Positions 1-64,000 of a DNA stretch of 64,000 bases are shown piece after piece. Numbering within the stretch: position 1 is the first letter of the stretch; each line of letters starts with the position of its first letter. The stretch is from an uncultured Chloroflexia bacterium. Its GTDB lineage: Bacteria > Chloroflexota > Anaerolineae > Anaerolineales > E44-bin32. A model generated the notes under the pieces. That model was given only the letters and a program-made list of their open reading frames with translations. It ran no database searches and was not told where the DNA came from. Location of the stretch: contig CAVUPD010000009.1 of NCBI GenBank assembly GCA_963743255.1, positions 310,862 to 374,861 of the forward strand. The letters run 5' to 3'. Both the position numbers and the translations under genes were made by a program.

Positions 1-39
1 GCGATACAGGTCGAGCAGCGGCGGAGGCGGAAGGGGCAT
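1..39 (-). CDS. 5' end of an unidentified gene that runs off the left edge
   Basis: ATG (minus) at 39..37 with GGAG about 7 nt upstream. Only 13 codons (MPLPPPPLLDLYR) are visible. Confidence 0.25.
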   Translation of the reverse strand, partial: MPLPPPPLLDLYR

Positions 40-544
40 TCGTGTGCTCCAGTGGGGCGAGCGGGATCGTAGGCTGTCAGCACTCAGCTCTCAGCCGTCA
101 GCGATCAGCATCTGGCCTTCAAGACTCCGTACACGGCATAAGAATGCATCAAGATCGGGCAAGATGCAATTCACGGAATAACCCCATCGCATGAGACGCT
201 TTCCGGACGCCGAGAGCTTCTAGCTGACCTCTGCATTTCCTGTGGTCAGGCTTGACTGTTCTATTCTACCTTATTTGACCTGTATACTCCAGTAAGACAC
301 AAACCGCCTGGGAGACCGGCTACCGAGGTAAGCGGGCAATGTCAAGAGCAGGGATCATGCCGGTTGCTTCGGGTCTGCCTGGGCAGGGTACTTCAAGGCG
401 GCGTGGCGGGTGCACAGCCAAGGCTCAAGATGGACAGCACCATCATCTGGGCCGGCTCATGACCTGCGCGTGCCGACCGGCGAATATGCGATAGTAGATG
501 TGGGCGGGAAAGCCGCCATTTCTCACAACCCAAGGGGGTGCAGC

Positions 545-2213
545 ATGAGAGCGAAGCGCACGAAATCCGGCCTGACTGTCCACGCCGTCGCCGGCACGCA
601 CGTCGTCCTGCTCGGCCTCGATCTCTCGTCAGCCCGGCGCAAGGGGTGCCTGGGCTTTGCCATCCAGCGCCAAGACCACACCGAGGATGAGACCTTCTGG
701 CTGCGCGGCATGAAGACCTTCGAGGCGACCGATCCCGGGCTCGGGCCGGGCGGGACGGCCTCCAGCCGCGAGCACCCCTTTCAGACCTTCCAGTGGGCCG
801 ACTACTCGGCCAAGCCCGGCCACGACTACACCTACACCGTCATGCCGCTGCGGGGCAAGCCCGAGGCGTTGACCGAGGGTGCGCCGGTGAGCGTGCGCCT
901 GCAGACCGAAGCCGAGGCCGGCGCCCGACACTCGGTCTGGTTCAACCGCGGCTCGATTGCCTCGCAGGAGTACGCGCGCCGGTTCCTCAATAAGCCCCCC
1001 AACGAGATCCCGGACGGCGCCGCCTATACCTGGCTGTCGCGCGGGCTGCTGGAAGCGCTGCTGGCTTTCATCGCCCGCGCCGACGGGCCGCGCTACCGCC
1101 TGGTGGGCGCCATCTACGAGTTCCAGTGGCCGGCTGTGCTGCACGCCATCCGCCTGGCTGCGCAAACGGGAGCAAGTGTCCGCATCGTCTATGACGCCAT
1201 CACGGACGGCAACGGACCGGCGGAGAGAGAACCTGGCGGCAGTGCGCGACGCCGAGATCAAGGGACTCACCAAGGGCCGCACCGAGGGCAAGTTGATGCA
1301 CAACAAGTTCTTGATCCTGGTGAAGGACGGGAACCCCCAGGCGGTGTGGACCGGTTCGACCAACGTCACCGAGAACGGGCTGTTCGGCCATTCGAACCTG
1401 GGCCAGGTGGTCGAGGATCCACGCGTGGCCCAGGCCTACCTCGCCTACTGGCAGGCGCTCGAGGACGACCCGACGACGCCGGAACTCAAGGATTGGACCG
1501 GCACCGACAACGCCGCCCCACCCAGCCCGTGGGTCGAAGACCAGACGGTGGTCTTCTCGCCCCGGCGCGGGACGGCCGTGCTGGACTGGTACGCCGAGAT
1601 CGCCCGCGGTGCGCGCAAGGCGCTATTCATGACCTTCGCCTTCGGCATGCACAAGAATTTCACCCAGGTCTACCAGCGTGACGACCGCGTGCTGCGCTTC
1701 GCCCTGATGGAGAAGGAAGGCAACGGCGCCGGGCTGGCGGAGGGCCGGCGACAGATCGACCGGCTGCGCCGCCGGCCGAACGTCGTCGTGGCCATCGGCA
1801 ACAACATCACGCTCAACAGCTTCGACCGCTGGCTCAAGGAACGCTCCAAGCTCTCGAATGAAGTCAACGTGCGCTTTGTCCACACCAAGTACATGCTCGT
1901 CGACCCGCTCGGGGCACACCCCGTCGTCGTCACCGGCTCAGCCAATTTCAGCCAGGCGAGCACCGACACCAACGACGAGAACATGATCGTGATCCGCGAC
2001 GACCCGCGGGTGGCCGACATCTACATGGGGGAGTTCATGCGCCTATTCTCGCACTACGCCTTCCGCGAGGCGGTAAAGATCGCCCAGGCCAGCGGCGAGG
2101 ATCCCGAGGTCTGGCGCCCAAACTTTCTGGCCCCCACCGACGCCTGGCAGAAAGACTACTACCGGGACGGGAGCGCCAGGTTCCTCCGGCGCAGGTACTT
2201 CGCCGGGAAGTGA
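545..2213 (+). CDS. Phospholipase D superfamily protein (two HKD motifs) with an extra N-terminal domain; one apparent frameshift
   Basis: HNKFLILV..GSTNVTENG and HTKYMLVD..GSANFSQAS motifs in ORF 957..2213. The N-terminal ~220 aa continue from ORF 410..1681 (MRAKRTKSG start at 545 after AAGGGGG). The frames join near 1215-1230. Confidence 0.85.
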
Positions 2214-2452
2214 CTGCTGGCGCACCCGACGAGCGGTGTCGTCCGTTCTTCCCGCCCCCGATCACCTGATGTGGCACTCGCCCTCCGGCCGACTCGGACA
2301 GCCAACCTAACGCTGATCCCCGGAGCCCCCACATCATGAGACTCGCTCTGGGTTTCTGGATTCCCCCTCCCTGCCCGGGCTCCAGAGTTTACAATCTCCA
2401 GACGGGCACCGGATGTCCGTTGTCCCATTGCTGCCCTCCATGGAGTGCTTGC

Positions 2453-4344
2453 ATGCCCAAGCCCACGACCTGCTTTGCTATCGTCGCCTTATCCGCTGGA
2501 TTACTCTTGGCTGCCTGTGGGGGTTCGACGACTCCACCGTCCGCGCCGCCTCGGGCCAGCCAACCCCCGCCGCTCCCACCACCGAAGGCACGTGGTCGAA
2601 GCCTCACCGGCCGTCCCGACCCCGACCGACGCTCCGGCCGCCACACTAACGGCGCACCCCCACGCCCATCGCGACCCCCGAGCCGATCACGATTGACATC
2701 GCCGATCGCTTGCAGGTCATCCGGGAAAGCTACAGCCCCGAGCCCAACATGAAGACCTTCGTCCTGAAGATCAGCCCGGACGGACGAACAGCGGCCGTCG
2801 GAGGCTGTGAGCCGGAGGAAGACGGAAACTGCTACACGCGCACGGTCCTGCGCTTGATCGACATCGACACGGGCGCGACGCTCTTCAACCTCGAGCCGCT
2901 GGCGCCGGTGATCGACCTGCTGGTCTTCAGCCCGGATGGATCCGAGTTGGCGATCGCCGCCTGCGACCTGCCGCTGTACCTCGTTGGCGAATCGGACACT
3001 ATCTGCGATGGCCGGCGACTGTGGACGGTCGACACCGCCACCGGCGAGATGCTGCACAGGTTCGGGGAGTTCCACTCCCGGATCACCAGCCTGGTCTGGA
3101 GCCCGGACGGCACGCGCCTGTACAGCGGCGTCGAGTTCTACAAGAAGTTCGACTTCGTCGACAACGAGATCTCTGTCTTCGATACGGCGACCGGCATGCG
3201 CCTGGGGATCATCGAGCCGGAGGTCGGCAACTGCTCCGAGCAGTGGATCGATGTGTCGCCCGACGGACGATACCTGCTGCTCGATCTGGCCGCCGACTGC
3301 GCGTACCCATCGTTCGTCCAGTGGTGGGATGTGACCGACGCGAGCCGTCCACGCTCCATCCACCAGGAGGTGCCGGCGCGCTACCACCGCCTGAGCCCCG
3401 ATGGTACTCGTGTGCTCACGGTCAACACCATCGACAACACGCTGCGGCTGTTCAACATCGAGACGGGCGAGGCGGTCGCCGGGTTCCCGGCCGTCGCCCG
3501 CCAGTTCTACCTCACCCGGGTCGTGTATATGGACTCCGGCCGCCTGTGGCTGGAAATCGACGGACACCCGCAGTTCCTTGATTTGTCGAACGGCGAGATC
3601 CAGCCGGCGCCCGAGCCGGCGGAAACCAAAACGAACCGGTTCGTGTTCGCCCCCGACGGTCGGACGATCTTGAGCTACGGGTACATCGACTCGGACGGCG
3701 CGGTTACTTCGTCTCTGAGTTTGTGGGACATGGCGACCTGGCAGGAGGTCCCAGTCGCCGCCTACTCAACGCACGACCCGTTCGGCCTTGGCGGGGATCC
3801 GATCTTCAGCCAGGACCAGACGCGGCTGGTCCAGGTTCAGAGCGCTGGCGTGGGCTTCGTAGTGTGGGGGTCACGCCCGCCCGGTCAGGCCGAGGCCCTT
3901 AGCGCCTTGCAGGACTACCTCGGAATGCTGGCCGAAGGTAAGTATGCGGAGGCTGCCAGCCGATTGGTCCTGGAGGAATCGCCGGCCTGGAACACGATGG
4001 CCCTGGATCAGGCCTCGGTGACCATGCTCGTGCCCGAAGCGGATCTAGCGGACCCCGCCGCACTGCTCGAGCTGCTGTGCACCGATCCGGAGTACCCCTG
4101 CGCGCCGCTGCGCGACGTGACCCTCCAGGCGCAGGTGGATGAGGATACCTACCTGTTCGTCGTCACGTTCGAGGGTCCCGATGGGCAGGTTGCCGCGTGG
4201 CCGCTGTGCGCCGGTGTGCCGTTGTCGAGGTCCTGTTATCGAAGGGATGCCATGTTCGAGTATTACGTTCGCCGGCAGCCGGACGGAGGCTACAAGATCA
4301 TCGGCGGGCTGCCGCCGGCGATCGATCTACGGACGATGGAGTGA
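2453..4344 (+). CDS. Lipoprotein with beta-propeller (PD40/WD40-like SPDG) repeats; about 2 frameshifts in the Pro/Thr-rich linker
   Basis: Signal peptide plus lipobox MPKPTTCFAIVALSAGLLLAACGG at 2453. Recurrent (S/A)PDG(R/T/S) blades in ORF 2710..4344. The linker region changes frame twice between 2560 and 2660. Confidence 0.75.
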
Positions 4345-4420
4345 GGGGGTTGGGGCGCGAGGAGAAGCGATCAGCTATCAGCTGTCAGCAGCTGGTAATT
4401 GGCAATCTAGCCGCTAGTTG

Positions 4421-6455
4421 CTAGTCGCTGGTCGCTGGTTTGGCCACCGGCAGACGATCCGCCACGATCTCTGCCACGTCGCGGACGGCGATCGTCCCGC
4501 CGGCGGTACTTGGCCGCATCGGTCAGCATGATCATGCAGAAGGGGCAGCCGTCGGCCAACGTCGAGGCGCCGGCGGCGGCCGCTTCGCGCAGCCGCTCGT
4601 CGCTCACCCGTCCGGCGCCCTGCTCCTCTTCCTTCCACATCTGCGCCCCGCCGGCGCCGCAGCAGAACGATTGGGCGCCATGGCGCGGGAGCTCGGCGGC
4701 CGGCGCGCCGGCCTGCTCCAGCGCCTGGCGCGGGGCTTCGAACACGCCGTTCTGCCGTCCGAGGTAGCACGGGTCGTGGAAGGCCACGCCGGACAGCTCT
4801 TCCGCCGACGCCGCCTTCAGCCGGCCGCTGGCGTACAGATCCTGGATCAACTGCGTGTGGTGAATGACCTCAAACGTGCCGCCGAAGGCGGGGTACTCGT
4901 TCTTCAGCGTGTGCAGACAGTGCGGGCAGGTGGTGACGATGCGGCGCGGGGCGACGCGGTTGAGCGTCTCGACGTTCGCCGCCGCCAGCTCGGCAAACAG
5001 GTACTCGTTGCCCGGACCGACGGGCCGAGTCGCCGGTGCATTTCTCCTCGGCGCCCAGCACGGCGTACTCCACGCCTGCCGCCTGCAGCACCGTGCGAAG
5101 GCCTGCGCCGTCTTCTGCGCGCGCGGGTCGGTGGCCGGCGCGCAGCCCACCCACCACAGCAGCTCCGGGTGCGGCTGCTCGGCGACGGTCGGCACCTTCA
5201 GCCCGGCCGCCCACTCGAGGCGCTTCGTCCGCCGCGATCCTCCACGGGTTGGCGGTGCGCTCCATGCCGCGGTAGGCGGTCTGCAGCTGCTCGGGAAAGG
5301 CGTTCTCCATCAGCACCAGATGGCGGCGGATGTCGAGGATGTCGCGCATCGGCTCGTTGCCCACCGGGCAGATGTCGATGCACGCCCCGCACGCGGTGCA
5401 GGCCCACACGGCCTCGGCGGGGATGGCGAAGTCGATCAGCGTCTGGCTGGACGGCCTCGCCGGCGGCCAGGCGCGTGCCCTCCTGGTTCAGGAAGTAGCG
5501 CTTGTTGATCTCGAGCGCCGCCGGCGAGAGGACCTTGCCCGTCTGGTACGCCGGGCAGGCATCCTGGCAGCGGTTGCACATGATGCACGCGTAGGCGTCC
5601 ATCAGCCCCGTCCACGCCAGGTCCTCCAGCCGCGCCGCGCCGAACTGACTCGACGCTCTGGTCGTCGAAGTCGAGTCGATCGAGCTGGCCGATCGACGGG
5701 CGCTCGGGCTTGAGCAGGAAGTTCAGCGGGGCGAAGAACAGGTGCAGGTGCTTCGAGTACGGGAAGTAGGGGACGAAGGCCAGGATCAATCCCAGCGCCA
5801 GCCACCAGGCGACGTGCTCGCCGATCAGCAGCGCCCGCGGCGGCAAGCCGACCCACACGCCGGCCAGCGTCGAGGCGAACGGCTGCCAACGATCCGCGCC
5901 GTGCTGCGCCAGCGCCAGACTCTGCCCGATCAGGCGCGCGCCGACATGCAGCAGGATGAAGCCGCCCACGATGGCCGAATCGCGTTGGATCCCGGAGCGC
6001 GCCTTCGGGTGGAGGAGCGTAGCCTCGCGCGTCTTCAGCTCCGGCGTGCGCAGCACGAAGCGGCGCGCAATCAGCGCCAGCATGCCGAGCAGCACGCAAG
6101 CGCTGAGCAGGTCGGCGCCGTAGCGGTAGGCATCGCCCAGCGGGCCGGTCCCCAGGAAGGTGAACTCGGACAGGTACGCATGCAGGACGTCGCCCAGGTT
6201 GACGAGCAGGTAGTAGATGAAACCCCAGGCCACGAGGGCGTGGAACAGACTGGGAAGCGGCCGGGCACGAAAGACCGGTGAGAGCGAAACGGTCTTGGCC
6301 AACACGGCCGGCAGTCGGCGCGGGATGGCGCGCCAGTCCGGCCGGCCATGCCCGCGGCCCAGGATGGCGATCAGCCGCCGAGTGGCTTGAAGGGCAAGGA
6401 TCAGGGTAACGAGGAGGGCGAGAAGGAAGGCAATCTTCTCGGGCAAGGAGAGCAT
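4421..6455 (-). CDS. Membrane-anchored Fe-S oxidoreductase (N-terminal multi-TM domain, 2x4Fe-4S ferredoxin motifs, two CCG cysteine-rich domains; HdrD/GlpC-like); at least 6 frameshifts
   Basis: MLSLPEKIAF.. TM domain (ORF 5436..6530). CIMCNRCQDACP and CTACGACIDICP motifs. TTCPHCLHTL, HDPCYLGR, FCCGAGG, CPFCMIML (CCG domains) lie in ORFs 4870..5409 and 4407..5195. The C-terminal tail ..IAVRDVAEIVADRLPVAKPATSD is in the third frame. Confidence 0.8.
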
Positions 6456-6617
6456 GCAGGGACCCCGGTCAGCGCGATCTCCCCCGCGCAGGCAGTGCGG
6501 CGTCCGGGCCTTCCCCGTGCCCGAGCGCACGGGCGAAGTCTACCATACGGGTCGGCGGTGCCAACCGCCCGAAACGGACGAAGGCGCCGGGAGCGCCTTC
6601 GTTCAGCACCTCTGGGC

Positions 6618-6974
6618 TCAACAGGTTACGCGGCCGCGCGCCGCCAGACCGGTTTCCTCGGGCACGCCGAGGTGTGATCGGACCTCATGCAGACAGCGGC
6701 CGTAGCGCTTGAGCAGGTCGGCATCGGGGGCCTTGTAGCGGTGGAGCACCTGCTGTGCGCAGGCAACACAGCCGCGCATCGCACGGAATGAGTTGGTCTC
6801 GCACGACAGGCAGCCGTCCAGACGAATCATCAGCAGGGAGAAGGCCAGGCTCTCGGGGTGGTCCTCCGGCAGCGAGGCCACATGGTCGACCAGGTCGCTC
6901 CAGATCGGCCCGCGCTCGTTCCTCAGAGGAGAGATGGCATGCGGCGGGAACAGCAGCTCATTGTCGGCATACAC
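6618..6974 (-). CDS. Hypothetical small Cys-rich protein
   Basis: Intact 118-aa ORF with CLSCETNSFRAMRGCVACAQ. It is co-directional with, and 160 nt upstream of, the Fe-S oxidoreductase. I do not recognise a family. Confidence 0.5.
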   Translation of the reverse strand: MYADNELLFPPHAISPLRNERGPIWSDLVDHVASLPEDHPESLAFSLLMIRLDGCLSCETNSFRAMRGCVACAQQVLHRYKAPDADLLKRYGRCLHEVRSHLGVPEETGLAARGRVTC

Positions 6975-7274
6975 GCGGGCACACTCCTCGACCTGGCACG
7001 CATCCCTGCCCGATTTGGCCCCATTGTAGGAGTCAGCCGCGCCCGGTCACGACGGTACTTTGGTACCACGGGGCGCCGGCATCTTTTCCTCTCCCACCAG
7101 ATGTAAGGGAAGGGCGCCTCTCGCGCGCGCTTGGCGCTACAGGTGGGGGCACTCAGCGATCAACAATGATCGATTGGCGATGAGCGATTAGCAGCTAGCT
7201 GCTAGTCCTCAATTGCCCGGTGCGACTCGCTCCGGGTCGTTAGCTGGCTGCTCACCCACGTCTGCGGCCAGAAC

Positions 7275-8760
7275 TCACCTGAGCACGTCCCGGACGCCGG
7301 CCAGCATCTGCGCCAGCTCGGCGCGGGACACGGCCGCCTCGGGACAGAACAGGAGTGCCGGAGTGGTCTGGCACGGCAGCAGCAACCCGGCATGCAGGAC
7401 CGCAAAGGCTTCCCTGGCCTCGGGTTCGGACGTGACATCGGCCGCTGATGCGGTAGCGGCAGGCGAGAACAGCCCAGGTGCCAATGAGACGGCGAGGTGT
7501 GCGGCCTCGCGGCACGTCATTGACACTCTCCGGACAGAAGCGCAGGGGCGCGTCGCCGCAGGCGCTGAGCCAGCCTCGCGACCATGCGCTGGCGGCCGAG
7601 GCGGCATCCCACCGATCGGAGGGCAGGTCGGCAAAGGTCGGCGCCGGCCCGGCGGCCGGTTCATCGTTGCCCGCCAGGCGCGCCGCCATCACCGCCGCCT
7701 CCGCTCGCGTCGCCGCGTCCCACGGACAGAAGCGCCGCGGGGAAGCACCGCAGCCGGTCAGGATGCCCTCGGTCTGGAGCGACTCGATGGCTGCCGAGGC
7801 CGGATGCTGGAACGGCACATCGATGTAGGACGGGCACAAGCCGCGCGTAGGGTCCGTCAGGTGAAACCCATACGCGGCATCGACGTAAGTGAGCACGGCC
7901 GCCGCCAGGCCGCGGACCAGATTGGCCCGCGCCGCCGGTCGCAGGAGGTCGTAGGCTACTTCGAGCTGGACGGCATCGATCCAACCCCCGTAGAGCGACC
8001 CGTGACGGAAGATGGTGTAGCCGCCGTTGAAATAGGGATCGCCGTCCGGCAGGGGTTGCTCGGGCGAAGGTTCGGCCGCAAAACCGAGGCTGGTCATCAA
8101 ACCGCCCAGGCTGAGCGGGCCGCGCACCAGGTCCGCATGCTCAATGGGACCGAGCATCGCGAGCTGGCGCAATGTCGAGCGTCGCACGAAGGAGGCGCGG
8201 TTGAGATGCTCGTCGTCCTGGCTCAGATCGTCCGCCGTCAGCCCGTAGCCGAATTCGATCCGGTACCCCTGGCGACCGTTGGTGTGCAGGTCGAGCAGCA
8301 CGCCGCGACCGCACTGGTCGATGACCGCCTGCTTGGCCGCCAGGAGGAACCCGTGGTACTCCTCCCAGGCGCGGGCCGCCAGCGGATCGCCTCGGGCGCC
8401 TTCCAGTCGGCTGCGGTTGGCGTCCATTTTCGAGCGGTGGAGCAGGTTGACGATCAGGTGAACCGGGCGGCCGGTGAGGCGTTCGAGTTCCGCGGAGAGC
8501 TCCGCCCCCAGTTCATCGGCGAAGGGATCATTGTCGACCACGGCTTCCGGGCGATCCGGAATCGACTCGGGGCGCAAAGGGCCCGAATGAGGCAGGCTGA
8601 GGATGATCGGCAGATCGCCGACGTGGTACTCGACATACCCGGCCTGACCGGCGACGATCTCGCCCGGCGCGTAGCCGCCGCCATGGACCTCATCCAGAGG
8701 GATGACGGTCAGGGCGGCCAGCAGGGCCAGCAGCAGGGCGGGAAGTCCAACCACCTTCAT
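7275..8760 (-). CDS. Secreted N-formylglutamate amidohydrolase-family domain protein with C-terminal SLH-like repeats; one frameshift
   Basis: Signal peptide MKVVGLPALLLALLAAL. LSLPHSG, MDANR and LLDLHTNG resemble FGase-family motifs. Repeated FCP(W/E)..TRAE..A SLH-like segments. The C-terminal end continues in ORF 7275..7664. Confidence 0.7.
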
Positions 8761-8955
8761 CTGTCGGTCATTCCGATCAAGCGCTCCGTGCCGCCTCCAT
8801 GTTGCACAGGATGTGCCACGCCGCGGACGCTCCGTTTAAGGGGTTGGGCGCGTCCCGGAATGCGGCCACCAGCCCGCGTTCTGAGCATGTGCGGGCTGTT
8901 GAGGTCGATCAGGCGAGGGATAGCATCATGAGACCCGGGCACCTTCCTATCCCTG

Positions 8956-9365
8956 GTAGGGGCGAAGCATGCCGGGGCAGGGTCGTTCACAGGTTCGTGC
9001 GGGCATGCTTCGCCCCTACGTCGTCCGGGGAAGGTCTTCGGGCCGCGACGAGGTGTTTCGGTTGCACGGACGTGGGCCGGCAACGGATTGTAGGGGCACG
9101 GCATGCCGTGCCCCTACCGGTTTCGGGCCAGGCGCGATTTCGGGCGGCCGCGGTTTCGTCGGAGCCCGGTAGGGGCGAAGCATGCTGAGCGCCGAGCTGT
9201 CTGCAATCGCAACGCGGGCATGCTTCGCCCCTGCGGCATCCGGGTGAAGGCTTCAGGCCGCGACGAGGTGTTTCGGTTCCGACGACGTGGCGCCGCACGG
9301 GAAAAGGGTGATCTCGCGCGGGCGCGAATTCGTCCGGTTCCGGTAGGGGCGGGCTATCATGCCCG
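8956..9365. repeat. Cluster of REP-like GC-rich hairpins (GTAGGGGC family)
   Basis: GTAGGGGCGAAGCATGCC..GGCATGCTTCGCCCCTAC at 8956..9019 and 9169..9233. A perfect 28-bp palindrome GTAGGGGCACGGCATGCCGTGCCCCTAC at 9090..9117. A partial copy near 9335..9365. Confidence 0.85.
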
Positions 9366-9419
9366 GCGCGGTTGTTCGGTTTCGAGGACGTGGACGATGG
9401 AATGCGACGGATGAGGGGG

Positions 9420-10614
9420 TCAGGCGCCGCCGTCGCCGTAGGTCTTCGGATCCGTCGGCGTCTGGCCGGAGGGATCGAACACGTGGACGTACGTGCCCTC
9501 CTCCGCCCAATTGAACAACCAGTGGGCATCGGTGGGCGACAGGTTCACGCAGCCGTGCGAACCGGGGTAACCGTAGCTGGTGCGCCAATAGGCGCCGTGT
9601 AGGGCGCGCGCCTTATCGTAGTACATCACCCACGGGACATCCTGCAGAAGGTAGTAGTCCGAGCGGTCGGCTTCGAACGATCCGGACATATCGTCGCGCT
9701 CAAGCCTGGCATACACCTGGAAGGTGCCCGGCTGCGTCCACCACCCGGGCAATCCGGTCGTCACCAGCGTGGCGAAAACCAGCCTTCCCTGTTCGTAGAC
9801 CGCCAGCGTCTGCTCGAACAGGTTGATCGAGATCCAGCGATCGGACTCGACGCCTTCGGGGCGCTCGGGGTCCGGTGTGACCGCGGCCACGTCCTTGGCC
9901 GCCACCCACGCCTCCGGACCGATCTTGGCCCAGGATAGATCCTCAGCCTCCGCCCATTCGAAGATCTGGACGACCTTGTCGCGAGTGCGCTGCCCCGTGA
10001 TCGGGGCAGCGGTCCCGGGGGCTGTCCGGACGTTGGTCGTCCCCAGGATCCAGGCAAACGGGCGGCTCGGCGTCCGGCTGAAGGCGAGGCCGTGGAAGCT
10101 CGGGAGTTCGCTCTGCTTGCAGTCCGATCCGCCGCGGATGTACCCGCCCGGCGTCAGGTACACGGCGGTGTCACGGATCACCTGGCAATCGCTCCACGAC
10201 ACCCACACCAGGCCTGCGTCGATCCCCCCCGATCCGCCAGCGCCTGCGACGGCATCCTCAGGGGAGGAATACAGGTGCGTGCCGTCGCGATCGAGCTGGC
10301 GGTAGCTGAATGGCAGAAACCCGAGATCGAGGTCGAGCCGCGGCAATCGGCAGCGGCCGGAGGGGGCTGAGACCCTGGCGAGCGAGCTCGGCGCGGACGC
10401 TGCTCGGCCCGGCGGCTGGACAGCGGCGCGCATCTCGCAGTTGGGTCTGGGGCGAGCATAGAAAGGAGGGCGCCTCGGCGCTGGCGGTGGATCCCTTCGG
10501 GAGCGCAGCAAGGCGCGGAGCGCGCGAAGGCATCGACGCTGCGGCCGGTGCCGAGGCCATGCCGGCCACCGCACCCAGGACAATCAACCATCGCACGATC
10601 GCTGACGCGCTCAT
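9420..10614 (-). CDS. L,D-transpeptidase (YkuD domain) with signal peptide; frameshift near 10330-10380
   Basis: HGAYW..YPGSHGCVNL catalytic motif at the C-terminus. N-terminal MSASAIVRWLIVLGAVAGMASA lies in ORF 10258..10785. Confidence 0.8.
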
Positions 10615-10799
10615 CAGACCCGGTCCCCAGACGGCCGATTGTAACAGACACAGCCTTCGGTCAGTCCGATGGCGGCTTCCTCCCGCGCCCCAAGCTCCGG
10701 CGGGACGCCAGACGCCCCGCGAGGTGCGAGGCGTCCGAAGGTGCCCGCAGATTCGCTCCGGCAGGGCGAAGGGCGAAACCGGCACCGTGGGCGGCCCTC

Positions 10800-12602
10800 T
10801 CAGCGCCGAGCGGCCACATCCTCGCGTGCGCGGTCGAGGAACGCCTCGACCGACATCGCGCCCGGGTTCTCGCCGGAGCGCAGACGCAGCGCCACCGCGC
10901 CGCTCTCGGCTTCTTTGTCGCCGACGACCAGCATGTAGGGGATCTTCTGCATCTGGGCATCGCGGATCTTGGCGTTCATGCGCTCGGTGCGCTCATCGAC
11001 CTCGACCCGCAGCCCGGCGTCCTTCAGCTGTCGCCGCCGTCTGCCGTGCGTAGTCCACGTGCCGGTCGGCGATCGGGATCAGCATCGCCTGCACCGGCGC
11101 CAGCCAGACCGGGAACGCGCCGGCGTAGTGCTCGATCAGCACGCCGATGAAGCGCTCCATGGAGCCCAGCAGGGCGCGGTGGATCATGTACGGGCGGTGC
11201 TCCTGGCCGTCCTCGCCGACGTAGGTCATGTCGAAGCGCTCCGGCAGGTTGAAGTCGAACTGGATCGTGCTGCAGCTGCCACTCGCGGCCGATGGCGTCC
11301 GTGACCTTGAGGTCGATCTTCGGGCCGTAGAACGCGCCCCGCCCTCGTCCACCCCGTAGGCGACCCCCGCGCCGTTCGAGCGCCTGTCGCAGCGCCTCGG
11401 TCGGCGCCTCCCACTGCTCCGCCGTTCCGACCGACTTGTCGGGGCGCGTGGTCGACAGGTAGGCACTGGAAGTCCTGGAAGCCGAAGGCGCGCAGGATGC
11501 TGCAGGCAGAACGTCGAGCACGCGGTCGATCTCCTCCGGCATCTGGTCCGGCCGGCAGAAGAGGTGGGCATCGTCCTGGGTGAAGCCGCGCACGCGCATC
11601 AGGCCGTGCAGCACGCCGCTCCGCTCGTAGCGGTAGACCGTGCCCCATTCGGCAAAGCGCAAGCGGCAGGTCGCGGTACGAGCGCGTACGGCTCTTGTAG
11701 ATCTGGATGTGGAAGGGGCAGTTCATCGGCTTGAGGAAGTACTCCTGCCCCTCGATGTCGACGGGCGAGTACATGTTCTCGCGGTAGAAGCCCAGGTGCC
11801 CGCTGGTCTCCCACAGGTTGGCCCGGCCGATATGCGGGGTGTAGACGAGCTCGTAGCCGCCGCGTTCAGGTGCTCGGCGCGGCAGAAATCCTCGGCGACC
11901 TTGCGCAGCATCCCGCCCTTGGGGTGCCAGAGGACCAGCCCCGGGCCGACGTCCTCGGATTGACGCTGAACAGGTCCAGCTCACGCCCCAGCTTGCGGTG
12001 GTCGCGCTTCTTGGCCTCCTCCAGCTGCCACAGGTACTCGTTCGAGCTCCTCGGCCGTCGTTCCAGGCCGTGCCGTAGATGCGCTGCAGCATCGGGTTCT
12101 TCTCGTCGCCGCGCCAGTAGGCGCCGGCGACGCTCAGCAGCTTGAGCGCCGCGGGGTTGATCTGCCCGGTGTGCTCGACGTGCGGCCCGCGGCACAGGTC
12201 GACGAAGGATCCGTCTTTGTAGATCGAGATCTCGGGCTTCACGTCGATCTCGGCTCCGTACTCGTCCCGCCCGCCGGCCTCCAGCCCGTCGATCAGCTCG
12301 ATCTTGTACGGCTGATCGGCGAAGAGCCGGCGCGCCTCCTCGGCCGAGAGCTCCTGCCGCACGAAGGTCTGGTCCTCGGCGATGATCTGACGCATGCGCG
12401 CCTCGATCGCCTCCAGGTCCTCGGGGGTCAGCGGGCGCGGCAGGTCGAAGTCGTAGTAGAAGCCGTCCTCGATCGGCGGGCCGATGGCGATGCGGGCCTG
12501 GCCGGGAAACATCTCCATCACGGCCTGGGCCATCACGTGCGCCGCCGAGTGGCGAATGCGGTACAGCTCGGAGCTCTTGTAGTCTTCCTGCGGCATGGCC
12601 AT
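10800..12602 (-). CDS. thrS: Threonine--tRNA ligase; about 10 apparent frameshifts
   Basis: SAD-domain [12 protein letters not shown], class II core [88 protein letters not shown], and an anticodon-binding tail ending ..[10 protein letters not shown]. These segments are spread over all three minus frames. Start MAMPQ at 12602 follows GGGAGG. Confidence 0.9.
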
Positions 12603-12611
12603 CGTTTCCTC

Positions 12612-12880
12612 CCGACTCCGAAACAACAAGCTCCCACCCACTGGGGAGGGAGCTTACGCTCACACGGTTCCACCCAGATTAGCCCCCGGTCAGGGACCAT
12701 CTCGGACAGCCGATAACGGGGCTGAGCCGTTCACCCTACTGACCCTGGTCGGGGGCGTTGGGGCCCATGCTCGCGGGGGGTTTTGGGCGGGGCGCCGCCG
12801 GGGGGACTTCCAGTCTCGGGTCCCCTCTCCCTGAGGCGCGCCGGTCCGCCTACTCGTCCCGGTCATCGCAGCGTGCTTCG
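12612..12880 (-). promoter_or_regulatory. T-box riboswitch leader of thrS (candidate ACC Thr specifier) with terminator/antiterminator
   Basis: On the minus strand: GCGATGA..GAGTA (stem I base/K-turn), AGGGAGA, AAAACCCCCCGCGAGCA (specifier region), CCGTTA (F-box), AATCTGGGTGGAACCGTGTG (T-box sequence, + 12661..12680). Then hairpin AAGCTCCCTCCCCAGTGGGTGGGAGCTT followed by GTTGTTT (+ 12628..12655). Confidence 0.8.
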
Positions 12881-12886
12881 ATTGTG

Positions 12887-12960
12887 TGGGCGGTATAGGA
12901 CTCGAACCTACGACCTTTGCGATGTCAACGCAACGCTCTAACCAACTGAGCTAACCGCCC
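12887..12960 (-). tRNA. tRNA-Val (anticodon GAC)
   Basis: Minus strand GGGCGGTTAGCTCAGTTGGTTAGAGCGTTGCGTTGACATCGCAAAGGTCGTAGGTTCGAGTCCTATACCGCCCA. Cloverleaf with anticodon loop TTGACAT. CCA is not encoded. Confidence 0.93.
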
Positions 12961-13104
12961 AAGTCCTGCCATTATAACGACCCGAGACGGTGGATGCAAT
13001 GCCTTCCTCAGGAGGAGCGGCCTGTGGCCTCGAGCACTCTGGCCGTGATCGGCCGCGCTGCTGATCCGACGTTCAGCCCACGGTCGGTCCGATCACGCAC
13101 CCGC

Positions 13105-14346
13105 CTAGCGGGCGTGCGAGGCAATCGCCGAGGCGATATGCTCGGCATTCTCGCCCACCCCGACCAGCAACCCGGATTTCTGATAAGGCAACCAGGGCAG
13201 CCCGACAAAGAACAGACCCGGAAAGGTGGTGACCCCGCGCTGTTGCACCGGGAAGCCCTGGCCGTCAAAGGCGGCCAACTTCACCAGGCCAAAGTCGAAG
13301 TCATAGCCCATCGTCCATACGATGGAGCCGATCCCGGCCGAGCGGATGTCCAATTCGGAGACGGTCTCGCGTTCGTATCCGTCGCGCAGACACGGTAGGG
13401 TTTCCGGCGGGGCGTCGAGGCCGGTCCGTTCGATGTAGCCATTGATCATCCGGACCAGGTCGGCCTCGAACTTGTCGACCTTGGCAAGATTCTCCTGCAG
13501 GTCCGCGCCGACATGGAGCGTGTTTGACTCGGCCGCTGTGAGCCGTCCAAGCAGGACCACGCCGTCCCGGGCGAATTGGTGCAGGTTCAGGTTCCTTCCA
13601 CCATCCCGGCCGGAGACCTGAGGGTTCCCTGCGAACCGGGCCGCCGGCGAGGGGAGCTGCGCGGGGGTGCGGTCCATGAACCCGGTCAAGAGCAGCCACT
13701 CGAAGATGTCCTTGCCGCGGTAGCGACGCGGGGCTCGTCCGGCACTTCCCACGGACAAGAAGACTTTGCGACCGCTCTGATACAGCTCCTCGGCGATCTG
13801 GCACCCCGACTGCCCGCTTCCCACAACGAGCACCGAGCCGTCCGGCAGAGAGGAGGGGTTCCGGTACTCACCCGAGTGAACCTGCGTGACCCGGCTTGAG
13901 ATGTCACGGCTGAAGGTGGGCACCTTTGGACGTTGATACATCCCGGTGGCGATCACCACATGGCGCGCTTCCCAGGTGGCGTCCCGGGCCTGCACCCGGT
14001 AGCCCTCCCCTTCCGGTTCGCGCTCGATCGATTCGACGCGCACGTCGTAGTGGAGCGGCGCGTGAATGAGGGAAGCATAGCGCTCGAAGCGGGCGACAAT
14101 CTCGTCGCGCGGCATGAATTCATCCGGTGCATCGCCCTGGTACTCGGCCCCCGGCAACCGGAAAGCCCAATTCGGCGTATTGAGGGTGAAGGAGTCCCAC
14201 CGTTGGGTGCGCCAGGCGTCCCCCGGACCCGCGGCTTGCTCGAGGATGACGTGCTCGCAGCCCTGGCGGGTCAGGTGGTAGCTGGTCGCCAATCCAGCCT
14301 GTCCCGCGCCTACGATGATGGTTTCCACGCGCTCGGTCATTTGCAC
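13105..14346 (-). CDS. Flavin-containing monooxygenase-like NAD(P)/FAD-dependent oxidoreductase
   Basis: Intact 413-aa ORF with two dinucleotide-binding motifs, GAGQAG (N-terminal) and GSGQSG. Confidence 0.85.
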   Translation of the reverse strand: MQMTERVETIIVGAGQAGLATSYHLTRQGCEHVILEQAAGPGDAWRTQRWDSFTLNTPNWAFRLPGAEYQGDAPDEFMPRDEIVARFERYASLIHAPLHYDVRVESIEREPEGEGYRVQARDATWEARHVVIATGMYQRPKVPTFSRDISSRVTQVHSGEYRNPSSLPDGSVLVVGSGQSGCQIAEELYQSGRKVFLSVGSAGRAPRRYRGKDIFEWLLLTGFMDRTPAQLPSPAARFAGNPQVSGRDGGRNLNLHQFARDGVVLLGRLTAAESNTLHVGADLQENLAKVDKFEADLVRMINGYIERTGLDAPPETLPCLRDGYERETVSELDIRSAGIGSIVWTMGYDFDFGLVKLAAFDGQGFPVQQRGVTTFPGLFFVGLPWLPYQKSGLLVGVGENAEHIASAIASHAR

Positions 14347-14598
14347 CTTTCAGCAGCTCGACCTGGTCGAGGACTGTGGAGTGGTATCCTCCCGGCCGGT
14401 ACCCGGTGGAGCTCTACGGCAAGCACAGGGTTCGGCCCCGAGGATCGGTCAACACACGGGGCCTCTCCTTCCGGACGTCAGACCCAAGTCCACATGGACT
14501 CACAACTCTCGGTCGGGTGCAGGTCTACGGACCCGCCTCCCTGTCCCGCGCATTCTCCGCGGACAATTGGAGGCGGTCGTTTTCTGGCCGCGGCGAAC

Positions 14599-16020
14599 TC
14601 ACTTCGCGCCCAGCAGCTCCAGTGCGGCGGCGAGGATCGGGTCGTCCTCGATGGAATAGGTTTGCCAGGGCGCCACGACCTCCACATCCGGCTGTACACC
14701 GATGCCTTCCCAGCCGGCCTGCGAGACGGCGGGCACAAACCGCTCCTCGGCAATCCACAACCGAGACCCATCCTCGAAAGTGTAGCCATGCAGGGTCTCG
14801 ACGTTGCCTACCGTCGTCTGCCCCACCAGCCGAGCGCGCCCCTGATCCTGGAGCACGCCAGCGAAGACCTCGCCGAAGCTGACGGTGTCCTCCCCGATCA
14901 GGACGACCAGCGGGACTGACTGGGAGCCCTGGACATCACGCGGCGTGATGCGGAGTGGTCGGGACCCGCTTCGGCTGAGAAACTCTCCCATATTGCCCGA
15001 GGTGAACAAGGACAGCATCGGCTCGGCGACGCTGCTCGATCCACCCCCATTCACGCGATTATCGATCACCAGCCCGTCCAGCGGGCCAAACTCCAGCAAA
15101 GCCGCTTCGACCTCGGCGGGGATTCGTTCGTCGAAGAAGCTCGGCAGGAAGAGGTAGCCGACCCGCCCTCCATCCGGAGCCGAGAGCAGCCGGACGTCAA
15201 TGGCCCGGTCGACGGTATACCGGTGCCGCACGATGGCCACTTCACGGACGGGCTCACCCGGCGACGACACCGACACCACGGCCAGGCTGCACTCCGGTCC
15301 CCTCAACAGCCAGGGCAACGGGGCGCCGCCCTGCACCAGCGGTACGCCATCGATCGCCAACAAGTTGTCGTGCGGTTGGAGGCCGGCCTTCGCTGCCGGA
15401 GAACCGTCGTAAACCTGAAGCAGCGTGATCAGTCCCGCCTCCGGGATCCCCATCGCCAGCACGCCAATACCCACCGTGCCAACCATGCCGGCCAATTCAG
15501 CTTCCGAGGCGGCGACATCGACCGGAGATTCCACGAACGAGTGCTCATCGCCCAGGCCGCTGATAAGCTGCTGCAGCTCTGTGTAGAAGTCCTCGGTGTC
15601 CAGGCCATCGCTGATTTGCTGGCGCAGTCTGGCGCCTGCCGCCTGCCATTCCGTGCCCAGCTTCCCCGGAGCAACGTACACATCTTCGACGGTTCGAATG
15701 AGTTCCTCGGCGACGGCCTGCTGTTCGTCGCCGGTCAGCAGTGGGTTGGCTTCCGACACCGGGGTGGCCCCTGCGAGGGCCGGGCCAACGGTTGCTAGCG
15801 GAAGGCCCTGGCACTCGGCGGGGACGTAGGATGGGGTGAGCGGGGTGGAAGTCAGGGGGATCGATGTCGTGGTGGGAAGCACCGGTGTCGGAAGAGTCTC
15901 GGCTGTATTGGCCGCGCCCTGCCCGAGCAGTGTGCAGCTCATCATAAGAAGAAGCACGGCCGCAAGCAGTCGTGCCGCTCTTCCTGGCCGTATCCATTGT
16001 CCCTCTTCGTGGACGGGCAT
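14599..16020 (-). CDS. S41 family C-terminal processing peptidase with PDZ domain
   Basis: PDZ segment VYDGSPAAKAGLQPHDNLLAIDG. S41 core GLVIDNRVNGGGS and VLIGEDTVSFGEVFA. Start chosen at MPVHEEG (16020) before a hydrophobic signal/lipobox-like LLLMMSC. Confidence 0.85.
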   Translation of the reverse strand: MPVHEEGQWIRPGRAARLLAAVLLLMMSCTLLGQGAANTAETLPTPVLPTTTSIPLTSTPLTPSYVPAECQGLPLATVGPALAGATPVSEANPLLTGDEQQAVAEELIRTVEDVYVAPGKLGTEWQAAGARLRQQISDGLDTEDFYTELQQLISGLGDEHSFVESPVDVAASEAELAGMVGTVGIGVLAMGIPEAGLITLLQVYDGSPAAKAGLQPHDNLLAIDGVPLVQGGAPLPWLLRGPECSLAVVSVSSPGEPVREVAIVRHRYTVDRAIDVRLLSAPDGGRVGYLFLPSFFDERIPAEVEAALLEFGPLDGLVIDNRVNGGGSSSVAEPMLSLFTSGNMGEFLSRSGSRPLRITPRDVQGSQSVPLVVLIGEDTVSFGEVFAGVLQDQGRARLVGQTTVGNVETLHGYTFEDGSRLWIAEERFVPAVSQAGWEGIGVQPDVEVVAPWQTYSIEDDPILAAALELLGAK

Positions 16021-16295
16021 CGGTGCTCCGGTCTTCGGCAGGCATCCACCCCTTGGGACATCGCGGGGCACGGTCGGAAGCCTGAGGATGCGACCAGTCA
16101 ACAGCCTGCGTCGTCCGGGCCGGCCCTCCGAGCCAGGAGCCGGGCTGTCGACCGATATACGGACTAAACTAATCCATTTTACAACCACAACCCGCAGACT
16201 GCCGTCCGGAGGTCCCGACCGCGCTACCCGGCGGGCAAAATTGGAGAGGTCGGAGGATGAGGGGCCACCTCCGGCCGGGACGCGGCCTGAGGCGG

Positions 16296-16790
16296 TCAGG
16301 CTGGGAGGGTGAATTTGGTTGGATCTTCGCTGAACTTGGTCCAGGCCAGGATCACCCGCGGCACGATTTCGAACAAGCCGCCTTCATCCCATTGGGTCGG
16401 CTCAGGCGAGTAGCCGAGATTGGCGTACTTGCCTCTGTACGCGTGCGCCAAACGCATGGTCAGCTCCGTCGGCGGCCGGTCGATCGCCCGCCCCGAACCT
16501 TCGACAATCACGGCGCGTTCGCCGCTCTCGAGGTGCAGGACGACCGCCGGATTGTGAGCCAGGTTGCGAGCATGCCGCGTCTCACCGCTGCCGTCGAAGT
16601 AGATCTTGCCATCGAGGTACACAGCCCACTTCGGAACAGCATGGGGTCGGCCGTCGGGGCGGACGCTGCACAACCAGTAGTGAACCGCGTCGTTCAACTG
16701 GCGCTCGACCCATTCCCACGCCACATGCGCCGTCGGGCGGTCTACGTACCCTGCCGGGAAGGTCGGGCGACTCACCATCGGTGTGGGCAT
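16296..16790 (-). CDS. Pyridoxamine 5'-phosphate oxidase family protein
   Basis: WLCSVRPDGRPHAVP..GKIYFDG..RHARNLAHNPAVVLHLE split-barrel pattern. ATG at 16790 follows AGGAGG. Confidence 0.75.
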   Translation of the reverse strand: MPTPMVSRPTFPAGYVDRPTAHVAWEWVERQLNDAVHYWLCSVRPDGRPHAVPKWAVYLDGKIYFDGSGETRHARNLAHNPAVVLHLESGERAVIVEGSGRAIDRPPTELTMRLAHAYRGKYANLGYSPEPTQWDEGGLFEIVPRVILAWTKFSEDPTKFTLPA

Positions 16791-16831
16791 GCAACCTCCT
16801 GGAGAGCAGATGGGCGCGCCGGGCGGCGCGG

Positions 16832-17209
16832 CTATCCTTTGACGTAGGACAGTTTCTCGGCGATCAAACCGCCCCGCACACGGTACAGGTCGACGCCGCG
16901 GATGTGCCCTTCGGCGCCGCGGGCATCCACCCAGGTGTAGACCCAGCGCATCACACACCGATCGCCGGCGGCGAAGACTTCCTCCGCTTCGAACCGGGCC
17001 GCGGATGATCCTTCCAGGAATTCTTCCCAGAAGGAGCCCACCGCGGAGCGGCCTTCATAGCGTGTGCCGTCCGGCGGCGGCTGTGTATTCTCGAAGACCG
17101 TGTCGTCTGTCAGGCATGCCAGCATGCCCTCCAGGTCACGCACATTTAGCGCCTGATGGAATCGCTGCACGACGTCGATCGCATCGCTGCCTGGCGAATG
17201 GGGCGTCAT
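16832..17209 (-). CDS. SnoaL-like / NTF2-fold protein
   Basis: 126-aa segment MTPHSPGSDAIDVVQRFHQALNVRDLEGMLACLTDDTVFEN.. with a typical SnoaL-like N-terminus. The upstream part of ORF 16832..17509 looks non-coding. Confidence 0.7.
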   Translation of the reverse strand: MTPHSPGSDAIDVVQRFHQALNVRDLEGMLACLTDDTVFENTQPPPDGTRYEGRSAVGSFWEEFLEGSSAARFEAEEVFAAGDRCVMRWVYTWVDARGAEGHIRGVDLYRVRGGLIAEKLSYVKG

Positions 17210-17444
17210 GGGGTCCTTTCCACACGCAGTGACGATGCGAGCATCGGTCTCAACAGATGAACCCCGCGCCGGCCGTCGGGAGGCGATGGCCAGGTGCGCC
17301 GAGTTGCCGCAAGCGTGCGGGTGCCTGTCGAACCCCCCACCCTCGCTCCTCCCCCTGATTGGGCTGGCTTTCGCGAGTCTAGGAATCCGGCAGGCGGAGG
17401 GGATCAGGGGCGAGGCATGCGTTAGGGGTTCTTCCGGCAGGCAC

Positions 17445-18359
17445 TTACCCGCCGGCCAGGCGCTCCAGCTGACGTCCGATTCCTGCAACCCACATCCGGG
17501 CGGCCGCACGCCAGCGTGCCCGAAACCGGAGCGGCGTCGTGTCGAGCCAGGATCGTGCCGCCTGCTGCCCGGCGGCGATCAATCGATCGGCCTGCGAGAA
17601 GTCCCAGAAAGCAATCTCAGGGGGCGAATGCAGATCGAGCAGGTGGAGCTCGACCCCGGTCCGGCGGGCAAGGTCGATCTCTCGCGCGGTCATTTCCTCG
17701 ATCCCCAGCGAGATCGCATAGCTGGCGATTCCGGTCATGCCATGCGCCGCCTGCGGCCCACCGAACAGGCTGACGACGTTAAGGGCCAGGATCTGGGTTG
17801 CGCCGCGTTCGATGGCCGCCAGCAAGGGGAGTTTGGACACCACACTTCCGTCCAGGTAGCGCCGCCCGCCGGCGCGCCAGGGCGGCAGGTAGGGCGGGAT
17901 GGCCGTGCTGCTCATCGCCCCGTCGATCAGTCGGTCGTCGCCGTGGTCGCCGAAGGCGACCAGTTCGCCGGTCTCCATACACACGGCCATCGTTCGCGCC
18001 CGGATTCCGCGCCGCGCCTGCAACTGCCCGAACGTCTCGAGGTCCAGCCCCAGGCTGCGTGCGACGAAACGCGCCAGTGGTACGCTGGGGACCAGGCTGT
18101 CACGTTGGGTGACCAGCCGGCGGACACTGCCCAACAACCCGGGGGTTCCAATCTCGCGCAGGCTGACCTGTCTCCACGCCGATTGCACGCGTCGAGCTCC
18201 GCCCGGCGTGGGGTCGGAGGCCAGCAGCAGGCCATTCAGCGCACCGGCCGAGGTGCCGACAATGAGCTCGGGGAGGAAGCCGGTTTCCAGCACAGCCTCG
18301 ACCGCGCCTGCCTGCAGCGCTCCGAAGTTGCCCGCCCCACTCAAGACGAGTGCCCGCAT
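17445..18359 (-). CDS. Patatin-like phospholipase
   Basis: Intact ORF with oxyanion LSGAGNFG, nucleophile GTSAG and a later DG dyad motif. Confidence 0.85.
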   Translation of the reverse strand: MRALVLSGAGNFGALQAGAVEAVLETGFLPELIVGTSAGALNGLLLASDPTPGGARRVQSAWRQVSLREIGTPGLLGSVRRLVTQRDSLVPSVPLARFVARSLGLDLETFGQLQARRGIRARTMAVCMETGELVAFGDHGDDRLIDGAMSSTAIPPYLPPWRAGGRRYLDGSVVSKLPLLAAIERGATQILALNVVSLFGGPQAAHGMTGIASYAISLGIEEMTAREIDLARRTGVELHLLDLHSPPEIAFWDFSQADRLIAAGQQAARSWLDTTPLRFRARWRAAARMWVAGIGRQLERLAGG

Positions 18360-18416
18360 AGGATTCTCCGCGGTCAGTCACAGCGGGCGGCGTCTGCCGC
18401 CGCGCGGCGCTTGCGC

Positions 18417-18779
18417 TCAGCCTTGCGGTGTCGGGGTGTCGTCGATCTCCAGGTGGAAGTGGTGCAGGATGCGGTGCAGGAGCGGAGCCCCGATCACACC
18501 GGCCGCCATCAGGAAGACCACGCCGGAAAACAGCGCGTAGCCTGCGGCGAACAACTTTCCCGCGGTGGTCAGGATGGGATCGACCGGCCCCATCCCGCCC
18601 AGGATCATGGCCGCGTTCAACACGGCGTCGACCCACTTCAGGCCGGCGATAAAACGGTAGCCCAGGATCCCGATCCCCAACGCGGCGAGCAGGACGCCCA
18701 TCGCCAGAAGCACATGGCGCCACAGCCGTCGAAGGAATCTTCGGCGATCGAGCAGGGGTTGGCCGCGTCGTTCGTACAT
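18417..18779 (-). CDS. Small membrane protein (2-3 TM), function unknown
   Basis: Intact 120-aa ORF with hydrophobic helices LLAMGVLLAALGIGILG and FAAGYALFSGVVFLMAAGVIG. Confidence 0.6.
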   Translation of the reverse strand: MYERRGQPLLDRRRFLRRLWRHVLLAMGVLLAALGIGILGYRFIAGLKWVDAVLNAAMILGGMGPVDPILTTAGKLFAAGYALFSGVVFLMAAGVIGAPLLHRILHHFHLEIDDTPTPQG

Positions 18780-18876
18780 GCTGTGTCCTCGCCTCGGGCG
18801 ACGCCCGGTTTCGTGTCCCCTTCCATTATAGGGTCAGCCGGGCGGCCGGCCATGATGCACATGTTACAATCGCCAG

Positions 18877-19621
18877 ATGCCCTCCGCCTCCAATCCGCTC
18901 GTGCCATCCGCAGAGCCCGCCTCGTCCGCCGGAAACAGCGGGGGTGAAATCCGGGACGACAGCCTGCGCTTCAAGCGCAGCCATGTCTACTCGGCGCTGA
19001 TTCCCCTGGCCTTCGTCGTCGGGCTGGCGACCGGCTTCCTGTTCTGGGGACGCACACCCGCGCCGGCGGCCGTCGCCGCGGTGGGCGAGCCGCAGGCTCC
19101 GACTCGTTTGGAGGTCAGCGCGGACGATGACCCGGCACTCGGCCCGGCCGACGCACCGATCACGATCATCGAGTTCAGCGACTTCAATTGTCCGTACTGC
19201 AAGAAGTGGCATGCGGAGACCTTCCAGCCGTTGATGGCGGCCTATCCGGACCAGATCCGTTTCGTATACCGCGATTTCCCGATCACCAGCCAGGAAATCG
19301 ACGGTGGCGGCCCAGGCGGCGCAGTGCGCCGGCGACCAGGATGCCTACTGGCCGTTTCACGATTCACTCTTGAGCGGAGGGCTCGAGCTGGGACGCGAGG
19401 CCTATCAGCAGTATGCGACCCGCCTGGGGCTGAACGTCGAGGGGCTCCTGGCTTGTCTCGATTCCGGGAAATACGACGACGAGGTTCAGGCGGATGCCCG
19501 CTACGCCGCCGGCCTGGGCGTCAGCGGAACCCCGACGTTCTTCATCAACGGTTTGCCGCTTGTCGGCGCACAGCCGCTGTCGGAGTTCCAGGCGGTGATC
19601 GAGAGCGAGCTGCAGGGTTAG
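18877..19621 (+). CDS. DsbA-family thiol:disulfide oxidoreductase with N-terminal TM anchor; one frameshift near 19295-19310
   Basis: FSDFNCPYCKKWH (CxxC) in ORF 18877... The C-terminal half ..GVSGTPTFFING.. is in ORF 19304..19621. Confidence 0.8.
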
Positions 19622-19631
19622 AACCGGCTTC

Positions 19632-19985
19632 CTATCCGCTACCGGTCCATCGGCGAACCCCAAAGAACACCGCCACAGCCGCCGCCCAGGCCGCATATCC
19701 GACGGCGATCGTAGCCCCCGCTTTCCAACCTGCCCGTACTGCCACCCAGGCGACGATGACGAACACGACGGTGGGAAAGATTCCCCACAGCATCCCGTCC
19801 ATGAACGAGACCACGCTGGCGCGGTCGTTGCCGGCCGCCTCGGAGACGATCCACAGCGAGAGCGGAATGTTGAGCGGCATCGTGGCAGTGATGGCCGCCA
19901 GCGTCCGCGAGTAGCGTTGGATCACCGCCACCAGGACGATGACCACGATCGAAACAGCAACCGGCAGCCAGCCTTCCCATTTCAT
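19632..19985 (-). CDS. Hypothetical membrane protein (4 TM)
   Basis: Intact 117-aa hydrophobic ORF. Confidence 0.6.
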   Translation of the reverse strand: MKWEGWLPVAVSIVVIVLVAVIQRYSRTLAAITATMPLNIPLSLWIVSEAAGNDRASVVSFMDGMLWGIFPTVVFVIVAWVAVRAGWKAGATIAVGYAAWAAAVAVFFGVRRWTGSG

Positions 19986-20012
19986 GTAATCGTCTCCTGC
20001 TGAGGGGTTGTA

Positions 20013-20827
20013 TCAAAGGGCGCACCCTGCTCGACCGATCTGGAGGAACTCGAGCAGTCGGGCCGAGAATGCTCCGGCGTCGTCGAGCGGCGTCACATGG
20101 CGTGAGCCGGGGAAGCGTGCGAGGCGGGCGCCCGGGATGTGCGCCGCCAGCTCCAGCTTGCAGCGCAGCGGCACGGTGGTGTCCTGTTCGCCGACGACGA
20201 CGAGCGTCGGGGCGCGGATCTCCTCCAGGCGGGAACGCAGGTCGAAGCGGCCGACGGCGGCCAACAGCTTGATGTACGTCAGCGGCCGATTGCCCGCCAG
20301 ACGCGCTGCGGCCGCGGCCCGAAACGCCTCCTGCCCCCGGTCGGGGAACAGGCCATCGGCCACACGGCGGCCGAGCTCGTCCATGCGTCCCGTGGCTGCC
20401 AGCCACGTCCGTTCGATCCCTCGGCGGAGCGAGCCACGCGTGGCCCGCAGGCGGGCAAAGGCGTTCACGGCGACCAGGGAGCGCACTCGCGCCGGCTCCT
20501 CGGCCGCCAACTGCAGCGCCACCGCCCCGCCCAAGGACAGGCCGACGATGTGCGCCGATCGAATCTCCAGCCGATCGAGCAGGAGACGGACATCGTTCGC
20601 CAGATCCGCGATCGTCGGCCACCCGGCGGGCATGGGCGATGCCCCTTGCCCGCGCAGGTCAGGAGCGAGCATGCTGAAATGCGGCAGCAGGCGCGGGCCG
20701 CTGCAACCCCCAATCCTCCCCGCACGATCCCAGCCCATGCAGCAGAAGGACGACGGGGGCGTCCTTTGCCGGAGACAGGTCCAGGCGGTATTCCGAGGCG
20801 GATGGGCGTTCGCGCGGCGGGCGGCAT
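20013..20827 (-). CDS. Alpha/beta hydrolase; about 2 frameshifts near the N-terminus
   Basis: VVLLLHGLGS (third frame) and the nucleophile elbow VGLSLGG. C-terminal ..FPGSRHVTPLD. Confidence 0.75.
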
Positions 20828-20835
20828 CACCGGGA

Positions 20836-22713
20836 TCAGGGCCGAACCTGCACCTCGGCGACAACCAACCGGTGATCGGAGGCTAATGAGTCGGCGACCC
20901 AGGCCCGAAGGGGAGTCAGCCCTCGCAGCCAGACGTAGTCGATGCGCTTGTCGGGATCCAGAGCAGGGTCGGTCGGCGGCGGTGGTGTCTGTCCGAGCCG
21001 GGTGAAGGGGTCCTCGAAACCGGCCTGCACGACGGCCTGGGCGACCGGGCTGCCGTCCTCGGTGTTGAAGTCGCCCCCGAAGGACGCCGGCGTCCGGTCT
21101 CCGATGAATGCCAATGCCCCCATGATCTGTCCAAGCGTGTCTTCGTTCGACAGTCCCATCCAGATGCCGAAGGCGTGCACCGGCTTGTGGTCCAGTTCGA
21201 GTTGGACCCCCACGATGCCGGTTTGCTCCTGCAGGCTGCTCAGCAGGGCCATCGAGGTGGGCGCCGCGGGGCCTTTGTACAGCACGGCGATGCCGGTCAG
21301 GTGCTCGACCGTGGGGAGGTAAGCGACATTCATCCGCAGGCGGTGGGCCAGGTACAGCGCGTCATCCACGACGTAGCTCGTCATCCGGCCGGTGTCCACT
21401 TCCTGCAAGCGCGATGGCGTCGACCCCGGCTTCGGCGATGGCGTCGGCCATGTGGTCGAGATTGAAGTGCCACTCGGCGTCGTAGCCGTAGTGGATGTTG
21501 TAGGTCGCCACTCGCAGGGTGCCGTCGGACGGCAGCGCCTCGGCCGGCTGCGGCCAGACGGCGCCGAGGATGATCGCCAGGCCGCCCAGCCCGGCGAGGA
21601 GGGTGCGCGTCGGACGAGCGGAGAACTCCTGCCATGCCAACGCGACAGGGCGCTGGGAGGAGGCGCCGACCATCACCGCCACACACGCCGCCAGGTAGAC
21701 GATCCACCCCATGCCGCGCATCTGCGGGACGGCGTAGGGATAGGTGAACGCGAACGCGTTGAGGAAGTTGAGGACGAGCACCAGCCCGAAGGCCAGGGCC
21801 AGCATCTGTCCGACCGAGCGCTGCCGCGGAGAACGTCCGTCCAGCACGATCACCAGGCAGCCGAGCGCCAGGATCGCCGCCAGGACGACCCCGACGGCGC
21901 CGATCAGGCCGCGTCCGAAGTAGGCCACCATCAGGCTGGCGGCGAGACCGCACCGGGACGCCCAGCCGGAGCAGCGGTCTCGACGCCAACCGGTTCCCGA
22001 GCTCGTGTCGCAGCCGCGGCACCGTCGGCAGAAGTGTGAGCACGAACAGCAGGGGCGCAAAGACGGCGTACGGCGCCCCGCTCCGAGCGCGCCACGCCGT
22101 TTGGAAGCGCGAGCAACGAAGTTCAAGGAACAACAAACCGCCCAGCCCGAGCGAGGCGCGGCACGCCGAACAGGTTCGCCTGGCGATCACCGACGGCTCC
22201 CATCCACGCCAGGGCCAGGGCGATGCCGATGATCAGTGCTGCCCACAGGATCTGGGCTGGCAGCCAGATGGGCTGCAGGCTGAGGTCAAACGTCTGGCCG
22301 ACGGCGCGCAGGACCTGGTCGAGCGCCAACGCCGTGAGCAGCGATGGGAGGGCAAGCGAACGCCGTGCCGTCAGCAGGCCCGCCAGATACAGCCCGGCGG
22401 AAGCCAGGACGACCAACGCCCCCCAGTAGCGAAGTGATGCGTCATTGAAGGTCAGGGCGATGCGCGCCACCGCGGTCAAGCCGGCAAGGATCGCCAACCA
22501 GGCGTGGCCGGGGCTGCGCGGCGCCACCGCCGGAAGCGCCAGGGCCAGGAACACCAGGAGCACGCTGACGGGCAGCCAGGCGTCGGGCGACCCGGCGAAG
22601 ACCTGGTCGTAGATGATGCCGAACAGCACGGAGAAGACGACCCGCAGCGCCTGCAGGAAGAACAGCATGATCGAGGTCGCTTCGACGGCGCGCAGGAACC
22701 GCGTGTCGGTCAT
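20836..22713 (-). CDS. Polytopic membrane protein with C-terminal endonuclease/exonuclease/phosphatase (EEP) domain; at least 3 frameshifts
   Basis: N-terminal TM region (ORFs 22123..22827 and 21362..22126). EEP motifs LRVATYNIHYG and ..SDHRLVVAEV (ORF 20836..21408). ATG at 22713 follows GGGAGG. Confidence 0.75.
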
Positions 22714-22919
22714 CTGGCCGCCTCCCCTGAGCATCGTGCACGAACTGCGGGGGGATGATACCGCCAAACCCGCCCCGTTGGCGACGGGGGGAAGGTACAA
22801 ATCGGCGACGCAGGAGCCCCGGGACATGCCGCGTGTGCTGGGGTGCCCTGAAACACGGGTAAATCCTGCCGGCGGTCGTCTGCCGTATCGGAGGCGCCCT
22901 CCAGGAGCACACCGGGCAC

Positions 22920-24642
22920 ATGGCTACACACGTAACGTCCACCGAGGTCGTTCTGGCCCTCCGGCGATTGGCGCGGTGGTGCTGTTCTCCCTCTTCCCCG
23001 TGGTCAACCTGCTCTCGAGCAATGCCGGGCAGGTGCAGTTGCTCTCAGCAGGGCCGATCGGCGATCGTTGTGGTCGCCGGCTCGCTCCTGGCGCTCGGCA
23101 TTGTGCGGCTCGCACTCCACGATTGGCCCAGGGCGGCCCTGCTGGTCATCGGCGCGCTGCTCCTGTTCTTCAGCTACGGGCATGTGTACGACCTGGTGCG
23201 GCAGGTGGAGATCAGCGGCGTGGCGCTCGGCCGCCACCGTTACCTGATGCCCCTCTGGATTGGAGCGGGCCTCGTCTGGGTCTGGGTGGTCGTGCGGGTG
23301 GGGTCGACGTGTCTCGCCCAGATGGGCCCTTGCGCTTGGTGCTTTGACGTTGGTCCTCCCCGCCTCGTCCCTGGCCGTGGGGGTGATGCGGACGACGCTG
23401 GCCGTGCGACCGGGTGCGACGACGGACCTCGGCGGGATTGGGACGGCCTCCATCGAGGCATTGCCCGACATCTACTACATCATCCTGGACGGCTACGGCC
23501 GGTCGGATGTCCTCGCGGATCTCTACGGGATCGACAACACGGATTTCTTGCGCTTCCTGGAACAGCGAGGCTTCTACGTGGCCCCAGACGCCAGGAGCAA
23601 CTACTCCAAGACCATCCTATCGCTCGCATCCGCCCTGAACATGCAGTACCTGGACGAGATTGTCAACACGCAGGGTCTGAAGTCGGCCAATCGTCAGCCC
23701 TTGATCGAGATGATCCAGAACGGCCTCGTCGCGCAGTCGCTCCAGACTGCCGGGTACCAGACCGTCGGCTTCGAGACAGGTTATCCGCCCACCGAATTGA
23801 CAGGAGCCAATGTGTACCTGTCTGGTCCTGGGGGGGCTTCCTCTGCGTCCCCGCTCGAATGGGCGGCGCGTGGCGTGAACGAATTCGAGATCTTGCTTCT
23901 CCAGACGACTATGTTGCGCCCGGCCCTGGACAAGATCTCCGAGGGTCAGACCCTTGCCCGGAGCCTGATCAGCCAGCCCTATCGCGATCACCGCAGCCGA
24001 GTCCTGTTCACACTGGAACAGTTGCCCGGGGTCGCCCAGCTTCAGGGCCCGCACTTCGTCTTCGTCCACATCCTCGTGCCCCATCCGCCGTTCGTCTTCG
24101 GGCCCAGACGGCGAGGAGGTTGTCCAGACACGGCCTTTTCGCCTGATGGATATCGAGGAATACGACCCCGAAGAGTACATCGCGCGCTATAGGGACCAGC
24201 TCCTCTACCTTGACACGCTTCTCGAGCACTGCGATCGAGCGCATCCTTGAGAACTCGGAGCGCCCGCCGATCATCATCCTGCAGGGCGACCACGGCCCGG
24301 GCGCCCACATGAGCTATACCAAGCCGCTCACCAGCAACATGCGGGAACGCATGAGCATCCTGAACGCCTACCTAGTGCCGGCGGAGGTCGACGCGCCACT
24401 TGTATCCGTCGATCTCCCCGGTCAACTCCTTCCGCGTCCTGCTCAATGTCCTCCTCGGCGAAAGTCGGCCCCTCCTTCCTGACGAAAGCTACTTCACCCT
24501 GGACGACAGCCGGCTGTACAACATGATCAACGTCACGGACCGCGCCCGCTCGGACTCAGCGCGCAGCTCCCCCGATTGCCATAGGTGCCATATGCGTTGG
24601 TGCGTTGTTCCCTGGCCGCCAGGTGCTCGAGCCTTCGACTGA
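22920..24642 (+). CDS. Sulfatase/LTA-synthase-like (alkaline phosphatase superfamily) membrane protein; several frameshifts; ends approximate
   Basis: N-terminal TM helices. DIYYIILDGYGRSD and PPIIILQGDHGP motifs. The gene is spread over ORFs 22920.., 23260.., 24210.. and 24400... Confidence 0.65.
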
Positions 24643-24761
24643 CGGGGCGTTTGCTGGCTACGTGCGGCGACCGGATCAAGAGCGAGGCGCCCGTAGTCGC
24701 CGCGCTCACCCATTGCGTATGCCGCGGCCCCGCGGCACCGCCGAGGCTGGGGCCGCTCGGG

Positions 24762-25540
24762 CTAGTGGTAGAACGGCCTGAGCTCCGCTGCGGGCAGCGT
24801 GATCAGCCCCTCATCCCGGTCCCCGACCTGCGAGACGCGCGCCGGTTTGATCCCCACCAGGTAAGCCGTGTAGGCTGCCATCAGCGCGTCCAGTTGATCG
24901 TGGTCGTGCAGGCCGCTCAGCGGCAGGTCGCCGGTGAGCAGGTGGTGGCGAGTGATCTCCTCGAGTACGTGCACCGGATTGGCGACCTCAAAGCCCTCCA
25001 CATACGAGGACCAGCTGCCGCTGCAGGCGTCCTCGAGCGTCCCCTTTAGGAACGGCCGCCGGCCGAGGAGCGCGGCGAAGCAGGCATGCGGATGGACTTC
25101 AATCATCATCCGATCGGTCCGCGAATTCGCCGGCCACGAATTGCGTGAACCCCATCGAAGACAGCCGCCGGTAGAGGGAGAAGCCCTGGCGCATCCAGGC
25201 CGGGGCGTCCTTCTCCTTGGCCGGCGTGTTGTACAGCCGGATGTTCCGCCGCCGGAGCTCGTATTCGCACACCTTCCACTGCCCCCACGTTCGGCTGCCG
25301 GGGCGAAGGTTGAATCTCCGGCGCACTTCGGCGCGCAGCATCAAGCCCTGATTGGGTGACTGCGGCGCGTCGATGGCCACGACGCCCGACTGCACACCGG
25401 CGATGAAGGCCAGCACGCTTTCCGCATCCCCCGAGTCCATCGCCACCAGCTTGAGATCGCGGTCGAGGGCTGGCGAAGTGCATCGGGCGTTTGCCTGCCG
25501 TGGGATCGATGCCGATGTAAAGAGCGTCGCTGAACAACAT
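24762..25540 (-). CDS. DUF429-like (RNase H-fold) protein, tentative; about 2 frameshifts
   Basis: MLFSDALYIGIDPTAGKRP.. joined to ..VVAIDAPQSPN.. and ..MMIEVHPHACFAALLG.. over three ORFs. ATG at 25540 follows GGGAGGAAGG. Confidence 0.55.
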
Positions 25541-25555
25541 GCCTTCCTCCCTGTC

Positions 25556-26132
25556 CTAGTCTCCTGCCAGCCCCGCGGGCGCACCCCGGCGACCACGACG
25601 GACATCGCGGGCAAAGGCGTCCCATAGCTCCGGCGACGTGTGATAGGGCGAGAGCCAAGGCTTCGCCCCCGCCTGGCGCAGGGCAGCCTGCGCCGAGCGC
25701 CCGTCGACGATGGCCCAGGCGACGTACACCCAACGAGTGCGGTGGCGGCCCAGGCTGCTGTGCAGCAGGACCTTGCTGCCCGGCCCGCAGGCAATCGGCG
25801 ACGAACCGGCCGGCCAGCCAGCGATCCTCCGGCGCCGCTTCTGCTTCATCGGCAATTCCCAGCCAGAGAAATGCGTGCGGCACGGGCCCCTGGAATGCGG
25901 CGGGCCCGCCGGGGCGCAGGTGCACCACGGCCGTGATCCCGGTTTGCTCGGCGAATTCACCCCAGGTCTGGGGGATGTGGTCGCCGCCGGCGGCGTAGAT
26001 GCGATCCTCGACCCACGTCACGCTTGCCTTCCTCGTCCGCCCGGAGAGGAGTATACAGCCGCCGCTGGCGGGATCCACCGGCGGGGCGTCGTCCACGCCC
26101 CAGCTATGGTCCCGCTTGAAGAGAGGTTGCAT
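25556..26132 (-). CDS. Dual-specificity phosphatase-like protein with Ser in place of the catalytic Cys; one frameshift near 25790
   Basis: The P-loop-like VLLHSSLGRHRT matches HCxxGxxR(S/T) except Cys to Ser (AGC codon). The N-terminal half is in ORF 25341..26156 and the C-terminal half in 25556..25960. Confidence 0.6.
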
Positions 26133-26391
26133 CCGTCCTGGTGCGCATGCTGACACCTGTCTTTTGACGCCGCCGGAGCGCCGGTCTATACTTCCGTCAT
26201 GAGCGCAGTGGACCCCATGGCTTCGACCGACGCAGGTCCTGGTCGTGATCGATCGTCCCAGGCCCGCTGCCGCCGCTCACCCCGGAGGCGCGGGCCCACT
26301 GCCCAGCGCCGGGGATCGCCCATGCCAGGACCGGCGCACTCATGACGCACTGGCGCGATCCTTGTGGTCCCATCCTAAGGAGGCTGCAGGC

Positions 26392-27986
26392 ATGCCCGCG
26401 AAGACCAAGAAGAAGTCCATCTTCAAGCTGACCTACGCCACGATGTTCAATCCACCCGAGGAACTCCACCCGCGGTATGACGTGGAGCTGGCCAGGACCA
26501 AGGCTTCCCTCGGGCGCGAGTACGGCATGATCATCGACGGCAAGGAGGTCAAGGCGGCAGATAAGATCGAGCACCGGTCGCCGATCAACCAGGACTGGCG
26601 GCTGGCGGTGTTCCAGAAAGGCAACGCCGACGACGCCCGCGCCGCCCTGGCGGCGGCCCGCCGGGCGTTCCCCAAGTGGTCGGCATACGCCCTGGCAGCG
26701 AGCGCGTCAAGCTGATGCGCAAGGCCGCCGATCTGATCGACAAACGGATCTACGAGTTCGGCGTGGTCATGTCGCTCGAGGTCGGCAAGAACCGAATGGA
26801 GGCGCTCGGGGACGCGGCGGAATCGGCCGACCTGATCCGCTACGCCTGCGACCAGATGGAAGCCAACAAGGGCTACGTCGCACGCATGGGCAAGGACCCC
26901 TTCAAGGGCTACAGCGCCACGAACACCTCGGTCCTGAGGCCGTACGGCGTGTGGGTGGTCATCAGCCCGTTCAACTTCCCGTGCGCCCTGACGGCCGGCC
27001 CGGCCGGCGCGGCGCTGGTCGCCGGCAACACGCTGGTCATGAAGCCGGCGACCAACACGCCGTGGACGGTGCGGCTGCTCGCCGAGTGTCTGCGTGACGC
27101 TGGCGTCCCCGACGGCGCGTTCAACTACGTCACCGGCCCCGGGAGCAGCATCGGCCAGGAGTTGATCGACAACCCCGAGGTCGACGGCATCACCTTCACC
27201 GGTTCGTATGACATCGGCATGGGCATCCTGCGCTCGTTCGCCAACGGGCGCTATGCGCGACCGACGATCCTCGAGCTGGGCGGCAAGAACCCGGCCATCG
27301 TGTCGCGCAAGGCCGACCTCGACCGTGCGGCCATCGGCATCCTGCGCTCGGCGTTCGGCCTGCAGGGCCAGAAGTGCTCGGCCTGCTCGCGCGTGTTCAT
27401 CGAGCGGCCGGTGTATCAGAAGCTGGTCGATCGCCTCGCCGACCTGACCCGTAAGCTCGTTGTCGGCGACCCGACCGACCGCAGCGTCTACACGGGCCCG
27501 GTGATCAACCGCTCCTCGTACAAGGACTTCCAGGACTTCTGCGCCGAGCTCGGCAAGTCCGGCAAGTTCCTGACCGGCGGCAAGGTGCTGACCGACGGCG
27601 CACTCGCCAAGGGGTTCTTCTGCGCTCCCACGCTGGTCGTCGATCTTGCCGCTCGAGCACCGTTTGTGGAAGTACGAGATGTTCCTGCCGATCACGACGC
27701 TCGCGCCGGTCGACAGCCTCGATCAGGCGATGGGCCTGGCCAACGACGTCAACTACGGGCTGACGGCGGGCTTCTACGGGAGCGAAAAGGAACCGCCTGG
27801 TTCTTCGACAAGATCGAGGCCGGCGTGACGTATGTCAACCGCCCGCAGGGCGCCACGACCGGCGCCTGGCCGGGGTTCCAGCCGTTCGGCGGCTGGAAGG
27901 GCTCGGGCTCATCGGGCAAGAATGCCGGCGGCCTGTACTACCTGCCGCTGTACATGCACGAGCAGATTCAGACGCTGATCAAGTAG
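26392..27986 (+). CDS. Aldehyde dehydrogenase family (1-pyrroline-5-carboxylate dehydrogenase-like); 3 frameshifts
   Basis: VISPFNFP, ILELGGKNPAIV (catalytic Glu region), GQKCSACSRV (catalytic Cys). ATG at 26392 follows AAGGAGG. Frame changes near 26690, 27640 and 27800. Confidence 0.85.
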
Positions 27987-28043
27987 TCCGCCCTCGCGCG
28001 GGGGCCTGCGGCGGATTGGCCGCAGGCCCCCGCTCTCGATCGC

Positions 28044-28307
28044 ATGACCTTTCGCCTTGGCAGCGCCCTGATCCTGATTGGCCTGATCACGCTGGTCGTG
28101 TTCGCCCTCGGCCTGAGCGTGCAGCAGGCAGACGTGCGCGCCCTGCTCGGGGGTGCGGCGCTGTGTGCCCTCGGTCTGATTCTTCGACGGAGAGCGGCGC
28201 GATCCGCCGGCTTCGCCGGCCCGCTTCCGGATGCTGCGCCGCGCCCTCGGCCGCCCGCTCCCCCCGCCAGACGACGACGTGTGACGCTTGCGGGTATCAG
28301 CCCGTGA
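28044..28307 (+). CDS. Possible small membrane protein
   Basis: 87-aa ORF with two hydrophobic helices. The C-terminal Arg/Pro-rich tail runs into the repeat region, so it is weakly supported. Confidence 0.3.
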   Translation: MTFRLGSALILIGLITLVVFALGLSVQQADVRALLGGAALCALGLILRRRAARSAGFAGPLPDAAPRPRPPAPPARRRRVTLAGISP

Positions 28308-28790
28308 GCCAGGCCCGCCATTCCGGCGGATTCAGCCCACGGGGCGCACGGTGACCTGGGTCACCCGCAGATGGGGCCCTGCGGTTGTCAGCCGGCGAGT
28401 CAGCCCCACCAGTCCGGCGATTCGACCTTCACGGTGCGGTGGCTGGCAGACTCAGCTCCCATACCGTCGCACCATGTGACTCGGTGCGGCGAATCGTCTC
28501 GCGCACCACGGGGGCCTCGCGAGATAGGCACTGCATCCGATGACCCAGGCCAAAGCCTGCGGCTACCTGCCGCTCGCCACGCCCCTCCGCCATCGCGGCA
28601 GTTCATCCCACACGGCGCGTGTCGCCGCGGGCTGGCACGATGCCTGAGGCCAGGAGTCCGATGTGGGAGGTTGGGGTCTGGGGCTGTCAGCCCGAGAGTC
28701 GAACTTCGCCAGTCCGGCGATTCGACCTTCACGGTGCATGTAGCCGCAGCCTTTAGGCTGCGGCTTCCCCCGCATACGATTGCTGAGTGA
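28290..28790. repeat. REP-like hairpin array upstream of the RAYT gene
   Basis: Copies of GCCCGCCATTCCGGC.., CCAGTCCGGCGATTCGACCTTCACGGTGC (x2), AAGCCTGCGGCTACCTGCCGC and the hairpin GTAGCCGCAGCCTTTAGGCTGCGGCT. Confidence 0.8.
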
Positions 28791-28826
28791 TGTAGACTCG
28801 CACGCGCGGCAACCGAGGGGGAGAGC

Positions 28827-29320
28827 ATGCCTGATCCGGCGGACTCCGTCCGTGAGCAAACGCACTGATTGCCGCGTGCCGGGCATCGCGGTGAAGTGGC
28901 CGTCGCCACACGGCGCGGCTGGTTTCCGACGGGGAGCCGATCCACTGCCCCCGCGTAGCCCTAGCCCTTGGTCGATGCGCTCACCGCCTCGGCCGTCCAG
29001 CATGCGTGCTTTGTTCCCATCTATTGCGTTATGCCCGACCACGTCCACGTGATCCTTCAGGGGCCGGACGGCAGTGCCGATACCTGGAAGGCAATCGTAG
29101 CGTGTTCAAGCAGCGGTCGGGATTCTGGCTCGCAAGTCATCTTTCCGGCACACGCTGGCAGAAGGATTTCTACGATCACATCCTGCGGAGCGAGAACGAG
29201 GGCCCGCGACGCGTTGGTGTACATCGCGGCAAACCCGTTGCGCGCCGGACTGGTCCGCGTAGCCCAGCCGAGTACCCGTACACCGGTTCAATCGGCGACG
29301 AGCCTGCGGGGTCTCGCGAC
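28827..29320 (+). mobile_element. REP-associated tyrosine transposase (RAYT, IS200/Y1 HUH family), at least 3-4 frameshifts; ends approximate
   Basis: YCVMPDHVHVILQG (HUH), KQRSGFWL..WQKDFYDHILRSE, and YIAANPLRAGLV (catalytic Tyr region), EYPYTGS, spread over ORFs 28968..29354 and 29006..29536. Flanked on both sides by REP arrays. Confidence 0.7.
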
Positions 29321-29326
29321 AGGTGG

Positions 29327-29600
29327 GGCCCTGCGGCTACCTGCCGCACGCTAGCGCCCGCCATTCCGGCAATTCACCCCTCACAGCGCACGTCACCACG
29401 GGCCGTCGCTATGCGTGAGGCCCTGCGGCTGCATGCGCGCGCGCGACGCCCGCCATTCCGGCACTCACCCCTCACGACGCGCGTCGACCACGGGCTGTCG
29501 TCATGCGTGGGGCCTGCGTCCGACGGCGCAGGCTGAAGCCTGCGGCCACCTGCGCGGCGACGCCCGCCATGCGGGCAAACCGCACCCTCACGGTGCGCGG
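29327..29600. repeat. Three tandem ~92-bp REP units downstream of the RAYT gene
   Basis: Units at 29327..29418, 29419..29510 and 29511..29600. Each carries GGCCCTGCGGCT.., CGCCCGCCATTCCGGC and a CCTCAC..GTGAGG hairpin. Confidence 0.85.
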
Positions 29601-29727
29601 ATCCGCCGCTCCCCCGGAGTTGACATCCGGCCCCTGGGTGCCGTATGATCTCTTTGTCTATACAAAGGGGGACGCCCCCGGCGGCCTTCCGCCGACCCGG
29701 GCCGGCCCCGCCTGGGAGGTTGACACG

Positions 29728-31311
29728 ATGAGCGACCCCCGCCAATACGTCCTGGCCATCGACCTTGGAAGCGGAGGGCCGAAGGTCGGCCTCGTCGACG
29801 ACACCGGACGGATCTCGCCAGCGCGTTCGAGCGTATCCCGATCACCCTGTTGCCCGACGGCGGCGCCGAGCAGGATGCCAACGAGTGGTGGGCCAGCATC
29901 CTGCACACGTCCAAACAGGTCCTGGCGGAGGCGGCCAGTTCCGTCCTAGTCGATCGTCGCCGTCGCCTGCACCAGCATGTGGTCGGTGACCGTCGCCGTC
30001 GACGAGCACGGCAACCCCTTGATGCCGGCCATCTTCTGGATGGACACCCGGGGCGGCAAGTACAACCGCCAGATCGTGCGCGGGTTTCCCGAGATCGAGG
30101 GCTACAACTTGTACAAGCTGCTGCGCTACATCAGCGTCGTGGGTGCCCCGCCCACGCACTCCGGCGTCGACGCCCTCGGCCATATGCTATTCATCCAGCA
30201 CGAACGGCCCGAGATCTACCGTCGAACCTACAAGTTCCTCGAGCCGATGGACTTCGTCAACTTGCGCCTGACCGGCCGGGCGGTAGCCACACAGAGCACG
30301 CTCTTCCCAATGATCCTCGTCGACAACCGAAGCCCGGACGCCACTTCCTACGATGCCTGGGCGGTGCGCAACTCCGGCCTCGACCTGGCTAAGCTGCCTG
30401 AGATCATCCCCGTCAACGGGCTGGTCGGACCCCTGCTGCCCGCCGTCGCCGCCGAACTCGGCCTCTCGCCCAAGACCGTCGTGATCGCCGGAGCACCCGA
30501 CAATCACACCTCGGCCATCGGCAGCGGCGCCGTGCGCGACTTCGATGCCGTCGCCGTGATGGGTACGTCGGGCATGCTGTGCTGCCACGTCCCGTTCAAG
30601 AAGACGGATCTCAGCAGCATGATCACCACCATGCCCAGCCCGCTCCCCGGACGCCGCCTGATCTACGGCGACCTGGGCAACAACGGCAAGGTGCTCAATT
30701 CCTTCCTCACCAATCAGGTCTTCTGTAAGGACGCCTTCGGAGGCATGGAGCACTCGCCCGACGTCTACGAGCGCATGAACCAGACCGCCGAGCAGGCGCC
30801 GGCGGGGAGCGGCGGGCTGCTCTTCCTGCCCTGGTTCAATGGCACACTGTGCCCGAAGGAGGACGCCGCCATGCGCGGCGGCTTCCTCAACCTGTCGCAC
30901 ACCACCACCCGCGCCCATATGACCCGTGCCGTCCTCGAGGGGATCGCCTACAACTGGCGCTGGCTGCTCGGCCCGGCCGAAAAGTTCGTCGGCCGGCGAT
31001 TCCCCTATCTGCGCCTGTCCGGAGGCGGCGCCTTATCCGACACCTGGGCGCAGATCATGGCCGATGTGCTCAACCTGCCGATCCACCAGCAGGCGGACCC
31101 GCGCAACGGCAACGTCCTCGGCATTGCCTGCCTGGCCTTCCTGCGCCTCGGACACATCCGCCTCGAGGACATCCCGGGCATGGTCAGCATCGCACAGGTG
31201 TTCCAGCCGCGCCCGGAGAACCGCGCCACCTACGACCGGCTCTTTACCCAGTTCCTCGTATGCCAGAGGAGCCTCAAGCCCGTTTTCCACGTCCTGAATC
31301 CTGCCAGCTGA
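29728..31311 (+). CDS. FGGY-family carbohydrate kinase; 2-3 frameshifts in the first 300 nt
   Basis: LAIDLGSGGPKVGLVD phosphate-1 motif. FWMDTRG. C-terminal LSGGGALSDTWAQIMADVLNLPI. ATG at 29728 follows GGGAGG. Confidence 0.85.
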
Positions 31312-31334
31312 TGGGCAGCTGAGGAGGCTCCAAG

Positions 31335-32741
31335 ATGACCAGCAACTCGCCCTCCGCCGCGTTCGGCGACCTGCATCCGTACAAAGACCGCTTCGCCGCA
31401 CACACACAAATCCCCGCCCACGGCCGTCCGGCCGAGGAGGTCTTCGCCGAGCTCACCGCCATGGCCGAGGCGGAGAACCAGAAGTGGAATCGCGGCCAGG
31501 TCTCCGGCACGTTCTACCACGGAGGCATGGAGCACTACGCCTTTCTCAACCGCGTCTTCGGCCTGTACTCGCACGCCAATCTCTTGCAGCGCGACCTGTG
31601 CCCGTCGGGCACCAAGATGGAAGGCGAGATCCTGGCCATGACCGCCCGCATGCTGCACGGCGATGCCGTGCAGCAGCATCATCCGGGCGAGGAAGTGTGC
31701 GGCTCGATCACTTCCGGGGGAACCGAGAGCATCCTCAACGCCATGCTGGTCTATCGCGAATGGGCCCGGCGCGAGCGCGGCATCGCCAACCCGGAGATCG
31801 TCGCCCCGGAGACGATCCATCCCGCCTTTCAGAAGGCGGCGCACTATTTCGGTCTATGCCTCGTGCGCGTGCCGGTGCGCGACTTCCTGGCCGACGTCGA
31901 CGCCATGCGCGCTGCCATCACGCCCAACACCATCGCCCTGGCCGGCTCGGCCGGCAACTACCCCTACGGCCTGATCGACCCGCTCGAGCAGCTCTCGGCG
32001 CTGGCGGTCGAAAAGAACCTGGGCCTGCACGTCGACGGCTGCCTCGGCGGTTTCATCCTCCCGTGGATCGAACGCCTCGGCTACGCGGTGCCGCCGTTCG
32101 ACTTCCGCCTGCCGGGCGTGACGTCGATGTCGTGCGACACGCACAAGTACGGATACGCCCTCAAGGGCACCTCCGCCGTCCTGTACCGCAACCGGCACCT
32201 GCGCCGGTTCCAGTACTTCAAGACCTCCGAGTGGCAGGGCGGCGTCTACGTCTCGCCGACGCTGCAAGGCAGCCGCTCCGAAGGGCTGACCGCCGCCACG
32301 TGGGCCGCGTTGGTCACCCTGGGGGAAGCGGGCTACCTGGAAGCCGCGCGCGCCATCATGCAGGCGGCCGATACGATCCGCGCCGGAATCGCCACCATCC
32401 CCGAACTCAAGGTCGCCGGAGCCTCGACGTTCCTGATCTCGATTCTGTCGGAGGACGTCGACATCTTCCATGTCAACGACTACCTGTCCAAACTCGGATG
32501 GCGACTGAACGGCTGCCAGCGCCCGCCGGGGATCCACTTCTGCATGACGCTGCGCCAGACGCTGCCCGGCGTCGCCGAACGGTTCGTACACGACCTGCGC
32601 GATGCCGTCACCTACGCCAAGGACCCCGGACAGCCGATGGCCGAGAGCGGCGCCATGTACGGCCTGGCCGGTTCCGCCGGCGGCCGCGCCATGCTCGATG
32701 AACTCCTGCTGGACTTCCTCGATGCGACCTACGAGCCGTAG
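31335..32741 (+). CDS. PLP-dependent decarboxylase/lyase (group II, sphingosine-1-phosphate-lyase-like)
   Basis: Intact 468-aa ORF with the PLP-lysine region SMSCDTHKYGYALKGTS. Confidence 0.8.
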   Translation: MTSNSPSAAFGDLHPYKDRFAAHTQIPAHGRPAEEVFAELTAMAEAENQKWNRGQVSGTFYHGGMEHYAFLNRVFGLYSHANLLQRDLCPSGTKMEGEILAMTARMLHGDAVQQHHPGEEVCGSITSGGTESILNAMLVYREWARRERGIANPEIVAPETIHPAFQKAAHYFGLCLVRVPVRDFLADVDAMRAAITPNTIALAGSAGNYPYGLIDPLEQLSALAVEKNLGLHVDGCLGGFILPWIERLGYAVPPFDFRLPGVTSMSCDTHKYGYALKGTSAVLYRNRHLRRFQYFKTSEWQGGVYVSPTLQGSRSEGLTAATWAALVTLGEAGYLEAARAIMQAADTIRAGIATIPELKVAGASTFLISILSEDVDIFHVNDYLSKLGWRLNGCQRPPGIHFCMTLRQTLPGVAERFVHDLRDAVTYAKDPGQPMAESGAMYGLAGSAGGRAMLDELLLDFLDATYEP

Positions 32742-32771
32742 GCCAGCGGCCGTGAGCGCCGAGCGGTTGCT

Positions 32772-33617
32772 GTGAGGAAGCTGAAGGTCGACCCCTCCAG
32801 CGCCATCCCGCTCTACGTGCAAGTGAGGCAGGCCATCCGGGCGCGAATCATTTCCGGCGACCTGAAGCCCGGCGACATGCTCCCCGGCGAGGTGGCGCTG
32901 GGCGAGCAGCTCGGCATCAGCCGCCTGACCGTTCACCGCGCCATGCCGCGAGCTGGTCGGCGACGGGCTGCTCGTGCGCCAGCGCTCCCGCGGCACCTTC
33001 GTCGCCGTCCCGCGACGTGACAAGGTCCTGGTCGAAGGGCCGTTGTTCAGCCTGACCGAGGAGCTCACCCGCGACGGCCTCGAGTTCTCCAATCGCATCC
33101 TTGCCCAGGAGGTCGTTGCCGCCTCGGAAGGAATCGCCAGCGACCTGCGCCTCGAGCGTGGCGCTCCGGTCGTGCGGCTGCTCAGCCTGCGCACGGTCGG
33201 GCGCCAGCCGTTCGCCCTGGAGGAGATGCACTACCCGTTTGACCGCTTCCCGGCCATGGCGACGTTGGATCTGAACGACCGGTCCACTTACGCCACGCTC
33301 GAGGCGCGCTATCACGCGCACCCGGAGCAGGCTGTCGACCACATCACCGCCGGAACGGCCACCGCCGCCGAAGCGCGCGCCCTGGGCCTCAAGCCGGGCC
33401 GCCCGGTGTTGCGCGTGCGGTCGCGTATCGTATGACGCCGCCAGCCTGCCGGTCGAGTTCGACCGTGGCGACTTTCCTCGCCGACCGCTACCGGATCGTC
33501 GCCCGCGTGCTCGCGCCACTCCCTGCACGCCCAGGACACGCCCCTGCCTCCGATCGGTTAGACTCGGCTTCGCGCCTACGGCGCTCACTTCCCAGGAAAG
33601 TTTCCTTCGACGCATGA
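32772..33617 (+). CDS. GntR-family transcriptional regulator with UTRA effector domain; about 3 frameshifts
   Basis: wHTH LPGEVALGEQLGISRLTVHRA. The UTRA part ..RLLSLRTVGRQPFALEEMHYP.. is in ORF 32974..33435. The tail ..LPVEF..ADRYRIVARV is in further frames. Its TGA overlaps the ATG at 33614. Confidence 0.7.
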
Positions 33618-34130
33618 CGGCCTCCACCCCCACCGGCGAGCTTCGCGTTTACCGCGATCGCTGGGTCGTCCTAGGCGCATAGATTGCGGTCGACACTGTC
33701 CTGCCCGGCCTGTGGATCTGTTATGCACCGGTCGCCAGCCTCGCCGCCAGCCTGTGGGGTGTGAGCGAAGTCCAGGTCGGGCTGTTGGCCATGACGTTCA
33801 TGTACATCTACCTGGTGACTTCCCTGCCAACATCGTAGGCCCTCGAACGATTCAGATTCCGGAGGGCAGGGGAATTGTCCTGGTGGTGATAGGGATCGCC
33901 GCGGTGCTGCGCGGCGCCTTCGCCCTCGACGACCCGATCGTGCCGGCCACCGCCATCGGTGTGGTCGTCGTTCAGCCGTTCGTCGTCAACGCCTCGACCA
34001 AGCTGGTGGTGCGACGGTTTCCTGCCCGCAAGCCCGGACACGTCCTGGGTGTCTCCTTTGTGGCTCCGGTGATTGGCGTGACGCTCGGCTCCGGGCTGAA
34101 CCCGACGGGGAGCGTATGCCTGACGCGGCT
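33614..34130 (+). pseudogene. 5' fragment of an MFS transporter gene (about the first 5 TM helices only), frameshifted
   Basis: MTASTPTGELRVYRDRWVVLGA.., LWICYAPVASLAASLWGVSEVQVGLLAMTFMYIYLVTSLP, GIAAVLRGAF.., VVVQPFVVNASTKLVVRRFPARK. There is no room for the remaining helices before the next gene at 34194. Confidence 0.5.
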
Positions 34131-34193
34131 GGCGCCTGGCGGGGATAGAATCGGCCCGCGCCTCGCTGGACGAGCGGGGTGCGGAGGGCCGGG

Positions 34194-35071
34194 ATGCGCA
34201 TCGGCATCGTCTTCCCACAAACCGAGTTCGGGCACGATCCAGCCGCCGTGCGCGATTTCGCGCAGGCAGCTGAGGCGGCCGGCTACAGTCACATCGTCGC
34301 CTACGATCACGTCCTGGGAGCGAACCCGGATCGGCCGGGCGGCTGGTCCGGGCCGTATTCGTACCAATCCGCGTTCCTGGAACCGTTCGTGCTTTTCAGT
34401 CACATGGCCGCCGTCACGCTGCGCATCGAGTTTGCCCCGGGCATCCTCATCCTTCCCCAGCGCCAGACCGCCGTGGTCGCCAAGCAGGCCGCCACGCTCG
34501 ACGTGCTGTGCGGTGGGCGGCTGCGCCTGGGCGTCGGGCTCGGGTGGAACGCCGTCGAGTATCAGTCGTTGGGACAGGACTTTCACACCCGCGGCAAGCG
34601 CCTCGAGGAGCAGGTGGCGCTGCTGCGGCTGCTGTGGACGCGGCCACTGGTCACATTCCAGGGCAAGTGGGACTCCATTGCCGATGCCGGCGTCAACCCC
34701 CTGCCCGTCCAACGCCCGATTCCGATTTGGTTCGGCGCCTCAGTCGACGCCGCGCTGCAGCGTGCGGCCCGCCTGGGGGATGGCTGGATGATGACCGGAT
34801 TCAGACAGCCGGCCGAAGGCGCGGCCGGCGCTCGATAGGTTGGATGCGTTCCTTGCGAACGCAGGCAGGTCTCGCCCCGCCTTCGGCCTCGAGGGCGCGC
34901 ATGGCGTATGGCAACGGCGACGAGACAGCCCTGGAGCAGCAGGTCCGAGGCTGGGAAGATCTGGGCGTCACGCATCTGGCGCTGAACACGATGGGCGCCG
35001 GACTGGAAGGACCGGGGCAGCACCTACGCGCCCTGCAGGCGTTCGCCGCGACCTTTGGAGCGGGGGGATGA
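34194..35071 (+). CDS. Luciferase-like monooxygenase (LLM) class, probably F420-dependent oxidoreductase; one frameshift near 34800
   Basis: MRIGIVFPQTEFG.., LDVLCGGRLRLGVGLGW, C-terminal ..GVTHLALNTMG in ORF 34508..35071. Confidence 0.75.
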
Positions 35072-35790
35072 GCGACGCGGCGGCCCTCGACGGTGTCGTG
35101 CTCCAATCCGGCGGTTTCCGCCTCCTGGGTGCGCTGCACCGCGCTGCGGGCCCGCAGCCCCGGCCGGCCGTCCTCCTGCTGCACGGCATCCCCGGCCACG
35201 AGATGAACCTCGACTTGGCCGTCGACCTGCGCGATCCGGCGTGCATTGCCTGCACATTCACTACCGCGGCTCGTGGGGCTCGGGCGGAGAGTACGCACTG
35301 TCTCAGCTGGTCCCGGATGCCCGTGTGGCGCTCGAGTGGCTGGCGGCCCACCCGTGTGTCGATCCGAGTTTCGCGTCGCGTTGGTCGGCATCAGCCTGGG
35401 AGGTCGGGTCGCGCTCACCCTCGCCAGCCAGGCCAAAGGCATTTGCGCGGTGGCGGCGCTATCGCCGCTGCTCGATCCGATTCGTCTCCCGCTCCCGCTC
35501 GAGCTCGCCCGCGAGTTCGCGCCGTCGCTCACCGGCGTCTCGCCCGAACAGTTGGCGCGCGAGTGGACAGCCGTCCCGGCGTTCGGCACGATCGCCCCTG
35601 CCTCGCCCGGACGCCTCTCCTGCTTGTCACCGCCGATGCCGACGAGGTCTTCCCGCCCGACCACTACGCCGATCTGCCCGCCGAACTTCAGCGACTGAAG
35701 CGTGTGCGCTTCCCGCTCCGACCACGTATACTCTGACGCTAGGGCGGGCTGCGCCATGTCGTCTGCGGCTGGCTGCTCGATCAATTTGAC
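35068..35790 (+). CDS. Alpha/beta hydrolase (dienelactone-hydrolase-like); several frameshifts; 3' end uncertain
   Basis: AVLLLHGIPGH, the nucleophile elbow VGISLGG and LLVTADADEVFP over three frames. ATGA start/stop overlap with the LLM gene. Confidence 0.65.
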
Positions 35791-35857
35791 CGGGTTCCGC
35801 CGCTCGAAGGGCACGCCCGTAGCGCGTGGGCTTTGCTGACGCCGAAGGAGACACCGC

Positions 35858-36151
35858 ATGCCAGCCTACGTGATCCTCGACATCGAGATCACCGACCCCA
35901 AGGGCGACGAGGATTACAAGCGTCTGGCGCCTCCAACGGTCGGCCGTATGGAGGGCGTTACCTGGCCCGCGGCGGGCAGGCCGAGGTGCTGGAGGGGAAT
36001 GGACGTTGAACCGGTTGGTGATCCTCGAGTTCCCCGATCGTGCTCACGCCCGGCAGTGGCTCAATTCGCTGAGTACAGGCCGGCGCGTAGCCAGCGCCAC
36101 CAGACGGCAAAGACGAAGATGGTCGTCGTCGAGGGCGTCGTCCCCGGTTGA
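35858..36151 (+). CDS. DUF1330 family protein; about 2 internal frameshifts
   Basis: MPAYVILDIEITDP.. start and ..KMVVVEGV end in one frame. The middle GGRYLARGGQAEVLEG.. is in another frame. Confidence 0.65.
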   Translation: MPAYVILDIEITDPKGDEDYKRLAPPTVGRMEGVTWPAAGRPRCWRGMDVEPVGDPRVPRSCSRPAVAQFAEYRPARSQRHQTAKTKMVVVEGVVPG

Positions 36152-36169
36152 CCCACAGGGAGCATAAGG

Positions 36170-36748
36170 ATGCCGTTCGAATCGCAAGCGACAGCACCCG
36201 AGGTCTTCGTCTCGGTAGACGTCGAAGCCTCTGGCCCGGCGCCTAGCCGGTATTCGCTTCTGTCCCTCGGCGCGTGCCTGGTTGATGATCCGGGGCGCAC
36301 GTTCTACGCCGAGCTGCAGCCGGTTGGCGAGGCGGCGACGGCCGAGGCGAAGGCGGTGCACAACCTCGACGGAGAGGTGAAGCGCGACGGACTGCCGCCG
36401 GTCCAGGCCATGGAGCGGTTCGAGGCATGGCTTCAAGCCGTTCTGCCCGCCGGCGCGCTGCCCGTGTTCGTCGGGTTCAACGCCGCCTTCGATTGGATGT
36501 TCGTCGCCGACTATTTCGAACGGTTCCTCGGCCGCAACCCCTTCGGCCACACCGCGCTCGACCTCAAGTCCTACTACATGGGCCTGACGGGCGGTGCGTG
36601 GAGCGACACGACCAAGCGCGCCCTGGGCGAGCGATACCCCGACCACCCGCAGCTGACGCACAACGTGCTCCAGGACGCCATCGACCAGGCCGTCCTGTTC
36701 CGCCGCATGCGCGCCGAGCAGTTTCGGACCCCCCACGAATTTCCGTAG
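36170..36748 (+). CDS. DEDD-type 3'-5' exonuclease (DnaQ/RNase T-like)
   Basis: Intact 192-aa ORF with VSVDVEASGP (Exo I), GFNAAFDWMF (Exo II) and HNVLQDAIDQA (Exo III). Confidence 0.75.
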   Translation: MPFESQATAPEVFVSVDVEASGPAPSRYSLLSLGACLVDDPGRTFYAELQPVGEAATAEAKAVHNLDGEVKRDGLPPVQAMERFEAWLQAVLPAGALPVFVGFNAAFDWMFVADYFERFLGRNPFGHTALDLKSYYMGLTGGAWSDTTKRALGERYPDHPQLTHNVLQDAIDQAVLFRRMRAEQFRTPHEFP

Positions 36749-37341
36749 GGGCGAAACATGCCCACCACATGTATTGCGCAAACGGCGACTCTCGCCACGC
36801 TTCGCCCACACGATACCCGTGGAGGCGCCCAGACGAAAGGTCTATCATGCGCGCATCGCACAGGCATGGCGTGCTGTACGTCCTCACCGAATGATGATCA
36901 ACAACCCCGCTACCCTACGGTACCCCGCATATTCCGCGTCGCCGTAGCCCGGAGCCACCTTTCATACCGTGTAGGGGCGAAGCACCGTTCGTGCCGCGAA
37001 GCCCGGCGGCACGCCGGTGCGAGACGGCATGCTTCGCCCCTACGATGTCCGCGGGGGCACCCAGACAAGTCACCTACCCCGCGGGGCGGGGACCCGCGAT
37101 TGCGTGACCCCTACACCGATCTGCAATCACCGACCCTGAACCCAAACATGACCCCCCACGTTACGCGCCGCCCGCATTCCGGAACCCCCTTCAAGAACGT
37201 GTAGGGGCGAAGCATGCCCCCAGCTTACATTGCGCAAGCAGCGACATCAGGCATGCTTCGCCCTGCGCCTTCCGGGGACACTCCTGGACCATAGGCCTAT
37301 GCCGGACATATCGTAGGGGCGGGTTTGAAACCCGCCCCTAC
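36746..37341. repeat. Cluster of REP-like hairpins (GTAGGGGC family)
   Basis: GTAGGGGCGAA(G/A)CA..GCTTCGCCC copies at about 36746, 36971 and 37201. Palindrome GTAGGGGCGGGTTTGAAACCCGCCCCTAC at 37313..37341. Confidence 0.85.
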
Positions 37342-37351
37342 GGAACTGCGA

Positions 37352-38011
37352 TCAATCCCCTGCCCAGGCAAACGCCTCAGTCGCTGTATGAGCCTCTCCG
37401 CGCGCTTCTCGGATTTCTTCGTCTGAGAGAGCCGGCGGGGTGATGCCCAGCATGCGACAGGACAGCAGTGTCCCCGCTGTCGCCTCGATCGTTTCGGAGA
37501 TCGCTGCGGCGTGCTCCAGGCTTTCAGCGGCGACAACCAGCCCATGGTTCTGCATCAGGATTGCCACCCCCGCGCCCAGGGCGGGGGCAACCGCCTCGGC
37601 CAGCGCCTCCGATCCGGGCATGAGGAAGGGCACCACGGGGAGCTCCCCGACCAGACGGGCCTCCAGCGAGATCGGAAGGAACGGCGTGCCAGTGAGCGCC
37701 ATCCGCGTCGCCTGCGGCGCGTGGCTGTGCACGATGGCCCGCACGTCCGTGCGCGTGCGGTAAATGGCGCAGTGGACGCGCCATTCGGTCGATGGGCTCG
37801 GCTCATCCATATTGCAGGCCTCGCCATCCAAGCCAATACAAGCCATGTGCTCCGGCTGCAGGCCGCCCTTGGACCTGCCGGCCGGCGTGATCCAGATCTG
37901 GTCGGGAGACCCGAGGTCGCGCGCGCTGACGTTGCCGCCGGTAGCGGTGATCAGCCCGCGGGCGTACAGCCCGGCGGTCACCCGCGCCAGCAGCCGGGCC
38001 GTCTCGCTCAC
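37352..38011 (-). CDS. Class II aldolase/adducin-family protein
   Basis: Intact 219-aa ORF with TATGGNVSAR and the His cluster AIVHSHAP. GTG start overlaps the upstream stop (GTGA). Confidence 0.8.
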   Translation of the reverse strand: MSETARLLARVTAGLYARGLITATGGNVSARDLGSPDQIWITPAGRSKGGLQPEHMACIGLDGEACNMDEPSPSTEWRVHCAIYRTRTDVRAIVHSHAPQATRMALTGTPFLPISLEARLVGELPVVPFLMPGSEALAEAVAPALGAGVAILMQNHGLVVAAESLEHAAAISETIEATAGTLLSCRMLGITPPALSDEEIREARGEAHTATEAFAWAGD

Positions 38012-38363
38012 GGCAGGTTGAACACCAACGTCCCGGGCTTGAAACGGTGATCGACGGTGGCCTTCCCTGACGCGACGAGTACATACAGCACGTTCAGGGC
38101 GACAAACCTGTCCTTGAAGTGTCTGGTTCGGCTGAACTCCTCGAAGAGCTGCTTGGAGGTCAGGCCCTTCACCCCGCGGAATTTGTCTTCGACGTAGCTC
38201 ACCGCGTCCGCCTCTACGATGTTGAAATTGCCCGCCGCAGCATCTGCCTTCTTGAACGACATCACCAGGAAGTGCCGGTGACCCTGGAAGATGTGGTACG
38301 TCTGCCGGGCGCCCTGACCTCGCCGACGTAGCGCAGCTCCGACAGGACCTCCTTGACGTTCAT
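38008..38363 (-). CDS. Hypothetical protein (~118 aa); one frameshift near 38300
   Basis: ATG at 38363 follows GGAGG (MNVKEVLSELRYVGEV..). The rest, ..HIFQGHRHFLVMSFKK..LNVLYVLVASG.., is in ORF 38008..38379. I do not recognise a family. Confidence 0.5.
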
Positions 38364-38416
38364 GGGGACCTCCGATCAAGCGTGGACCGAGCCATGTCGC
38401 TCGGGGGGACTTGCCT

Positions 38417-38711
38417 GGGAAATGGCCTCCAGCCGGGCGGCCGACGGCTCTCCCTCACTCTACGCCCAGCCGGCAGGCAGGACAAGCATCGGGAGAATCC
38501 CGGCCCACCGGCCGAAGGTCCCCGGCATTCTTCCCGGGGGGTCAGCCGAGGGTCCTGGTGGTCTTACAGGATCGAAGGCCCCGCCGTTGGCCCCGCATCG
38601 TTGGCGGGGCCGCTCCTTGGCGGGGCGTCGTGGGCGGGGTGTCTTGGGCGGGGGCATCTTCCCATGCCGAAGGCTCTGGTGAGCTTCCAAGGCTACCGCG
38701 AGTTGTTGGGC
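38417..38711 (-). repeat. attC-like site 12 (terminal copy; distal R' core degenerate)
   Basis: + strand right end ..GGCTACCGCGAGTTGTTGGGC. The left end GGGAAATGGCCTCCAGC aligns with GCCCAACGGCCTCGAGC, but the 7-mer is lost. Confidence 0.5.
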
Positions 38712-38740
38712 GGATCAAGCGCGCAGCGCCGGGCTGGTGG

Positions 38741-39205
38741 TTATCTGTCTCTCAACTGAAGCAAGTGTCGGTATTGCCACTGTCGTTCTTTGGCTACGGC
38801 ATCATCGGCATGAGAGGGGCTGCTGGCCCTATGGACGGCCTGTACGGCATAGTTCGCAGCGCCGATGCAATGGGTGGGGACATGGGCAGTTGCCACCGCT
38901 TGACCTGCGGCCCGGGCCGCAGAGCGAGCGGCATTATCCTCTCCTACCTCGCGAGCAGCAGCATGAGATGCCAGCGAAGCCTTGCGTATCTCAGCCATCT
39001 TAAACACCCCGGTATTTATCCATGCCTGGAGTGCTTCGAGTGCATTCCGAGGGCGATGGTCTTCTGGATATTTTTCCTCAAAATAGGGCAGAACACGCTC
39101 AACACAATCAATGGCCCAGGCGCCCAGGGTCGTATGGTCGGTTCTTCCCGCAAGCGCGATCATCGACTCGTCTCTGCGTGTAACCGAGAATTCGGAGCTT
39201 GCCAT
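38741..39205 (-). CDS. Cassette 12: Imm5-like putative immunity protein (all-alpha)
   Basis: Intact 154-aa ORF. LGAWAIDCVERVLPYFEEKYPEDHRPRNALEALQAW.. and the Ala-rich helical repeats resemble the putative immunity protein family of polymorphic toxin systems (recognised from memory). Confidence 0.65.
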   Translation of the reverse strand: MASSEFSVTRRDESMIALAGRTDHTTLGAWAIDCVERVLPYFEEKYPEDHRPRNALEALQAWINTGVFKMAEIRKASLASHAAAREVGEDNAARSAARAAGQAVATAHVPTHCIGAANYAVQAVHRASSPSHADDAVAKERQWQYRHLLQLRDR

Positions 39206-39214
39206 GGGATCACC

Positions 39215-39255
39215 TTCTCACCGTCCGACGGATCAGGATCAGCGAGTTGTTGGGC
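39215..39255 (-). repeat. Orphan R''/L'' half of an attC-like site
   Basis: + strand ..GGATCAGGATCAGCGAGTTGTTGGGC matches the ORF-proximal arm only. The partner arm is missing, because the Imm5-like gene starts 10 nt away at 39205. Confidence 0.5.
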
Positions 39256-39419
39256 CGCACCCCCGCAACCGATCTGCAACCGGACTTACGATTGCCGGGA
39301 ACGCGTCTCCGTGATGTTCACGGCATTTAGCCATTGGGCCCAAGCGCACCCATACGCGTTCAAAGAGACGCATGGCGATCCGGTGCTTACAGAACCGGCG
39401 AGGCCGGTCAGATCCATGT

Positions 39420-40272
39420 TTAGGGCGGCGGCTTCTCGGTCTTCCGCCCCCGGACAAAGAGCGCACCCACCGGCGCGACCAGCATCAGGGCCGCCCCCAG
39501 GAGGGTCAACGCAAGGAAGATCTGGATCGCCTGATTCACGACGCCTGGCAGGACATCGACCGCCAGCTGCGTGCTAGCGCGTGATGAAGGTCTCTTCGCC
39601 ACCGGCAGCCGGGGGTTGGGCGGAATGCTCGAGCCAGCCGCGCGCTCCGCTCATCAGGACCAAGCCTGGAATCGCAGCCAGCAGAATGACACATCCAGGA
39701 CTGCCCAAACGCCCGAACCGATAGCTGAAGAGGGCAAGCAAGCCGAGGAGGAAAAGCGAGACTAGTCCCGAGATGGCAAGCGCCGCCCGAAGTTTGGCAT
39801 GTGTTTCGGCGCTGATGAAGCCCAGTGGGCCGATCCCCCCTTCCAGTTGTGATTGCATGCCGGGGTCGGTCATCAGGTTTGCCAGCCCATCCTCCCCGTC
39901 ATAGTAGATGGGCTCCGCCCACTGCTGGAAGAACCACAAGCGCACTTCTCTGGGGGTTTTCCCGGCGATATCCTCCGCCCGGACAACGATTCGCATCCCG
40001 GGGATGGGCTGCCATTCTCCGTTGGGCAACTCGGCGATTCTCTGCTTCACGATCCCAATGTCGCCGGCTTCATCCAACCCTCCCCCTTCGGCACTGTAGG
40101 AACTCGCCAGCGTCGTTGTCAAGAGGGCGATACCTTGCTCAGGGGTTGTGGCCAGAACCAGGATGAGCGCCAGAAAGGTGATGTTCAACACGAACAAGAG
40201 AAGAATGCCGGTGAGCCACTTCGCATCCACGTGCCAGTAGGGGCGGGGCTTGAGTTCCTTCTTTGTACCCAT
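39420..40272 (-). CDS. Cassette 11: hypothetical membrane protein; one frameshift near 39590
   Basis: ATG at 40272 follows GAGGAGG. TM helices are at the N-terminus, in the middle and at the C-terminus. ORF 39574..40521 joins ORF 39420..39602 (..EETFITR|ASTQLAVDVL..). Confidence 0.6.
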
Positions 40273-40298
40273 CGCTGGCCTCCTCGAACCGAGTGAAC

Positions 40299-40648
40299 AG
40301 CAACCCAGTGCCCTCGAGCTAGTAGGTCCCGCGTCAGGCCGCCGCGGGTCCCGCCGAAGGCCCCGCATTGTGGGTGGGGGTGATCTTCCAGGGCCGGAGC
40401 CCGCCGGAGGTCCCGCGTTCTCGGCGGGATTCGTCCCGGGGGTTCTTACCGGGATCCTGCCGATGGCCCCACGTTGTGGGCGGGGGTGATCTCCAGGGCC
40501 GGAGGCCGCCGGAGGTCCCACGTTACTGGCGGATTCGTCCGGGAGTGTGACCGGGTTCCTGCCGATGGACCCGCGTGTGTGGGCGGGGGTGATCTTCCAG
40601 GACCGGAGGTCCTGGTGATCGTCTCAGGACTTCAGCGAGTTGTCGGGC
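40299..40648 (-). repeat. attC-like site 10 (~350 nt) containing 2.5 tandem copies of a ~104-nt module
   Basis: Distal end ..CAGGACTTCAGCGAGTTGTCGGGC. The proximal end ..CAACCCAGTGCCCTCGAGCT is degenerate. Tandem units at 40359..40464, 40465..40566 and 40567..40648. Confidence 0.55.
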
Positions 40649-40665
40649 GCACGGGGCACCCGACG

Positions 40666-41403
40666 TCACAAGCCAAGCGTCTCCGCCGCCATTTGTTGAA
40701 GGTGCGCCGCATCTTCCTCGGTCACACCCGGGCCCAGATAGGGGTTGCCAACCGGCGTCCTCTGAAGGATCACCCCATAGAGTATGCAGGCTGCCAGGTA
40801 GGTGCCGGCTTCCGTTGGATGGCCATCTTGCGAGTATAGGGGCAGATCCGGCCTTTGAAGAAGGGAGCGGGCAAAGGCCAGGCCCGCTGGCGCCACCTCC
40901 GCAGCAAGCTGGGTACCGACCGCTTCGTACGCACTCGCCAGGGTTGCCGTCGTAACTCCCCCGGCGACACTATCGGGGCGTTCCCAGGTCATGAGAAGAA
41001 CCGTCTTGGCGCCGCTTTCGCGAATCTCGATGTCGAATTCGCGGCTGAACTTGTAGAAGCTCTGCCAGTCCGTAACTGGCCGCTGACTTTGCTCCTGCAA
41101 GACGACGAAGGTCCAGCCCTCCTCGCGGATCTTGCGGGCCGCCGCACCGTCTTTCCAGTGATCCTCAAGCGTGTAACCGCCCGCAGCGATCCGCGAAACC
41201 CGGCTGGAGGGCGCCAGACCCTTGAATTCCTTGTCGATCCCACCGTTGAGAAACGTGTAGCTGTTCCCAATGAAGAGGACCCGTGTTGGATCTGTCTCTT
41301 CAGAACCACTTCTCCCTAAGCCACCGCCCGTGCACACGGCTAGCAAGAGCAAGGTCGTGCAAGTCCACAGGATGATGCGCTGGAGTTGCCTAACAGTCAT
41401 CAT
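40666..41403 (-). CDS. Cassette 10: SGNH/GDSL-type hydrolase lipoprotein
   Basis: Intact ORF with signal/lipobox LLLLAVCTGG, block I FIGNSYT and block V DGHPT. Confidence 0.75.
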   Translation of the reverse strand: MMTVRQLQRIILWTCTTLLLLAVCTGGGLGRSGSEETDPTRVLFIGNSYTFLNGGIDKEFKGLAPSSRVSRIAAGGYTLEDHWKDGAAARKIREEGWTFVVLQEQSQRPVTDWQSFYKFSREFDIEIRESGAKTVLLMTWERPDSVAGGVTTATLASAYEAVGTQLAAEVAPAGLAFARSLLQRPDLPLYSQDGHPTEAGTYLAACILYGVILQRTPVGNPYLGPGVTEEDAAHLQQMAAETLGL

Positions 41404-41464
41404 CTTCAGAACTGCCACCCACAAAAGTGGAACCGAGCCAGTCAGCCGAAGGCATCGTGGAATA

Positions 41465-41771
41465 GCCCCACCGGCCTCGAGCTATCGAAGACCGTTCGTC
41501 CCGGATGGCTTCACCGGGATCCTGCGCACGTTGCAGGACAAGGTCCCGCGTTGCTACCGGGAAGCCGTCCGGCGGAGGCCGGCCTCCTAACTCTACGGCA
41601 TGCTGAAGGGCCAGACAAGGTCCAAGTTCGGCCCAGCCCGCCGGGGTAGCCGAAGGCCGCCGGAGATCCTGCCGTCGGCCGTTCGCCCCGATGTGCTTAC
41701 CGGGGTCCCGCGCACTGTGCGGGGCGTTCTGGGCGCATGTGCTCTTTGGCGAGATAAGCGAGTCGCTGGGC
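41465..41771 (-). repeat. attC-like site 9 (307 nt, both cores slightly degenerate)
   Basis: + strand GCCCCACCGGCCTCGAGCTATCGAAGACCG... ...GAGATAAGCGAGTCGCTGGGC. Confidence 0.55.
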
Positions 41772-41778
41772 GTCCCCC

Positions 41779-42192
41779 TTAGGTAAGTCGGTCCCCTGGA
41801 GAAAGGACCCAGGCACTCGCGTGACGGGTAAATCCGATGCGCGGATAGTAGTCTGTGGCTGCAGGGGCGGGAGAGCAGAATGATCGTGCACCTGGGGCCA
41901 AGCTGCTCCCTGGTGTTACGGATCAATTCGCGCCCAATCCCCCTCCCGTTGAACGCCCTGATCGACCGCTAGGTCAGACAGGTAGCAGCAATACGTGAAA
42001 TCGGTGACAGACCGGGCGACACCAACCAGACGGTCATTCTGCCAGGCGGTGACCACCAGATCGGCATGACGGAGCATTCCAGCAATGCAATCTGGATCGT
42101 CAACGGGCCTACGGTCGGCGAGCGAAGAACGACGGAGGACGTCTATGAACTGCTCAGGGGAAACGGTCTCCCCCGACCCTGTAGTCGGTCAT
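41779..42192 (-). CDS. Cassette 9: GNAT N-acetyltransferase; one frameshift near 41880
   Basis: ATG at 42192 follows GAGGAGGAG. The acetyl-CoA motif is VQREGIGRELI. The C-terminal [21 protein letters not shown].. is in the adjacent frame. Confidence 0.75.
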
Positions 42193-42211
42193 GGCTCCTC
42201 CTCATCGGTGC

Positions 42212-42546
42212 GCCTAACAGCCTCGAGCTTTCGAAGATCCTGCGATCGTTGCAGGACAATGTCACACGTTGTCTCAGGGAAGCAGCCGGGGGGAGCGGGC
42301 ATTCGCCCGCCAGAGTTGCAGCATGCACGCAGGGCCGAGCAAGGTGCCCCGAATCCACCCCCGTCGCGTCGGCCGTAGGCCCTGGTGGTCTTGCAGGATC
42401 GAAGACCGCCGAAGTCCCGCCGTAGGCCGTTCGCTCCGGATGTCCTTACCGGGGTCCCGCGTCGTTGGCGGGGCGTCTTGGGCAGGGGTGGCTTCCCAGG
42501 GGCGGATGCCCTGGGGATCGTCCAGGACTTCAGCGAATTGTTGGGC
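42212..42546 (-). repeat. attC-like site 8 (335 nt)
   Basis: + strand GCCTAACAGCCTCGAGCTTTCGAAGATCC... ...GGGATCGTCCAGGACTTCAGCGAATTGTTGGGC. The R' core lies 19 nt upstream (minus) of the cassette 9 start. Confidence 0.65.
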
Positions 42547-42582
42547 ACCCAGGTGCTTCATTGAGGTGTTGGGGAGCGCTGC

Positions 42583-43244
42583 CTAGCTTTGCTTGCCAGG
42601 TAGCATCTCTCTGAGGAAGCTGAGCGTGCGTTCCCACGCCAGAGTCGCCGCTTCCTGGTTGAATGCGTCCTACTCGGTCACGCTCGAAAAACCAGTGTCC
42701 TGTCCCTTTGTAGCGATAGAACGTGACCGGTCGGCCGGCTGCTCGCAAGGCGTCTTCCAGCGATTTCACGTCAGCTTCGCGACTCGAATTCGTCTGCCTC
42801 AGCAAAGTGGCCAAGGTATTCAGCCTTCGAAGGTCCATAGTCCTCGGGGTTGGTGCCATAGAAGACTACGACCGCGCGAATCCGATCCGGATCGGCCACC
42901 GAGAGATCAACCGCGTAGGAGGCTCCAAGGGAAAACCCAATGACTGCGAGCCCTTGGCCGCTCACGGAGACACTGTCCGTCAAGAAGCCGACTGCGTCAC
43001 CGATATCAGCCTTGGCTTGCTTACTGTCAAGTGTCTTGACCAGCCTCTTGGCATCCTCGATGGTGACAGCAACCTTGCCATGATACAGATCCGGGGCGAA
43101 CGCGACAAAACCATTCTTGGCCAGCTGAGCGCTGAAGGCCTTGATGGTTTCGTTGAGCCCCCACCAGGGGTGCAAGACGAGCACGCCAGGCCCAGTGCCA
43201 GAAGGCGGAACTGCGAGAAAGCCCTGCGGTTGAGGATGTCTCAT
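42583..43244 (-). CDS. Cassette 8: dienelactone hydrolase family protein; 2 frameshifts
   Basis: GVLVLHPWWGLN, the nucleophile GFSLGA and ..GTGHWFFE.. The tail AFNQEAATLAWERTLSFLREMLPGKQS is in a third frame. Confidence 0.7.
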
Positions 43245-43368
43245 ATGCACTCCTACCTGGGGTGAGTGTAACAGAGCCATCAGGAGACGGCTTTCCCCCG
43301 GTGCGTGACCTCGGAAGGGAGAAGTCTTGAATGTTGTGGTGATCGGGGCGGCGAGAGCACCCCTGGCC

Positions 43369-43670
43369 GCCCAACGGCACTGAGCTATCGAAGACCGTTC
43401 GTCCCGGATGTCTTCACCGGGATCCTGCGCTCGTTGCGGGACCACGTCCCAGGTTCCTTGTGGGAAGCTGTCCGGCGGAGGCGGGCGAGGCTACTTCCGC
43501 TCCAGCCACCGCCGGGGACCAAGGCAAGCCAGCCACCGATTCGGCGGGGTGGCCAAGTCAACTACTTGAAAACTCACCTTGGCGGGCGGCGAGCGACCAC
43601 CTCTCCGCCGCGCTCGCCCAGTCGGCCGGAGGTCCTGGTGATTTCCCAGGGCCTCGGCGAGTTGTTGGGC
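43369..43670 (-). repeat. attC-like site 7 (302 nt)
   Basis: + strand GCCCAACGGCACTGAGCTATCGAAGACCG... ...GGCCTCGGCGAGTTGTTGGGC. Confidence 0.6.
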
Positions 43671-43695
43671 GCCTGGCAAGGCACGTCCGAGACAA

Positions 43696-44250
43696 TCAGT
43701 TGAGCCGAAGGTACGCCTCTCCCCCGAAGAGCGCCTCGTACTTGAGCACGTAGTCGGCGGGCTCGCCCTCGACCTCGAAGATGAGGTATCCCGCCTTGGT
43801 GGCGCCACCGAAGAACTCACTTCCCTCGAACATCCCGGGGACTCCGGCAATCAGGAGGCGGGGATTGTGTGCGATGCCGGATGTGTCCACCAGGGAAAAC
43901 TCAAGCCCGCTGAGACGACAACTTGATTCGGGCGACAGGTTGCAGGAGGCGGCAATGCCAACAAGGATGTAATCCGCGGCGGGCTCGGGTGTGGGATTCC
44001 AGAGGCTACCGTCCCGGACGATGGCATCGGCTGGGAAGACCAGGTCCGTGATCGACAGCGACATGTCGTCGATCTGAACGGTATTGCCGAGCGGCGCGGG
44101 GTTGAACCGAGAAGCGCCGAGCGCGGGCAGAGTGGATTCGGCAGGCACCGCTCCGGCCCCTGAAGGCTGAGCCACGACGACTGGAGCAGTCCGTCCGCAT
44201 GCGAGAACTGATGCTCCGAGAGCGGCAATTGCAGTGGCGACTACCTTCAT
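43696..44250 (-). CDS. Cassette 7: lipoprotein, DUF4352-like (tentative)
   Basis: Intact 184-aa ORF with signal plus lipobox MKVVATAIAALGASVLAC and a beta-rich remainder. Confidence 0.7.
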   Translation of the reverse strand: MKVVATAIAALGASVLACGRTAPVVVAQPSGAGAVPAESTLPALGASRFNPAPLGNTVQIDDMSLSITDLVFPADAIVRDGSLWNPTPEPAADYILVGIAASCNLSPESSCRLSGLEFSLVDTSGIAHNPRLLIAGVPGMFEGSEFFGGATKAGYLIFEVEGEPADYVLKYEALFGGEAYLRLN

Positions 44251-44322
44251 AATGGACTCCTCGGCCGCCCTTCTTGGTGTCCCATCTTGTGGAGGGCGGT
44301 CGCAGTCAGCGACGATCCAGGC

Positions 44323-44422
44323 GCCCGACGGCTTCGAGCTATCGAAGACCGTTCGTCCCGGATGTCTTCACCGGGATCCTGCGCCGGTTGCAGGACATGG
44401 CCCCACATTGTTAGTGTTAGGC
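44323..44422 (-). repeat. attC-like site 6 (short variant made mostly of the inserted module)
   Basis: + strand GCCCGACGGCTTCGAGCTATCGAAGACCGTTCGTCCCGGATGTCTTCACCGGGATCCTGCGCCGGTTGCAGGAC..CACATTGTTAGTGTTAGGC. Confidence 0.5.
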
Positions 44423-44497
44423 CACCGGCCAACAGCACGGCGGCCAGGTGTTACCGTGTCCACACCGCCACAACCGAGACCTGTTGTTGCGTCCCTG

Positions 44498-44941
44498 TTA
44501 CGGATGTCCGAACTCCGGCTTTCGAGGCGCTCGGGGGCCGACGCCGGAGAGGTGCACATCCTGCCACTCCCCACGCGCCTGAAGCACTTCCGCCCGCTCC
44601 TGCGCGTCGTGCAGCTCTTCGATCATCCCGAGGTACTCGCCCGCGTCGGTCCAGATGGGCCGGATATACTCGTACAACATCCTTCCCCGGTAGTTGACCC
44701 AGCCTTCATAGTGGTCCAGGACTCCTGTCCGGATGTCCTCGATCAGCTTCTGCACGGCGGCGTCCGACTCATGCGGGTGGCAGCTGAAGACTGTGGACCC
44801 CAGGCGTTCGGAAGGCTCCACCTGGAGCATGAGTCCGGCGAGCCGATTGAATAAGACAATTCGATTGTCCTCGTCGATGAGGACCAGGCCGATGCACAAT
44901 TGATCGGCGACCGCCCTCAGCACCCCGGATGTTTCGAGCAT
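44498..44941 (-). CDS. Cassette 6: stand-alone PAS-domain protein
   Basis: MLETSGVLRAVADQLCIGLVLIDEDNRIVLFNRLAGLML.. is a typical PAS N-terminal pattern. The 3' end may run into repeat sequence. Confidence 0.6.
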   Translation of the reverse strand: MLETSGVLRAVADQLCIGLVLIDEDNRIVLFNRLAGLMLQVEPSERLGSTVFSCHPHESDAAVQKLIEDIRTGVLDHYEGWVNYRGRMLYEYIRPIWTDAGEYLGMIEELHDAQERAEVLQARGEWQDVHLSGVGPRAPRKPEFGHP

Positions 44942-45068
44942 CAATGGCCTCGCTTTTCACCGCGCCAATAGTCCCTACTGTAGCTCAGCGCCGCGCTTAG
45001 CGCCTCTGCTGCCAGTAGATCAGCCGGCTACGTCGGGCTGTTCTCGGCGAGGCGAGTAGCCCTCGGCG

Positions 45069-45436
45069 GCCCAACGGCCTCAAGCAGTCGAAGACCGTTC
45101 GTCCCGGATGTCTTCACCGGGATCCTGCGCTTGTTGCAGGACAAGGTCCCACGTTGTTAGTGGGAAGCTGCCCGGCGGAAGCGGGCAGGCTCTCTCCAAC
45201 TCTACGCCGGGCCACAAGGCAGAGCAAGCATCCGCTAAGGCCAAGCCCACCGGCCGAAGGTCCCCGGCGTTCTTCCCGGGGGGTCAGTCGAAGATCCTGG
45301 TGACTTTCCAGGGTCGGAGGCCGCCGGAGGTCCCGTTCTTGGCGGGATTCGCCCCGGGAGTCTTTACCGGGATCCTGCTGAAGGCCCCGCGCAGTAGGCG
45401 GGGGTGATCGTCCAGGACTTCAGCGATTCGTCAGGC
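45069..45436 (-). repeat. attC-like site 5 (368 nt, with inserted hairpin modules)
   Basis: + strand GCCCAACGGCCTCAAGCAGTCGAAGACCG... ...GGGGTGATCGTCCAGGACTTCAGCGATTCGTCAGGC. It ends 8 nt from the cassette 5 stop codon. Confidence 0.6.
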
Positions 45437-45443
45437 CGCTGCC

Positions 45444-46080
45444 CTAACCCCGCACGTACCTGAGATGGGTGGCGGCGGGAGTATCGAGAGTGCTGTGGAT
45501 CCGAAAGCCCGGTACAGGTTCGCGAAGGTTTTCGAACAGGCGTCTCCCGCCGGCGAACAGGATCGGCACCAAGGATACCTCAAGCTCGTCGATGACACCG
45601 AGGTTCAGGTATTGCTGGATCACGTCCGCGCCACCCGCAATGCGAATGTCTTTGCCGGCCGCGGATTGCCTGGCCTGAGCGAGCGCTATCTCCGGGCCAC
45701 CGTTGACGAAGTGGAAAGTGGTCCCGCCAGGACGGACCCAGGCTTCACGCCTCTCGTGTGTGAGCACGTATACGGGAGTGTGAAACGGTGCTTCCTCCGG
45801 CCAACCACGCTCGCCACCCTCGAACATGCGCTTGCCCATAATGCTGGCACCGATGCGCTCCGTAGTGCGCCGAAGCATGTCGTTCACCGGGCCGGTCTCT
45901 CCTCCGGGGCCGAGCTTGAGGTTCTTGCGGAAGTATTCCTGGTTGAGATCCAACCCATCAGCGCGCCCCACTTAGCGCCCCAATCTTTGTATTCGGGGCT
46001 ATCCCAATGCTCCAAGGTCATCCCTTCCGGTGCCATGTACCCATCAAGGCTAAGCCGATGTTTACAAAGATCTTGCTCAC
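45444..46080 (-). CDS. Cassette 5: dihydrofolate-reductase-family (RibD C-terminal domain) protein; about 2 frameshifts
   Basis: VSKIFVNIGL / SLDGYMAPEG N-terminus (GTG at 46080 after GGAGAGGAGA). ..DIRIAGGADVIQQYLNLGVIDELEVSLVPILFAGG.. in ORF 45444..45971. Confidence 0.7.
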
Positions 46081-46106
46081 TATTCTTGTCTCCTCTCCTC
46101 ACAGCT

Positions 46107-46284
46107 GCCTAACGGCCTCGAGCAGTCGAAGATCCTGCGCCTGTTGCAGGACGAATTCCCGCCGAAGGATGGCGGGGAGTATCGGGCGGGTGGATACTAC
46201 AAGCAGCTGCACGGAGTCGCCGTGCTGCTGGTCTCGTGTTCAACCTCGGTAACCGACTCTGCACTGTCAACCGCGAGTAACGCC
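46107..46284 (-). repeat. attC-like site 4 (R' arm conserved, R'' arm degenerate)
   Basis: + strand starts GCCTAACGGCCTCGAGCAGTCGAAGATCCTGCGC. The distal end ..CAACCGCGAGTAACGCC only loosely matches ..CAGCGAGTTGTTAGGC. Confidence 0.5.
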
Positions 46285-46298
46285 TGACGCTTATCCCG

Positions 46299-47114
46299 TC
46301 ACCACACGAATGCTACGCCGCGCTTGCCCAGGATGTAGTCGTCAAACACCACCTTGCCGGCTTGTCCGCCATACCGAGACACACGTGCAGCGGCAGCAAG
46401 TGCTCCTCGCGGGGGTGACAGTAGCGTGCGGAGGGCGCCTTCTCCCATTCGATCAGGCGCTGATCCCGTTCGGCCTGGGGCATGGGCCCGACGCAGGTCT
46501 CGATCAGCCAGTCCTGAAAGGCGTCATTGGCCGGATCGGGCACATTGAACCCTTGCCAGGCGAAGGCCCGCAGGTTGTGGAACGAGAACCCGGATCCGAT
46601 CACCAGGATGTTCTCCTGCATCAGCTCACTCAGCGCTTTGCCAAGGGCAAGATGCGCGCCAGGGTCAAGGCCGCGCAACGAGCGAGAGTTGAAGCGAGGG
46701 AATGTCGGCTTCGAGGGTACATCAGCTTCAGCGGGATGAACAGACCATGATCGAATCCGCGCTGAGGATCGATCCGAGCCGAAATGCCGCTCTTGCGCCA
46801 ACAATGCGGCGATTCTGTCTGCAAGCTCGGGGCTGCCGGGCGCCGGGTAGGTAATGTCGTACGCTTCCTCGGGGAAACCGTAGTAGTCATAGAACATCGG
46901 AGGGCTGTATGCACCCAACAGGGTTGCCGCGTCTTTCTTCCCAATGGGCGCTGATGACCAGGATGGCTTCCGGCCTTCTGAGTTGCGATGGAAGCCCCAA
47001 CATGAAGTCGACCATCGCTTGATGGCTTACGTCCCCGAGGATGGGCAAGGGACCGCCGCCATGCGAGAGATAGACGACCTGGGCCCCTTCCTCCGTGCTG
47101 GTTTCTTTCGTCAC
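46299..47114 (-). CDS. Cassette 4: class III extradiol dioxygenase (LigB / 4,5-DOPA-dioxygenase-like); about 3 frameshifts
   Basis: VVYLSHGGGPLPILGD, ILVISAHWE, YDYYGFP, ILVIGSGFSFHN, CHPREEHLLPLHV over ORFs 46887..47114, 46630..46944 and 46313..46918. Tail ..GKVVFDDYILGKRGVAFVW is in another frame. Confidence 0.7.
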
Positions 47115-47176
47115 TGACCCAACCTCCGTTAAGTCTCTCCCCCCGCCCTGGCGTGTGGTGACACGCCGGTGCTCCC

Positions 47177-47261
47177 GCCGAAGAGCCTCGAGATTGGCAG
47201 TCCCGCTTTAGCTCCGCCGAAGACCGTCGTATCTGTCCAGCGCTTCAGTTAGTAGTTCGGC
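47177..47261 (-). repeat. Degenerate attC-like site 3
   Basis: + strand GCCGAAGAGCCTCGAGA ... GCGCTTCAGTTAGTAGTTCGGC aligns with the conserved arms, but the core 7-mers are mutated. Confidence 0.4.
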
Positions 47262-47345
47262 CGTTCTCGTTCTGCGCGATTGCCGCGGGGCCGTAAAGGA
47301 CCAGCATTCGGCCTGGAAGGGCAACCACCGTGGATTGCAGCTGGG

Positions 47346-48517
47346 TTATCTGTAATAAACCGCAGAGAAGCAGCCGAAATTCGGCGGGATGTTGGACACG
47401 CATTGGTCGGACACGGCGAGGAGCACCCGTGCGTTTCCCCTCCCTAGAATCACACACTCCAGGTCCTGGCAGACATCATACGAAGTCTCCCCGCCCACCT
47501 GCAAGACCGTCCAGTCGTTCGTCGGTCCCGGCTTCCGATAGAACTCCAAGAATCCATCCTTGCTCACGCTGGAGGGCATGAAGTAGTCATAGAAGTCGTA
47601 GTCTGTCCCGACATTGGCGTGGTAGATCGCGTGCAGCCGGGAACCCGCGGGAAGGGGCAAGCCGAGATCCAGCTCCACGTGGAGCGCCAGATAATCGGCG
47701 GGCAGCTTGATTTCCTTCAACTGGTTGATCGAGGACAACTCCTCATTGATCTCCTGCACTCCGGAGATGTAGGTCCCGCCGCCGCCAGGAGAATAGACAT
47801 TCCCGGTCAGCCGGATGTGGAAACGAAGCAGATAGTTGCCGTCTTGCGCCAGGATGATATCGCCCTGCGCCTGGTCGATTTTGAAGGTGCCCGATGGATC
47901 GGATTGCTCGTCGAGATCCGTTTCGTCGAACGTAAAGTGATTGGCCGGAATGCCCTCGAAATCCACCTGATCGATGAATTGGGCGCCCAAGACGGAATAC
48001 TTCGGATAGCCCTCCCGCATATCCGCCGCACGCAGAAAGTAAGAGTTCTAAATTGCTGGGATCAGGTTCGAGCGAGACGAGCCAGAAGTCCTGATTGTAG
48101 TTTTTCTCGTAGAGCACGCCGTCGATCAAGTACTCGTCGGGCCGATGTCCATACTGAGATTTTTACCAGGTGATATGCACCCAAGGGGTCCTTGATGAAA
48201 CCAATGCTGTCACCGGTCTCGATGACTTCCCCGCCGCCGGTGGTCCTATTTACCCTGGTCAGAATGAAGCTGTCCAGCTGGCGGTTGTCTCCGAGCGCGG
48301 CAGCGTCGAAGACGGGTTGCCCAGGCGTCGACGTCGGCGTAGCGGTTGCGGATGGTGCCGGAAGGGGCGTGCCTGATGGCGCCGCCGTCCGTGTAGCCGT
48401 TGCAGCCGGGGGCGAAAGAAGGGCTTCCGTCGGCGTGGCTGCGACTGTGCCCGAACTACTGCACCCTGCCAATAGCATGCTGGCCGAGAGAGACAGGCCG
48501 ACCAGGGTCTTGATCAT
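47346..48517 (-). CDS. Cassette 3: hypothetical lipoprotein; about 2 frameshifts
   Basis: MIKTLVGLSLSASMLLAGCSSS lipobox (ORF 48062..48517), continuing through ORFs 47743..48129 and 47346..48020. No family recognised. Confidence 0.6.
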
Positions 48518-48586
48518 CTCATGCCCTCCATAAGTACTCTAGGTTTGCCGGTCGAGACGGCTTCCACCCTCGCCGGCGGAGGCGTG

Positions 48587-48743
48587 GCCCAACGGCCTCG
48601 AGCTATCGAAGATCCCGCGGTTGTGGCGGGAAGCTGCCCGGCGGAAGCGGGCAGATTTACCAGGATTGTGCGCCCTGCAGGCGGGCCGAGCAAGCTGCAA
48701 TCAAGGCCCAGCCCGACGGGTCAGCTTCAGCGAGTTGTTAGGC
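48587..48743 (-). repeat. attC-like site 2 (157 nt)
   Basis: + strand GCCCAACGGCCTCGAGCT ... GGGTCAGCTTCAGCGAGTTGTTAGGC. Same core as site 1, plus a 26-nt hairpin inserted in the R' arm. Confidence 0.7.
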
Positions 48744-48760
48744 CGCCCACCAGTCACGAC

Positions 48761-50418
48761 TTACTCGGCGTGGAAACGACAATGCGTCGCGTGTTCTGTT
48801 GTGGCGATCCATATGTCTTCTGGTGAGGCGATCGCGACTGCTTCCACGGGATCGCTGTTGGTGACTGCAGGAGGCAACAACGGCAAGCCGTCGCGGCTGT
48901 CGTAGATCCTCCAAGTCGAAGGTTGATCCGCAGGCAGCCATGGCAAGAAGTGATACAGAACAGGGACATAGGCTTCGGCCGCTACCCAAACGGACCCATC
49001 GGCCGCAAGGGCAAGTCCTCTGGCGCCGTCGGTGAACGCGCCGGCTGTGGACTCCAGATCGTAGATGGTCAAGTCTCCGGAAGAAGGTTGATAGCGGGCG
49101 AGGCCGTCGTATCCGGCCATCCAAAGCGTTCCGTCAGGTGCGAAGACCAATTGATCAGCGGATTCGAACGGGGGGCCGCCCGCGAAGCGAAGGGACTCTG
49201 GAGATGACTGGTCAATGCGGACTACATTGCCGAGGAAGGGAGCCACCCATGGAGTGCCGTCAGGGGAGACGGCCACCGCGCTGATGATGTCGGAGGATGG
49301 GAGTGATGCCCAGGATCGGGTTCGGGGATTGAAACGTGACACGCCTCCGTACGTGGCAAACCACACCTCACCGCTTGGGGCGACGGCGATGTCGTACACG
49401 CTATCATTGACCAATCCGCCGGCGGAGGATACGGAAAACCATGTCTCGCCGTCAAACTTCGAGGCTCCGCCTTCAGTGGCGAACCAGACTTCGCCAGAGG
49501 GCAAGGGTACAATTCGGCGGACTTGGTCGTTGATGAGGCCGTTCGAGGTCCGAATGGGTAGCCATTCCGTTTGGCCGGGCCGGAGCAAGCGGAGCCCATC
49601 ATTGAAGGTCGATACCCAGACTGAGCCGTCCGATGCGACTGCGATATCCGTGATGTCGTAGCGGTTGGCGCTCCCTAGCCGGCAAGGATTCGCATACCGG
49701 GGAAGGAGGACGCGGTGTGATGGTAGGGATGGTGGGTAGTTGTTGGAATCCGAAGGCGAAGGTGTTGCCGGAGGAGCGGACGCCCACCGTCGGCAGCGAC
49801 GGGAAAGTAGCCTGGTAGCCTGCAGGCGTGTCAGGACGGATCTCGAATACCTCGTCCGGGCAGCCCGGCAGCCAGACGTGGAGAGAGGATTCGCCTCTCC
49901 AGTCCGAAGGGTAGCCATTGCCTCCCCCGTTCACGCGGAACGCGTGATCTCCAGGGAGAGGTGGCTCCCCGTCGTCCCGGGTGCCGTTGGCGTTCTGGTC
50001 GACCCAAGCTACTCCTGTGGCGCTCCAGACGCAATCGGGCGGGAACCCCCCGGTGATCGCCGCGATTGGCATCCCGCCATAGCGGATCTGGAACACGAGG
50101 ATCCGGACAAGCCAGGCAGCCAGACAGAGCAGAGGAACCGCAAGGGGCAAGAACCACCAGCGAAAGCGGTGGCGAGGTCCTGGAACAGCCTGTCCGGTGC
50201 ATGCCTGTGTGGTCGGAGGCTGAGAGACATATGCATTGCCAAGGCTCGCCTGGCCGCGTCCGCGACAAGGGGGTCTTCGTCGCGTAGTGCAGGCCTCCAG
50301 GGCTACCTTTGCCTCGGCAGAGATGCGAGGTGCAACGACGCAGCTCCTCACACGCGTCATAGCGAGCCGCCTGACGACCGCTCCTTATCTTCTTGAGCAA
50401 CTTACTCTCGTCGGGCAC
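48761..50418 (-). CDS. Cassette 2: TM-anchored beta-propeller repeat protein (two-component-regulator-propeller-like); about 2-3 frameshifts; start uncertain
   Basis: Repeats ..DIAVASDGSVWVST.., ..SGEVWFATEGG.., ..SGEVWFATYGG.., ..DGTLWMAGYDG.. in ORF 48761..49918. N-terminal helical and TM parts are in ORFs 49599..50360 and 49831..50496. Confidence 0.65.
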
Positions 50419-50453
50419 GGCAATTCCTACTTGCGGGTATCCTGGCCAGGGCG

Positions 50454-50584
50454 GCCTAACGGGCCTCGAGCTAAGCTGCCCGGCGGAAGCGGGCAACTCT
50501 CCCCCACTCTACGCCCGGCCGGCAGGCGCTTCAAGCATCCCTGAATGCCCTGCCCGCCGGGTCAGCTTCAGCGAGTTGTTAGGC
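50454..50584 (-). repeat. attC-like site 1 (131 nt, best-preserved copy)
   Basis: Minus strand GCCTAAC-AACTC-GCTGAAGCTGACCCGGCGG ... CCGCCGGGCAGCTTAGC-TCGAGGCCC-GTTAGGC. Pairing is 7-bp R box, asymmetric spacer, then 3+6+8 bp stems interrupted by two single-base bulges on one arm. Confidence 0.75.
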
Positions 50585-51148
50585 ATCGGCCTTAACGAGC
50601 GCACGCTGCCGCGGATAATGAGCGGATAGACAACTGACCATACGAGCGAGAATATGATGGCTGCGAAGGTGGCCTTCTCCGCCGCGTCCGCCCAGGGGGA
50701 GACTTGCTCCACGGCCTTCTTCCTAGAGGCGACCTCCTTGTCAGTGTCGTCCACGTCAAGTATGGAAAGCGTCTCGGCAATTGTTGGGTGGGATGAAGCC
50801 GTTGCGAGGAAGGCTCTGATGGCATGCTGCTTCATGATGTAGTAGACGGTGTCTTTGGCAGTGACGTCTCCCAGGAGCCAGTGAGCCACCAGGCCGAGGA
50901 CGGCCGCGATGACCCCATGGAAGGACAAGGAGGAAGAGAAAGATCCCGTCGAATCTGCGTCTGGCGACGGCCTCAGCCAGATCCCGGATATTGAGAAGAG
51001 CGAAACCGGAGATTGCTACAAACCAGACCAGTCGTGTAGCTGTTCCCTTGTTGATCTCGGCAAATACACCGAAATCGCGGGAGAGTCCGTCGGCGAACTC
51101 CCTGATCGTTGCGTGTGCGTAGTCGGTCGTGTTGCGCGGCTGAGCCAT
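50509..51148 (-). CDS. Cassette 1: hypothetical membrane protein (about 4 TM); one frameshift near 50930
   Basis: MAQPRNTTDY.. (ORF 50756..51214) joins SFHGVIAAVLGLVAHW.. (ORF 50509..50928). The tail PNNSLKLT.. is a translation of the attC, so the true stop may be earlier. Confidence 0.55.
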
Positions 51149-51291
51149 TGTGACCCTCTTGTGACTGATGGAGCGCAGGAACGCGCGTTGTGAACCCAGG
51201 CCGATGCCTAACATGCAATTCTACATCTCCTCCCCCCAGCTCCCCCGCCGATGCGGTATCATCAACCCAGCCCGCCCCCCCGGAGGACGAT

Positions 51292-52635
51292 GTGCCCAAG
51301 ACCGAGAAGCCCGCCGACGAGATCGCCCGCATCCTCGAATCGGCCCGGCGCCTGGGCGTCGAGCTCAACGAGGACGAGGCGCTGCAGTGGCTGACAGCTA
51401 TGGCCGCCGGACCCGGCGGCGGGGACGTGGTCGTCGACATGCGCGCCGGGGTGTTCGGCCACCGGGTCACGATGCTCGACTTCTCCCCCGAGGAGCTGGC
51501 CTACTTCCGCCGCGTCGGCCAACTGGTCGAGTTCCAGGACGAGCCGGGCGTGGTCGAAACCGCCCTGGCGCTCTCCGGCTCGGCCGCCCAATCGAAGATC
51601 CAGTCCTACCCGGGCGACTGCGACTTTTTCGAGCGGGTCAACATCCGCACGGCCACGCGCCCCGAATGCATCGCCATCCTCTCGCGGTTGATCCGCGACA
51701 AAGCCCTCCAGACAGAGAAGGGCGCCACGCACCAGTTGATCGAGGTCAAATTCGGCTCGTTCCCGGCCGGGGTCGTCCGCGCCGGCCAGACGCTCAAACC
51801 CGGCAGCCCCATCAGTTGGACCCCGGCCGAGATCCGGGCCGGTAAGATCGAGCTCCAATCGTCCGACGGCGCGCCGCTCACGATCAACTGGGACCAGGCG
51901 GCGCAAGATCCAGGATGGACCAAACTCGACTGGGTGGTCGCCGACCCGCTGCGTGGACAGCTTTCCAACGCCACCAACATGCTCGACGTCACCTGGGAGG
52001 CTCCCGATGGAACGATCACGCCGCTCGACGGGTACCTCGATCCGTACTTCCAGGAGGTGTACCTCGAAGCCGGGTCGATCCCGATCTTCTCCAAGCTGGC
52101 CAAGCACGTCTCGGCCGACGCGCTCGATGAATACGTCGCCCAGCTGCAGAAAGAGGTCCACAAGTACCTGGGCAAGGACCTGAATTACGGCAAGGCCGCC
52201 AAGCGCATGTACAACATCTTCCGCCTCACCGGGCGCTACGAGGAGGCGGCCTTCATCCGCGAACTGTTCGACGAGCCGGCCACCGTCCTGTATCAGGTGT
52301 GGTCGCTGATCCGCACGCTCGACGACACGCTCGTCCCCGGCTCGAGCATCCCGCTCGAGGCGATCCAGCGCCAGGCCGACGTGCTGATCGCCGAGGTCCG
52401 CGACGTTCTCGAGGGGACGCAGGAGATCGAGATCGTCCGCCGGCTTGAGCGGCTGCGCGATACGCTCGGCGACGAAGCCGGCCGGCTGGCCTGGACGACG
52501 CAGGCCGAAGCCGCCCGCGGCGAGGTGATCAACCTGGTCAACAACTTCTTCCACAGCAAGCTGACCGGCCATCCGGCCATCCGCGTGTACATCGACGAAC
52601 AGCAGCATCCCTGGAGGGCGCGATGGGCGGACTGA
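51292..52635 (+). CDS. Pol-beta-fold nucleotidyltransferase, cGAS/OAS/CD-NTase-like active-site pattern (tentative)
   Basis: Intact ORF with LSGSAAQSKIQSYPGDCDFFERV (G[GS]..DxD), later KLDWVVAD, and a long helical C-terminal half. GTG at 51292 follows GGAGGA. The ORF is open from 51190. Confidence 0.6.
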   Translation: MPKTEKPADEIARILESARRLGVELNEDEALQWLTAMAAGPGGGDVVVDMRAGVFGHRVTMLDFSPEELAYFRRVGQLVEFQDEPGVVETALALSGSAAQSKIQSYPGDCDFFERVNIRTATRPECIAILSRLIRDKALQTEKGATHQLIEVKFGSFPAGVVRAGQTLKPGSPISWTPAEIRAGKIELQSSDGAPLTINWDQAAQDPGWTKLDWVVADPLRGQLSNATNMLDVTWEAPDGTITPLDGYLDPYFQEVYLEAGSIPIFSKLAKHVSADALDEYVAQLQKEVHKYLGKDLNYGKAAKRMYNIFRLTGRYEEAAFIRELFDEPATVLYQVWSLIRTLDDTLVPGSSIPLEAIQRQADVLIAEVRDVLEGTQEIEIVRRLERLRDTLGDEAGRLAWTTQAEAARGEVINLVNNFFHSKLTGHPAIRVYIDEQQHPWRARWAD

Positions 52636-53303
52636 TCGAACAGGCGGGCGGCCGCAGCCCGGAGCGGGCACTGAACCGGGCGCGAGAGGTGTGGGCGGAG
52701 AGCATGCTCCGCCCAATCGACGAGCTCGGGCAGGCGCTGCGCCAGCGCGAACCGATGGGCATCGCTCTGCGCGCCGGCTGCACGTTCGACGGTCACACGC
52801 TGCTGCTCGATTACTGGGGACAGCCGGTGCGCCTGACGTGGCCCGAACTGGCCGCCGAGCGCGTGGCGGACGGTAAGCCGTGCTCGACCTTCGACCAGGC
52901 GATGCTGCTCTACTACTTGGACTGCGCCGACGGCGCGCCGCTGGCTGACCAATGGATCGGATACCGCGAGCTGCCCGACGGCGCCTTCTACCACCAGGCC
53001 TATCAGGGCTACAGCGGCAACCGGCTTGCGCAGGCATTCGGCACTCGGCCGGAGGCCTTCGCACCCGCTGCGCTGGCACTGGGTGGCGAGCCGATCACCG
53101 GCCTGGGCACGACGGCCTTCGCCTTCCAACCGCTGCCGCGCATCCGCCTGGCAGCCGTGCTATGGCCGGGCGACGACGAGTTCGCCGCGCGCGGGGCGGT
53201 GCTATTCGACGCCGCCTCCAGCCATTACATGACGACTGACGGGCTGGCGCTGCTCGGCGGCGGGCTGGCCGGCCGGCTGGCACGCCCGGTGCCCGCGGGC
53301 TGA
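52623..53303 (+). CDS. DUF3786-like protein (tentative)
   Basis: Intact 226-aa ORF. Its start overlaps the upstream stop by 13 nt. The family call is from memory of the pattern ..LLLDYWGQPV..LLYYL..G.WIGYRELPDG.FY... Confidence 0.5.
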   Translation: MGGLIEQAGGRSPERALNRAREVWAESMLRPIDELGQALRQREPMGIALRAGCTFDGHTLLLDYWGQPVRLTWPELAAERVADGKPCSTFDQAMLLYYLDCADGAPLADQWIGYRELPDGAFYHQAYQGYSGNRLAQAFGTRPEAFAPAALALGGEPITGLGTTAFAFQPLPRIRLAAVLWPGDDEFAARGAVLFDAASSHYMTTDGLALLGGGLAGRLARPVPAG

Positions 53304-53337
53304 CCACCCTGATCAATTCCCCCGGGGAGACATCGAA

Positions 53338-54256
53338 TTGATTCAACCGCCGCGCTCGATCCTGGCCCAGGTCTTCGTCTCTCCCGATGAGCGCCGGCTG
53401 CGCGCCGGTTGGCGGCTCGTGCTGCAGTCGATCGTGCTGCTGATCCTGCTGACGCTGGTATCGATCGCCGTCCTGATCATCTCGTTCGTCCTCAGGCTGG
53501 ACCTCAACCTCCTGCAACCACTGGCGCTCGTCAATCTGCTCCCCACGACCATCGCCATGACGTTGTCGGTTTGGATCGCACGGCGGCTGTTCGACCGGCG
53601 CTCGTTCGTCTCGCTCGGGCTCCAACTCGATCCCCTCGCCCTGCCCGATGTGGTAGTCGGCTTCCTGATCGCCGGCGTGATGATGGGCGTGATCTATGCC
53701 ATCGAGGCCGCCGCCGGTTGGCTGCGTTTCGATGGTTGGGCTTGGCAAACGCTCCCGGCCGGCACGGTCGCCCTCGGGCTGTTTTCCGGACTGGTGGCCT
53801 TCACACTGGTTGGGTTTCAGGAGGAGCTGCTCCACCGCGGGTACATCCTGCAGAACGTGCGCGACGGGATGGACCTGCGCTGGGGGCTGTTGCTCTCGTC
53901 CGGCATCTTCGCCCTGATGCATCTGGGGAACCCGAATGCTACCTGGTACTCCATCCTCCCCGGGCTGACCGCCGCCGGGTTCTTTCTTGCCTTCGGGTGG
54001 GTGCGCACGCGCCAGCTGTGGCTGCCGATCGGTGTGCACATCGGGTGGAACTTCTTCGAAGGCATCGTCTTTGGCTTTCCGGTTAGCGGGATCGACGTCG
54101 TCGGGTCTGGTTCGCCAGACGCCAACCGGCCCGACCTACCTGACCGGCGGCCCGTTTGGCCCCGAGGCCGGCCTGCTCCTGGTGCCCGCCCTGGCAGTCG
54201 GCATCGGCCTGATCTGGCTCCACACACGGAGGCGCCTCGCCTCTTCGGCCGGCTGA
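53338..54256 (+). CDS. CPBP (CAAX/Abi) family intramembrane glutamic endopeptidase; one frameshift near 54100
   Basis: FQEELLHRGY (EExxxR), IFALMHLGN (FxxxH), IGVHIGWNF. Multiple TM helices. TTG start at 53338. The tail is in ORF 53987..54256. Confidence 0.75.
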
Positions 54257-54430
54257 GCCCGGTCCTTTCAGCGCCCTCCCCTTCCCAAGCGCTCCACCTC
54301 AGGGCGCATCCCCCATATGTGGGATGCCACCTTCGACGCTCCCCACAAGTCGACCCTTGACAGAATAGAACTGCTGTTCTACTCTCATTGGTAGTTAGAA
54401 CATGCGTTCTTTCAACCAAGGAGGACCATC

Positions 54431-55031
54431 ATGTCGACCTATGCTTCGCCCTCGAATGCGCTTCCCGGATCGGCACTGCCGGTTGACCTTGCCCGGCGCC
54501 TCGTCTCCCGGCTGTCGATCCGCCGTGCCACCGCCTTCGGGCTGATCATGCTCGGCGCGCTGGTGGCGTTCGAGTTCTTCAACTACGGGACGACCGAGTT
54601 CGCCCTGCGCGACCTGATGGGCGACCTGACCTTCGGCGCGGTGCGTTGGTCGGTGGTGCTGGCGCTGGCGTTCTGCGGGATGGACTTCGCCGGCATCGCC
54701 CGCCTTCTCACTCCCGAGAAGGGCCCGCGCACGTCGACCGAATCCTGGTACCTGCTCGGCGCCGTGGGCGGTCGCGGCGGCGATGAACGGCATGCTCACC
54801 TGGTGGGCCGTGTCGCTGGCGGTGCTGTCGCATCCCGGGCTGGGCAACGAGATTGTCGGCCGGCAGGAACTGATCCGAAGCGTGCCGGTGTTCGTGGCGC
54901 TGCTCGTGCTGCTGATCCGTGTGCTGATCATCGGGTCGTTTACGCTCGGCAGCGGCCGGTTGTTCGCCGCCGACGAGCGCCGCTCACAGCTGATGCTCCG
55001 GCCGCTGGCCGGCCGCTCGCAAGCGCCCTGA
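54431..55031 (+). CDS. Hypothetical membrane protein; one frameshift near 54770
   Basis: TM helices AFGLIMLGALVAFEFF, WSVVLALAFCGMDFAGI, then MNGMLTWWAVSLAVL.. and VFVALLVLLIRVLIIG in ORF 54783..55031. Confidence 0.5.
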
Positions 55032-55173
55032 CGTACGCGGTGCAAACGTTCCGGTGGGACGCCCGGTTCGCCGCGAGCCCGCCAACGTCCCGGCCCCGGC
55101 GTTCATTCACAGCAACAAGTCGTGATCGCCTCCTCCTCCCGCTCGCTGCCGCGGGACATGGAGCCCCCCGGGC

Positions 55174-55824
55174 TTGCAGGCATCGCCCGGGGGGCTCACC
55201 GCGCCGCTCTGGCTGGCGCGGGCAGTCCCACTCCTGCTGGCCGCCGCCGCGTTCGCCGCCGCAATCCCCATCGGTTCCACGCTGATCCAGCGGATCAACT
55301 CGACGCCTGCGTCGGAAACAGGGGTGAGCCAGAGCAGCCTCCCCGCGCTCTTCACGCCCGAAGTCCAGCGTTGGTCGTCCAAGATCGAAACCTGGTCGGC
55401 GCGCTACGGGTTGCCCGCGGCTCTGGTCGCCACGGTAATGCAGATCGAATCGTGCGGCGACCCAGGAGCGCATTCCGGCGCCGGCGCGCAGGGTCTGTTC
55501 CAGGTCATGCCTTTCCACTTCTCCTCCGGCGAGGCGGCGTTTGATCCCGAGACCAATGCACGTCGCGGGCTAGCCTACCTGGCCGGAAGCCTCCGCTTGG
55601 CCAAAGGACGCGTCGATCTGGCCCTGGCCGGGTTTAACGGCGGGCACTCACGAATCGCACAATCCGCCGAGCTGTGGCCCGATGAGACCCGGCGCTACGT
55701 CGCCTGGGGGTCGGCCATTTATGCCGACGCCGCATCCGGCCGTACGGATTCCCCGGCGCTCAACGCCTGGCTGGATGCCGGAGGGGCGCGCCTGTGTCGC
55801 GCCGCCTCGGCCGTTGACGCGTAG
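55174..55824 (+). CDS. Lytic transglycosylase (SLT domain) with signal anchor; start uncertain
   Basis: VMQIESCGDP (catalytic Glu), GAQGLFQVMP, AGFNGG. Confidence 0.8.
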   Translation: MQASPGGLTAPLWLARAVPLLLAAAAFAAAIPIGSTLIQRINSTPASETGVSQSSLPALFTPEVQRWSSKIETWSARYGLPAALVATVMQIESCGDPGAHSGAGAQGLFQVMPFHFSSGEAAFDPETNARRGLAYLAGSLRLAKGRVDLALAGFNGGHSRIAQSAELWPDETRRYVAWGSAIYADAASGRTDSPALNAWLDAGGARLCRAASAVDA

Positions 55825-56545
55825 GGGCGGGTTTGAAACCCGCCCCACGTGCTCGCGTAGCCTCTTCACTCCTCGAACAGGCGATTCGCTCAGGCTGAAG
55901 CCTCCGGCTACCTGCCCGTCATCGAGCGGATGCTTGGGGGGAGGTCTGCTTCACGGCGCCTGTAGACGCAGCCTTTGGGCTGCGTCTTCGCCCTGGCCGC
56001 ACGCGCCTCTCCCGACCGCACGTAGGGGCACGGCATGCCGTGCCCCTACCCAAACCGCGCAGGTGAGTCTCCCTGTCGCCCTCCAATTCCGGTGCGGGTT
56101 CTCGCGGCCGGGTGTCGATCGCCAGGGTTACACGCAGGCTGAAGCCTGCGGCTACCTGCCGCGAGCTAGCTGATCATCGTTTGTTGATACCCCTCACTGC
56201 GCGCGGCCGCGGCCGGATGGCGATCGCCGGAGATGCACGCAGGCTGAAGCCTGCGGTTACTTGCCGCAAGCTAGCTAATGATCGTTTGTTGATGCCCCTC
56301 ACTGCGCGCGTGGCCGCGGCCCGCACGCGCTCCTCCCGACCACACGTAGGGGCACGGCGTGCCGTGCCCCTACCGGACCCGCGCGCAGGCGACTCTCCCA
56401 TCCCGTTCCATGTTAATCTCGGCGCGGCTTGCCGCGGCCGCGTGTCGATCGCCGGGGTTGCAGTCCCCCCGAAATCGGGCGGCTCCTCGTTTGTGGCCTC
56501 TCCCCACGGCGCTGGTAGCCGCAGCCTTTCGGCTGCGGCCTCGCC
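55821..56545. repeat. Cluster of REP-like hairpins, including a ~105-bp tandem duplication
   Basis: GTAGGGGCGGGTTTGAAACCCGCCCC at 55821..55848. GTAGGGGCACGGC(A/G)TGCCGTGCCCCTAC at 56022..56049 and 56346..56373. CAGGCTGAAGCCTGCGGCTACCTGCC copies. GTAG(A/C)CGCAGCCTTTNGGCTGCG hairpins. Tandem units at about 56112..56216 and 56216..56320. Confidence 0.85.
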
Positions 56546-56700
56546 TCGGCCGCAGGCAATCCCCTGGACCCATGGCACGGCCGGGGAATCGTGCGAGAAT
56601 GGGCTGAGCCGACGCGCCCTGAGCCTTCCAAGAACACACGACGCAAGAAACGCGGACTCGCATTCGTCCGCGCAGGGGCCCCCGATCAAAGGAGCGGAGC

Positions 56701-57033
56701 ATGTCTGCGGCTTTCAGCATCCGCAAGTCCACCAACGGCCAGTTCCACTTCAACCTCAAGGCGGCCAACAACAAGATCATCCTGTCCAGCGAGACCTACC
56801 GCAACAAGGGCGGCGCCCAGGCAGGCATCCAATCCGTCAAGACAAACTGCGCCGCGGACGGCCGCTACGAGCGCAGGAAATCGGCCAAGGGTCAGCCCTA
56901 CTTCGTCCTCGTCGCCGCCAACAAAGAAATCATCGGACGGAGCGAAATGTACTCGTCCAAGTCGGCGATGGAGCGCGGCATCGCTTCGGTGAAGCGCAAC
57001 GGGCGAAAGGCTGCCATCCGGGGCGAAGCCTGA
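56701..57033 (+). CDS. YegP (DUF1508/UPF0339) family protein
   Basis: Intact 110-aa ORF with two tandem repeats, STNGQFHFNLKAANNKIILSSETY and SAKGQPYFVLVAANKEIIGRSEMY. Confidence 0.8.
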   Translation: MSAAFSIRKSTNGQFHFNLKAANNKIILSSETYRNKGGAQAGIQSVKTNCAADGRYERRKSAKGQPYFVLVAANKEIIGRSEMYSSKSAMERGIASVKRNGRKAAIRGEA

Positions 57034-57131
57034 GTTGTCATGCGCGGGCTACGAGACAACTCGGCGGCCGCCTCATGACGCCAGCCTCCCACATACTTGG
57101 GGCCCCCGTTCGATCGGCTGCACCACGGCCC

Positions 57132-57629
57132 ATGGCTAAGCCCGCTCGCATTCTGTCCCCGCATCTGAAGATTTGCAGAGCGACGATTGCTGACGCCCCG
57201 GTCGTCGGCGAGATCACGGACCTCGCGTATGGTCGATACGTGCCGCTCCTCGGACGCAAGCCCCAGCCCATGACGGCCGATCATCAGTCGATGATCGTCG
57301 AGCATGCGGTCTGGCTGCTGGTCGACGAAGCGGGGCCGCTCGGCGTCCTGGAGTTGATCCCCGAGCCCGACTGCATCCTGATCTTCAGCGTGGCCGTCCA
57401 CCCCGAGTCCCAGAGGCAGGGGCTCGGCCGCCAACTGCTCGAGTGGGCAGAGCGCGAGACGGAATGCGCGGGCCGCACCCGCATCCGCCTGTACACCAAC
57501 GCACTCATGGACGATAACCTCGGGCTTTATGCTCGGCTCGGTTACACTGAGACCAAGCGCGAGCCCTACCTTGGCTCGACGCTGGTACACATGGCCAAGC
57601 TGATCGCGAACAAATTGCCCTCCGGGTGA
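57132..57629 (+). CDS. GNAT family N-acetyltransferase
   Basis: VAVHPESQRQGLGRQLLEWAE acetyl-CoA motif. An alternative ATG is at 57075. The upstream 340 codons of ORF 56112..57629 are repeat and antisense read-through. Confidence 0.75.
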   Translation: MAKPARILSPHLKICRATIADAPVVGEITDLAYGRYVPLLGRKPQPMTADHQSMIVEHAVWLLVDEAGPLGVLELIPEPDCILIFSVAVHPESQRQGLGRQLLEWAERETECAGRTRIRLYTNALMDDNLGLYARLGYTETKREPYLGSTLVHMAKLIANKLPSG

Positions 57630-57695
57630 CGGGGCCCCGGAGGGGAGTGCGATCGCTCGGATCAACCGGTCGTGACCGGTCCCTAGGAGGTCGGT

Positions 57696-58175
57696 ATGTT
57701 CGGATCACGGCAACAGCAGCTCTCCGATCTGGCCATCGCTTATCAAGCGTTCGTGGACGCCGCCGCAGCGTTGTCGCGCGAGGCGCTCCTGCGCTCACTC
57801 GGCGACTGGACGCCGCGGGACATCGTCGCCCACTTCATCGGCTGGAACCGAATCACGCTCGTCGGCTGTGCCGAACTGCGCGAGCGCGTCGAGCCCTTCT
57901 ATTTCCACGACGGCACCAATGATTACCGCGTAATCAACGCCGGTTTCTTCCGTCGATTCGGCACTCGCGAACCCGATCAGTTACTGGGCGAGACGGCGGC
58001 CACGATGCAAGCACTCGTGATCTACCTGGGGACCGTACCGGAGGCAGAGTGGGATGCCGACACGGGGATCGTGCACTACCGGGGCGGCCCGGCGACGCCC
58101 GCCCGATGCGTCGACTCACTGATCCGCGACTACCGCAAGCACCGCGACGAGATCCTCGCCGCCCCGGCAAGGTAG
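57696..58175 (+). CDS. DinB-superfamily four-helix-bundle protein (tentative)
   Basis: Intact 159-aa ORF. WTPRDIVAHFIGWN and C-terminal ..HRDEI resemble DinB-like metal-binding His positions. Confidence 0.55.
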   Translation: MFGSRQQQLSDLAIAYQAFVDAAAALSREALLRSLGDWTPRDIVAHFIGWNRITLVGCAELRERVEPFYFHDGTNDYRVINAGFFRRFGTREPDQLLGETAATMQALVIYLGTVPEAEWDADTGIVHYRGGPATPARCVDSLIRDYRKHRDEILAAPAR

Positions 58176-58245
58176 GCACAAGCCTCCACATGCTGCGGCC
58201 GCCGCCCTCGCCTCTGGCCGCGGCGCGCGGCCAGGGAAGAAAACA

Positions 58246-58269
58246 GGCCCGCCTGGTCTAAGGCGGGCC
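58246..58269. terminator. GC-rich hairpin between convergent genes
   Basis: GGCCCGCC-tggtctaa-GGCGGGCC lies between the + gene ending at 58175 and the - gene ending at 58302. A-rich on the left. There is no clear T tract for the minus gene. Confidence 0.45.
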
Positions 58270-58301
58270 CACGTCTTCCGGCTGTCGTCCTGCTTCGCCG
58301 C

Positions 58302-59693
58302 TTACGGACTCCGCGGGACATCCGCGCAACCGCTTCCACTTTGTGGAAGCCATACCGAAAAGGTGGTTCCCTTCCCAACCTCCGACGCGACCTCCAGCCG
58401 GCCGTCGTGGCTGCGCGTGATCCAGTAGGCGATGGAAAGCCCGAGCCCCGCGCCGCCCTGCCCGGTCCGCCGGCGCGAACGATCGACGCGGTAGAACCGC
58501 TCGAAGATGTGCGGTAGCTCATCCTGCGGGATGCCGGGGCCGGTGTCCGAGACCGTCACCCGCGCCCAATCCCCTACGCACGCCAGCCCGAGGGTCACCG
58601 TCCCGCCGGGAGGCGTGTACTCGATGGCGTTCGACGTCAGGTTGAGCAGCACCTGCTTCAGGCGGTCCCGGTCGCCCATCACCCGCGCCTGGTCCTCCTG
58701 GCCGAGCCGCACCTCGACCCGTTCCTTCGCCAGCACCTTCGATTGCTGGAAGACTTCCAGCACCAGCGTGTCCAGCTCGAGCTCCGCCCGGCCCAAGGGC
58801 AGCTTGCCCGATTCAGCCTGGGTCAGCACGAGGATATCTTGCACCAGGCGCTTCATGCGCTGCGTTTCACTGCTGATCGCCTCCAGCGACTCGGCGTCCA
58901 GGTGTCCCATCTTGCGCATCAGGTCGAGGTTGCCGAGGACGGTGGTCAGGGGAGTGCGCAGCTCGTGTGACACGTCGGCCAGGAAGCGACGCTGCGTCTC
59001 AAACAGATTCTCCAGGCGTTCGAGTGTTTCATTGAAGGCCAGGATCAAACGGCCGACCTCACCTTGCGCCGGGCCGCTGAGCGGAATGCGGCGTGACAGG
59101 TCATCGGCGCGTGTGATCTGGAGTGCCGTCTTGGTCACTTGTTCCAGCGGCCGCAACGCCGCCGCCGCCGTGGTCCATCCAACCAATGCTGCCAACATCA
59201 CGGCCATCAGCCCGCCGCTCAGCAGCAACACCAGCAACGCGCGTTCAGCTTCATCGACCGTCGTCAGCGGGCTGGCCAACTGCATCGTACCTACGACCGT
59301 CCCCTCCGGCTGGGCCACGAGCGGATAGGTCAGCACGCGCAGGTGGATGTCCTCGAAAGTCACCTCGGAATAGGCTGCCTGGGCAAGCTCCAGGCGCGTC
59401 GGATCGAAGGGGGTCTCGGCCACCGTGACGTTCTGCACCACCAGATTCCCGCCGGTGTCCCAGATCTGGACGTAGACGTTCGCACTCAGGTCGAGCGCCA
59501 TCGGGGGCAGGCGGATGCCTTCCACCTCGCGCCGGAAGGCCAGCCGGATTTCGTCGGCGGCAGAGTTGAGGGTGGCGTCGATCTGGCGGATCAAGCTCAG
59601 CGAGAGCAGAGCGTAGACGGCGAGGCCGAAAGCCAACAGGACCAACGCCAGGACGGCGGTATACCACAACGTCAGCCGGGCACGAAGCGTCAC
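58302..59693 (-). CDS. Sensor histidine kinase (2 TM, HAMP, HisKA, HATPase_c)
   Basis: Intact ORF with H-box [10 protein letters not shown]1 DTGPGI and G2 GAGLGLSI. It overlaps the regulator stop by 4 nt. Confidence 0.9.
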
Positions 59694-60367
59694 GCCGTCT
59701 CTCGGAGCACGTAACCCACGCCGCGCACGGTGTGCAGCAGGCGCGGTTCGTCTTCGGCCTCGGTCTTCTGGCGCAGGTAGCGCACGTAGACTTCGATGAT
59801 GTTGCTTTCCCCGCCGAAGTCGTAGCCCCAGACGCGATCGTAAATCACTTCACGCGTCAGCACCTGGCGCGGGTGCTGCAGGAAGAGCTCGAGCAGCTCG
59901 TATTCCTTGGCCGTCAACTCGATCGGCCGCTCTCCGCGAAAGGCCTGGTGGGTCCCGGTATCCAGGCGCAAGTCGGCGAAGGTCAGGATCTCGGGGGCCT
60001 CCGGCTTGGCGCGCCGGAGGAGAGCACGCAGCCGTGCCAGGACCTCGTCCAGGGCGAACGGCTTGACCAGGTAGTCGTCGGCGCCGGCGTCGAGCCCTTG
60101 CACTCGGTCGGAGACCGCATCCTTGGCCGTCAGCATCAGGATCGGGACGTTGCTGGCCGCTCGCAGTCGCCGGCAGACTTCCAGGCCGTCGATGCCTGGG
60201 AGCATCCAATCCAGGATCACCAGGTCGGGCGGATTGTCGCGGGCCGAGGCCAGGCCGACGGTGCCGTCGATGGCGATCTCGACCCGGTAGCCCTCATAGA
60301 TCAGGCCGCGCCGCAGGAAGTTGAGTATCTTCTCCTCGTCCTCGATGACCAGGATGAGTTCGCGCAT
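59690..60367 (-). CDS. OmpR/PhoB-family response regulator
   Basis: Intact ORF with receiver [14 protein letters not shown] and winged-helix ..[11 protein letters not shown]. Confidence 0.9.
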
Positions 60368-60407
60368 GGTCGCCTCCGCCGCACGTCACTATCATACCCT
60401 CCCTGGC

Positions 60408-60446
60408 CGTTAAAGCCCCGAAGCCGCCCCCCGGGGCGGCTTCGGT
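60408..60446 (-). terminator. Hairpin downstream of rplL
   Basis: Minus strand CCGAAGCCGCCCCGGGGGGCGGCTTCGG followed by GGCTTTAA. It lies 17 nt after the rplL stop. Confidence 0.55.
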
Positions 60447-60462
60447 TGCGCGTGCGTCTCGG

Positions 60463-60843
60463 TTAGATGACCTCGACCTTGGCGCCGGCTGCTTCCAACT
60501 TGCCCTTGGCATCCATCGCCGCTTCCTTGCCGGCTGCCTCGAGCACCTTGGCGTTCGGCGTCTCGGCCAGGTCCTTGGCTTCCTTCAGGCCGAGATTGGT
60601 GATCTGCCGGATGGCCTTGATGACGTCGATCTTCTTCGGGCCGAGGTCCTTGATCACCACGGTAAACTCGGTCTTTTCTTCCGCCGCCTCGGCCGCGACT
60701 GCTCCGCCGGCCGGCATCATCGCCATGGCCATCGGCGCCGCCGCCGACACGCCCCACTTCTCCTCGAGCTTCTTCGTCAGTTCTGCTGCTTCGAGAACTG
60801 TCAGCTTGCTCAGTTCCTCGACCAGCTTGTCCAGATCAGCCAT
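60463..60843 (-). CDS. rplL: 50S ribosomal protein L7/L12
   Basis: Intact 126-aa [47 protein letters not shown].. Confidence 0.95.
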
Positions 60844-60901
60844 TGTTCAGTGTCTCCTTCGATTCGATTCCTGATTCGCGGGCCCTAGCGGGCCCCTTCG
60901 A

Positions 60902-61435
60902 CTAGGCCGCCGCCTCGGCGGGCTTGTCGGCGTAGGCCTTGACCACCGTCGCCAGCTGGCGCGCCGGGGTAGCCAGAAGAGTCGCCAGGCGGGTCGCCGG
61001 TGTGTTGAGCAGGCCGAGAAGCTGCGCCCGCAGCACGGGCAGCGGCGGCATGTCGGCCAGGCGCACCATCTGGGCGGCATCGTAGGCGACGCCGTTCACC
61101 ACGCCGCCCTTCACCTTGACCTTGTCCGTCTCTTTCGAGAAGTCGACGATAGCCTTGGCCACCGCCAGCGGGTCTTCGGGGGCGAAGCCGACGGCGGTCG
61201 CACCCTGGAGCGCCTCGTCCGCCACCGTCAGGCCGGCTTCCTTCAAAGTCAGCCGCACCAGGCGGTTCTTGACGATATGGAACTCCCCGCCCAACTCGCG
61301 GACCTTGCGGCGCAGCCGCTCCACATCCTTCACCCGCAGTCCGGAGTAGCTCGCCAGCACGATCCCCTGGCTCTTGCCAACCAGGTCGCGGTAGTACTCC
61401 ACCATCGCCTGCTTACGTTCCTTTGAGAATGGCAA
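60902..61435 (-). CDS. rplJ: 50S ribosomal protein L10
   Basis: Intact 177-aa ORF, ..YSGLRVKDVERLRRKVRELGGEFHIVKNRL.. It is located directly upstream of rplL. Confidence 0.93.
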   Translation of the reverse strand: MPFSKERKQAMVEYYRDLVGKSQGIVLASYSGLRVKDVERLRRKVRELGGEFHIVKNRLVRLTLKEAGLTVADEALQGATAVGFAPEDPLAVAKAIVDFSKETDKVKVKGGVVNGVAYDAAQMVRLADMPPLPVLRAQLLGLLNTPATRLATLLATPARQLATVVKAYADKPAEAAA

Positions 61436-61493
61436 TTTCCCTCACCTCCTTTCACTGTTCGCGCCGCAAGCGCCGACGTGCTGCGGCCGGCAA

Positions 61494-61535
61494 CGAAAAA
61501 GTCTTTGCTTCGCGTTCGAGCCGCAGCAAAGACTC
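61494..61535 (-). terminator. Terminator/attenuator-like hairpin in the rplJ leader
   Basis: Minus strand GTCTTTGCTGCGG-CTCGAAC-GCGAAGCAAAGAC followed by TTTTTCG, in the 256-nt rplA-rplJ spacer. Confidence 0.5.
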
Positions 61536-61691
61536 TGGCAACCACCCGTACCCGGGACCGGAGGGGGTCGTTGAGCCTTCGCCTCGGCAGGAGATTAAGC
61601 CCCGCGCCTACGGGGCACCTGCGGTCTTGGGCGAAGCAAGTTGTCGGATACATCCCGCCGGGCGGGATGGACGAACCGTTGTCCCCGAACC

Positions 61692-62392
61692 TTACACGAT
61701 GTTCGGGTCGATCTTGATCCCGGGGCCCATCGTGCTGGTCACGGTGATCTTGCGCAGGTAGGTGCCCTTGGCCGCCGGCGGCTTGGCCTTCTTGACCGCC
61801 TCCATGAGCGCCGTGAAGTTCTCCGTCAGGTTGTCGGCGGAGAACGACGCCTTGCCGATCGGCACGTGCAGGTTGGCGGTCTTGTCGACGCGGAATTCCA
61901 CTCGACCGGCCTTGAGTTCCTTGATCACCCGCGGCAGATCGACCGCCGGGACCACCGTGCCGGCCTTGGGGTTCGGCATCAGCCCGCGCGGGCCGAGCAC
62001 CTTGCCCAGGCCCGACTTGCCGATCTTGCCCATCATCTCGGGCGTGGCGATGGCGACGTCGAACTCGATCCAGCCGTCCTTGATCTTGGTGATCACCTCG
62101 TCGTCGGCGATGATGTCGGCGCCGGCTTCCTGGGCCACGCGGGCTCCCTCGCCCTCGGCGAAGACGAGCACGCGGACCGACTTGCCCAGCCCGTTGGGCA
62201 GCTGCACCGTGTCGCGCACCTGCTGCTCGGCGTGCCGTGGGTCCACCCCCAGGCGCATGTGGACTTCGATCGTGCCGTCGAACTTGGTGTACGACGTCTC
62301 GCGGCCAGCGTCAGCGCCGGGAGCGGCTCGTACAGCTTCTCGAGTTCGACCCTGGCGACTGCCTGGCGGTACTTCTTTCCGTGCTTGGCCAT
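61692..62392 (-). CDS. rplA: 50S ribosomal protein L1; one single-base frameshift near 62300-62306
   Basis: [30 protein letters not shown] (ORF 62093..62440) joins [29 protein letters not shown].. (ORF 61692..62258). Confidence 0.93.
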
Positions 62393-62398
62393 CATCGA

Positions 62399-62441
62399 CT
62401 CCTTGTGGTGTTGGCGGGCCGCTCGATGCGGCCCTCCCACG
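62399..62441 (-). promoter_or_regulatory. Conserved leader element upstream of rplA (paralogue of the rplK leader element)
   Basis: Minus strand CGTGGGAGGGCCGCATCGAGCGGCCCGCCAACACCACAAGGAG, immediately before the ATG. Confidence 0.4.
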
Positions 62442-62867
62442 TCAGTCTTCGACGATCATTCCCATGTTGCGGGCGGTGCCTTCGATCTGGCGCATCGCGC
62501 CTTCCAGATCGATGGCGTTCAGGTCCTTCATCTTGATTTCGGCGATCTCGCGGACCTGCGTCCGCTTGACCTTGCCGACCTTGTTCCGGTTCGGCTCCGC
62601 CGAGCCCTTCTCGACGCCGGCCGCCTTGCGCAGCAGGACCGGCGTGGGCGGGGTCTTCAGGATGAAGGTGAACGAGCCGTCGGTGAAGATGCTGATCTCG
62701 GCCGGCATGATCTCGCCCGGCTTGCCCGAGGTGCGGGCGTTGTATTCCTTGCAGAACGCCATCAGGTTGATGCCGTGCGGCGCCAGGGCCGGGCCGATCG
62801 GCGGCGCAGGATTGGCCTTGCCGGCCTCGATCTGCAGGCGAACGACGGTCTTGAGTTTCTTTGCCAC
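62442..62867 (-). CDS. rplK: 50S ribosomal protein L11
   Basis: Intact 141-aa [46 protein letters not shown].. Confidence 0.95.
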
Positions 62868-62871
62868 AGGT

Positions 62872-62918
62872 GCTCTCCTTGAGTGGTGTTAGCGGGCGGG
62901 TTGGGCCGCCCTCCCACG
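62872..62918 (-). promoter_or_regulatory. Conserved leader element upstream of rplK (possible L1-binding mimic)
   Basis: Minus strand CGTGGGAGGGCGGCCCAACCCGCCCGCTAACACCACTCAAGGAGAG, before the GTG start. It is preceded by the hairpin GCGGGCCGAGCGGCCCGC after nusG. Confidence 0.4.
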
Positions 62919-62937
62919 CGGGCCGCTCGGCCCGCTT

Positions 62938-63696
62938 TCAGGCTTTCTCGACTTGCAGGAAGTCCAGCTCCACGGGCGTCTCGCGCCCGAAGAACGACAC
63001 CATCACGCGCACCTTGGCGCGCTCCATGTCGATCTCGTCCACCGTGCCGATGAAATCGTTGAACGGTCCGTCGATGATGCGCACCTTCTGGCCGGCCTTG
63101 TAGGTCACCTTGACTCGCGGGGCCTCGGCCTCCATGCGCTTGATGATCTGGGCCACTTCTTCCGGGCGAAGCGGCGTCGGCTCGTTGCCCATCCCGACGA
63201 AGCCGGTCACGCCCGGCGTGTTGCGCACGACGTACCACGAGTCCTCGGTCAGGATCATCTGCACCAGGATGTAGCCGGGAAAGACGCGCCGCTCGACCGT
63301 GCGGCGCTTGCCGTCGCGGACTTCGATCTCTTCCTCGGTCGGTACGACGACGTCGAAGATCTTGTCCTTCATCCCCATCGTGTCGATGCGCTGCTCGAGG
63401 TTGTGGCGCACCTTGTTCTCGTAGCCCGAGTAGCAGTGGACCACGTACCAGTGCCGGTCGTCGGCCGGCTCCTCCGCCGCGGCAGGCTTGGCCGCCGGTT
63501 CCTCGGCCGCCGCCATCACCGGACGGAGCGGCAGGTCCGGAACGTACGGCGGGTACGGCACGGGTTCCGCCATCGGCGCCGGTGCCGCGGCCGGGACAGG
63601 CTCCGCCTGCATCGCGGCTTCGGCCGCGACGGGCTCGACGGTGGTTTCTTCTTCCCGGGGCACGTCGTCCCGGGGCTCCAGCTCGTGCTCACTCAT
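62938..63696 (-). CDS. nusG: Transcription termination/antitermination factor NusG with acidic Pro/Ala-rich N-terminal extension
   Basis: WYVVHCYSGYENKV (NGN) and KVRIIDGPFNDFIGTVDEID (KOW). Start MSEHELEP at 63696. Confidence 0.92.
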   Translation of the reverse strand: MSEHELEPRDDVPREEETTVEPVAAEAAMQAEPVPAAAPAPMAEPVPYPPYVPDLPLRPVMAAAEEPAAKPAAAEEPADDRHWYVVHCYSGYENKVRHNLEQRIDTMGMKDKIFDVVVPTEEEIEVRDGKRRTVERRVFPGYILVQMILTEDSWYVVRNTPGVTGFVGMGNEPTPLRPEEVAQIIKRMEAEAPRVKVTYKAGQKVRIIDGPFNDFIGTVDEIDMERAKVRVMVSFFGRETPVELDFLQVEKA

Positions 63697-63701
63697 TCGA
63701 T

Positions 63702-63909
63702 CTACCCAAGGGTGAGAACCCACCCAACCAGGCGGGCAAACAGCAGGTCCATCGTACCCAGGAAGGTGCTCATCACGGCCAGGACGACCAGGACGACGAT
63801 CGTCAGCTGCGTCGCTTCCGGCCGCGTCGGCCAGGTGACTTTGCGCAGCTCGGCCACGGTTTCCCGGAGCGTGCGGCTGATGGCATTCGGTTGCTTCTTC
63901 GCTGGTCAT
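63702..63909 (-). CDS. secE: Preprotein translocase subunit SecE; frameshift just after the start codon
   Basis: ..KKQPNAISRTLRETVAELRKVTWPTRPEATQLTIVVLVVLAVMSTFLGTMDLLFARLVGWVL.. is in the frame adjacent to the ATG at 63909. It sits in the canonical position upstream of nusG. Confidence 0.8.
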
Positions 63910-63969
63910 CGCCTCGTTCCTCCGGTTCCGCCGGTGCGTTCGTCGCGCCGGCCACCGTGCGATCTCAGG

Positions 63970-64000
63970 CAGGCCAGGCAGGAATTGAACCCACAACCCC
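63970..64000 (-). tRNA. 3' part of a tRNA (probably Trp by synteny), truncated by the window edge
   Basis: Minus strand ..GTGGGTTCAATTCCTGCCTGGCCTG has a T-arm (TTCAATT loop) plus an acceptor 3' strand. tRNA-Trp commonly precedes secE-nusG. The anticodon is not visible. Confidence 0.5.

Follow-up and report, generated by a model that had tools for sequence, protein, structure and literature searches.

A cluster of integron-type gene cassettes without its own integrase at a strain-variable site in an Anaerolineales chromosome

Gene content of the array

The window (the whole stretch of 64,000 nucleotides that was analyzed) contains, from 38417 to 51212, about 12 short, mutually unrelated genes, all on the minus strand and spaced by a repeat family confined to one strand (Table 1). 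ORF maps and Pfam scans agree on this run of genes, which a preliminary description made from the sequence alone had placed at 38.4-51.2 kb. The Pfam families represented are a Reg_prop propeller, LigB, RibD_C, PAS_10, DLH, a weak GNAT, DUF4886, and Imm5_like; the membrane proteins and lipoproteins of the array have no Pfam match. As had also been described, the cassette DNA is less GC-rich than its surroundings, with a GC content of 0.59-0.64 in the array versus 0.65-0.70 in the flanks (0.619 versus 0.669 by another measure). For the motif GCCYAAC/GTTRGGC, the window has 25 copies, compared with 14.7 expected, and 17 of the 25 fall in the array, which makes up 20% of the window. Frameshifts in the cassette ORFs are assembly errors rather than decay. 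The assembly is prone to indels, which may have distorted individual attC sites as well.

Some of the cassette genes recur in other arrays. The PAS cassette is also found in a metagenome array (L166), 92% identical in amino acids and, over 603 nt, 88.6% identical in nucleotides; the homology begins at the upstream R' core and stops past the stop codon, and the neighbors differ. The site that follows this cassette in L166, the counterpart of E6, is an intact 131-nt attC. Cassette 11 is 61-83% identical by tblastn to positions 4381-5231 of locus L245 from a related genome, and an Imm5-like homologue, 51% identical and followed by an attC, is present in an Anaerolineae MAG (L066).

No integrase or other tyrosine recombinase lies in the window, as the preliminary description had stated: tblastn with four IntI proteins yielded neither a match nor a fragment. 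Thus, the array is a CALIN (cluster of attC sites lacking an integron integrase).

Table 1. Cassettes, attC sites, and borders of the array, in order from the upstream junction (positions in the window; R1, covariance model of the attC family)
Feature	Position	Strand	Evidence and remarks
Flanking core gene, conserved 440-aa Anaerolineales protein	51292..52635	+	89-92% identical to orthologues
Upstream junction, GTAGAAT-TGCAT-G|TTAGGC	51206..51224	-	candidate attI-like or secondary (attG-type) insertion site
Cassette 1 ORF, membrane protein across apparent frameshift	50594..51146	-	no Pfam match
E1, canonical complete attC, 131 nt	50454..50584	-	R1 116.3 bits, E=6e-28, full length; DNA fold closes R box, z=-2.6 to -3.5
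Cassette 2 ORF, Reg_prop beta-propeller, three reading frames	48761..50418	-	PF07494, E=1.5e-16
E2, canonical attC, 157 nt, one extra mini-hairpin in 3' arm	48587..48743	-	R1 63.6 bits, E=2e-14, over 48612-48743; R' core GTTGGGC at 48587-48593
Cassette 3 ORF, lipoprotein, three reading frames	47346..48517	-	no Pfam match
E3, degenerate attC remnant	47177..47262 (about)	-	weak R1, 12.4 bits; both arms attC-like by reading
Cassette 4 ORF, LigB-family dioxygenase	46299..47114	-	PF02900, E=4.5e-11
E4, attC with good 3' arm (…CTCGAGGCCGTTAGGC), 5' arm degenerate	46107..46290 (about)	-	R1 13.7 bits on 46107-46152; repeat family D9
Cassette 5 ORF, RibD_C / DHFR-like reductase	45444..46069	-	PF01872, E=5e-8
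E5, long-type attC, 371 nt: outer arms, mini-hairpin modules, conserved inner core	45069..45439	-	inner core 45172-45253, R1 32.4 bits, E=2.5e-6; modules M1-M5
Cassette 6 ORF, PAS protein	44498..44941	-	PF13596
E6, hybrid/truncated attC: R'' core GCCTAAC joined directly to long-type 3' arm	44323..44422	-	module M1 at 0 mismatches
Cassette 7 ORF, lipoprotein	43696..44250	-	no Pfam match
E7, long-type attC, 302 nt	43369..43670	-	both cores; weak R1 matches over arms and core
Cassette 8 ORF, dienelactone hydrolase	42584..43244	-	PF01738, E=1.3e-25
E8, long-type attC, 335 nt	42212..42546	-	both cores present
Cassette 9 ORF, GNAT-like	41790..42191	-	PF00583, E=0.002, below family cut-off
E9, long-type attC, 308 nt, cores degenerate	41466..41773	-	inner core 41569-41644, R1 29.7 bits, E=1.2e-5
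Cassette 10 ORF, DUF4886 / SGNH-like hydrolase	40666..41424	-	PF16227, E=5e-7
E10, long-type attC, 341 nt, degenerate 3' core	40305..40645	-	repeat families D2, D5; interior of three tandem units, about 105 nt each
Cassette 11 ORF, membrane protein, also in L245 array (related genome)	39420..40272	-	
E11, attC 5' half only (GCCCAACAACTCGCTGA…)	39225..39255	-	R1 11.6 bits
Cassette 12 ORF, Imm5-like immunity protein	38741..39205	-	PF21805, E=2e-43
E12, last long-type attC, array end; 5' arm and inner core, without 3' core	38417..38711	-	R1 25.1 bits, E=1.9e-4, on 38417-38533
Flanking core gene, conserved 118-aa protein	38008..38379	-	85% identical to L246 gene

The repeats are attC sites of a family linked to IntI

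Membership of the repeats in the attC class rests on R1, a family-specific covariance model built from 59 metagenomic sites, none of them from the window. With filters off, R1 finds significant matches in E1, E2, E5, E9, and E12 (116, 64, 32, 30, and 25 bits, respectively). At E<0.01, every match in the window is on the minus strand and inside the array, as had been expected of an attC model; the sole plus-strand match is the reverse of E1 (17.7 bits, E=0.015). Among 100 loci fetched by a non-specific 15-mer (744 kb), 3 were matched at E<=0.01.

Structure and boundaries agree with this assignment. In the alignment of the attC hairpins, pairing holds in 93.6% of the cells, and 13 of the 24 pairs carry compensatory changes; covariation scores 0.243 versus 0.100 in shuffles, none of 500 of which reaches the observed value, and slid controls give at most 0.09. 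On the top strand, the bulged bases are G at position 16 and A at position 23, with a 6-bp stem between them. Both the positions and the spacing agree with the published rule for attC, whose extrahelical bases are at 16 and 23/24 and lie 6 bp apart (PMC5027507). On the bottom strand, the first extrahelical base is C where G is usual, and position 23 is T. The earlier assignment of the plus strand as the bottom strand, with C for G at the first extrahelical base, was correct, and E1 has exactly the geometry that had been claimed for it: a 7-bp R box, a spacer of 5 versus 9 nt, 3 bp, a bulge, 6 bp, a second bulge, and 8 bp. In addition, among 66 informative pairs of neighboring sites of the family, the TTRRRY end is complementary to the following site's 5' core in 51 and to that of its own site in 15 (p=1e-5), the signature of a cassette boundary.

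Only E1 and E2 are canonical. The remaining sites are modular variants of 300-371 nt, truncated, or degenerate, and the preliminary description, which had placed an imperfect inverted repeat in nearly every gap, was too generous; it overstated how intact the sites are. Five of the elements (300-371 nt) are composites made of strings of mini-hairpins and lie far above the published attC range of 57-141 bp (PMC5027507). The R box stays closed in the minimum-energy fold of E7 and E8, and its closure costs about 10 kcal/mol in E5, E9, and E10.

In six other loci, one of them from an Anaerolineae MAG, the same attC family adjoins genuine integron integrases. TIGR02249 'integron integrase' (cut-off 265) matches ORFs in L132, L160, L183, and L214 at 403-443 bits. 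R1 sites lie upstream of, and divergent from, intI in L132, L160, L183, and L250, and likewise in L253, whose IntI is labelled 'Anaerolineae bacterium' by NCBI. These loci link the family to IntI.

A strain-variable insertion site

The array is bordered by two core genes. One, which encodes the 118-aa protein, borders the hot spot in all alleles. The other, which sits where intI would be, encodes a conserved hypothetical protein of 440 residues with 5927 homologues found; it has no Pfam match and, by tblastn with IntI proteins, is not a recombinase. In L246-L249 the same two genes flank an empty site with a spacer of 164 nt, and L245, L251, and L252 carry differing arrays there, with 1, 6, and 3 R1 matches, respectively. 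Altogether, the hot spot holds four distinct arrays and one empty lineage among close relatives. The array of the window has only the membrane-protein cassette in common with the other three. Across the four filled alleles, array GC is 0.61-0.65 versus 0.67-0.685 in the flanks.

The divergent core gene starts 80 nt from the upstream junction, whose GTAGAAT-N5-GTTRGGC motif is also present in the three other filled alleles. The empty allele reads GTAGAAT-CTGAT-GCTGGGC, with GCT rather than GTT at the presumed crossover, which fits ancestral or secondary emptiness alike. In the related genomes, the polymorphism of presence/absence and of content is bounded at the GTTRGGC core, as the preliminary description had predicted. 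Cassette-level polymorphism thus occurs at exactly this site. Together with R1, the IntI linkage, the covariation, and the boundary signature, it supports the earlier reading of the locus: an array of about 12 cassettes that is genuinely of the integron type, without its own integrase, at a strain-variable hot spot of an Anaerolineales (Chloroflexota) chromosome.

Origin of the array and relation to known systems

How the array arose can be stated with good but not complete confidence: it is a CALIN in an Anaerolineales chromosome whose cassettes were most likely inserted in trans at a resident GTT-containing site. Each cassette comprises a single ORF that lacks a promoter, with an attC site behind it. 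Where a copy is well preserved, the window's plus strand is the bottom, recombinogenic strand and folds into a hairpin that has an R box of 7 bp (RYYYAAC/GTTRRRY), an unpaired spacer, an L box and stem of 3 plus 6 bp broken by two flipped-out bases (C at 16 and T at 23), and a variable terminal structure. An integron integrase of the clade that adjoins this attC family elsewhere would cleave the 3' core between G and TT, inserting and excising cassettes as units. Insertion in trans is most likely because neither intI nor a remnant of it is present at the site in five alleles; the integrase may be encoded elsewhere in the genome or may have been acquired transiently. The array lies in the 164-nt-class spacer between the two divergent core genes; the resident GTAGAAT-N5-G|TTRGGC is its putative entry point, and attC x attC recombination would later have added and removed cassettes. 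The attC identity of the sites, the linkage of their family to IntI, the cassette-level polymorphism at this spot, and the lack of intI in the window are demonstrated, whereas the action in trans and the secondary-site origin are inferred, as is any remaining ability of this copy to be mobilized; with two of about 12 sites intact and several truncated, much of it may be immobile.

Possible, although clearly less probable, is that the array is an inert fossil, its attC-derived sites mostly past recombination and the differences among strains due to homologous recombination of the flanks rather than to an ongoing integrase. Of the roughly 12 sites, ten are of the long type, truncated, or degenerate; two of them (E6 and E11) consist of half a site, implying deletions not made by an integrase; and the window has no intI. 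However, the two intact sites are those nearest the junction, the expected arrival end of new cassettes, and indel errors of the assembly may inflate the apparent decay. Furthermore, genomes that are 89-92% identical in the flanking protein show four different arrays and an empty site, which implies fast turnover.

It is improbable that the locus once held a complete chromosomal integron whose intI was deleted or split off by rearrangement, with no growth at a secondary site. It is accepted that CALINs can form by loss of intI or by rearrangement (PMC4889954), the GTTRGGC junction core after a conserved 7-mer resembles a fixed attI-type site, and complete integrons with the same attC family occur in Anaerolineae. 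Yet the 440-aa core gene begins about 80 nt from the junction, the expected place of intI, in five alleles including the empty one, in which the core genes are 164 nt apart, and tblastn revealed no fragment of intI in the window. Finally, the idea that the repeats are ordinary REP- or MITE-type palindromes unrelated to integrons, suggested by GC-rich imperfect palindromes in the gaps and long forms that are strings of small hairpins, is effectively refuted by the IntI linkage, the cassette-boundary signature, the bulges at 16 and 23, and the confinement of the attC-like repeats to one strand and one locus in the window, whose real REP-like family (GTAGGGGCGAAGCATGC) is dispersed and in both orientations.

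An element of this kind is already known, and the array is a natural example of it that is unusually well documented. Its novelty is only moderate because integrons in Chloroflexi are on record, having been reported in 2016 (PMC4889954). Integrases of Anaerolineae MAGs are also already named as integron integrases by NCBI, and the rarity in Chloroflexota suggested by the preliminary description was overstated.

Like the CALINs described by Cury et al. (2016, PMC4889954), the array has several attC sites on one strand, spaced by less than 4 kb, unrelated ORFs that lack promoters, no neighboring intI, and, as in 95% of CALINs, no intI pseudogene. It differs in that many sites are far beyond the described length range and in that its insertion point is visible, since sister genomes have other arrays, or in one lineage none, at the same place in the chromosome. 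With sedentary chromosomal integrons, such as the Vibrio cholerae superintegron (VCR), it shares a chromosomal location, a homogeneous attC family, non-resistance cargo, GC below that of the host, and high strain-to-strain turnover, but it has no adjoining intI, attI, or Pc platform, its host belongs to the Anaerolineales rather than the proteobacteria, and the first extrahelical base is C instead of G.

Insertion at attG sites (SALIN; Loot et al., bioRxiv 10.1101/2022.09.11.507474) likewise has an integrase in trans insert cassettes at GTT sites of the genome (GWT consensus) that belong to no integron platform, as we infer here, and small CALINs have been proposed to arise in this way. Whereas attG sites were described as numerous and weakly specific, one site here is reused across several genomes, holds arrays of at least 12 kb, and has a full GTTRGGC core, closer to an attC/attI R box. 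With the attC of aadA7 and of mobile integrons (Nivina et al. 2016, PMC5027507), the sites share RYYYAAC/GTTRRRY cores, a 5-nt 5' spacer, and bottom-strand extrahelical bases at 16 and 23 with a 6-bp stem between them and T at 23. They are distinguished by C rather than G at 16, a 3' spacer of 8-9 rather than 5-6 nt, lengths of 131-371 rather than 57-141 nt, and a branched, modular terminal structure.

The cassette array and its attC family

Between 38.4 and 51.2 kb the genes are short and unrelated to one another, and every plausible one lies on the minus strand, as the preliminary description had it. Pfam upholds most of the labels given there: a Reg_prop propeller, LigB, RibD_C, PAS_10, dienelactone hydrolase, a weak GNAT, DUF4886, and Imm5_like. 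The lower GC content is also confirmed, ~0.62 inside the array and ~0.67 in the flanks. The gaps are indeed filled by one repeat family, which, read on the minus strand, has a 5' end of GCCYAAC-AAYTC-GCTGAAG and a 3' end of CTCGAGGCC-GTTRGGC. The cores GCCYAAC/GTTRGGC are observed 25 times (14.7 expected), and 17 copies lie inside the array region. Ribosomal protein L11 and the 440-residue protein encoded next to the array place the window in the Anaerolineales, the named homologues being labelled "Anaerolineales bacterium".

The hairpin proposed for these repeats (7-bp R box, 5 nt, 3 bp, bulge, 6 bp, bulge, 8 bp) was tested on an alignment of 59 diverse metagenomic sites, none of them from the window. 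Among these relatives, paired cells make up 93.6%, and 13 of 24 pairs show compensatory changes. The covariation score is 0.243 versus 0.100 in shuffled alignments (none of 500 as high) and at most 0.09 in slid controls. The bulged bases, G16 and A23 of the top strand and thus C16 and T23 of the bottom strand, are at least 90% conserved across the family. In published attC sites, the extrahelical bases are at 16 (usually G) and at 23/24 (a conserved T), have a required spacing of 6 bp, and sit on the arm that faces the bottom-strand AAC triplet (PMC5027507). With bulges at 16 and 23 and a 6-bp stem between them, the geometry of the family is therefore canonical, as anticipated; C in place of G at position 16 is the sole departure in this comparison. 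The two elements nearest the 51.2-kb junction, E1 and E2, align over their full length to the family model, with its R box, unpaired spacer in the centre, L box, and two bulged bases.

A covariance model, R1, was built from the same alignment without the window and run on the window with filters off. It finds five significant sites (Table) and about seven weak ones, all on the same strand within 12.8 kb; in the rest of the 64-kb window there is no match at E<0.05. The only plus-strand match is the reverse of E1, at 17.7 bits. A 15-mer, AACAAYTCGCTGAAG, proved too unspecific as a probe, since its 120 loci were mostly chance matches, and was reused as a specificity control. In 100 of these loci (744 kb), R1 matches only three: L017 from a "Ca. 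Eisenbacteria" MAG, L066 from an Anaerolineae MAG, and, weakly, L050. In the L017 contig (Ca. Eisenbacteria RBG_16_71_46, MFFQ01000036.1), an array of the same attC family begins directly behind selD, a gene that has an in-frame TGA here. Unless this contig has been mis-binned, the family crosses phyla.

Dispersed palindromes of the REP/BIME type can be dismissed, since apart from the weak reverse match to E1 the family occupies one locus and one strand in 64 kb. The window does contain a separate REP-like family (GTAGGGGCGAAGCATGC … GCATGCTTCGCCCCTAC), which is intergenic, occurs in both orientations, and gives 13 matches where 0.16 are expected. This dispersed family behaves as an ordinary REP and gives the attC family a point of comparison within the window. 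Rfam, which holds no attC family, has a tRNA gene as its sole gathering-level match in the window.

Table. Positions of array elements, neighbouring features, and side observations in related loci. E numbers denote candidate attC sites counted from the 51.2-kb end; L numbers denote retrieved loci.
Feature	Locus	Position	Strand	R1 match
Cassette array	window	38417-51212	-	
E1	window	50454-50584	-	50454-50584; 116 bits, E 6e-28
E2	window	48587-48743	-	48612-48743; 64 bits, E 2e-14
E5	window	45069-45439	-	45172-45253; 32 bits, E 2.5e-6
E6 (PAS cassette)	window	44323-44422	-	
E7	window	43369-43670	-	
E8	window	42212-42546	-	
E9	window	41466-41773	-	41569-41644; 30 bits, E 1.2e-5
E10	window	40305-40645	-	
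E11	window	39225-39255	-	
E12	window	38417-38711	-	38417-38533; 25 bits, E 1.9e-4
Gene for 118-aa protein	window	38008-38379	-	
Gene for 440-aa protein	window	51292-52635	+	
Class II aldolase gene	window	37352-38011		
REP-like family	window	8956-9234; 36745-37263; 56022-56049	both	
tRNA gene	window	12887-12960	-	
Core genes with frame switches	window	32778-33512; 34194-35038; 54431-55028; 61698-62392; others		
Array after selD	L017	1-6000		
Alternative array	L251	1-7600		
Alternative array	L252	1-9990		
Two attC sites converging on intI	L214	396-2552		
IntI-like fragments	L132	4923-5375		
Reverse transcriptase gene	L253	8139-9722		

Site lengths and cassette boundaries

Exact inverted cores (RYYYAAC…GTTRRRY) are found in E1, E2, E7, and E8. 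The 5' core of E5 reads GCCTGAC, the cores of E9 and E10 are degenerate, and one end is missing in E6, E11, and E12. Only E1 and E2 are canonical among the sites of the window. Described attC sites measure 57-141 bp (PMC5027507), whereas those of the window family reach 371 nt: E1 (131 nt) is the only window site within the published range, E2 has 157 nt, and E5, E7, E8, E9, and E10 have 302-371 nt. These long sites retain a conserved inner core as well as the outer arms; both arms carry strings of mini-hairpins with 5-bp stems, and E10 contains three tandem units of ~105 nt each. DNA folding closes the R box of E7 and E8 at minimum energy; closing that of E5, E9, or E10 costs ~10 kcal/mol. 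As the minimum-energy fold of E5 leaves its R box open, we make no claim of function for the long sites.

A 20-mer from the 3' arm retrieves relatives on at least 120 metagenome contigs. Among the matches listed, many contigs have two to six copies on the same strand at intervals of 0.7-1.4 kb, and pairing of 5' with 3' arms yields at least 228 elements in discrete length classes (90, 100, 130, 156, about 200, and 285-368 nt). Similar long sites are also present in metagenomic arrays and are therefore characteristic of the family, not peculiar to this genome.

Integron integrases cross over at G|TT, so that the terminal TTRRRY of each site is part of the following cassette and is expected to pair with the 5' core of that cassette. 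Across the family, 66 informative neighbour pairs among the matches listed favour this boundary pairing over the alternative by 51 to 15 (p=1e-5); in the window alone it is seen at three of five informative junctions, which is not significant. The PAS cassette of the window matches one in a metagenome array, L166, with 88.6% identity over 603 nt; its neighbours there are different, and the homology begins at the upstream R' core and stops just past the stop codon. The attC of this cassette is intact (131 nt) in L166; in the window its R'' is joined to a long-type 3' arm, indicating an internal deletion.

Most cassette ORFs contain apparent frameshifts. The same density is seen in the flanks, where, compared with their orthologues, core genes change reading frame, among them rplA (ribosomal protein L1) and the genes for a luciferase-like oxidoreductase and a GntR regulator. 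Cassette decay was therefore rejected as the cause, and the cassette frameshifts are no evidence of it. The assembly seems to be indel-prone, which makes frameshifts anywhere in the window unreliable; in cassettes from long-read MAGs, frameshifts should not be taken for pseudogenes.

Integron integrases and the chromosomal site

Outside the window, R1 sites flank intI genes positive for TIGR02249 ("integron integrase") in six loci (L132, L160, L183, L214, L250, and L253). ORFs in L132, L160, L183, and L214 score 403-443 bits, with a cut-off of 265, and contain the IntI-specific insertion. In all but L214, the R1 sites are on the upstream side of intI, in divergent orientation. L253 is a chromosomal contig whose IntI is named "Anaerolineae bacterium" at NCBI. 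The closest IntI clade is 91-98% identical to the L160 protein. In L214, two strong attC sites just downstream of the intI 3' end converge on the gene, an arrangement that could reflect a second array, an inversion, or an assembly join. In L132, repeated fragments resembling the C-terminal part of IntI follow just downstream of the intact intI. The first gene past the attI junction of the complete L253 integron encodes a reverse transcriptase (RVT_1) of 527 residues and may belong to a group II intron within the array.

No integrase had been noticed in the window, and this is borne out: tblastn with four IntI proteins gives no match in the 64 kb, which include 38 kb on one side of the array and 13 kb on the other, and the divergent neighbour encodes a conserved hypothetical protein of 440 residues that is not a recombinase.

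The array occupies the spacer between the core genes for this protein and for a 118-residue protein. The contents of this spacer differ among close relatives. In four JGI contigs (L246-L249; 440-residue protein 89% identical) it is empty, and the core genes are 164 nt apart. Three other relatives, each with 92% identity in the same protein, carry different fillings: a 6.5-kb block with one strong attC in L245, which has only the membrane-protein cassette in common with the window; at least 7.5 kb with six attC sites in L251, including SLFN_AlbA_2, Mrr_cat, and PD40; and at least 10 kb with three attC sites in L252, including a methyltransferase, HEPN_AbiU2, and ABC transporter genes. Together with the window, there are four different arrays and one empty site among near relatives. 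The defence-like cargo of L251 and L252 (SLFN_AlbA_2, Mrr_cat, HEPN_AbiU2) is in line with the anti-phage systems that the title of a bioRxiv report places in chromosomal integron cassettes. A class II aldolase gene beside the spacer is present in the window and L245 and absent from L246-L249; this is a second indel, unrelated to the array.

The junction GTAGAAT-N5-G|TTRGGC is common to every filled allele. At the homologous position the empty alleles have GTAGAATCTGATGCTGGGC, that is, GTAGAAT-CTGAT-GCTGGGC with GCT and not GTT; the change could have gone in either direction. The junction weakly resembles the attI junctions of related integrons: an (A/G)GAATC-N3-4-GTTAGGC look is shared by L132 and L183 and absent from L160, L250, and L253. 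By sequence likeness, the possibility that the junction might mimic attI is a weak lead. No σ70-type promoter is predicted to read into cassette 1; a -10-like TAGAAT is present.

Origin of the array and relation to known integrons

Together, the attC structure, the R1 matches, the link to IntI, the boundary signature, and the locus polymorphism support the original proposal of an integron-type cassette array without an integrase. The array has at least two same-strand attC sites at a distance below 4 kb and no intI close by, as in a CALIN (a cluster of attC sites without an integron integrase), and the adjacent divergent intI of a complete integron is missing from the window. The region is thus very probably a CALIN composed of genuine integron cassettes.

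How such an array would have formed is less certain. Of the possible routes, the somewhat favoured one is growth at a secondary, core-like chromosomal site by an integrase acting in trans. The same route has been put forward for SALINs and small CALINs and shown to operate at attG sites (bioRxiv 10.1101/2022.09.11.507474). Alternatively, an intI gene may once have stood beside the array and then been lost. This is improbable: none of the five alleles contains intI or a remnant of it, and the short distance between the core genes in the empty allele points in the same direction, both arguing for secondary-site growth with a trans-acting integrase. The position of the two intact sites, E1 and E2, nearest the junction fits recent arrival at that end, although it does not prove it. 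A broader and more tentative suggestion is that this Anaerolineales lineage keeps an integrase-less "landing pad" between the two divergent core genes, a fixed GTAGAAT-N5-G|TTRGGC reused by a trans-encoded integrase. The locus would then resemble a sedentary chromosomal integron lacking its platform, with an attC family that includes giant modular sites of 300-370 nt.

The rarity claimed for such an array in this phylum was overstated. Integrons in Chloroflexi were reported in 2016, in the paper that defined CALINs (PMC4889954), and NCBI annotations include integron integrases in Anaerolineae and Thermoflexia MAGs. Published taxon-specific attC models cover 11 taxa, Chloroflexi not among them (PMC8352920). 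Less ordinary are the repeated use of a chromosomal site that has no integrase and whose empty allele can be observed, the family-wide C for G at extrahelical position 16, and the very long modular attC variants.

Defined along with its cognate integrase clade, this abundant sediment attC family constitutes a test system for asking whether C can stand in for the usual flipped-out G, whether branched sites of 300-370 nt can recombine, and whether a core-like chromosomal site can serve as a surrogate attI. If sites of 300-370 nt recombine, the known size range of attC would be roughly doubled. They exceed the default attC size limit of IntegronFinder, 200 nt, and arrays of this kind would be under-called by standard limits. 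Genome surveys have suggested, and experiments in E. coli have shown, that cassette arrays can grow away from any integrase. The present locus offers a natural, datable case in an uncultured, non-proteobacterial lineage, with an empty site, four fillings, and a shared cassette that can be aligned at base resolution.

Follow-up and report, generated by a model that had tools for sequence, protein, structure and literature searches.

The cassette-bordering elements of the window (the whole 64,000-nt stretch of DNA analysed) are genuine integron attC sites, inflated in place, from 131 nt to some 300-500 nt, by small hairpin units. These units were restricted to attC, held one orientation, came in quantised lengths and differed unit by unit between alleles, and their presence went together with the absence of an integrase and with decay of the attC core. 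The pattern resembles runaway repeat expansion in sites that the integrase no longer uses, and our preferred explanation, held at a probability of about 0.6, is hairpin-repeat expansion driven by slippage and recombination in arrays that escape integrase filtering.

The window array and its attC family

The cassette array occupies 38.4-51.2 kb of the window, with the cassette genes on the minus strand, and harbours 12 attC-type sites with cassettes. No intI was found in this array (the nearest on the same contig is ~330 kb off), and beyond the lone heptamer at its integrase-proximal end neither intI nor attI was found. The array is thus of the CALIN type, that is, an attC cluster that is integrase-less. 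Cassette arrays account for 4% of the genome. The window sites derive from a genus-specific attC family with a canonical length of 131 nt, which elsewhere in the same genome adjoins the integron integrase; alignment of 26 canonical sites gave GCCYAACGGCCTCGAGCT-AAGCTGCCCGGCGGAAGCGGGCA-(~57 nt)-GCCCGCCGGGTCAG-CTTCAGCGAGTTGTTAGGC. The features of the array, with the inserts on either side of the centre given as insL and insR, are as follows.

38417..38712, + strand: s1, attC at the distal array end, long and decayed; left (R'/L') end eroded, hairpin units on the right arm, where a 14-nt arm repeat occurs in 3.9 tandem copies (38598-38653)
39235..39255, + strand: orphan right-end half-site CAGCGAGTTGTTGGGC
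40303..40648, + strand: s3, 346 nt; left end without the AAC triplet, central core gone, 2.5 copies of a ~104-nt super-unit (40337-40594)
41466..41771, + strand: s4, 306 nt; insL a 78-nt three-hairpin module (41484-41561), centre 51 nt, insR 103 nt (41650-41752); left-end triplet mutated (CCCCACC)
42212..42546, + strand: s5, 335 nt; insL 50 nt with two hairpins (42230-42279), centre 57 nt, insR 155 nt (42373-42527)
43369..43670, + strand: s6, 302 nt; insL 78 nt (43387-43464), centre enlarged to 124 nt, insR a single 26-nt unit (43626-43651)
44323..44422, + strand: s7, truncated attC in which the left end and the 78-nt module run straight into ..TTAGGCC
45069..45436, + strand: s8, 368 nt; insL 78 nt (45087-45164), insR 130 nt (45288-45417), of which ~104 nt are one super-unit; right-end triplet mutated (GTC)
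46107..46290, + strand: s9, decayed attC; left end intact, one b-type hairpin unit, the rest degenerate
47170..47262, + strand: s10, short degenerate attC-like site, ..CCTCGAGAT..CTTCAGTTAGTAGTTCGGCC
48587..48743, + strand: s11, 157 nt; canonical attC plus one 26-nt unit at the left point (48605-48630)
50454..50584, + strand: s12, canonical unexpanded attC, 131 nt; R' GCCTAAC, AAGCTGCCCGGCGGAAGCGGGCA core, 56-nt centre, GCCCGCCGGGTCAG, CTTCAGCGAGTTGTTAGGC
51207..51213, + strand: lone GCCTAAC heptamer, the integrase-proximal array end

Lateral hairpin units at fixed insertion points

Each long site contains a single copy of every canonical block, with the extra DNA confined to marked junctions and added in ~26-nt steps. 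Two main insertion points were found, GAGCT^AAGCTG and GGGTCAG^CTTCAG (^ marks the junction), plus a third, minor one. On the folded bottom-strand stem, the former lies opposite the extrahelical base C16, the latter within the 6-bp helix that separates C16 from T23 (positions 19/20), and the rarer minor point at T23, where s8 carries one inserted unit (GCCCACCGG^; about 45246-45280). The points are lateral, at the inner-stem base or at stem irregularities. The landmarks of the original prediction were recovered at this resolution: the 131-nt site at 50454..50584 reads GCT^AAGCTGCCCGGCGG, the 26-nt ATCGAAGATCCCGCGGTTGTGGCGGG of 48587..48743 sits exactly at that position, the multi-hairpin module of 41466.., 43369.. 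and 45069.. (78 nt, three hairpins) uses the same point, 44323..44422 is almost nothing but this module, and a second module on the other arm ends at ..GGGGGTGATCGTCCAGGA^CTTCAGCGAG. Insertion at a fixed place was likewise found, though at two main points and one minor point rather than at one.

The insert unit (~26 nt) consists of a spacer such as CGAAGR and then a 6-bp hairpin, YCCNNN-loop-NNNGGR, and divides into 12 nt that hold the 5' arm with the spacer and 14 nt that hold the loop with the 3' arm. Lengths were quantised both for insL (0/24-26/50/76-78/104 nt) and for insR (0/25-26/81/103-106/130/142/162/209/230-240/265 nt), and perfect hairpins covered 36% of insert bases versus 13% (maximum 16%) in shuffles. 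Of the 33 long sites, 22 had kept a central (terminal) segment of 55-57 nt; the stepwise expansion proposed for the terminal structure is supported as to the steps, by quantised lengths and unit indels, but the growth is lateral. The predicted upper length of ~370 nt agrees with the 368 nt reached in the window, yet sites elsewhere in the genome attain 477-499 nt.

Signatures of slippage were present at several scales. Site C19_10261 carries five tandem copies of the 14-nt GGCCGGGCGTCGTT, 12-nt (TCCCGCCGNAGG)n runs occur in inserts, and tandem runs with a 40-nt period were found in metagenome contigs. The ~104-nt super-unit comprises four hairpin units, and its 2.5-fold repetition in s3, as had been claimed, resolves into two full copies (40387-40491 and 40492-40594; ~85% alike) and a partial one (40337-40386), with a further single copy at 45307-45418; this period was not reported by TRF at score 40. 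Single units are bordered by just 2-4 nt of repeat (GA, GGCC), an arrangement that fits insertion equally well.

Integrase proximity, site decay and allelic variation

Site length was associated with proximity to an integrase. Among the 43 sites adjoining intI, 38 measured 126-134 nt and one exceeded 160 nt, versus 8 canonical and 38 longer than 160 nt among the 56 sites elsewhere (Mann-Whitney p = 4e-13), and an AAC or GTT was lost in 18 of 39 long versus 7 of 60 short sites (Fisher p = 3e-4) and in 0 of 43 next to intI; sites are non-independent data points, which inflates both p-values, and were detected by their recognisable ends. The sister genome G001 showed the same trend, with 15 canonical sites next to its intI. 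Within arrays, sites proximal to the integrase end measured 129-157 nt and distal ones were long (window, C19, C13:228-231k and C1:85-88k). The median predicted R-box pairing probability was 0.93 for canonical and 0.16 for long sites (rough pfold values, some >1 from forced mismatched pairs). Both conserved triplets were kept in 21 of the 39 long sites; together with compensatory changes in the hairpins, this retention could mean selection for structure and not neutral junk.

Three alleles of the array were compared: the window, C19 (a co-binned strain contig that is a second haplotype of window 19405-57110) and G003:C2 (from a sister species). Both are collinear with the window array, and the flank past 51207..51213 is common to all three. 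HSP breaks fall at attC sites, with unit indels of 14, 26, 28, 54 and 109 nt, such that orthologous sites differ by single units (26-28 nt), by 12-/14-nt arm tandem duplications and by multi-unit blocks. In C19, the allele of s1 (a1) shows a 29-nt unit difference besides further indels of unit size, that of s3 (a3) has 407 nt with the core still there, that of s4 (a4) has 54 nt less in insL and 26 nt more in insR, that of s5 (a5) combines an insL of 24 nt with 5 x 14 nt, and that of s8 (a8) is 109 nt longer. In G003, a4 is without a 28-nt hairpin (the a-hairpin), a5 has one more 14-nt arm repeat, a6 is missing two pieces, precisely the 28-nt a-hairpin and the 26-nt insR unit, and a8 has a large internal deletion. 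The alleles of s7 (a7) measure 378 nt in C19 and 335 nt in G003, so that ~250-280 nt are missing from s7, which is a deletion derivative.

At three orthologous sites (a4, a6 and a7) the 28-nt a-hairpin is present or absent with identical borders. This observation runs contrary to simple local slippage and requires either gene conversion or site-specific insertion. The dienelactone-hydrolase cassette is absent from C19; the junction maps within right-arm modules belonging to two neighbouring sites and not to the R box. Cassette order in the long-site part is kept in the three alleles; in the proximal zone of G003, cassettes bordered by long sites vary between alleles, thus long sites may still move.

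These features would be accommodated by a minisatellite-like process that enlarges attC in place. After a founder unit, copy number would shift when replication slips or switches template on the strand that forms hairpins, and neighbouring attC sites would swap units by homologous recombination or gene conversion, an exchange made easy because attC arms are identical. In arrays by an active intI, cassettes would repeatedly be re-selected for a folding, recombining site, and length would stay at 131 nt; in integrase-less arrays (CALINs, the window's included), nothing would purge the expansions, which would pile up alongside AAC/GTT point mutations. The expansions would probably further reduce integrase recognition, and they provide homology for cassette loss independent of the integrase. 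Slippage as the mechanism, the loss of recombination activity and the causal direction are what we infer here.

Competing explanations and known systems

The modules could instead be selected and functional, as an excision-lowering 'lock' that fixes useful cassettes, as protein-binding sites or as mRNA 3'-end stabilisers. Such a role would agree with stem pairing kept via compensatory changes (CAC:GTG, CGC:GCG, CAT:ATG; 7 double-sided changes, reached in 0 of 500 shuffles; 88% paired), 90-96% conservation of modules across species, R-box-like motifs in inserts at 0 versus about 8 expected, a shift of the folding-energy strand asymmetry in long sites to the bottom strand (-2.5 kcal/mol, p = 5e-4) and the retained cassette order. 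We consider it unlikely: near-identical alleles are hypervariable in copy number and composition, unlike a tuned element; loss of the essential AAC/GTT triplets is also seen among long sites, and truncation has affected entire sites (44323-44422); terminator-like signals numbered 11 versus 8.8 expected, with none within modules; and a palindrome-creating mechanism gives paired stems without selection too. Quite improbable is a mobile origin of the ~26-28-nt unit, suggested in the original prediction as a tiny mobile hairpin: a non-autonomous (REP/MITE-like) element inserted at fixed points of the folded attC. A trans-acting ssDNA enzyme, such as the integron integrase or a Y1/HUH transposase, could drive this, with arrays enlarging by repeated insertion, including into earlier copies. 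The a-hairpin (CCGTTCG-YCCCGG-loop-CCGGGR) does occur ~30 times on both arms in one orientation, always directly after a CGNAGR spacer, is 96% conserved at the same position in the sister species and recurs in 77 metagenome contigs; one unit is nested in another hairpin's loop, TCCTGC[TGAAGGCCCCGCGCAGTAGGCGGGGG]TGATCGTCCAGGA; and the presence or absence with identical borders at three orthologous sites also fits. However, no transposase was found associated with the arrays, the genome has just two, weak Y1 transposase matches, neither beside an array, and no units were found outside attC/cassette contexts in the genome and metagenome contigs. Moreover, the units form a graded family with many stem variants and no one master sequence, the 12/14-nt arm tandem duplications are slippage products rather than insertions, a7 parsimony points to loss in G003 and not gain, and gene conversion suffices, given the identical attC arms. 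Nor are the modules generic genome-wide REPs, as the original prediction had considered: module BLAST matches with E<0.01 were confined to arrays, specific unit motifs fell inside arrays in 51/53, 29/32, 9/9, 8/9 and 31/33 cases (94-100% reported), always in attC orientation, and the REP cluster at window 28.3-29.6 kb is unrelated in sequence.

An assembly or polishing artefact of long-read MAGs in repetitive, hairpin-rich DNA might be suspected, as the source MAG (23 contigs, 80% complete) shows apparent frameshifts in several places (intI at C9:20280-21222, the hydrolase cassette), but is very improbable, since the same architecture and insertion points recur in two other MAGs of the genus and in other samples, both in JGI metagenome contigs and in assemblies of short reads (L058/L067, for example, has 5 sites of 152-423 nt; 29 distinct site lengths of 165-423 nt were seen). 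Scarcely any weight falls on the reading, also considered originally, that a long element is a set of attC sites (at least two) lying side by side, or what is left of an empty or decayed cassette. While s1, s3, s7 and s9 are clearly degenerate, and C9:11622 (198 nt) and s6 show enlargement of the centre in place of lateral units, it is contradicted by the finding that every long site has a single left end, a single core pair and a single right end, by 0 RYYYAAC/GTTRRRY motifs in 7,046 nt of inserts, and by the make-up of the inserts, which draw on the same family of small hairpins and do not resemble attC arms.

With the attC of sedentary chromosomal integrons, which have large branched variable terminal structures (VTS; for example, Vibrio cholerae repeats, about 120-130 nt), these sites share the R'/R'' heptamers GCCYAAC..GTTRGGC, imperfect L boxes, extrahelical bases 16 and 23 of the 3' arm with a 6-bp stem between, one ORF per site and high within-lineage sequence homogeneity, but they reach 286-499 nt, compared with published attC lengths of 57-141 bp (PMC5371416, PMC5027507). 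Unlike in large-VTS attC (published VTS, 20-100 nt; PMC4889954), growth here is by small lateral hairpins at L-box/inner-stem junctions and not of the terminal structure. CALINs (IntegronFinder; PMC4889954, PMC9024848) are, like the window array, attC clusters without intI. Most sites here, however, are larger than attC finders normally allow, unlike in the usual CALIN, so that a standard scan would see two or three of the twelve. The default maximum of the attC finder is 200 nt. A max-attc-size option is documented (PMC13616975).

REP/BIME elements and their RAYTs offer short GC-rich imperfect palindromes, a conserved 5' leader and mosaic intergenic clusters, all shared here, yet BIMEs alternate in orientation whereas these units are confined to attC in direct orientation, with no associated RAYT, and the genome's own REP-like clusters differ in sequence. 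IS1111-attC insertion sequences and group IIC-attC introns are likewise extra DNA at a fixed position and orientation inside attC. They are 1-2 kb long and encode their own enzyme; the units here are, by contrast, 24-28 nt, non-coding, tandem and nested. Slippage of hairpin micro- and minisatellites (triplet-repeat-type instability; palindrome-stimulated deletion) shares unit-wise gain and loss, single-arm duplication, indels bordered by short direct repeats (GA, GGCC) and high polymorphism in near-identical alleles. Unlike minisatellites with their single repeated motif, the units here are heterogeneous mosaics, and a recombination site seeds them at particular points of its structure.

The cassette array of the window and its attC family

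The window is C9:310862-374861 of G000, a 3.4-Mb metagenome-assembled genome (MAG) of 66% G+C. The G+C content dips to 0.59-0.63 across ~38.4-51.2 kb of the window, and the ORFs of this stretch are small, mutually unrelated and all on the minus strand, with products including Imm5-like, DUF4886, dienelactone hydrolase, PAS, RibD_C, LigB-like and Reg_prop proteins. Each ORF is followed by one attC-type repeat, which on the + strand starts with GCCYAACGGCCTCGAGC and ends with CAGCGAGTTGTTRGGC. The repeats, arrayed one per ORF and in uniform orientation, were assigned as attC sites because the same family also lies directly beside both intI loci of the genome: 17 sites adjoin an intact intI at C13:40086-41021 (406 bits against a TIGR02249 cut-off of 265), and further arrays directly adjoin frameshifted intI pieces at C9:19.2-21.2 kb. 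The family also adjoins intI at G001:C20, in another MAG of the genus. The window array comprises 12 sites (s1-s12; 38.4-50.6 kb). Integrase families found no match among the ORFs tested at 36-54 kb of the window, and TIGR02249 matches on its contig are confined to 19-21 kb, as against 311-375 kb for the window. Being composed of attC sites with no integrase, the array is therefore a CALIN (two or more clustered attC sites that lack a neighbouring integron integrase). An Rfam scan of the window returned a single tRNA. The sites referred to individually and the end of the array, all in window coordinates on the + strand, are as follows.

42212-42546, attC site s5
43369-43670, attC site s6
45069-45436, attC site s8
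48587-48743, attC site s11
50454-50584, attC site s12
51207-51213, lone GCCTAAC at the right end of the array; conserved chromosomal genes beyond, no attI or intI

The lone GCCTAAC end would fit insertion of the cassettes in trans into a secondary site of the genome, and the flank beyond it is common to all three alleles of the array. Apparent frameshifts were seen in the dienelactone hydrolase (42530-43445; two frames), in a possible acetyltransferase-like ORF (41780-42195) and in the integrase at G000:C9:20280-21222 (split at residue 90); these genes may be either real pseudogenes or homopolymer errors of long-read assembly.

The canonical attC of the genus was derived from a near gap-free alignment of 26 sites of 129-132 nt, and consists of GCCYAAC-GGCCTCGAGCT, AAGCTGCCCGGCGGAAGCGGGCA, a variable centre of ~57 nt that falls into two or three subfamilies, GCCCGCCGGGTCAG and CTTCAGCGAGTTGTTAGGC, its ends GCCYAAC...GTTRGGC conforming to RYYYAAC...GTTRRRY. 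Single-stranded DNA folding of s12 and an alifold of the 26 sites both gave the expected imperfect hairpin. On the + strand its 3′ arm reads ..GGG-T23-CAGCTT-C16-AG-CGAG-TT-GTTAGGC (GTTAGGC being positions 1-7 from the 3′ end), with extrahelical C at 16 and T at 23 separated by the 6-bp CAGCTT. This arrangement fits the known spacing of extrahelical bases (positions 16/23; PMC5027507), base 16 being C in this genus as against the usual G. Strands were assigned by the position-16/23 rule (PMC5027507) together with gene and intI orientation (bulge counts per arm are ambiguous); gene orientation and intI position make the window + strand the attC bottom strand. The strand asymmetry of folding energy in canonical sites (for example, 50454-50584) runs counter to the trend reported for attC of mobile integrons, and has the reverse sign (-2.5 kcal/mol) in long sites.

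The attC core was found in each of the other four species of the genus, and in not one of the 36 other genera sampled from the family and order. Public records list the MAGs of the genus, which are Microflora Danica bins, as ‘uncultured Chloroflexia bacterium'; a scaffold of 7.4 kb is assigned to an Actinomycetota bin, which is doubtful.

Lateral growth of attC sites by hairpin units

Described attC sites are 57-141 bp long and vary chiefly in the variable terminal structure (VTS; PMC5371416, PMC5027507), which measures 20-100 nt (PMC4889954) and when large favours non-recombinogenic folds (PMC5371416). After left and right ends were paired genome-wide and three mis-paired rows were removed from 53, the remaining 50 sites were either 129-132 nt long or spread over 157-499 nt. 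Within the window, long sites measure 302-368 nt; s12 (131 nt) is the only site in the described range, which s11 (157 nt) slightly exceeds. A non-exhaustive literature search found no description of attC sites of several hundred nucleotides or of attC sites that contain hairpin-repeat arrays. Here a whole genus of uncultured Chloroflexota (Anaerolineae-type; soil and sediment MAGs) has sites of three to four times the described length.

The extra DNA was located by anchoring the long sites on two conserved core blocks. At the left junction of the stem, between GAGCT and AAGCTG, the insert (insL) is 0, 24-26, 50, 76-78 or 104 nt; at the right junction, between GGGTCAG and CTTCAG, the insert (insR) is 0, 25-26, 81, 103-106, 130, 142, 162, 209, 230-240 or 265 nt. 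A third and rarer insertion point, GCCCGCCGG^GTCAG, is used in s8, s1 and five other sites. Structurally, insL lies opposite extrahelical base 16, insR inside the 6-bp helix between 16 and 23, and the minor point at T23. In 22 of 33 long sites the centre still measures 55-57 nt, and the inserts sit at the 16/23 junctions; growth is therefore lateral rather than in the terminal loop. Described attC sites vary in length in the terminal loop; in this genus the added DNA is at the L-box region, where the integrase binds. Of stepwise expansion of the VTS, one of the two readings in the original prediction, the stepwise growth is supported and the terminal position is not, the growth being at the L-box and inner stem. 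Minimum-free-energy folds of long sites often leave the R box unpaired. Both the AAC and GTT triplets are kept in s5, s6, s11 and s12, but not in s3, s4, s7 and s8.

The smallest inserts are single hairpin units of 24-26 nt, such as TCGAAGA-TCCCGC-GGTTGTG-GCGGGA and TCGAAGA-TCCTGG-TGATCTC-CCAGGG, and the larger ones are several such units strung together. The most frequent 5′ arms are CCCCGG, TCCCGG, CCCCGC, TCCTGC, TCCCGC, TCCTGG and TCCCAC, the most frequent leaders CCGTTCG, CCGAAGG and TCGAAGA, and the loops are T-rich and 7-9 nt long; overall, perfect hairpins account for 36% of insert bases, compared with 13% in shuffled sequences. With the hairpin types lettered a to f, insL forms a nested series of c (24 nt), b+c (50 nt), a+b+c (78 nt) and d+a+b+c (104 nt), every member of which retains the leader ATCGAAGA and the terminal c-hairpin. 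In insR, the loop of the terminal f-type hairpin often encloses an e-type unit, TCCTGC[..CCCCGC..GCGGGG..]TGATCGTCCAGGA. The modules, earlier described as nested hairpins, are fairly so called. The homologous terminal c-hairpin is 88% paired and carries seven double-sided changes, a number reached in 0 of 500 shuffles. On both arms the units have the orientation of their own attC; therefore the arms do not pair together and each unit self-folds. The ~104-nt tandem period was missed by TRF and confirmed by alignment.

Integrase proximity and allelic differences

Site length was compared with integrase proximity in the pooled G000, G001 and G003 MAGs of the genus (99 attC sites). In arrays abutting an integrase, 38 of 43 sites are 126-134 nt long and one exceeds 160 nt, whereas elsewhere only 8 of 56 are canonical and 38 of 56 exceed 160 nt (Mann-Whitney p = 4e-13, which, given the relatedness of the sites, overstates the evidence). 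Every genome shows an effect in the same direction. G001 provides an independent repeat, with 15 canonical sites at C20:400-12278 next to intI at 13005-13947 and long sites in C8. A gradient within arrays, with short sites proximal and long sites distal, was present in four arrays. Long sites also show decay: AAC or GTT is lost in 18 of 39 long sites compared with 7 of 60 short ones and 0 of 43 integrase-adjacent ones (both triplets are kept in the other 21 long sites), mismatches in the conserved ends have a median of 2 against 0, and the predicted R-box pairing probability, a rough measure, falls from a median of 0.93 in canonical sites to 0.16 in long ones.

The array is available in three alleles. 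Contig C19 (34 kb), binned in the same MAG, aligns collinearly with window 19405-57110 (85-99% identity), and is therefore a second haplotype from a related strain; its presence supplies a useful allele and is at the same time a bin-purity issue. The third allele is that of a sister species, which has this locus at G003:C2:98-112 kb. In every pairwise comparison the alignment breaks at attC sites. Across the orthologous-site sets (a1-a8), the differences are of several kinds. The 28-nt a-hairpin is in the window and absent from G003 at a4, a6 and a7, and is in all three alleles at a8; at a7 it was lost by G003, as C19 has it there. A single 26-nt insR unit with GGCC repeats at its borders is present or absent at a6, and a 29-nt unit at the minor insertion point differs at a1. 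C19 carries a symmetric 12+14-nt arm duplication at a4, the alleles at a8 differ by a 109-nt multi-unit block, and a 14-nt arm repeat at a5 occurs one, two and five times (one extra copy in G003 and five copies in C19). Site s7 (44323-44422) derives by deletion from a site of 335-378 nt.

Copies arranged head to tail and polymorphic in number, as in minisatellites, were found for 14-, 26- and 104-nt periods, and 40-nt runs were found in metagenomes. In the latter, the a-hairpin plus spacer is tandemly repeated up to four times with a 40-nt period (L134 3357-3507, L091 38-148 and L112 5763-5833), an additional way of expanding that the window lacks. Single 26-nt units and the 28-nt a-hairpin, on the other hand, were gained or lost where no copy adjoins them, and this happened in parallel at more than one site; besides local tandem change, these cases call for gene conversion or insertion.

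Cassette content differs among the three alleles only at the integrase-proximal end, where C19 and G003 have other DNA in place of window 46.1-51.2 kb, the part with the short sites of 131 and 157 nt. The dienelactone-hydrolase cassette (window 42547-43670) is absent from C19 (C19:10261-10644), where the deletion junction joins the right-arm modules of a5 to those of a6, and not R boxes. Judged from the sequence at this junction, the cassette loss indicates integrase-independent homologous recombination through the modules. As indirect evidence on whether an integron integrase recombines these sites, the allelic differences in cassette content and this loss through the modules point in different directions. 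In G001, the same cassette ORF is 98-99% identical between C8 15274-15993 (L051, a CALIN) and C20 4009-4730 (L052, integrase-adjacent), the block of identity stopping within the conserved attC arms on both sides, which suggests cassette exchange by homologous recombination between those arms. The attC centres of this pair are ~80% alike and belong to different site lineages, and the pair was accordingly rejected as canonical and expanded forms of one attC. Homologous recombination through attC-internal repeats would allow cassettes to be lost and exchanged independently of an integrase.

Origin of the long sites

Long sites are probably the product of expansion driven by slippage and recombination in arrays that are unfiltered by an integrase (probability about 0.6). 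A founder hairpin would arise at each junction; slippage or template switching on the fold-prone strand would then alter copy number, and gene conversion via the identical attC arms would carry units between sites. The integrase would filter active integrons to 131 nt, while CALINs would gather expansions and point mutations. This four-step account is the simplest, and the parallel presence and absence of the 28-nt hairpin is the main observation beyond local slippage, for which gene conversion is sufficient.

The same parallel presence and absence at several sites is what might be expected if the unit were itself a mobile element with site-specific insertion, yet the units are confined to arrays. 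A generic regular expression (spacer plus any 5-bp hairpin) was dropped, as it gave 1,201 genome matches and nearly as many in a shuffled control, and units were located by module BLAST and specific motifs instead. All module matches with E<0.01 lie inside cassette arrays, as do 51/53, 29/32, 9/9, 8/9 and 31/33 of the motif matches, although arrays make up 4% of the genome; motifs outside are chance matches or other repeat families. The search for modules outside attC contexts, proposed with the original prediction, thus found the units restricted to arrays, and genome-wide REPs or BIMEs, which are dispersed, were rejected. A genome-wide search for the RAYT (Y1) family PF01797 gave two weak matches (C1:130 kb and C20:34 kb), neither of them in an array. 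Site-specific mobility is hence unlikely. A selected function of the modules, for example immobilising cassettes, is a little less so but still doubtful; compensatory stem changes and the conservation of modules between species allow for it. Equally tentative is the idea that the unit, specific to folded attC, propagates itself as a parasite or serves as a ‘lock' selected by the host, spreading from site to site via an enzyme-dependent single-strand mechanism at stem bulges; if true, cassettes would switch from mobile to fixed, and CALINs with giant attC sites would be actively immobilised stores rather than products of passive decay.

An assembly artefact is very unlikely: the attC architecture recurs in a further two MAGs of the genus, and both short-read assemblies and 77 contigs of JGI metagenomes show it too. 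In the latter, 92 of 108 a-unit matches lie near a landmark of this attC family, while the others are at the ends of contigs or in cassette-like spacers that have decayed. Least probable of all, with hardly any weight, is that the long sites are adjacent extra attC sites or decayed cassettes: each has a single set of ends and cores, and RYYYAAC/GTTRRRY heptamers number 0 in 74 inserts (7,046 nt), where shuffles predict 2.3 and 5.9. This absence could reflect counter-selection of secondary integrase sites, or merely unit composition. A small remainder of the probability is assigned to none of these readings. As to other candidates, intrinsic terminators showed no excess and none lay within modules, and G-quadruplexes in the G-rich arm repeats were rejected at 0-1 motifs per array, the genome background.

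Uniform 131-nt sites beside an integrase and swollen, decaying sites in integrase-less arrays constitute a natural experiment, and the contrast bears on the upkeep of attC function and the fossilisation of cassette arrays. Size-capped attC finders will miss most of the long sites, and their counts of cassettes and CALINs in lineages of this kind will accordingly be too low. The series of 131, 157 and 302-368 nt, with known insertion points, offers natural substrates for work on integrase tolerance of L-box branching.

Two other repeats occur in or near the window. The cluster at 28290-29610 (GCCTGCGGCTACCTGCC, CCCGCCATTCCGGC) is real, at a place with no genome-wide PF01797 match at E<=0.001; a link of the attC units to this REP-like cluster (28.3-29.6 kb) was rejected, the sequences being unrelated and the cluster ORFs having no Y1 Pfam match. 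About 2 kb upstream of the window start, G000:C9:308650-309050 holds two copies of another tandem hairpin repeat, unrelated to the attC units, which reads ..CCCCGGAGGGGAGAGGGCGGGGGTGAGGGGCGC..GCCGGCAGYCACCCCCACCCCGACCCTCCCCCT..AAGGGGGAGGG.

Follow-up and report, generated by a model that had tools for sequence, protein, structure and literature searches.

The window analysed here is a stretch of 64,000 nucleotides of an uncultured Chloroflexia bacterium from the class Anaerolineae, in which a predicted nucleotidyltransferase (NTase) gene (A), a DUF3786 gene (B) and a CPBP membrane protease gene (C) adjoin a cassette array (Table 1). The three are, as described in an earlier note on this DNA, co-directional on the plus strand, and the locus raises the question whether they make up a nucleotide-signalling defence module at the border of a mobile element, as that note had proposed, or whether gene A belongs to another functional unit. 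The results given below argue, with moderate confidence, for the latter: a chromosomal pair of gene A and a Cap18-type exonuclease.

Table 1. Features of the window (positions counted from its first nucleotide)
Feature	Position	Strand	Evidence or detail
Cap18-type DEDDh exonuclease, 192 aa	36170..36748	+	tblastn, ORF; PADLOC PDLC00753
Aldolase gene, between exonuclease and gene A	37352-38011
Integron-type cassette array, variable, many attC-like repeats (GCCTAAC...GTTAGGC cores)	38404..51200	.	Repeat families D1-D14
Leader of gene A, 90 nt, conserved; GGAGGA 4 nt 5' of GTG	51201..51291	+	blastn boundaries
Gene A, predicted 448-aa member of a Pol-beta-fold NTase family	51292 (GTG)..52635	+	ORF, homologues, AlphaFold model
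NTase signature LSGSAAQSKIQSYPGDCDFFERV: G96-S97, x11, D109-x-D111	51571..51639	+	Translation
Gene B, 226-aa DUF3786 protein	52623..53303	+	Pfam PF12654, E=2.4e-42
Gene C, CPBP/Rce1-like intramembrane protease, frame interrupted	53338..54256	+	Pfam PF02517, E=4.9e-17

Gene A and its family

The previously proposed reading frame of gene A was borne out by its homologues, which are about 440 aa long and share its MP(E/K)T... start. More than 5900 homologues with 67–92% identity were recovered by sequence search, and clustering at 50% gave 577 representatives of the family. All of the 120 matches listed were named hypothetical and none had a precomputed Pfam domain. Single-sequence and profile searches of Pfam, NCBIfam, PADLOC and PHROG returned noise only, with no NTP_transf_2, OAS1_C or RNA-binding domain found in Pfam, and four distant relatives had no PADLOC match either. 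Neither a signal peptide nor a membrane segment was present in the translation and the model.

The G[GS]...DxD signature proved to be a genuine family feature: G96, S97, D109 and D111 were invariant among 20 close relatives, and in an alignment of 24 sequences reaching down to 30% identity S97, D109 and D111 remained invariant and G96 nearly so. In the AlphaFold model (pLDDT 76.5), the first 60 or so residues are poorly modelled; the NTase core comes next and then a C-terminal half made of helices, and the LSGS-x11-DCDFF motif is carried by a strand (88–95), a helix (98–104) and a second strand (109–119). The suggestion that KLDWVVAD may supply the third acidic residue was not favoured by the alignment: D213 is replaced by G or N in four distant sequences of the 24-sequence alignment and D218 is likewise unconserved, while D232 (nearly invariant) and D246 (invariant) appear, from the same alignment, to be better candidates for the third carboxylate. 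Within the C-terminal helical domain, K301, R305, Y307, N308 and R311 were invariant or nearly so.

The best Foldseek matches of the model in the PDB were 4amq, 4xul (whose PDB title names a GTP complex) and 4ams, with probability 1.0, E ~5e-6 and TM 0.42–0.60. In BFVD, 16 matches had E<=1e-3, one of them annotated as a nucleotidyl transferase; the Zamilon virophage protein V6BPH6 matched with E=1.6e-14, and TM ranged from 0.51 to 0.59 for the best three. These alignments with viral NTases covered about 400–460 columns at 8–16% identity. Weaker matches were obtained with the tRNA-processing enzyme 3wfp (E=0.0085) and TENT5B (E=0.016), followed by OAS1 (1px5; E=0.035, probability 0.25, TM 0.17–0.20) and the CD-NTase CdnE (E=0.11). 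Sequence searches of the PDB with gene A (phmmer and profile) retrieved neither 4amq nor 4xul, and hhalign, comparing the family's A2 profile with two annotated CD-NTases of CBASS plasmids, gave a probability of 0.2%, at limited sensitivity because one side was a single sequence. A literature search for Mg662 and its PDB codes returned no relevant description. Based on the invariant motif and on the Foldseek matches to Megaviridae and virophage/giant-virus proteins, gene A very probably encodes a nucleotidyltransferase of Pol-beta fold whose C-terminal domain is helical, in agreement with the earlier proposal. It is intact and is predicted to be catalytically competent, as a member of a family without a curated model. 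A specifically cGAS/OAS-like signature, which had also been suggested, was singled out by none of Pfam, PADLOC, Foldseek and hhalign.

Distribution and inheritance of gene A

Gene A was found in the genomes of at least 500 species; nearly all of these carry a Chloroflexota or Anaerolineae label, and the cultured Levilinea saccharolytica is among them. No copies were present in plasmid and phage collections. Since its identity across the Anaerolineae is 62–69% and the clades of its NJ tree coincide with synteny groups, it looks like a slowly evolving, vertically inherited chromosomal gene rather than a component of a mobile defence island; the sporadic, horizontally mobile occurrence in defence islands characteristic of CBASS was not observed. 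Housekeeping genes, including ribosomal protein genes, lie downstream of the gene A region, and the genes downstream of A itself change from one clade to the next (DUF3786, 2H phosphoesterase, YdcZ and others). The deep branches of the tree are short and unresolved, and therefore independent gains of DUF3786 are not claimed.

The exonuclease partner and the cassette array

The conserved neighbour of gene A belongs to the Cap18 family of exonucleases. The copy in the window scored E=7.6e-62 (206 bits) against the PADLOC profile PDLC00753 'Effector/Exonuclease', and its sole sequence match in the PDB was Cap18 (7T2S; E=5.4e-41, about 50% identity), with RNase T, oligoribonuclease and Pol III epsilon not retrieved in that search. 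The DEDDh motifs are recognisable in the alignment with 7T2S as VDVE, FN..FDW and H....D. An exonuclease of about 190 aa is located directly upstream of gene A on the same strand at 60 of 73 loci (82%), with a median of 76 nt between its last aligned residue and the gene A start; in a gene A relative with 40% identity the exonuclease is still retained, with a 4-nt overlap between the two genes. The closest plasmid homologues of the exonuclease (46–50% identity) belong to CBASS operons of types II and III. No such operon was found around it in the Anaerolineae, where it is followed by gene A and not by a CD-NTase, and a literature search combining Anaerolineae and CBASS gave no relevant description. 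To our knowledge, Cap18-type exonucleases have so far been known only as accessories of CBASS cyclases.

In the window the exonuclease gene is situated 14.5 kb upstream of gene A. Synteny (blastn) with two related loci, L001 and L004, is lost at ~38404 and is back at 51201–51206, the window being collinear with L004 (93.5%) and L001 (90%) from 51201 onward. The last attC-like repeat ends at ~50592 and the variable region about 90 nt 5' of gene A; GC content is 59–64% in the array vs 65–69% in the flanks. On the basis of the synteny boundaries, the possibility that genes A, B and C are themselves cassettes was rejected. The minus-strand ORFs at 50509–51214 were considered as a counterpart of the 261-aa gene that precedes A in L001 and were discarded, having no tblastn match in any locus. 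No RNA family was detected by Rfam between 35 and 56 kb, and a promoter and terminator scan yielded nothing above chance. The three genes do adjoin the array, as the earlier note had stressed, but the array is a later insertion and no sign that gene A belongs to a mobile element.

Gene B loci with the same flanks lack gene A and the exonuclease together, so that these two behave as one unit. Counting against such a unit, an exonuclease is missing from the surrounding 8 kb at 12 of the 73 gene A loci, and gene A is equally well conserved in an exonuclease-free clade (L002, L005, L009, L010 and others); much of the adjacency could also be synteny inherited within one class. In another Anaerolineae clade, a 2H phosphoesterase (PF13563, 2'-5' RNA ligase superfamily) lies downstream of A at 13 loci. 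The Cap18/Exo clade has been reported to cleave 2'-5' linkages and to be inactive on ordinary nucleic acids (bioRxiv 10.1101/2025.03.04.641389). The frequent adjacency, the joint absence, the Cap18 family membership and the reported 2'-5' specificity together suggest, at about even probability, that gene A and the exonuclease are a vertically inherited chromosomal pair of a nucleotide-product synthase and its hydrolase, and not part of a three-gene mobile defence module.

The same genes could alternatively act in maintenance of RNA 3' ends as a housekeeping trio, with A tailing or repairing the ends as a template-independent terminal nucleotidyltransferase, the exonuclease trimming them and, in some clades, the 2H phosphoesterase healing 2',3'-cyclic phosphates. 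To this we assign a small but real probability. The slow, vertical evolution of a chromosomal gene A and the 13 loci with a 2H phosphoesterase would suit it, the fold matches to 3wfp and TENT5B outrank those to OAS1 and CD-NTase, and an earlier paper, in the form in which a review cites it, described Cap18 as a general ssDNA/ssRNA 3'-5' exonuclease, an activity that would fit an RNA-end role equally well. Against it stands the exonuclease, which falls specifically into the Cap18 clade with its reported inactivity on ordinary nucleic acids (bioRxiv 10.1101/2025.03.04.641389); furthermore, Pfam detected no RNA-binding domain in gene A, and Rfam no structured RNA gene nearby (35–56 kb).

Distant relatives of gene A occur in envelope-flavoured contexts with a PrsW protease, a trypsin-like protease, a PQQ beta-propeller and SLH proteins: one is a fusion of PQQ_2 with gene A (P0168), at L171 a PQQ propeller gene overlaps the gene A relative, and two others (P0195 and P0225) have signal-peptide-like N-termini. 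Together with the CPBP gene nearby in the clade of the window, such contexts would be consistent with A nucleotidylating an envelope-linked protein or small molecule (AMPylation, UMPylation, sugar or lipid phosphotransfer), the exonuclease being an incidental neighbour. This appears quite improbable: an adjacency of 82% and an overlap in the 40%-identity relative are hard to call incidental, gene A of the window lacks the signal peptide and membrane segment, and its domain with K301, R305, Y307, N308 and R311 resembles, in our own reading rather than by a tool result, the NTP- or RNA-binding domains of PAP/OAS type.

Genes B and C and the proposed three-gene module

The DUF3786 assignment of gene B was confirmed by its Pfam match, which reached 144.9 bits (cut-off 27) and spanned positions 4–175 of the 176 in the profile. 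Its AlphaFold model (pLDDT 79.7) found nothing significant in the PDB by Foldseek (best E=0.19); resemblances to the IclR ligand domain and to Bet v 1/START-like proteins were too weak to interpret, and a literature search on DUF3786 returned no relevant description. The 13-nt overlap of A and B, from which translational coupling had been suggested, is present but specific to the window, where it results from a mutated stop codon: the TGA of the relatives reads TGG here, adding 8 residues to gene A. In the relatives gene A stops shortly before or at the gene B start, with offsets from -9 to +48 nt.

Gene C starts 34 nt past gene B and scored 62.4 bits against its Pfam profile (cut-off 22.4), its motifs EELLHR, FALMH and HIGWN corresponding to EExxxR, FxxxH and HxxxN; NCBIfam matches of the myxosortase type were far under their cut-offs. 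The CPBP family and motifs stand as proposed, but one continuous frame to 54256 does not. A 1-nt insertion at ~54106, either a sequencing error or a true mutation, was evident in the DNA alignment with L004 and L001; it falls past the catalytic motifs and leaves the last 49 residues, with the last predicted helix, out of frame. The mechanical ORF reaches 54360 in the wrong frame, and the true C-terminus is recovered only from 54107. The homologue in L001 is intact (305 aa).

Gene B was located directly 3' of gene A at 24 of 74 comparable loci and was absent from about two thirds of the A loci, and the order A-B-C occurred at five of the 74. Seen from gene B, gene A was directly upstream at 46 of 70 loci; the remaining 24 had no A, and there B kept its chromosomal context (AIM24->B, NadE->B->GlyRS) and the exonuclease was missing too. 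A C-like CPBP gene was present <=400 nt downstream of B at 14 of 48 loci, and the B-C arrangement also persisted without A. No nucleotide-sensing effector (SAVED, STING, patatin, 2TM and similar) was found beside gene A, and PADLOC, the check suggested for defence genes, gave no match for A, B or C. The low A-B-C counts and the fact that gene B keeps its place without A leave the three-gene module unsupported; elsewhere the genes are mostly not neighbours, an observation on which the earlier note had itself staked the module. DUF3786 is a lineage-restricted downstream neighbour of A and possibly an accessory, and the CPBP protease accompanies DUF3786 occasionally.

A three-gene module of anti-phage nucleotide signalling bordering a mobile element, its effector being the protease or the DUF3786 protein, is very improbable: although A-B adjacency is kept across several differing flanks and at most gene B loci, a CPBP gene follows B at some of them, related proteases of PrsW type occur in two further lineages close to distant relatives of A and the partner exonuclease stems from a defence-system family, the genes have neither PADLOC matches nor plasmid or phage copies, gene A combines high conservation with clade-wise synteny and downstream housekeeping genes, gene C is frameshifted in the window and the array is secondary. 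The broader idea of nucleotide signalling did gain from the Cap18-type neighbour of gene A, but not in its form of a defence module with a CPBP effector.

Proposed pathway and comparison with known systems

The preferred reading of A and the exonuclease as a synthase/hydrolase pair builds on what was observed, namely the identity of the genes, the fold, the conserved motif and the neighbourhood counts; the NTase activity of A, the kind of product it makes and the part played by the exonuclease are putative. Gene A would join NTPs by condensation, giving a short nucleotide product or linear intermediate that plausibly contains a 2'-5' bond, and the exonuclease would hydrolyse this product or intermediate and thereby set a threshold or permit recycling, as reported for Cap18/Exo with bacterial cGAS. 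In the relatives the two share an operon, the exonuclease gene lying directly upstream of A; in the lineage of the window the attC array has inserted between them and moved the exonuclease 14.5 kb off.

A more far-reaching version, which we consider unlikely, would make the exonuclease and gene A the core of a class-wide second-messenger system, probably 2'-5'-linked, with a synthase unrelated in sequence to CD-NTases and OAS and folded as the giant-virus/virophage NTases, a threshold set by the Cap18-type phosphodiesterase and lineage-specific outputs (DUF3786 with or without CPBP, 2H phosphoesterase, PrsW/PQQ in other phyla); such a system might be a domesticated or an ancestral relative of CBASS.

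Here, throughout a bacterial class, a Cap18-type exonuclease almost always shares its operon with another NTase family, one that lacks curation. This offers a lead to a new nucleotide-product pathway and a handle on the NTases of Mg662/virophage type. The locus also illustrates that genes lying next to a cassette array need be neither mobile nor defensive; here the array landed inside an older operon.

Among known systems, the CPBP/Rce1-like (Abi) proteases resemble gene C in Pfam score and motifs, with no visible link at this gene to CAAX processing, bacteriocin immunity or a sortase-like system. The NTases of the type of Megavirus chilensis Mg662 and the virophages (4amq, 4ams, 4xul, Zamilon V6BPH6 and a Pithovirus 'nucleotidyl transferase') are alike in fold across nearly the whole gene A protein; they differ in having only 8–16% identity and no sequence-level match to it, and in belonging to viruses of eukaryotes rather than to bacterial hosts. 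CBASS of types II and III, with a CD-NTase and Cap18/Exo, shares the combination of an NTase gene and a DEDDh exonuclease of the Cap18 family, in one operon in the relatives; the Cap18 of E. coli upec-117 (7T2S) is about 50% identical to the exonuclease of the window, and this optional CBASS accessory is present at 60 of the 73 loci of the relatives and, 14.5 kb off, in the window. In contrast to CBASS, gene A resembles CD-NTases neither in sequence nor by profile, the set of A and exonuclease comes without Cap2/Cap3, HORMA/TRIP13 or a recognised effector, and, whereas CBASS is sporadic, the pair is chromosomal, slow-evolving and class-wide, albeit physically split in the window. As for OAS1 and the 2'-5' phosphodiesterases, the fold match to A is weak and neither OAS Pfam domains nor an RNase L-like effector are present, but a Pol-beta NTase core with a helical domain is common to both, and the partners of A come from families that degrade 2'-5' linkages, namely the Cap18/Exo clade and, in one clade, the 2H phosphoesterase superfamily.

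Annotation of genes A, B and C

The three co-directional ORFs proposed in the earlier note, i.e., the nucleotidyltransferase (NTase)-like gene A, the DUF3786 gene B and the CPBP/Rce1-like protease gene C, were all found on the plus strand of the window (GC content about 66%), and the profile matches agreed with the identities suggested for B and C. The coordinates are listed in the table.

Features of the window relevant to the exonuclease-A pair
Feature	Position	Strand	Remarks
Exonuclease orthologue	36170-36748	+	14.5 kb upstream of A
attC-like array	38404-51200		Dispersed 50-130-nt repeats; families D1-D14
Two overlapping ORFs in the array	46313-47114	-	201 aa and 75 aa
Gene A	51292 (GTG)-52635	+	ORF, 448 codons
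N-terminal segment of A	51292-51477	+	Residues 1-62
Peptide LSGSAAQSKIQSYPGDCDFFERV of A	51571-51639	+	Translation
Gene B	52623-53303	+	ORF, 226 aa; DUF3786, Pfam E=2.4e-42
Gene C	53338 (start)	+	CPBP/Rce1-like protease, E=4.9e-17; EELLHR, FALMH and HIGWN in translation

The previously assumed extent of C to position 54256 holds with one base skipped, but not as a single frame: a DNA alignment with the related loci L004 (93.5% nucleotide identity to the window) and L001 (90%) revealed a 1-nt insertion at about 54106, by which the last 49 codons are out of frame (insertion within 54100-54110). The mechanically called ORF continues to 54360 in the wrong frame, and the correct C-terminus, LVRQTPTGP...SSAG, was obtained by reading from 54107. 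This frameshift could be either a sequencing/assembly error or a real inactivation. The 13-nt overlap between A and B is present in the window, but A of the relatives ends shortly before or at the B start; the overlap arises because their TGA stop is replaced here by TGG (52610-52635) with two extra bases just after it, which makes A 8 residues longer.

Family and fold of A

No match to A was found in Pfam, NCBIfam, PADLOC, PHROGs or among the PDB sequences. The protein is by no means an orphan: it is matched at 67-92% identity by more than 5900 proteins with a length of about 440 aa, all named 'hypothetical' and derived from Anaerolineae and Ardenticatenales-type assemblies, the exhaustive HMMER search yielded 577 clusters (50%-identity representatives), and the relatives are encoded in at least 500 species-level genomes, including the cultured Levilinea saccharolytica KIBI-1 (locus L077). 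None was found in plasmid and phage collections. Two contigs with a typical Anaerolineae-type A, L033 and L052, labeled as Methanosarcinales archaeon (coverage 0.3) and Armatimonadetes, are probably mis-binned.

The invariant stretches of A include TALALSGSAAQSKIQ.YPGD.D.FER.NI, NASNMLD.TWE, PLDGYLDPYFQ, NYGK..KR.YN and RELFDEP; S97, D109 and D111 do not vary in relatives with identities as low as 30%, and G96 hardly does. KLDWVVAD, suggested earlier to supply the third acidic residue, varies in distant relatives, D232 and D246 being conserved instead. In the AlphaFold model (pLDDT 76.5), the NTase core is rich in beta strands and the half after it is helical. The top PDB matches of this model in Foldseek were the 'new nucleotidyl transferase' structures of Megaviridae, 4amq, 4ams and the GTP complex 4xul (E about 5e-6, probability 1.0, TM 0.42-0.60), followed by weaker ones (E 0.009-0.11) to 3wfp (a tRNA-processing enzyme structure), TENT5B, OAS1 and the CD-NTase ClCdnE. 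Among the predicted viral structures, those of virophage and giant-virus proteins matched best, with E=1.6e-14 for Zamilon; another match, from Pithovirus, carries the annotation 'nucleotidyl transferase'. The family profile showed no similarity to two genuine CD-NTases. A thus has the NTase fold and intact catalytic motifs, and its assignment to the Pol-beta fold is well supported, but the more specific cGAS/OAS/CD-NTase-like reading is not. The N-terminal segment of about 60 residues is highly conserved (LGVE.DE.EALQWL, GVFGHR.TMLDF) and modeled with pLDDT below 50; it may be a partner-binding segment.

Among distant relatives, a protein with 43% identity to A is encoded in CP003382.1 (GCA_000317835.1; loci L171/L172), which we take to be Deinococcus peraridilitoris, within a co-directional cluster in the order PrsW protease, 198-aa protein, trypsin-like protease, A, 962-aa PQQ beta-propeller (4-nt overlap) and 596-aa protein; the exonuclease and DUF3786 are both absent from this cluster. 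The A domain is also fused to a PQQ_2 propeller (P0168) and is part of a 1291-aa eukaryote-like protein (P0229) with matches to AbfB, F-box-associated, C-type lectin and PLAT domains, the latter two below the Pfam cut-off. Two A-domain variants (P0195 and P0225) have signal peptide-like N-termini.

The exonuclease partner of A

The neighborhoods were compared in two sets of loci, 83 centered on A relatives and 80 on B relatives. Clustering of all flank ORFs revealed one near-constant gene, which encodes a protein of about 190 aa and is the immediate upstream neighbor of A in the same orientation. It adjoins A in 60 of the 73 loci with enough upstream sequence, and the adjacency is kept even in a relative with 40% identity, with a 4-nt overlap between the two genes. 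Its product matches the PADLOC model PDLC00753 'Effector/Exonuclease' (E=7.6e-62), and its sole PDB sequence match, 7T2S, extends over the full length (E=5.4e-41, about 50% identity). On plasmids, its closest homologues share 46-50% identity with it and are encoded inside annotated CBASS operons of types II and III, with the order nucleotidyltransferase-ThiF-MPN-exonuclease in the type II operons. Judging from these matches, the gene encodes a predicted DEDDh exonuclease, specifically of the Cap18 family.

B was located directly downstream of A in 24 of the 74 A loci, at offsets of -9 to +48 nt from the A stop to the B start, and A directly upstream of B in 46 of the 70 B loci, A being missing in 24. 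A C-like CPBP gene was present at most 1 kb after B in 5/74 A loci and 2-7 kb off in five others, and it started within 400 nt of B in 14/48 B loci. In other Anaerolineae clades, the gene downstream of A encodes a 2H phosphoesterase, a YdcZ-type membrane protein, a 465-aa protein or a glycyl-tRNA synthetase, the last in convergent orientation. The A-B linkage is therefore real but lineage-restricted; the B-C linkage is looser and the A-B-C triple is rare. The B loci without A keep the chromosomal settings of the A-containing genomes (AIM24-B or NadE-B-GlyRS), and A and the exonuclease are jointly missing there (L099, L110, L122, L128, L132, L147-L149, L156, L164 and others), with the B-C pairs persisting. 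The exonuclease-A pair thus acts as a two-gene insertion/deletion unit: A is tied to the Cap18-type exonuclease, and both appear and disappear together.

In one Anaerolineae clade, a 2H phosphoesterase gene (PF13563, 2'-5' RNA ligase superfamily) follows A in 13 loci (L021, L044, L048, L054, L062, L066, L067, L072, L074, L078-L080, L083), and further downstream are genes for a membrane protein of the DUF1232 family and for a small protein that matches DUF4864 weakly, below the threshold. This 2H gene is absent from the window.

Cassette array between the exonuclease and A

The exonuclease is also distant from A in L001 (7.9 kb upstream). In the window, the space is occupied by an array with GC content below that of its flanks and with repeat cores (GCCTAAC...GTTAGGC) typical of attC sites. 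Collinearity with L001 and L004 ends at about 38404 and restarts at 51201-51206, 90 nt before A, and L004 has other cassettes next to A than the window. We conclude that the array entered the gap between the exonuclease and A in this lineage. It does not include A, B or C, which are followed by chromosomal genes of ordinary kinds (SLT, DUF1508, GNAT, DinB, a two-component system and ribosomal proteins L12/L10/L1/L11). The array may consist of clustered attC sites and have no integrase. The two overlapping ORFs inside it resemble halves of one extradiol-dioxygenase-like gene, which may represent another frameshift.

Possible function of the pair

We give about even chances to a model in which A synthesizes a short nucleotide product or intermediate, in which a 2'-5' bond is plausible, and the exonuclease hydrolyzes it. 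The same exonuclease clade was reported to cleave selectively the 2'-5'-linked linear intermediate of bacterial cGAS, thereby setting an activation threshold, and also 2'-5' oligoadenylate (bioRxiv 10.1101/2025.03.04.641389). The 2H phosphoesterase neighbor of A in another clade is consistent with the same 2'-5' chemistry. RNA 3'-end tailing and trimming appears unlikely; the clade was reported as inactive on ordinary DNA and RNA (2026 preprint version, bioRxiv 10.1101/2025.03.04.641389). In favor of this reading, earlier work cited in a review described Cap18 as a general 3'-5' exonuclease. An envelope-linked nucleotidylation by A, suggested by the PrsW protease, trypsin-like protease, PQQ propeller and SLH genes beside its distant relatives and by the existence of a PQQ-A fusion, is still less probable. 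The three-gene defense module is very improbable, since A, B and C are largely not neighbors in other genomes, although in three lineages membrane proteases of the CPBP and PrsW types recur in the vicinity of A relatives, which is a weak hint in its favor. For DUF3786, an informative fold match to the model was not found and a literature search gave nothing on its function.

Comparison with CBASS

The earlier observation was partly confirmed and its interpretation partly supported: the gene identities and the idea of a nucleotide enzyme stand, but the module of A, B and C does not, and the object of interest is the exonuclease-A pair, which is vertically inherited in Anaerolineae and split in this window by an integron-type cassette array. 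The pair has the 'nucleotidyltransferase plus Cap18' theme in common with CBASS, but it is built on an uncurated NTase family instead.
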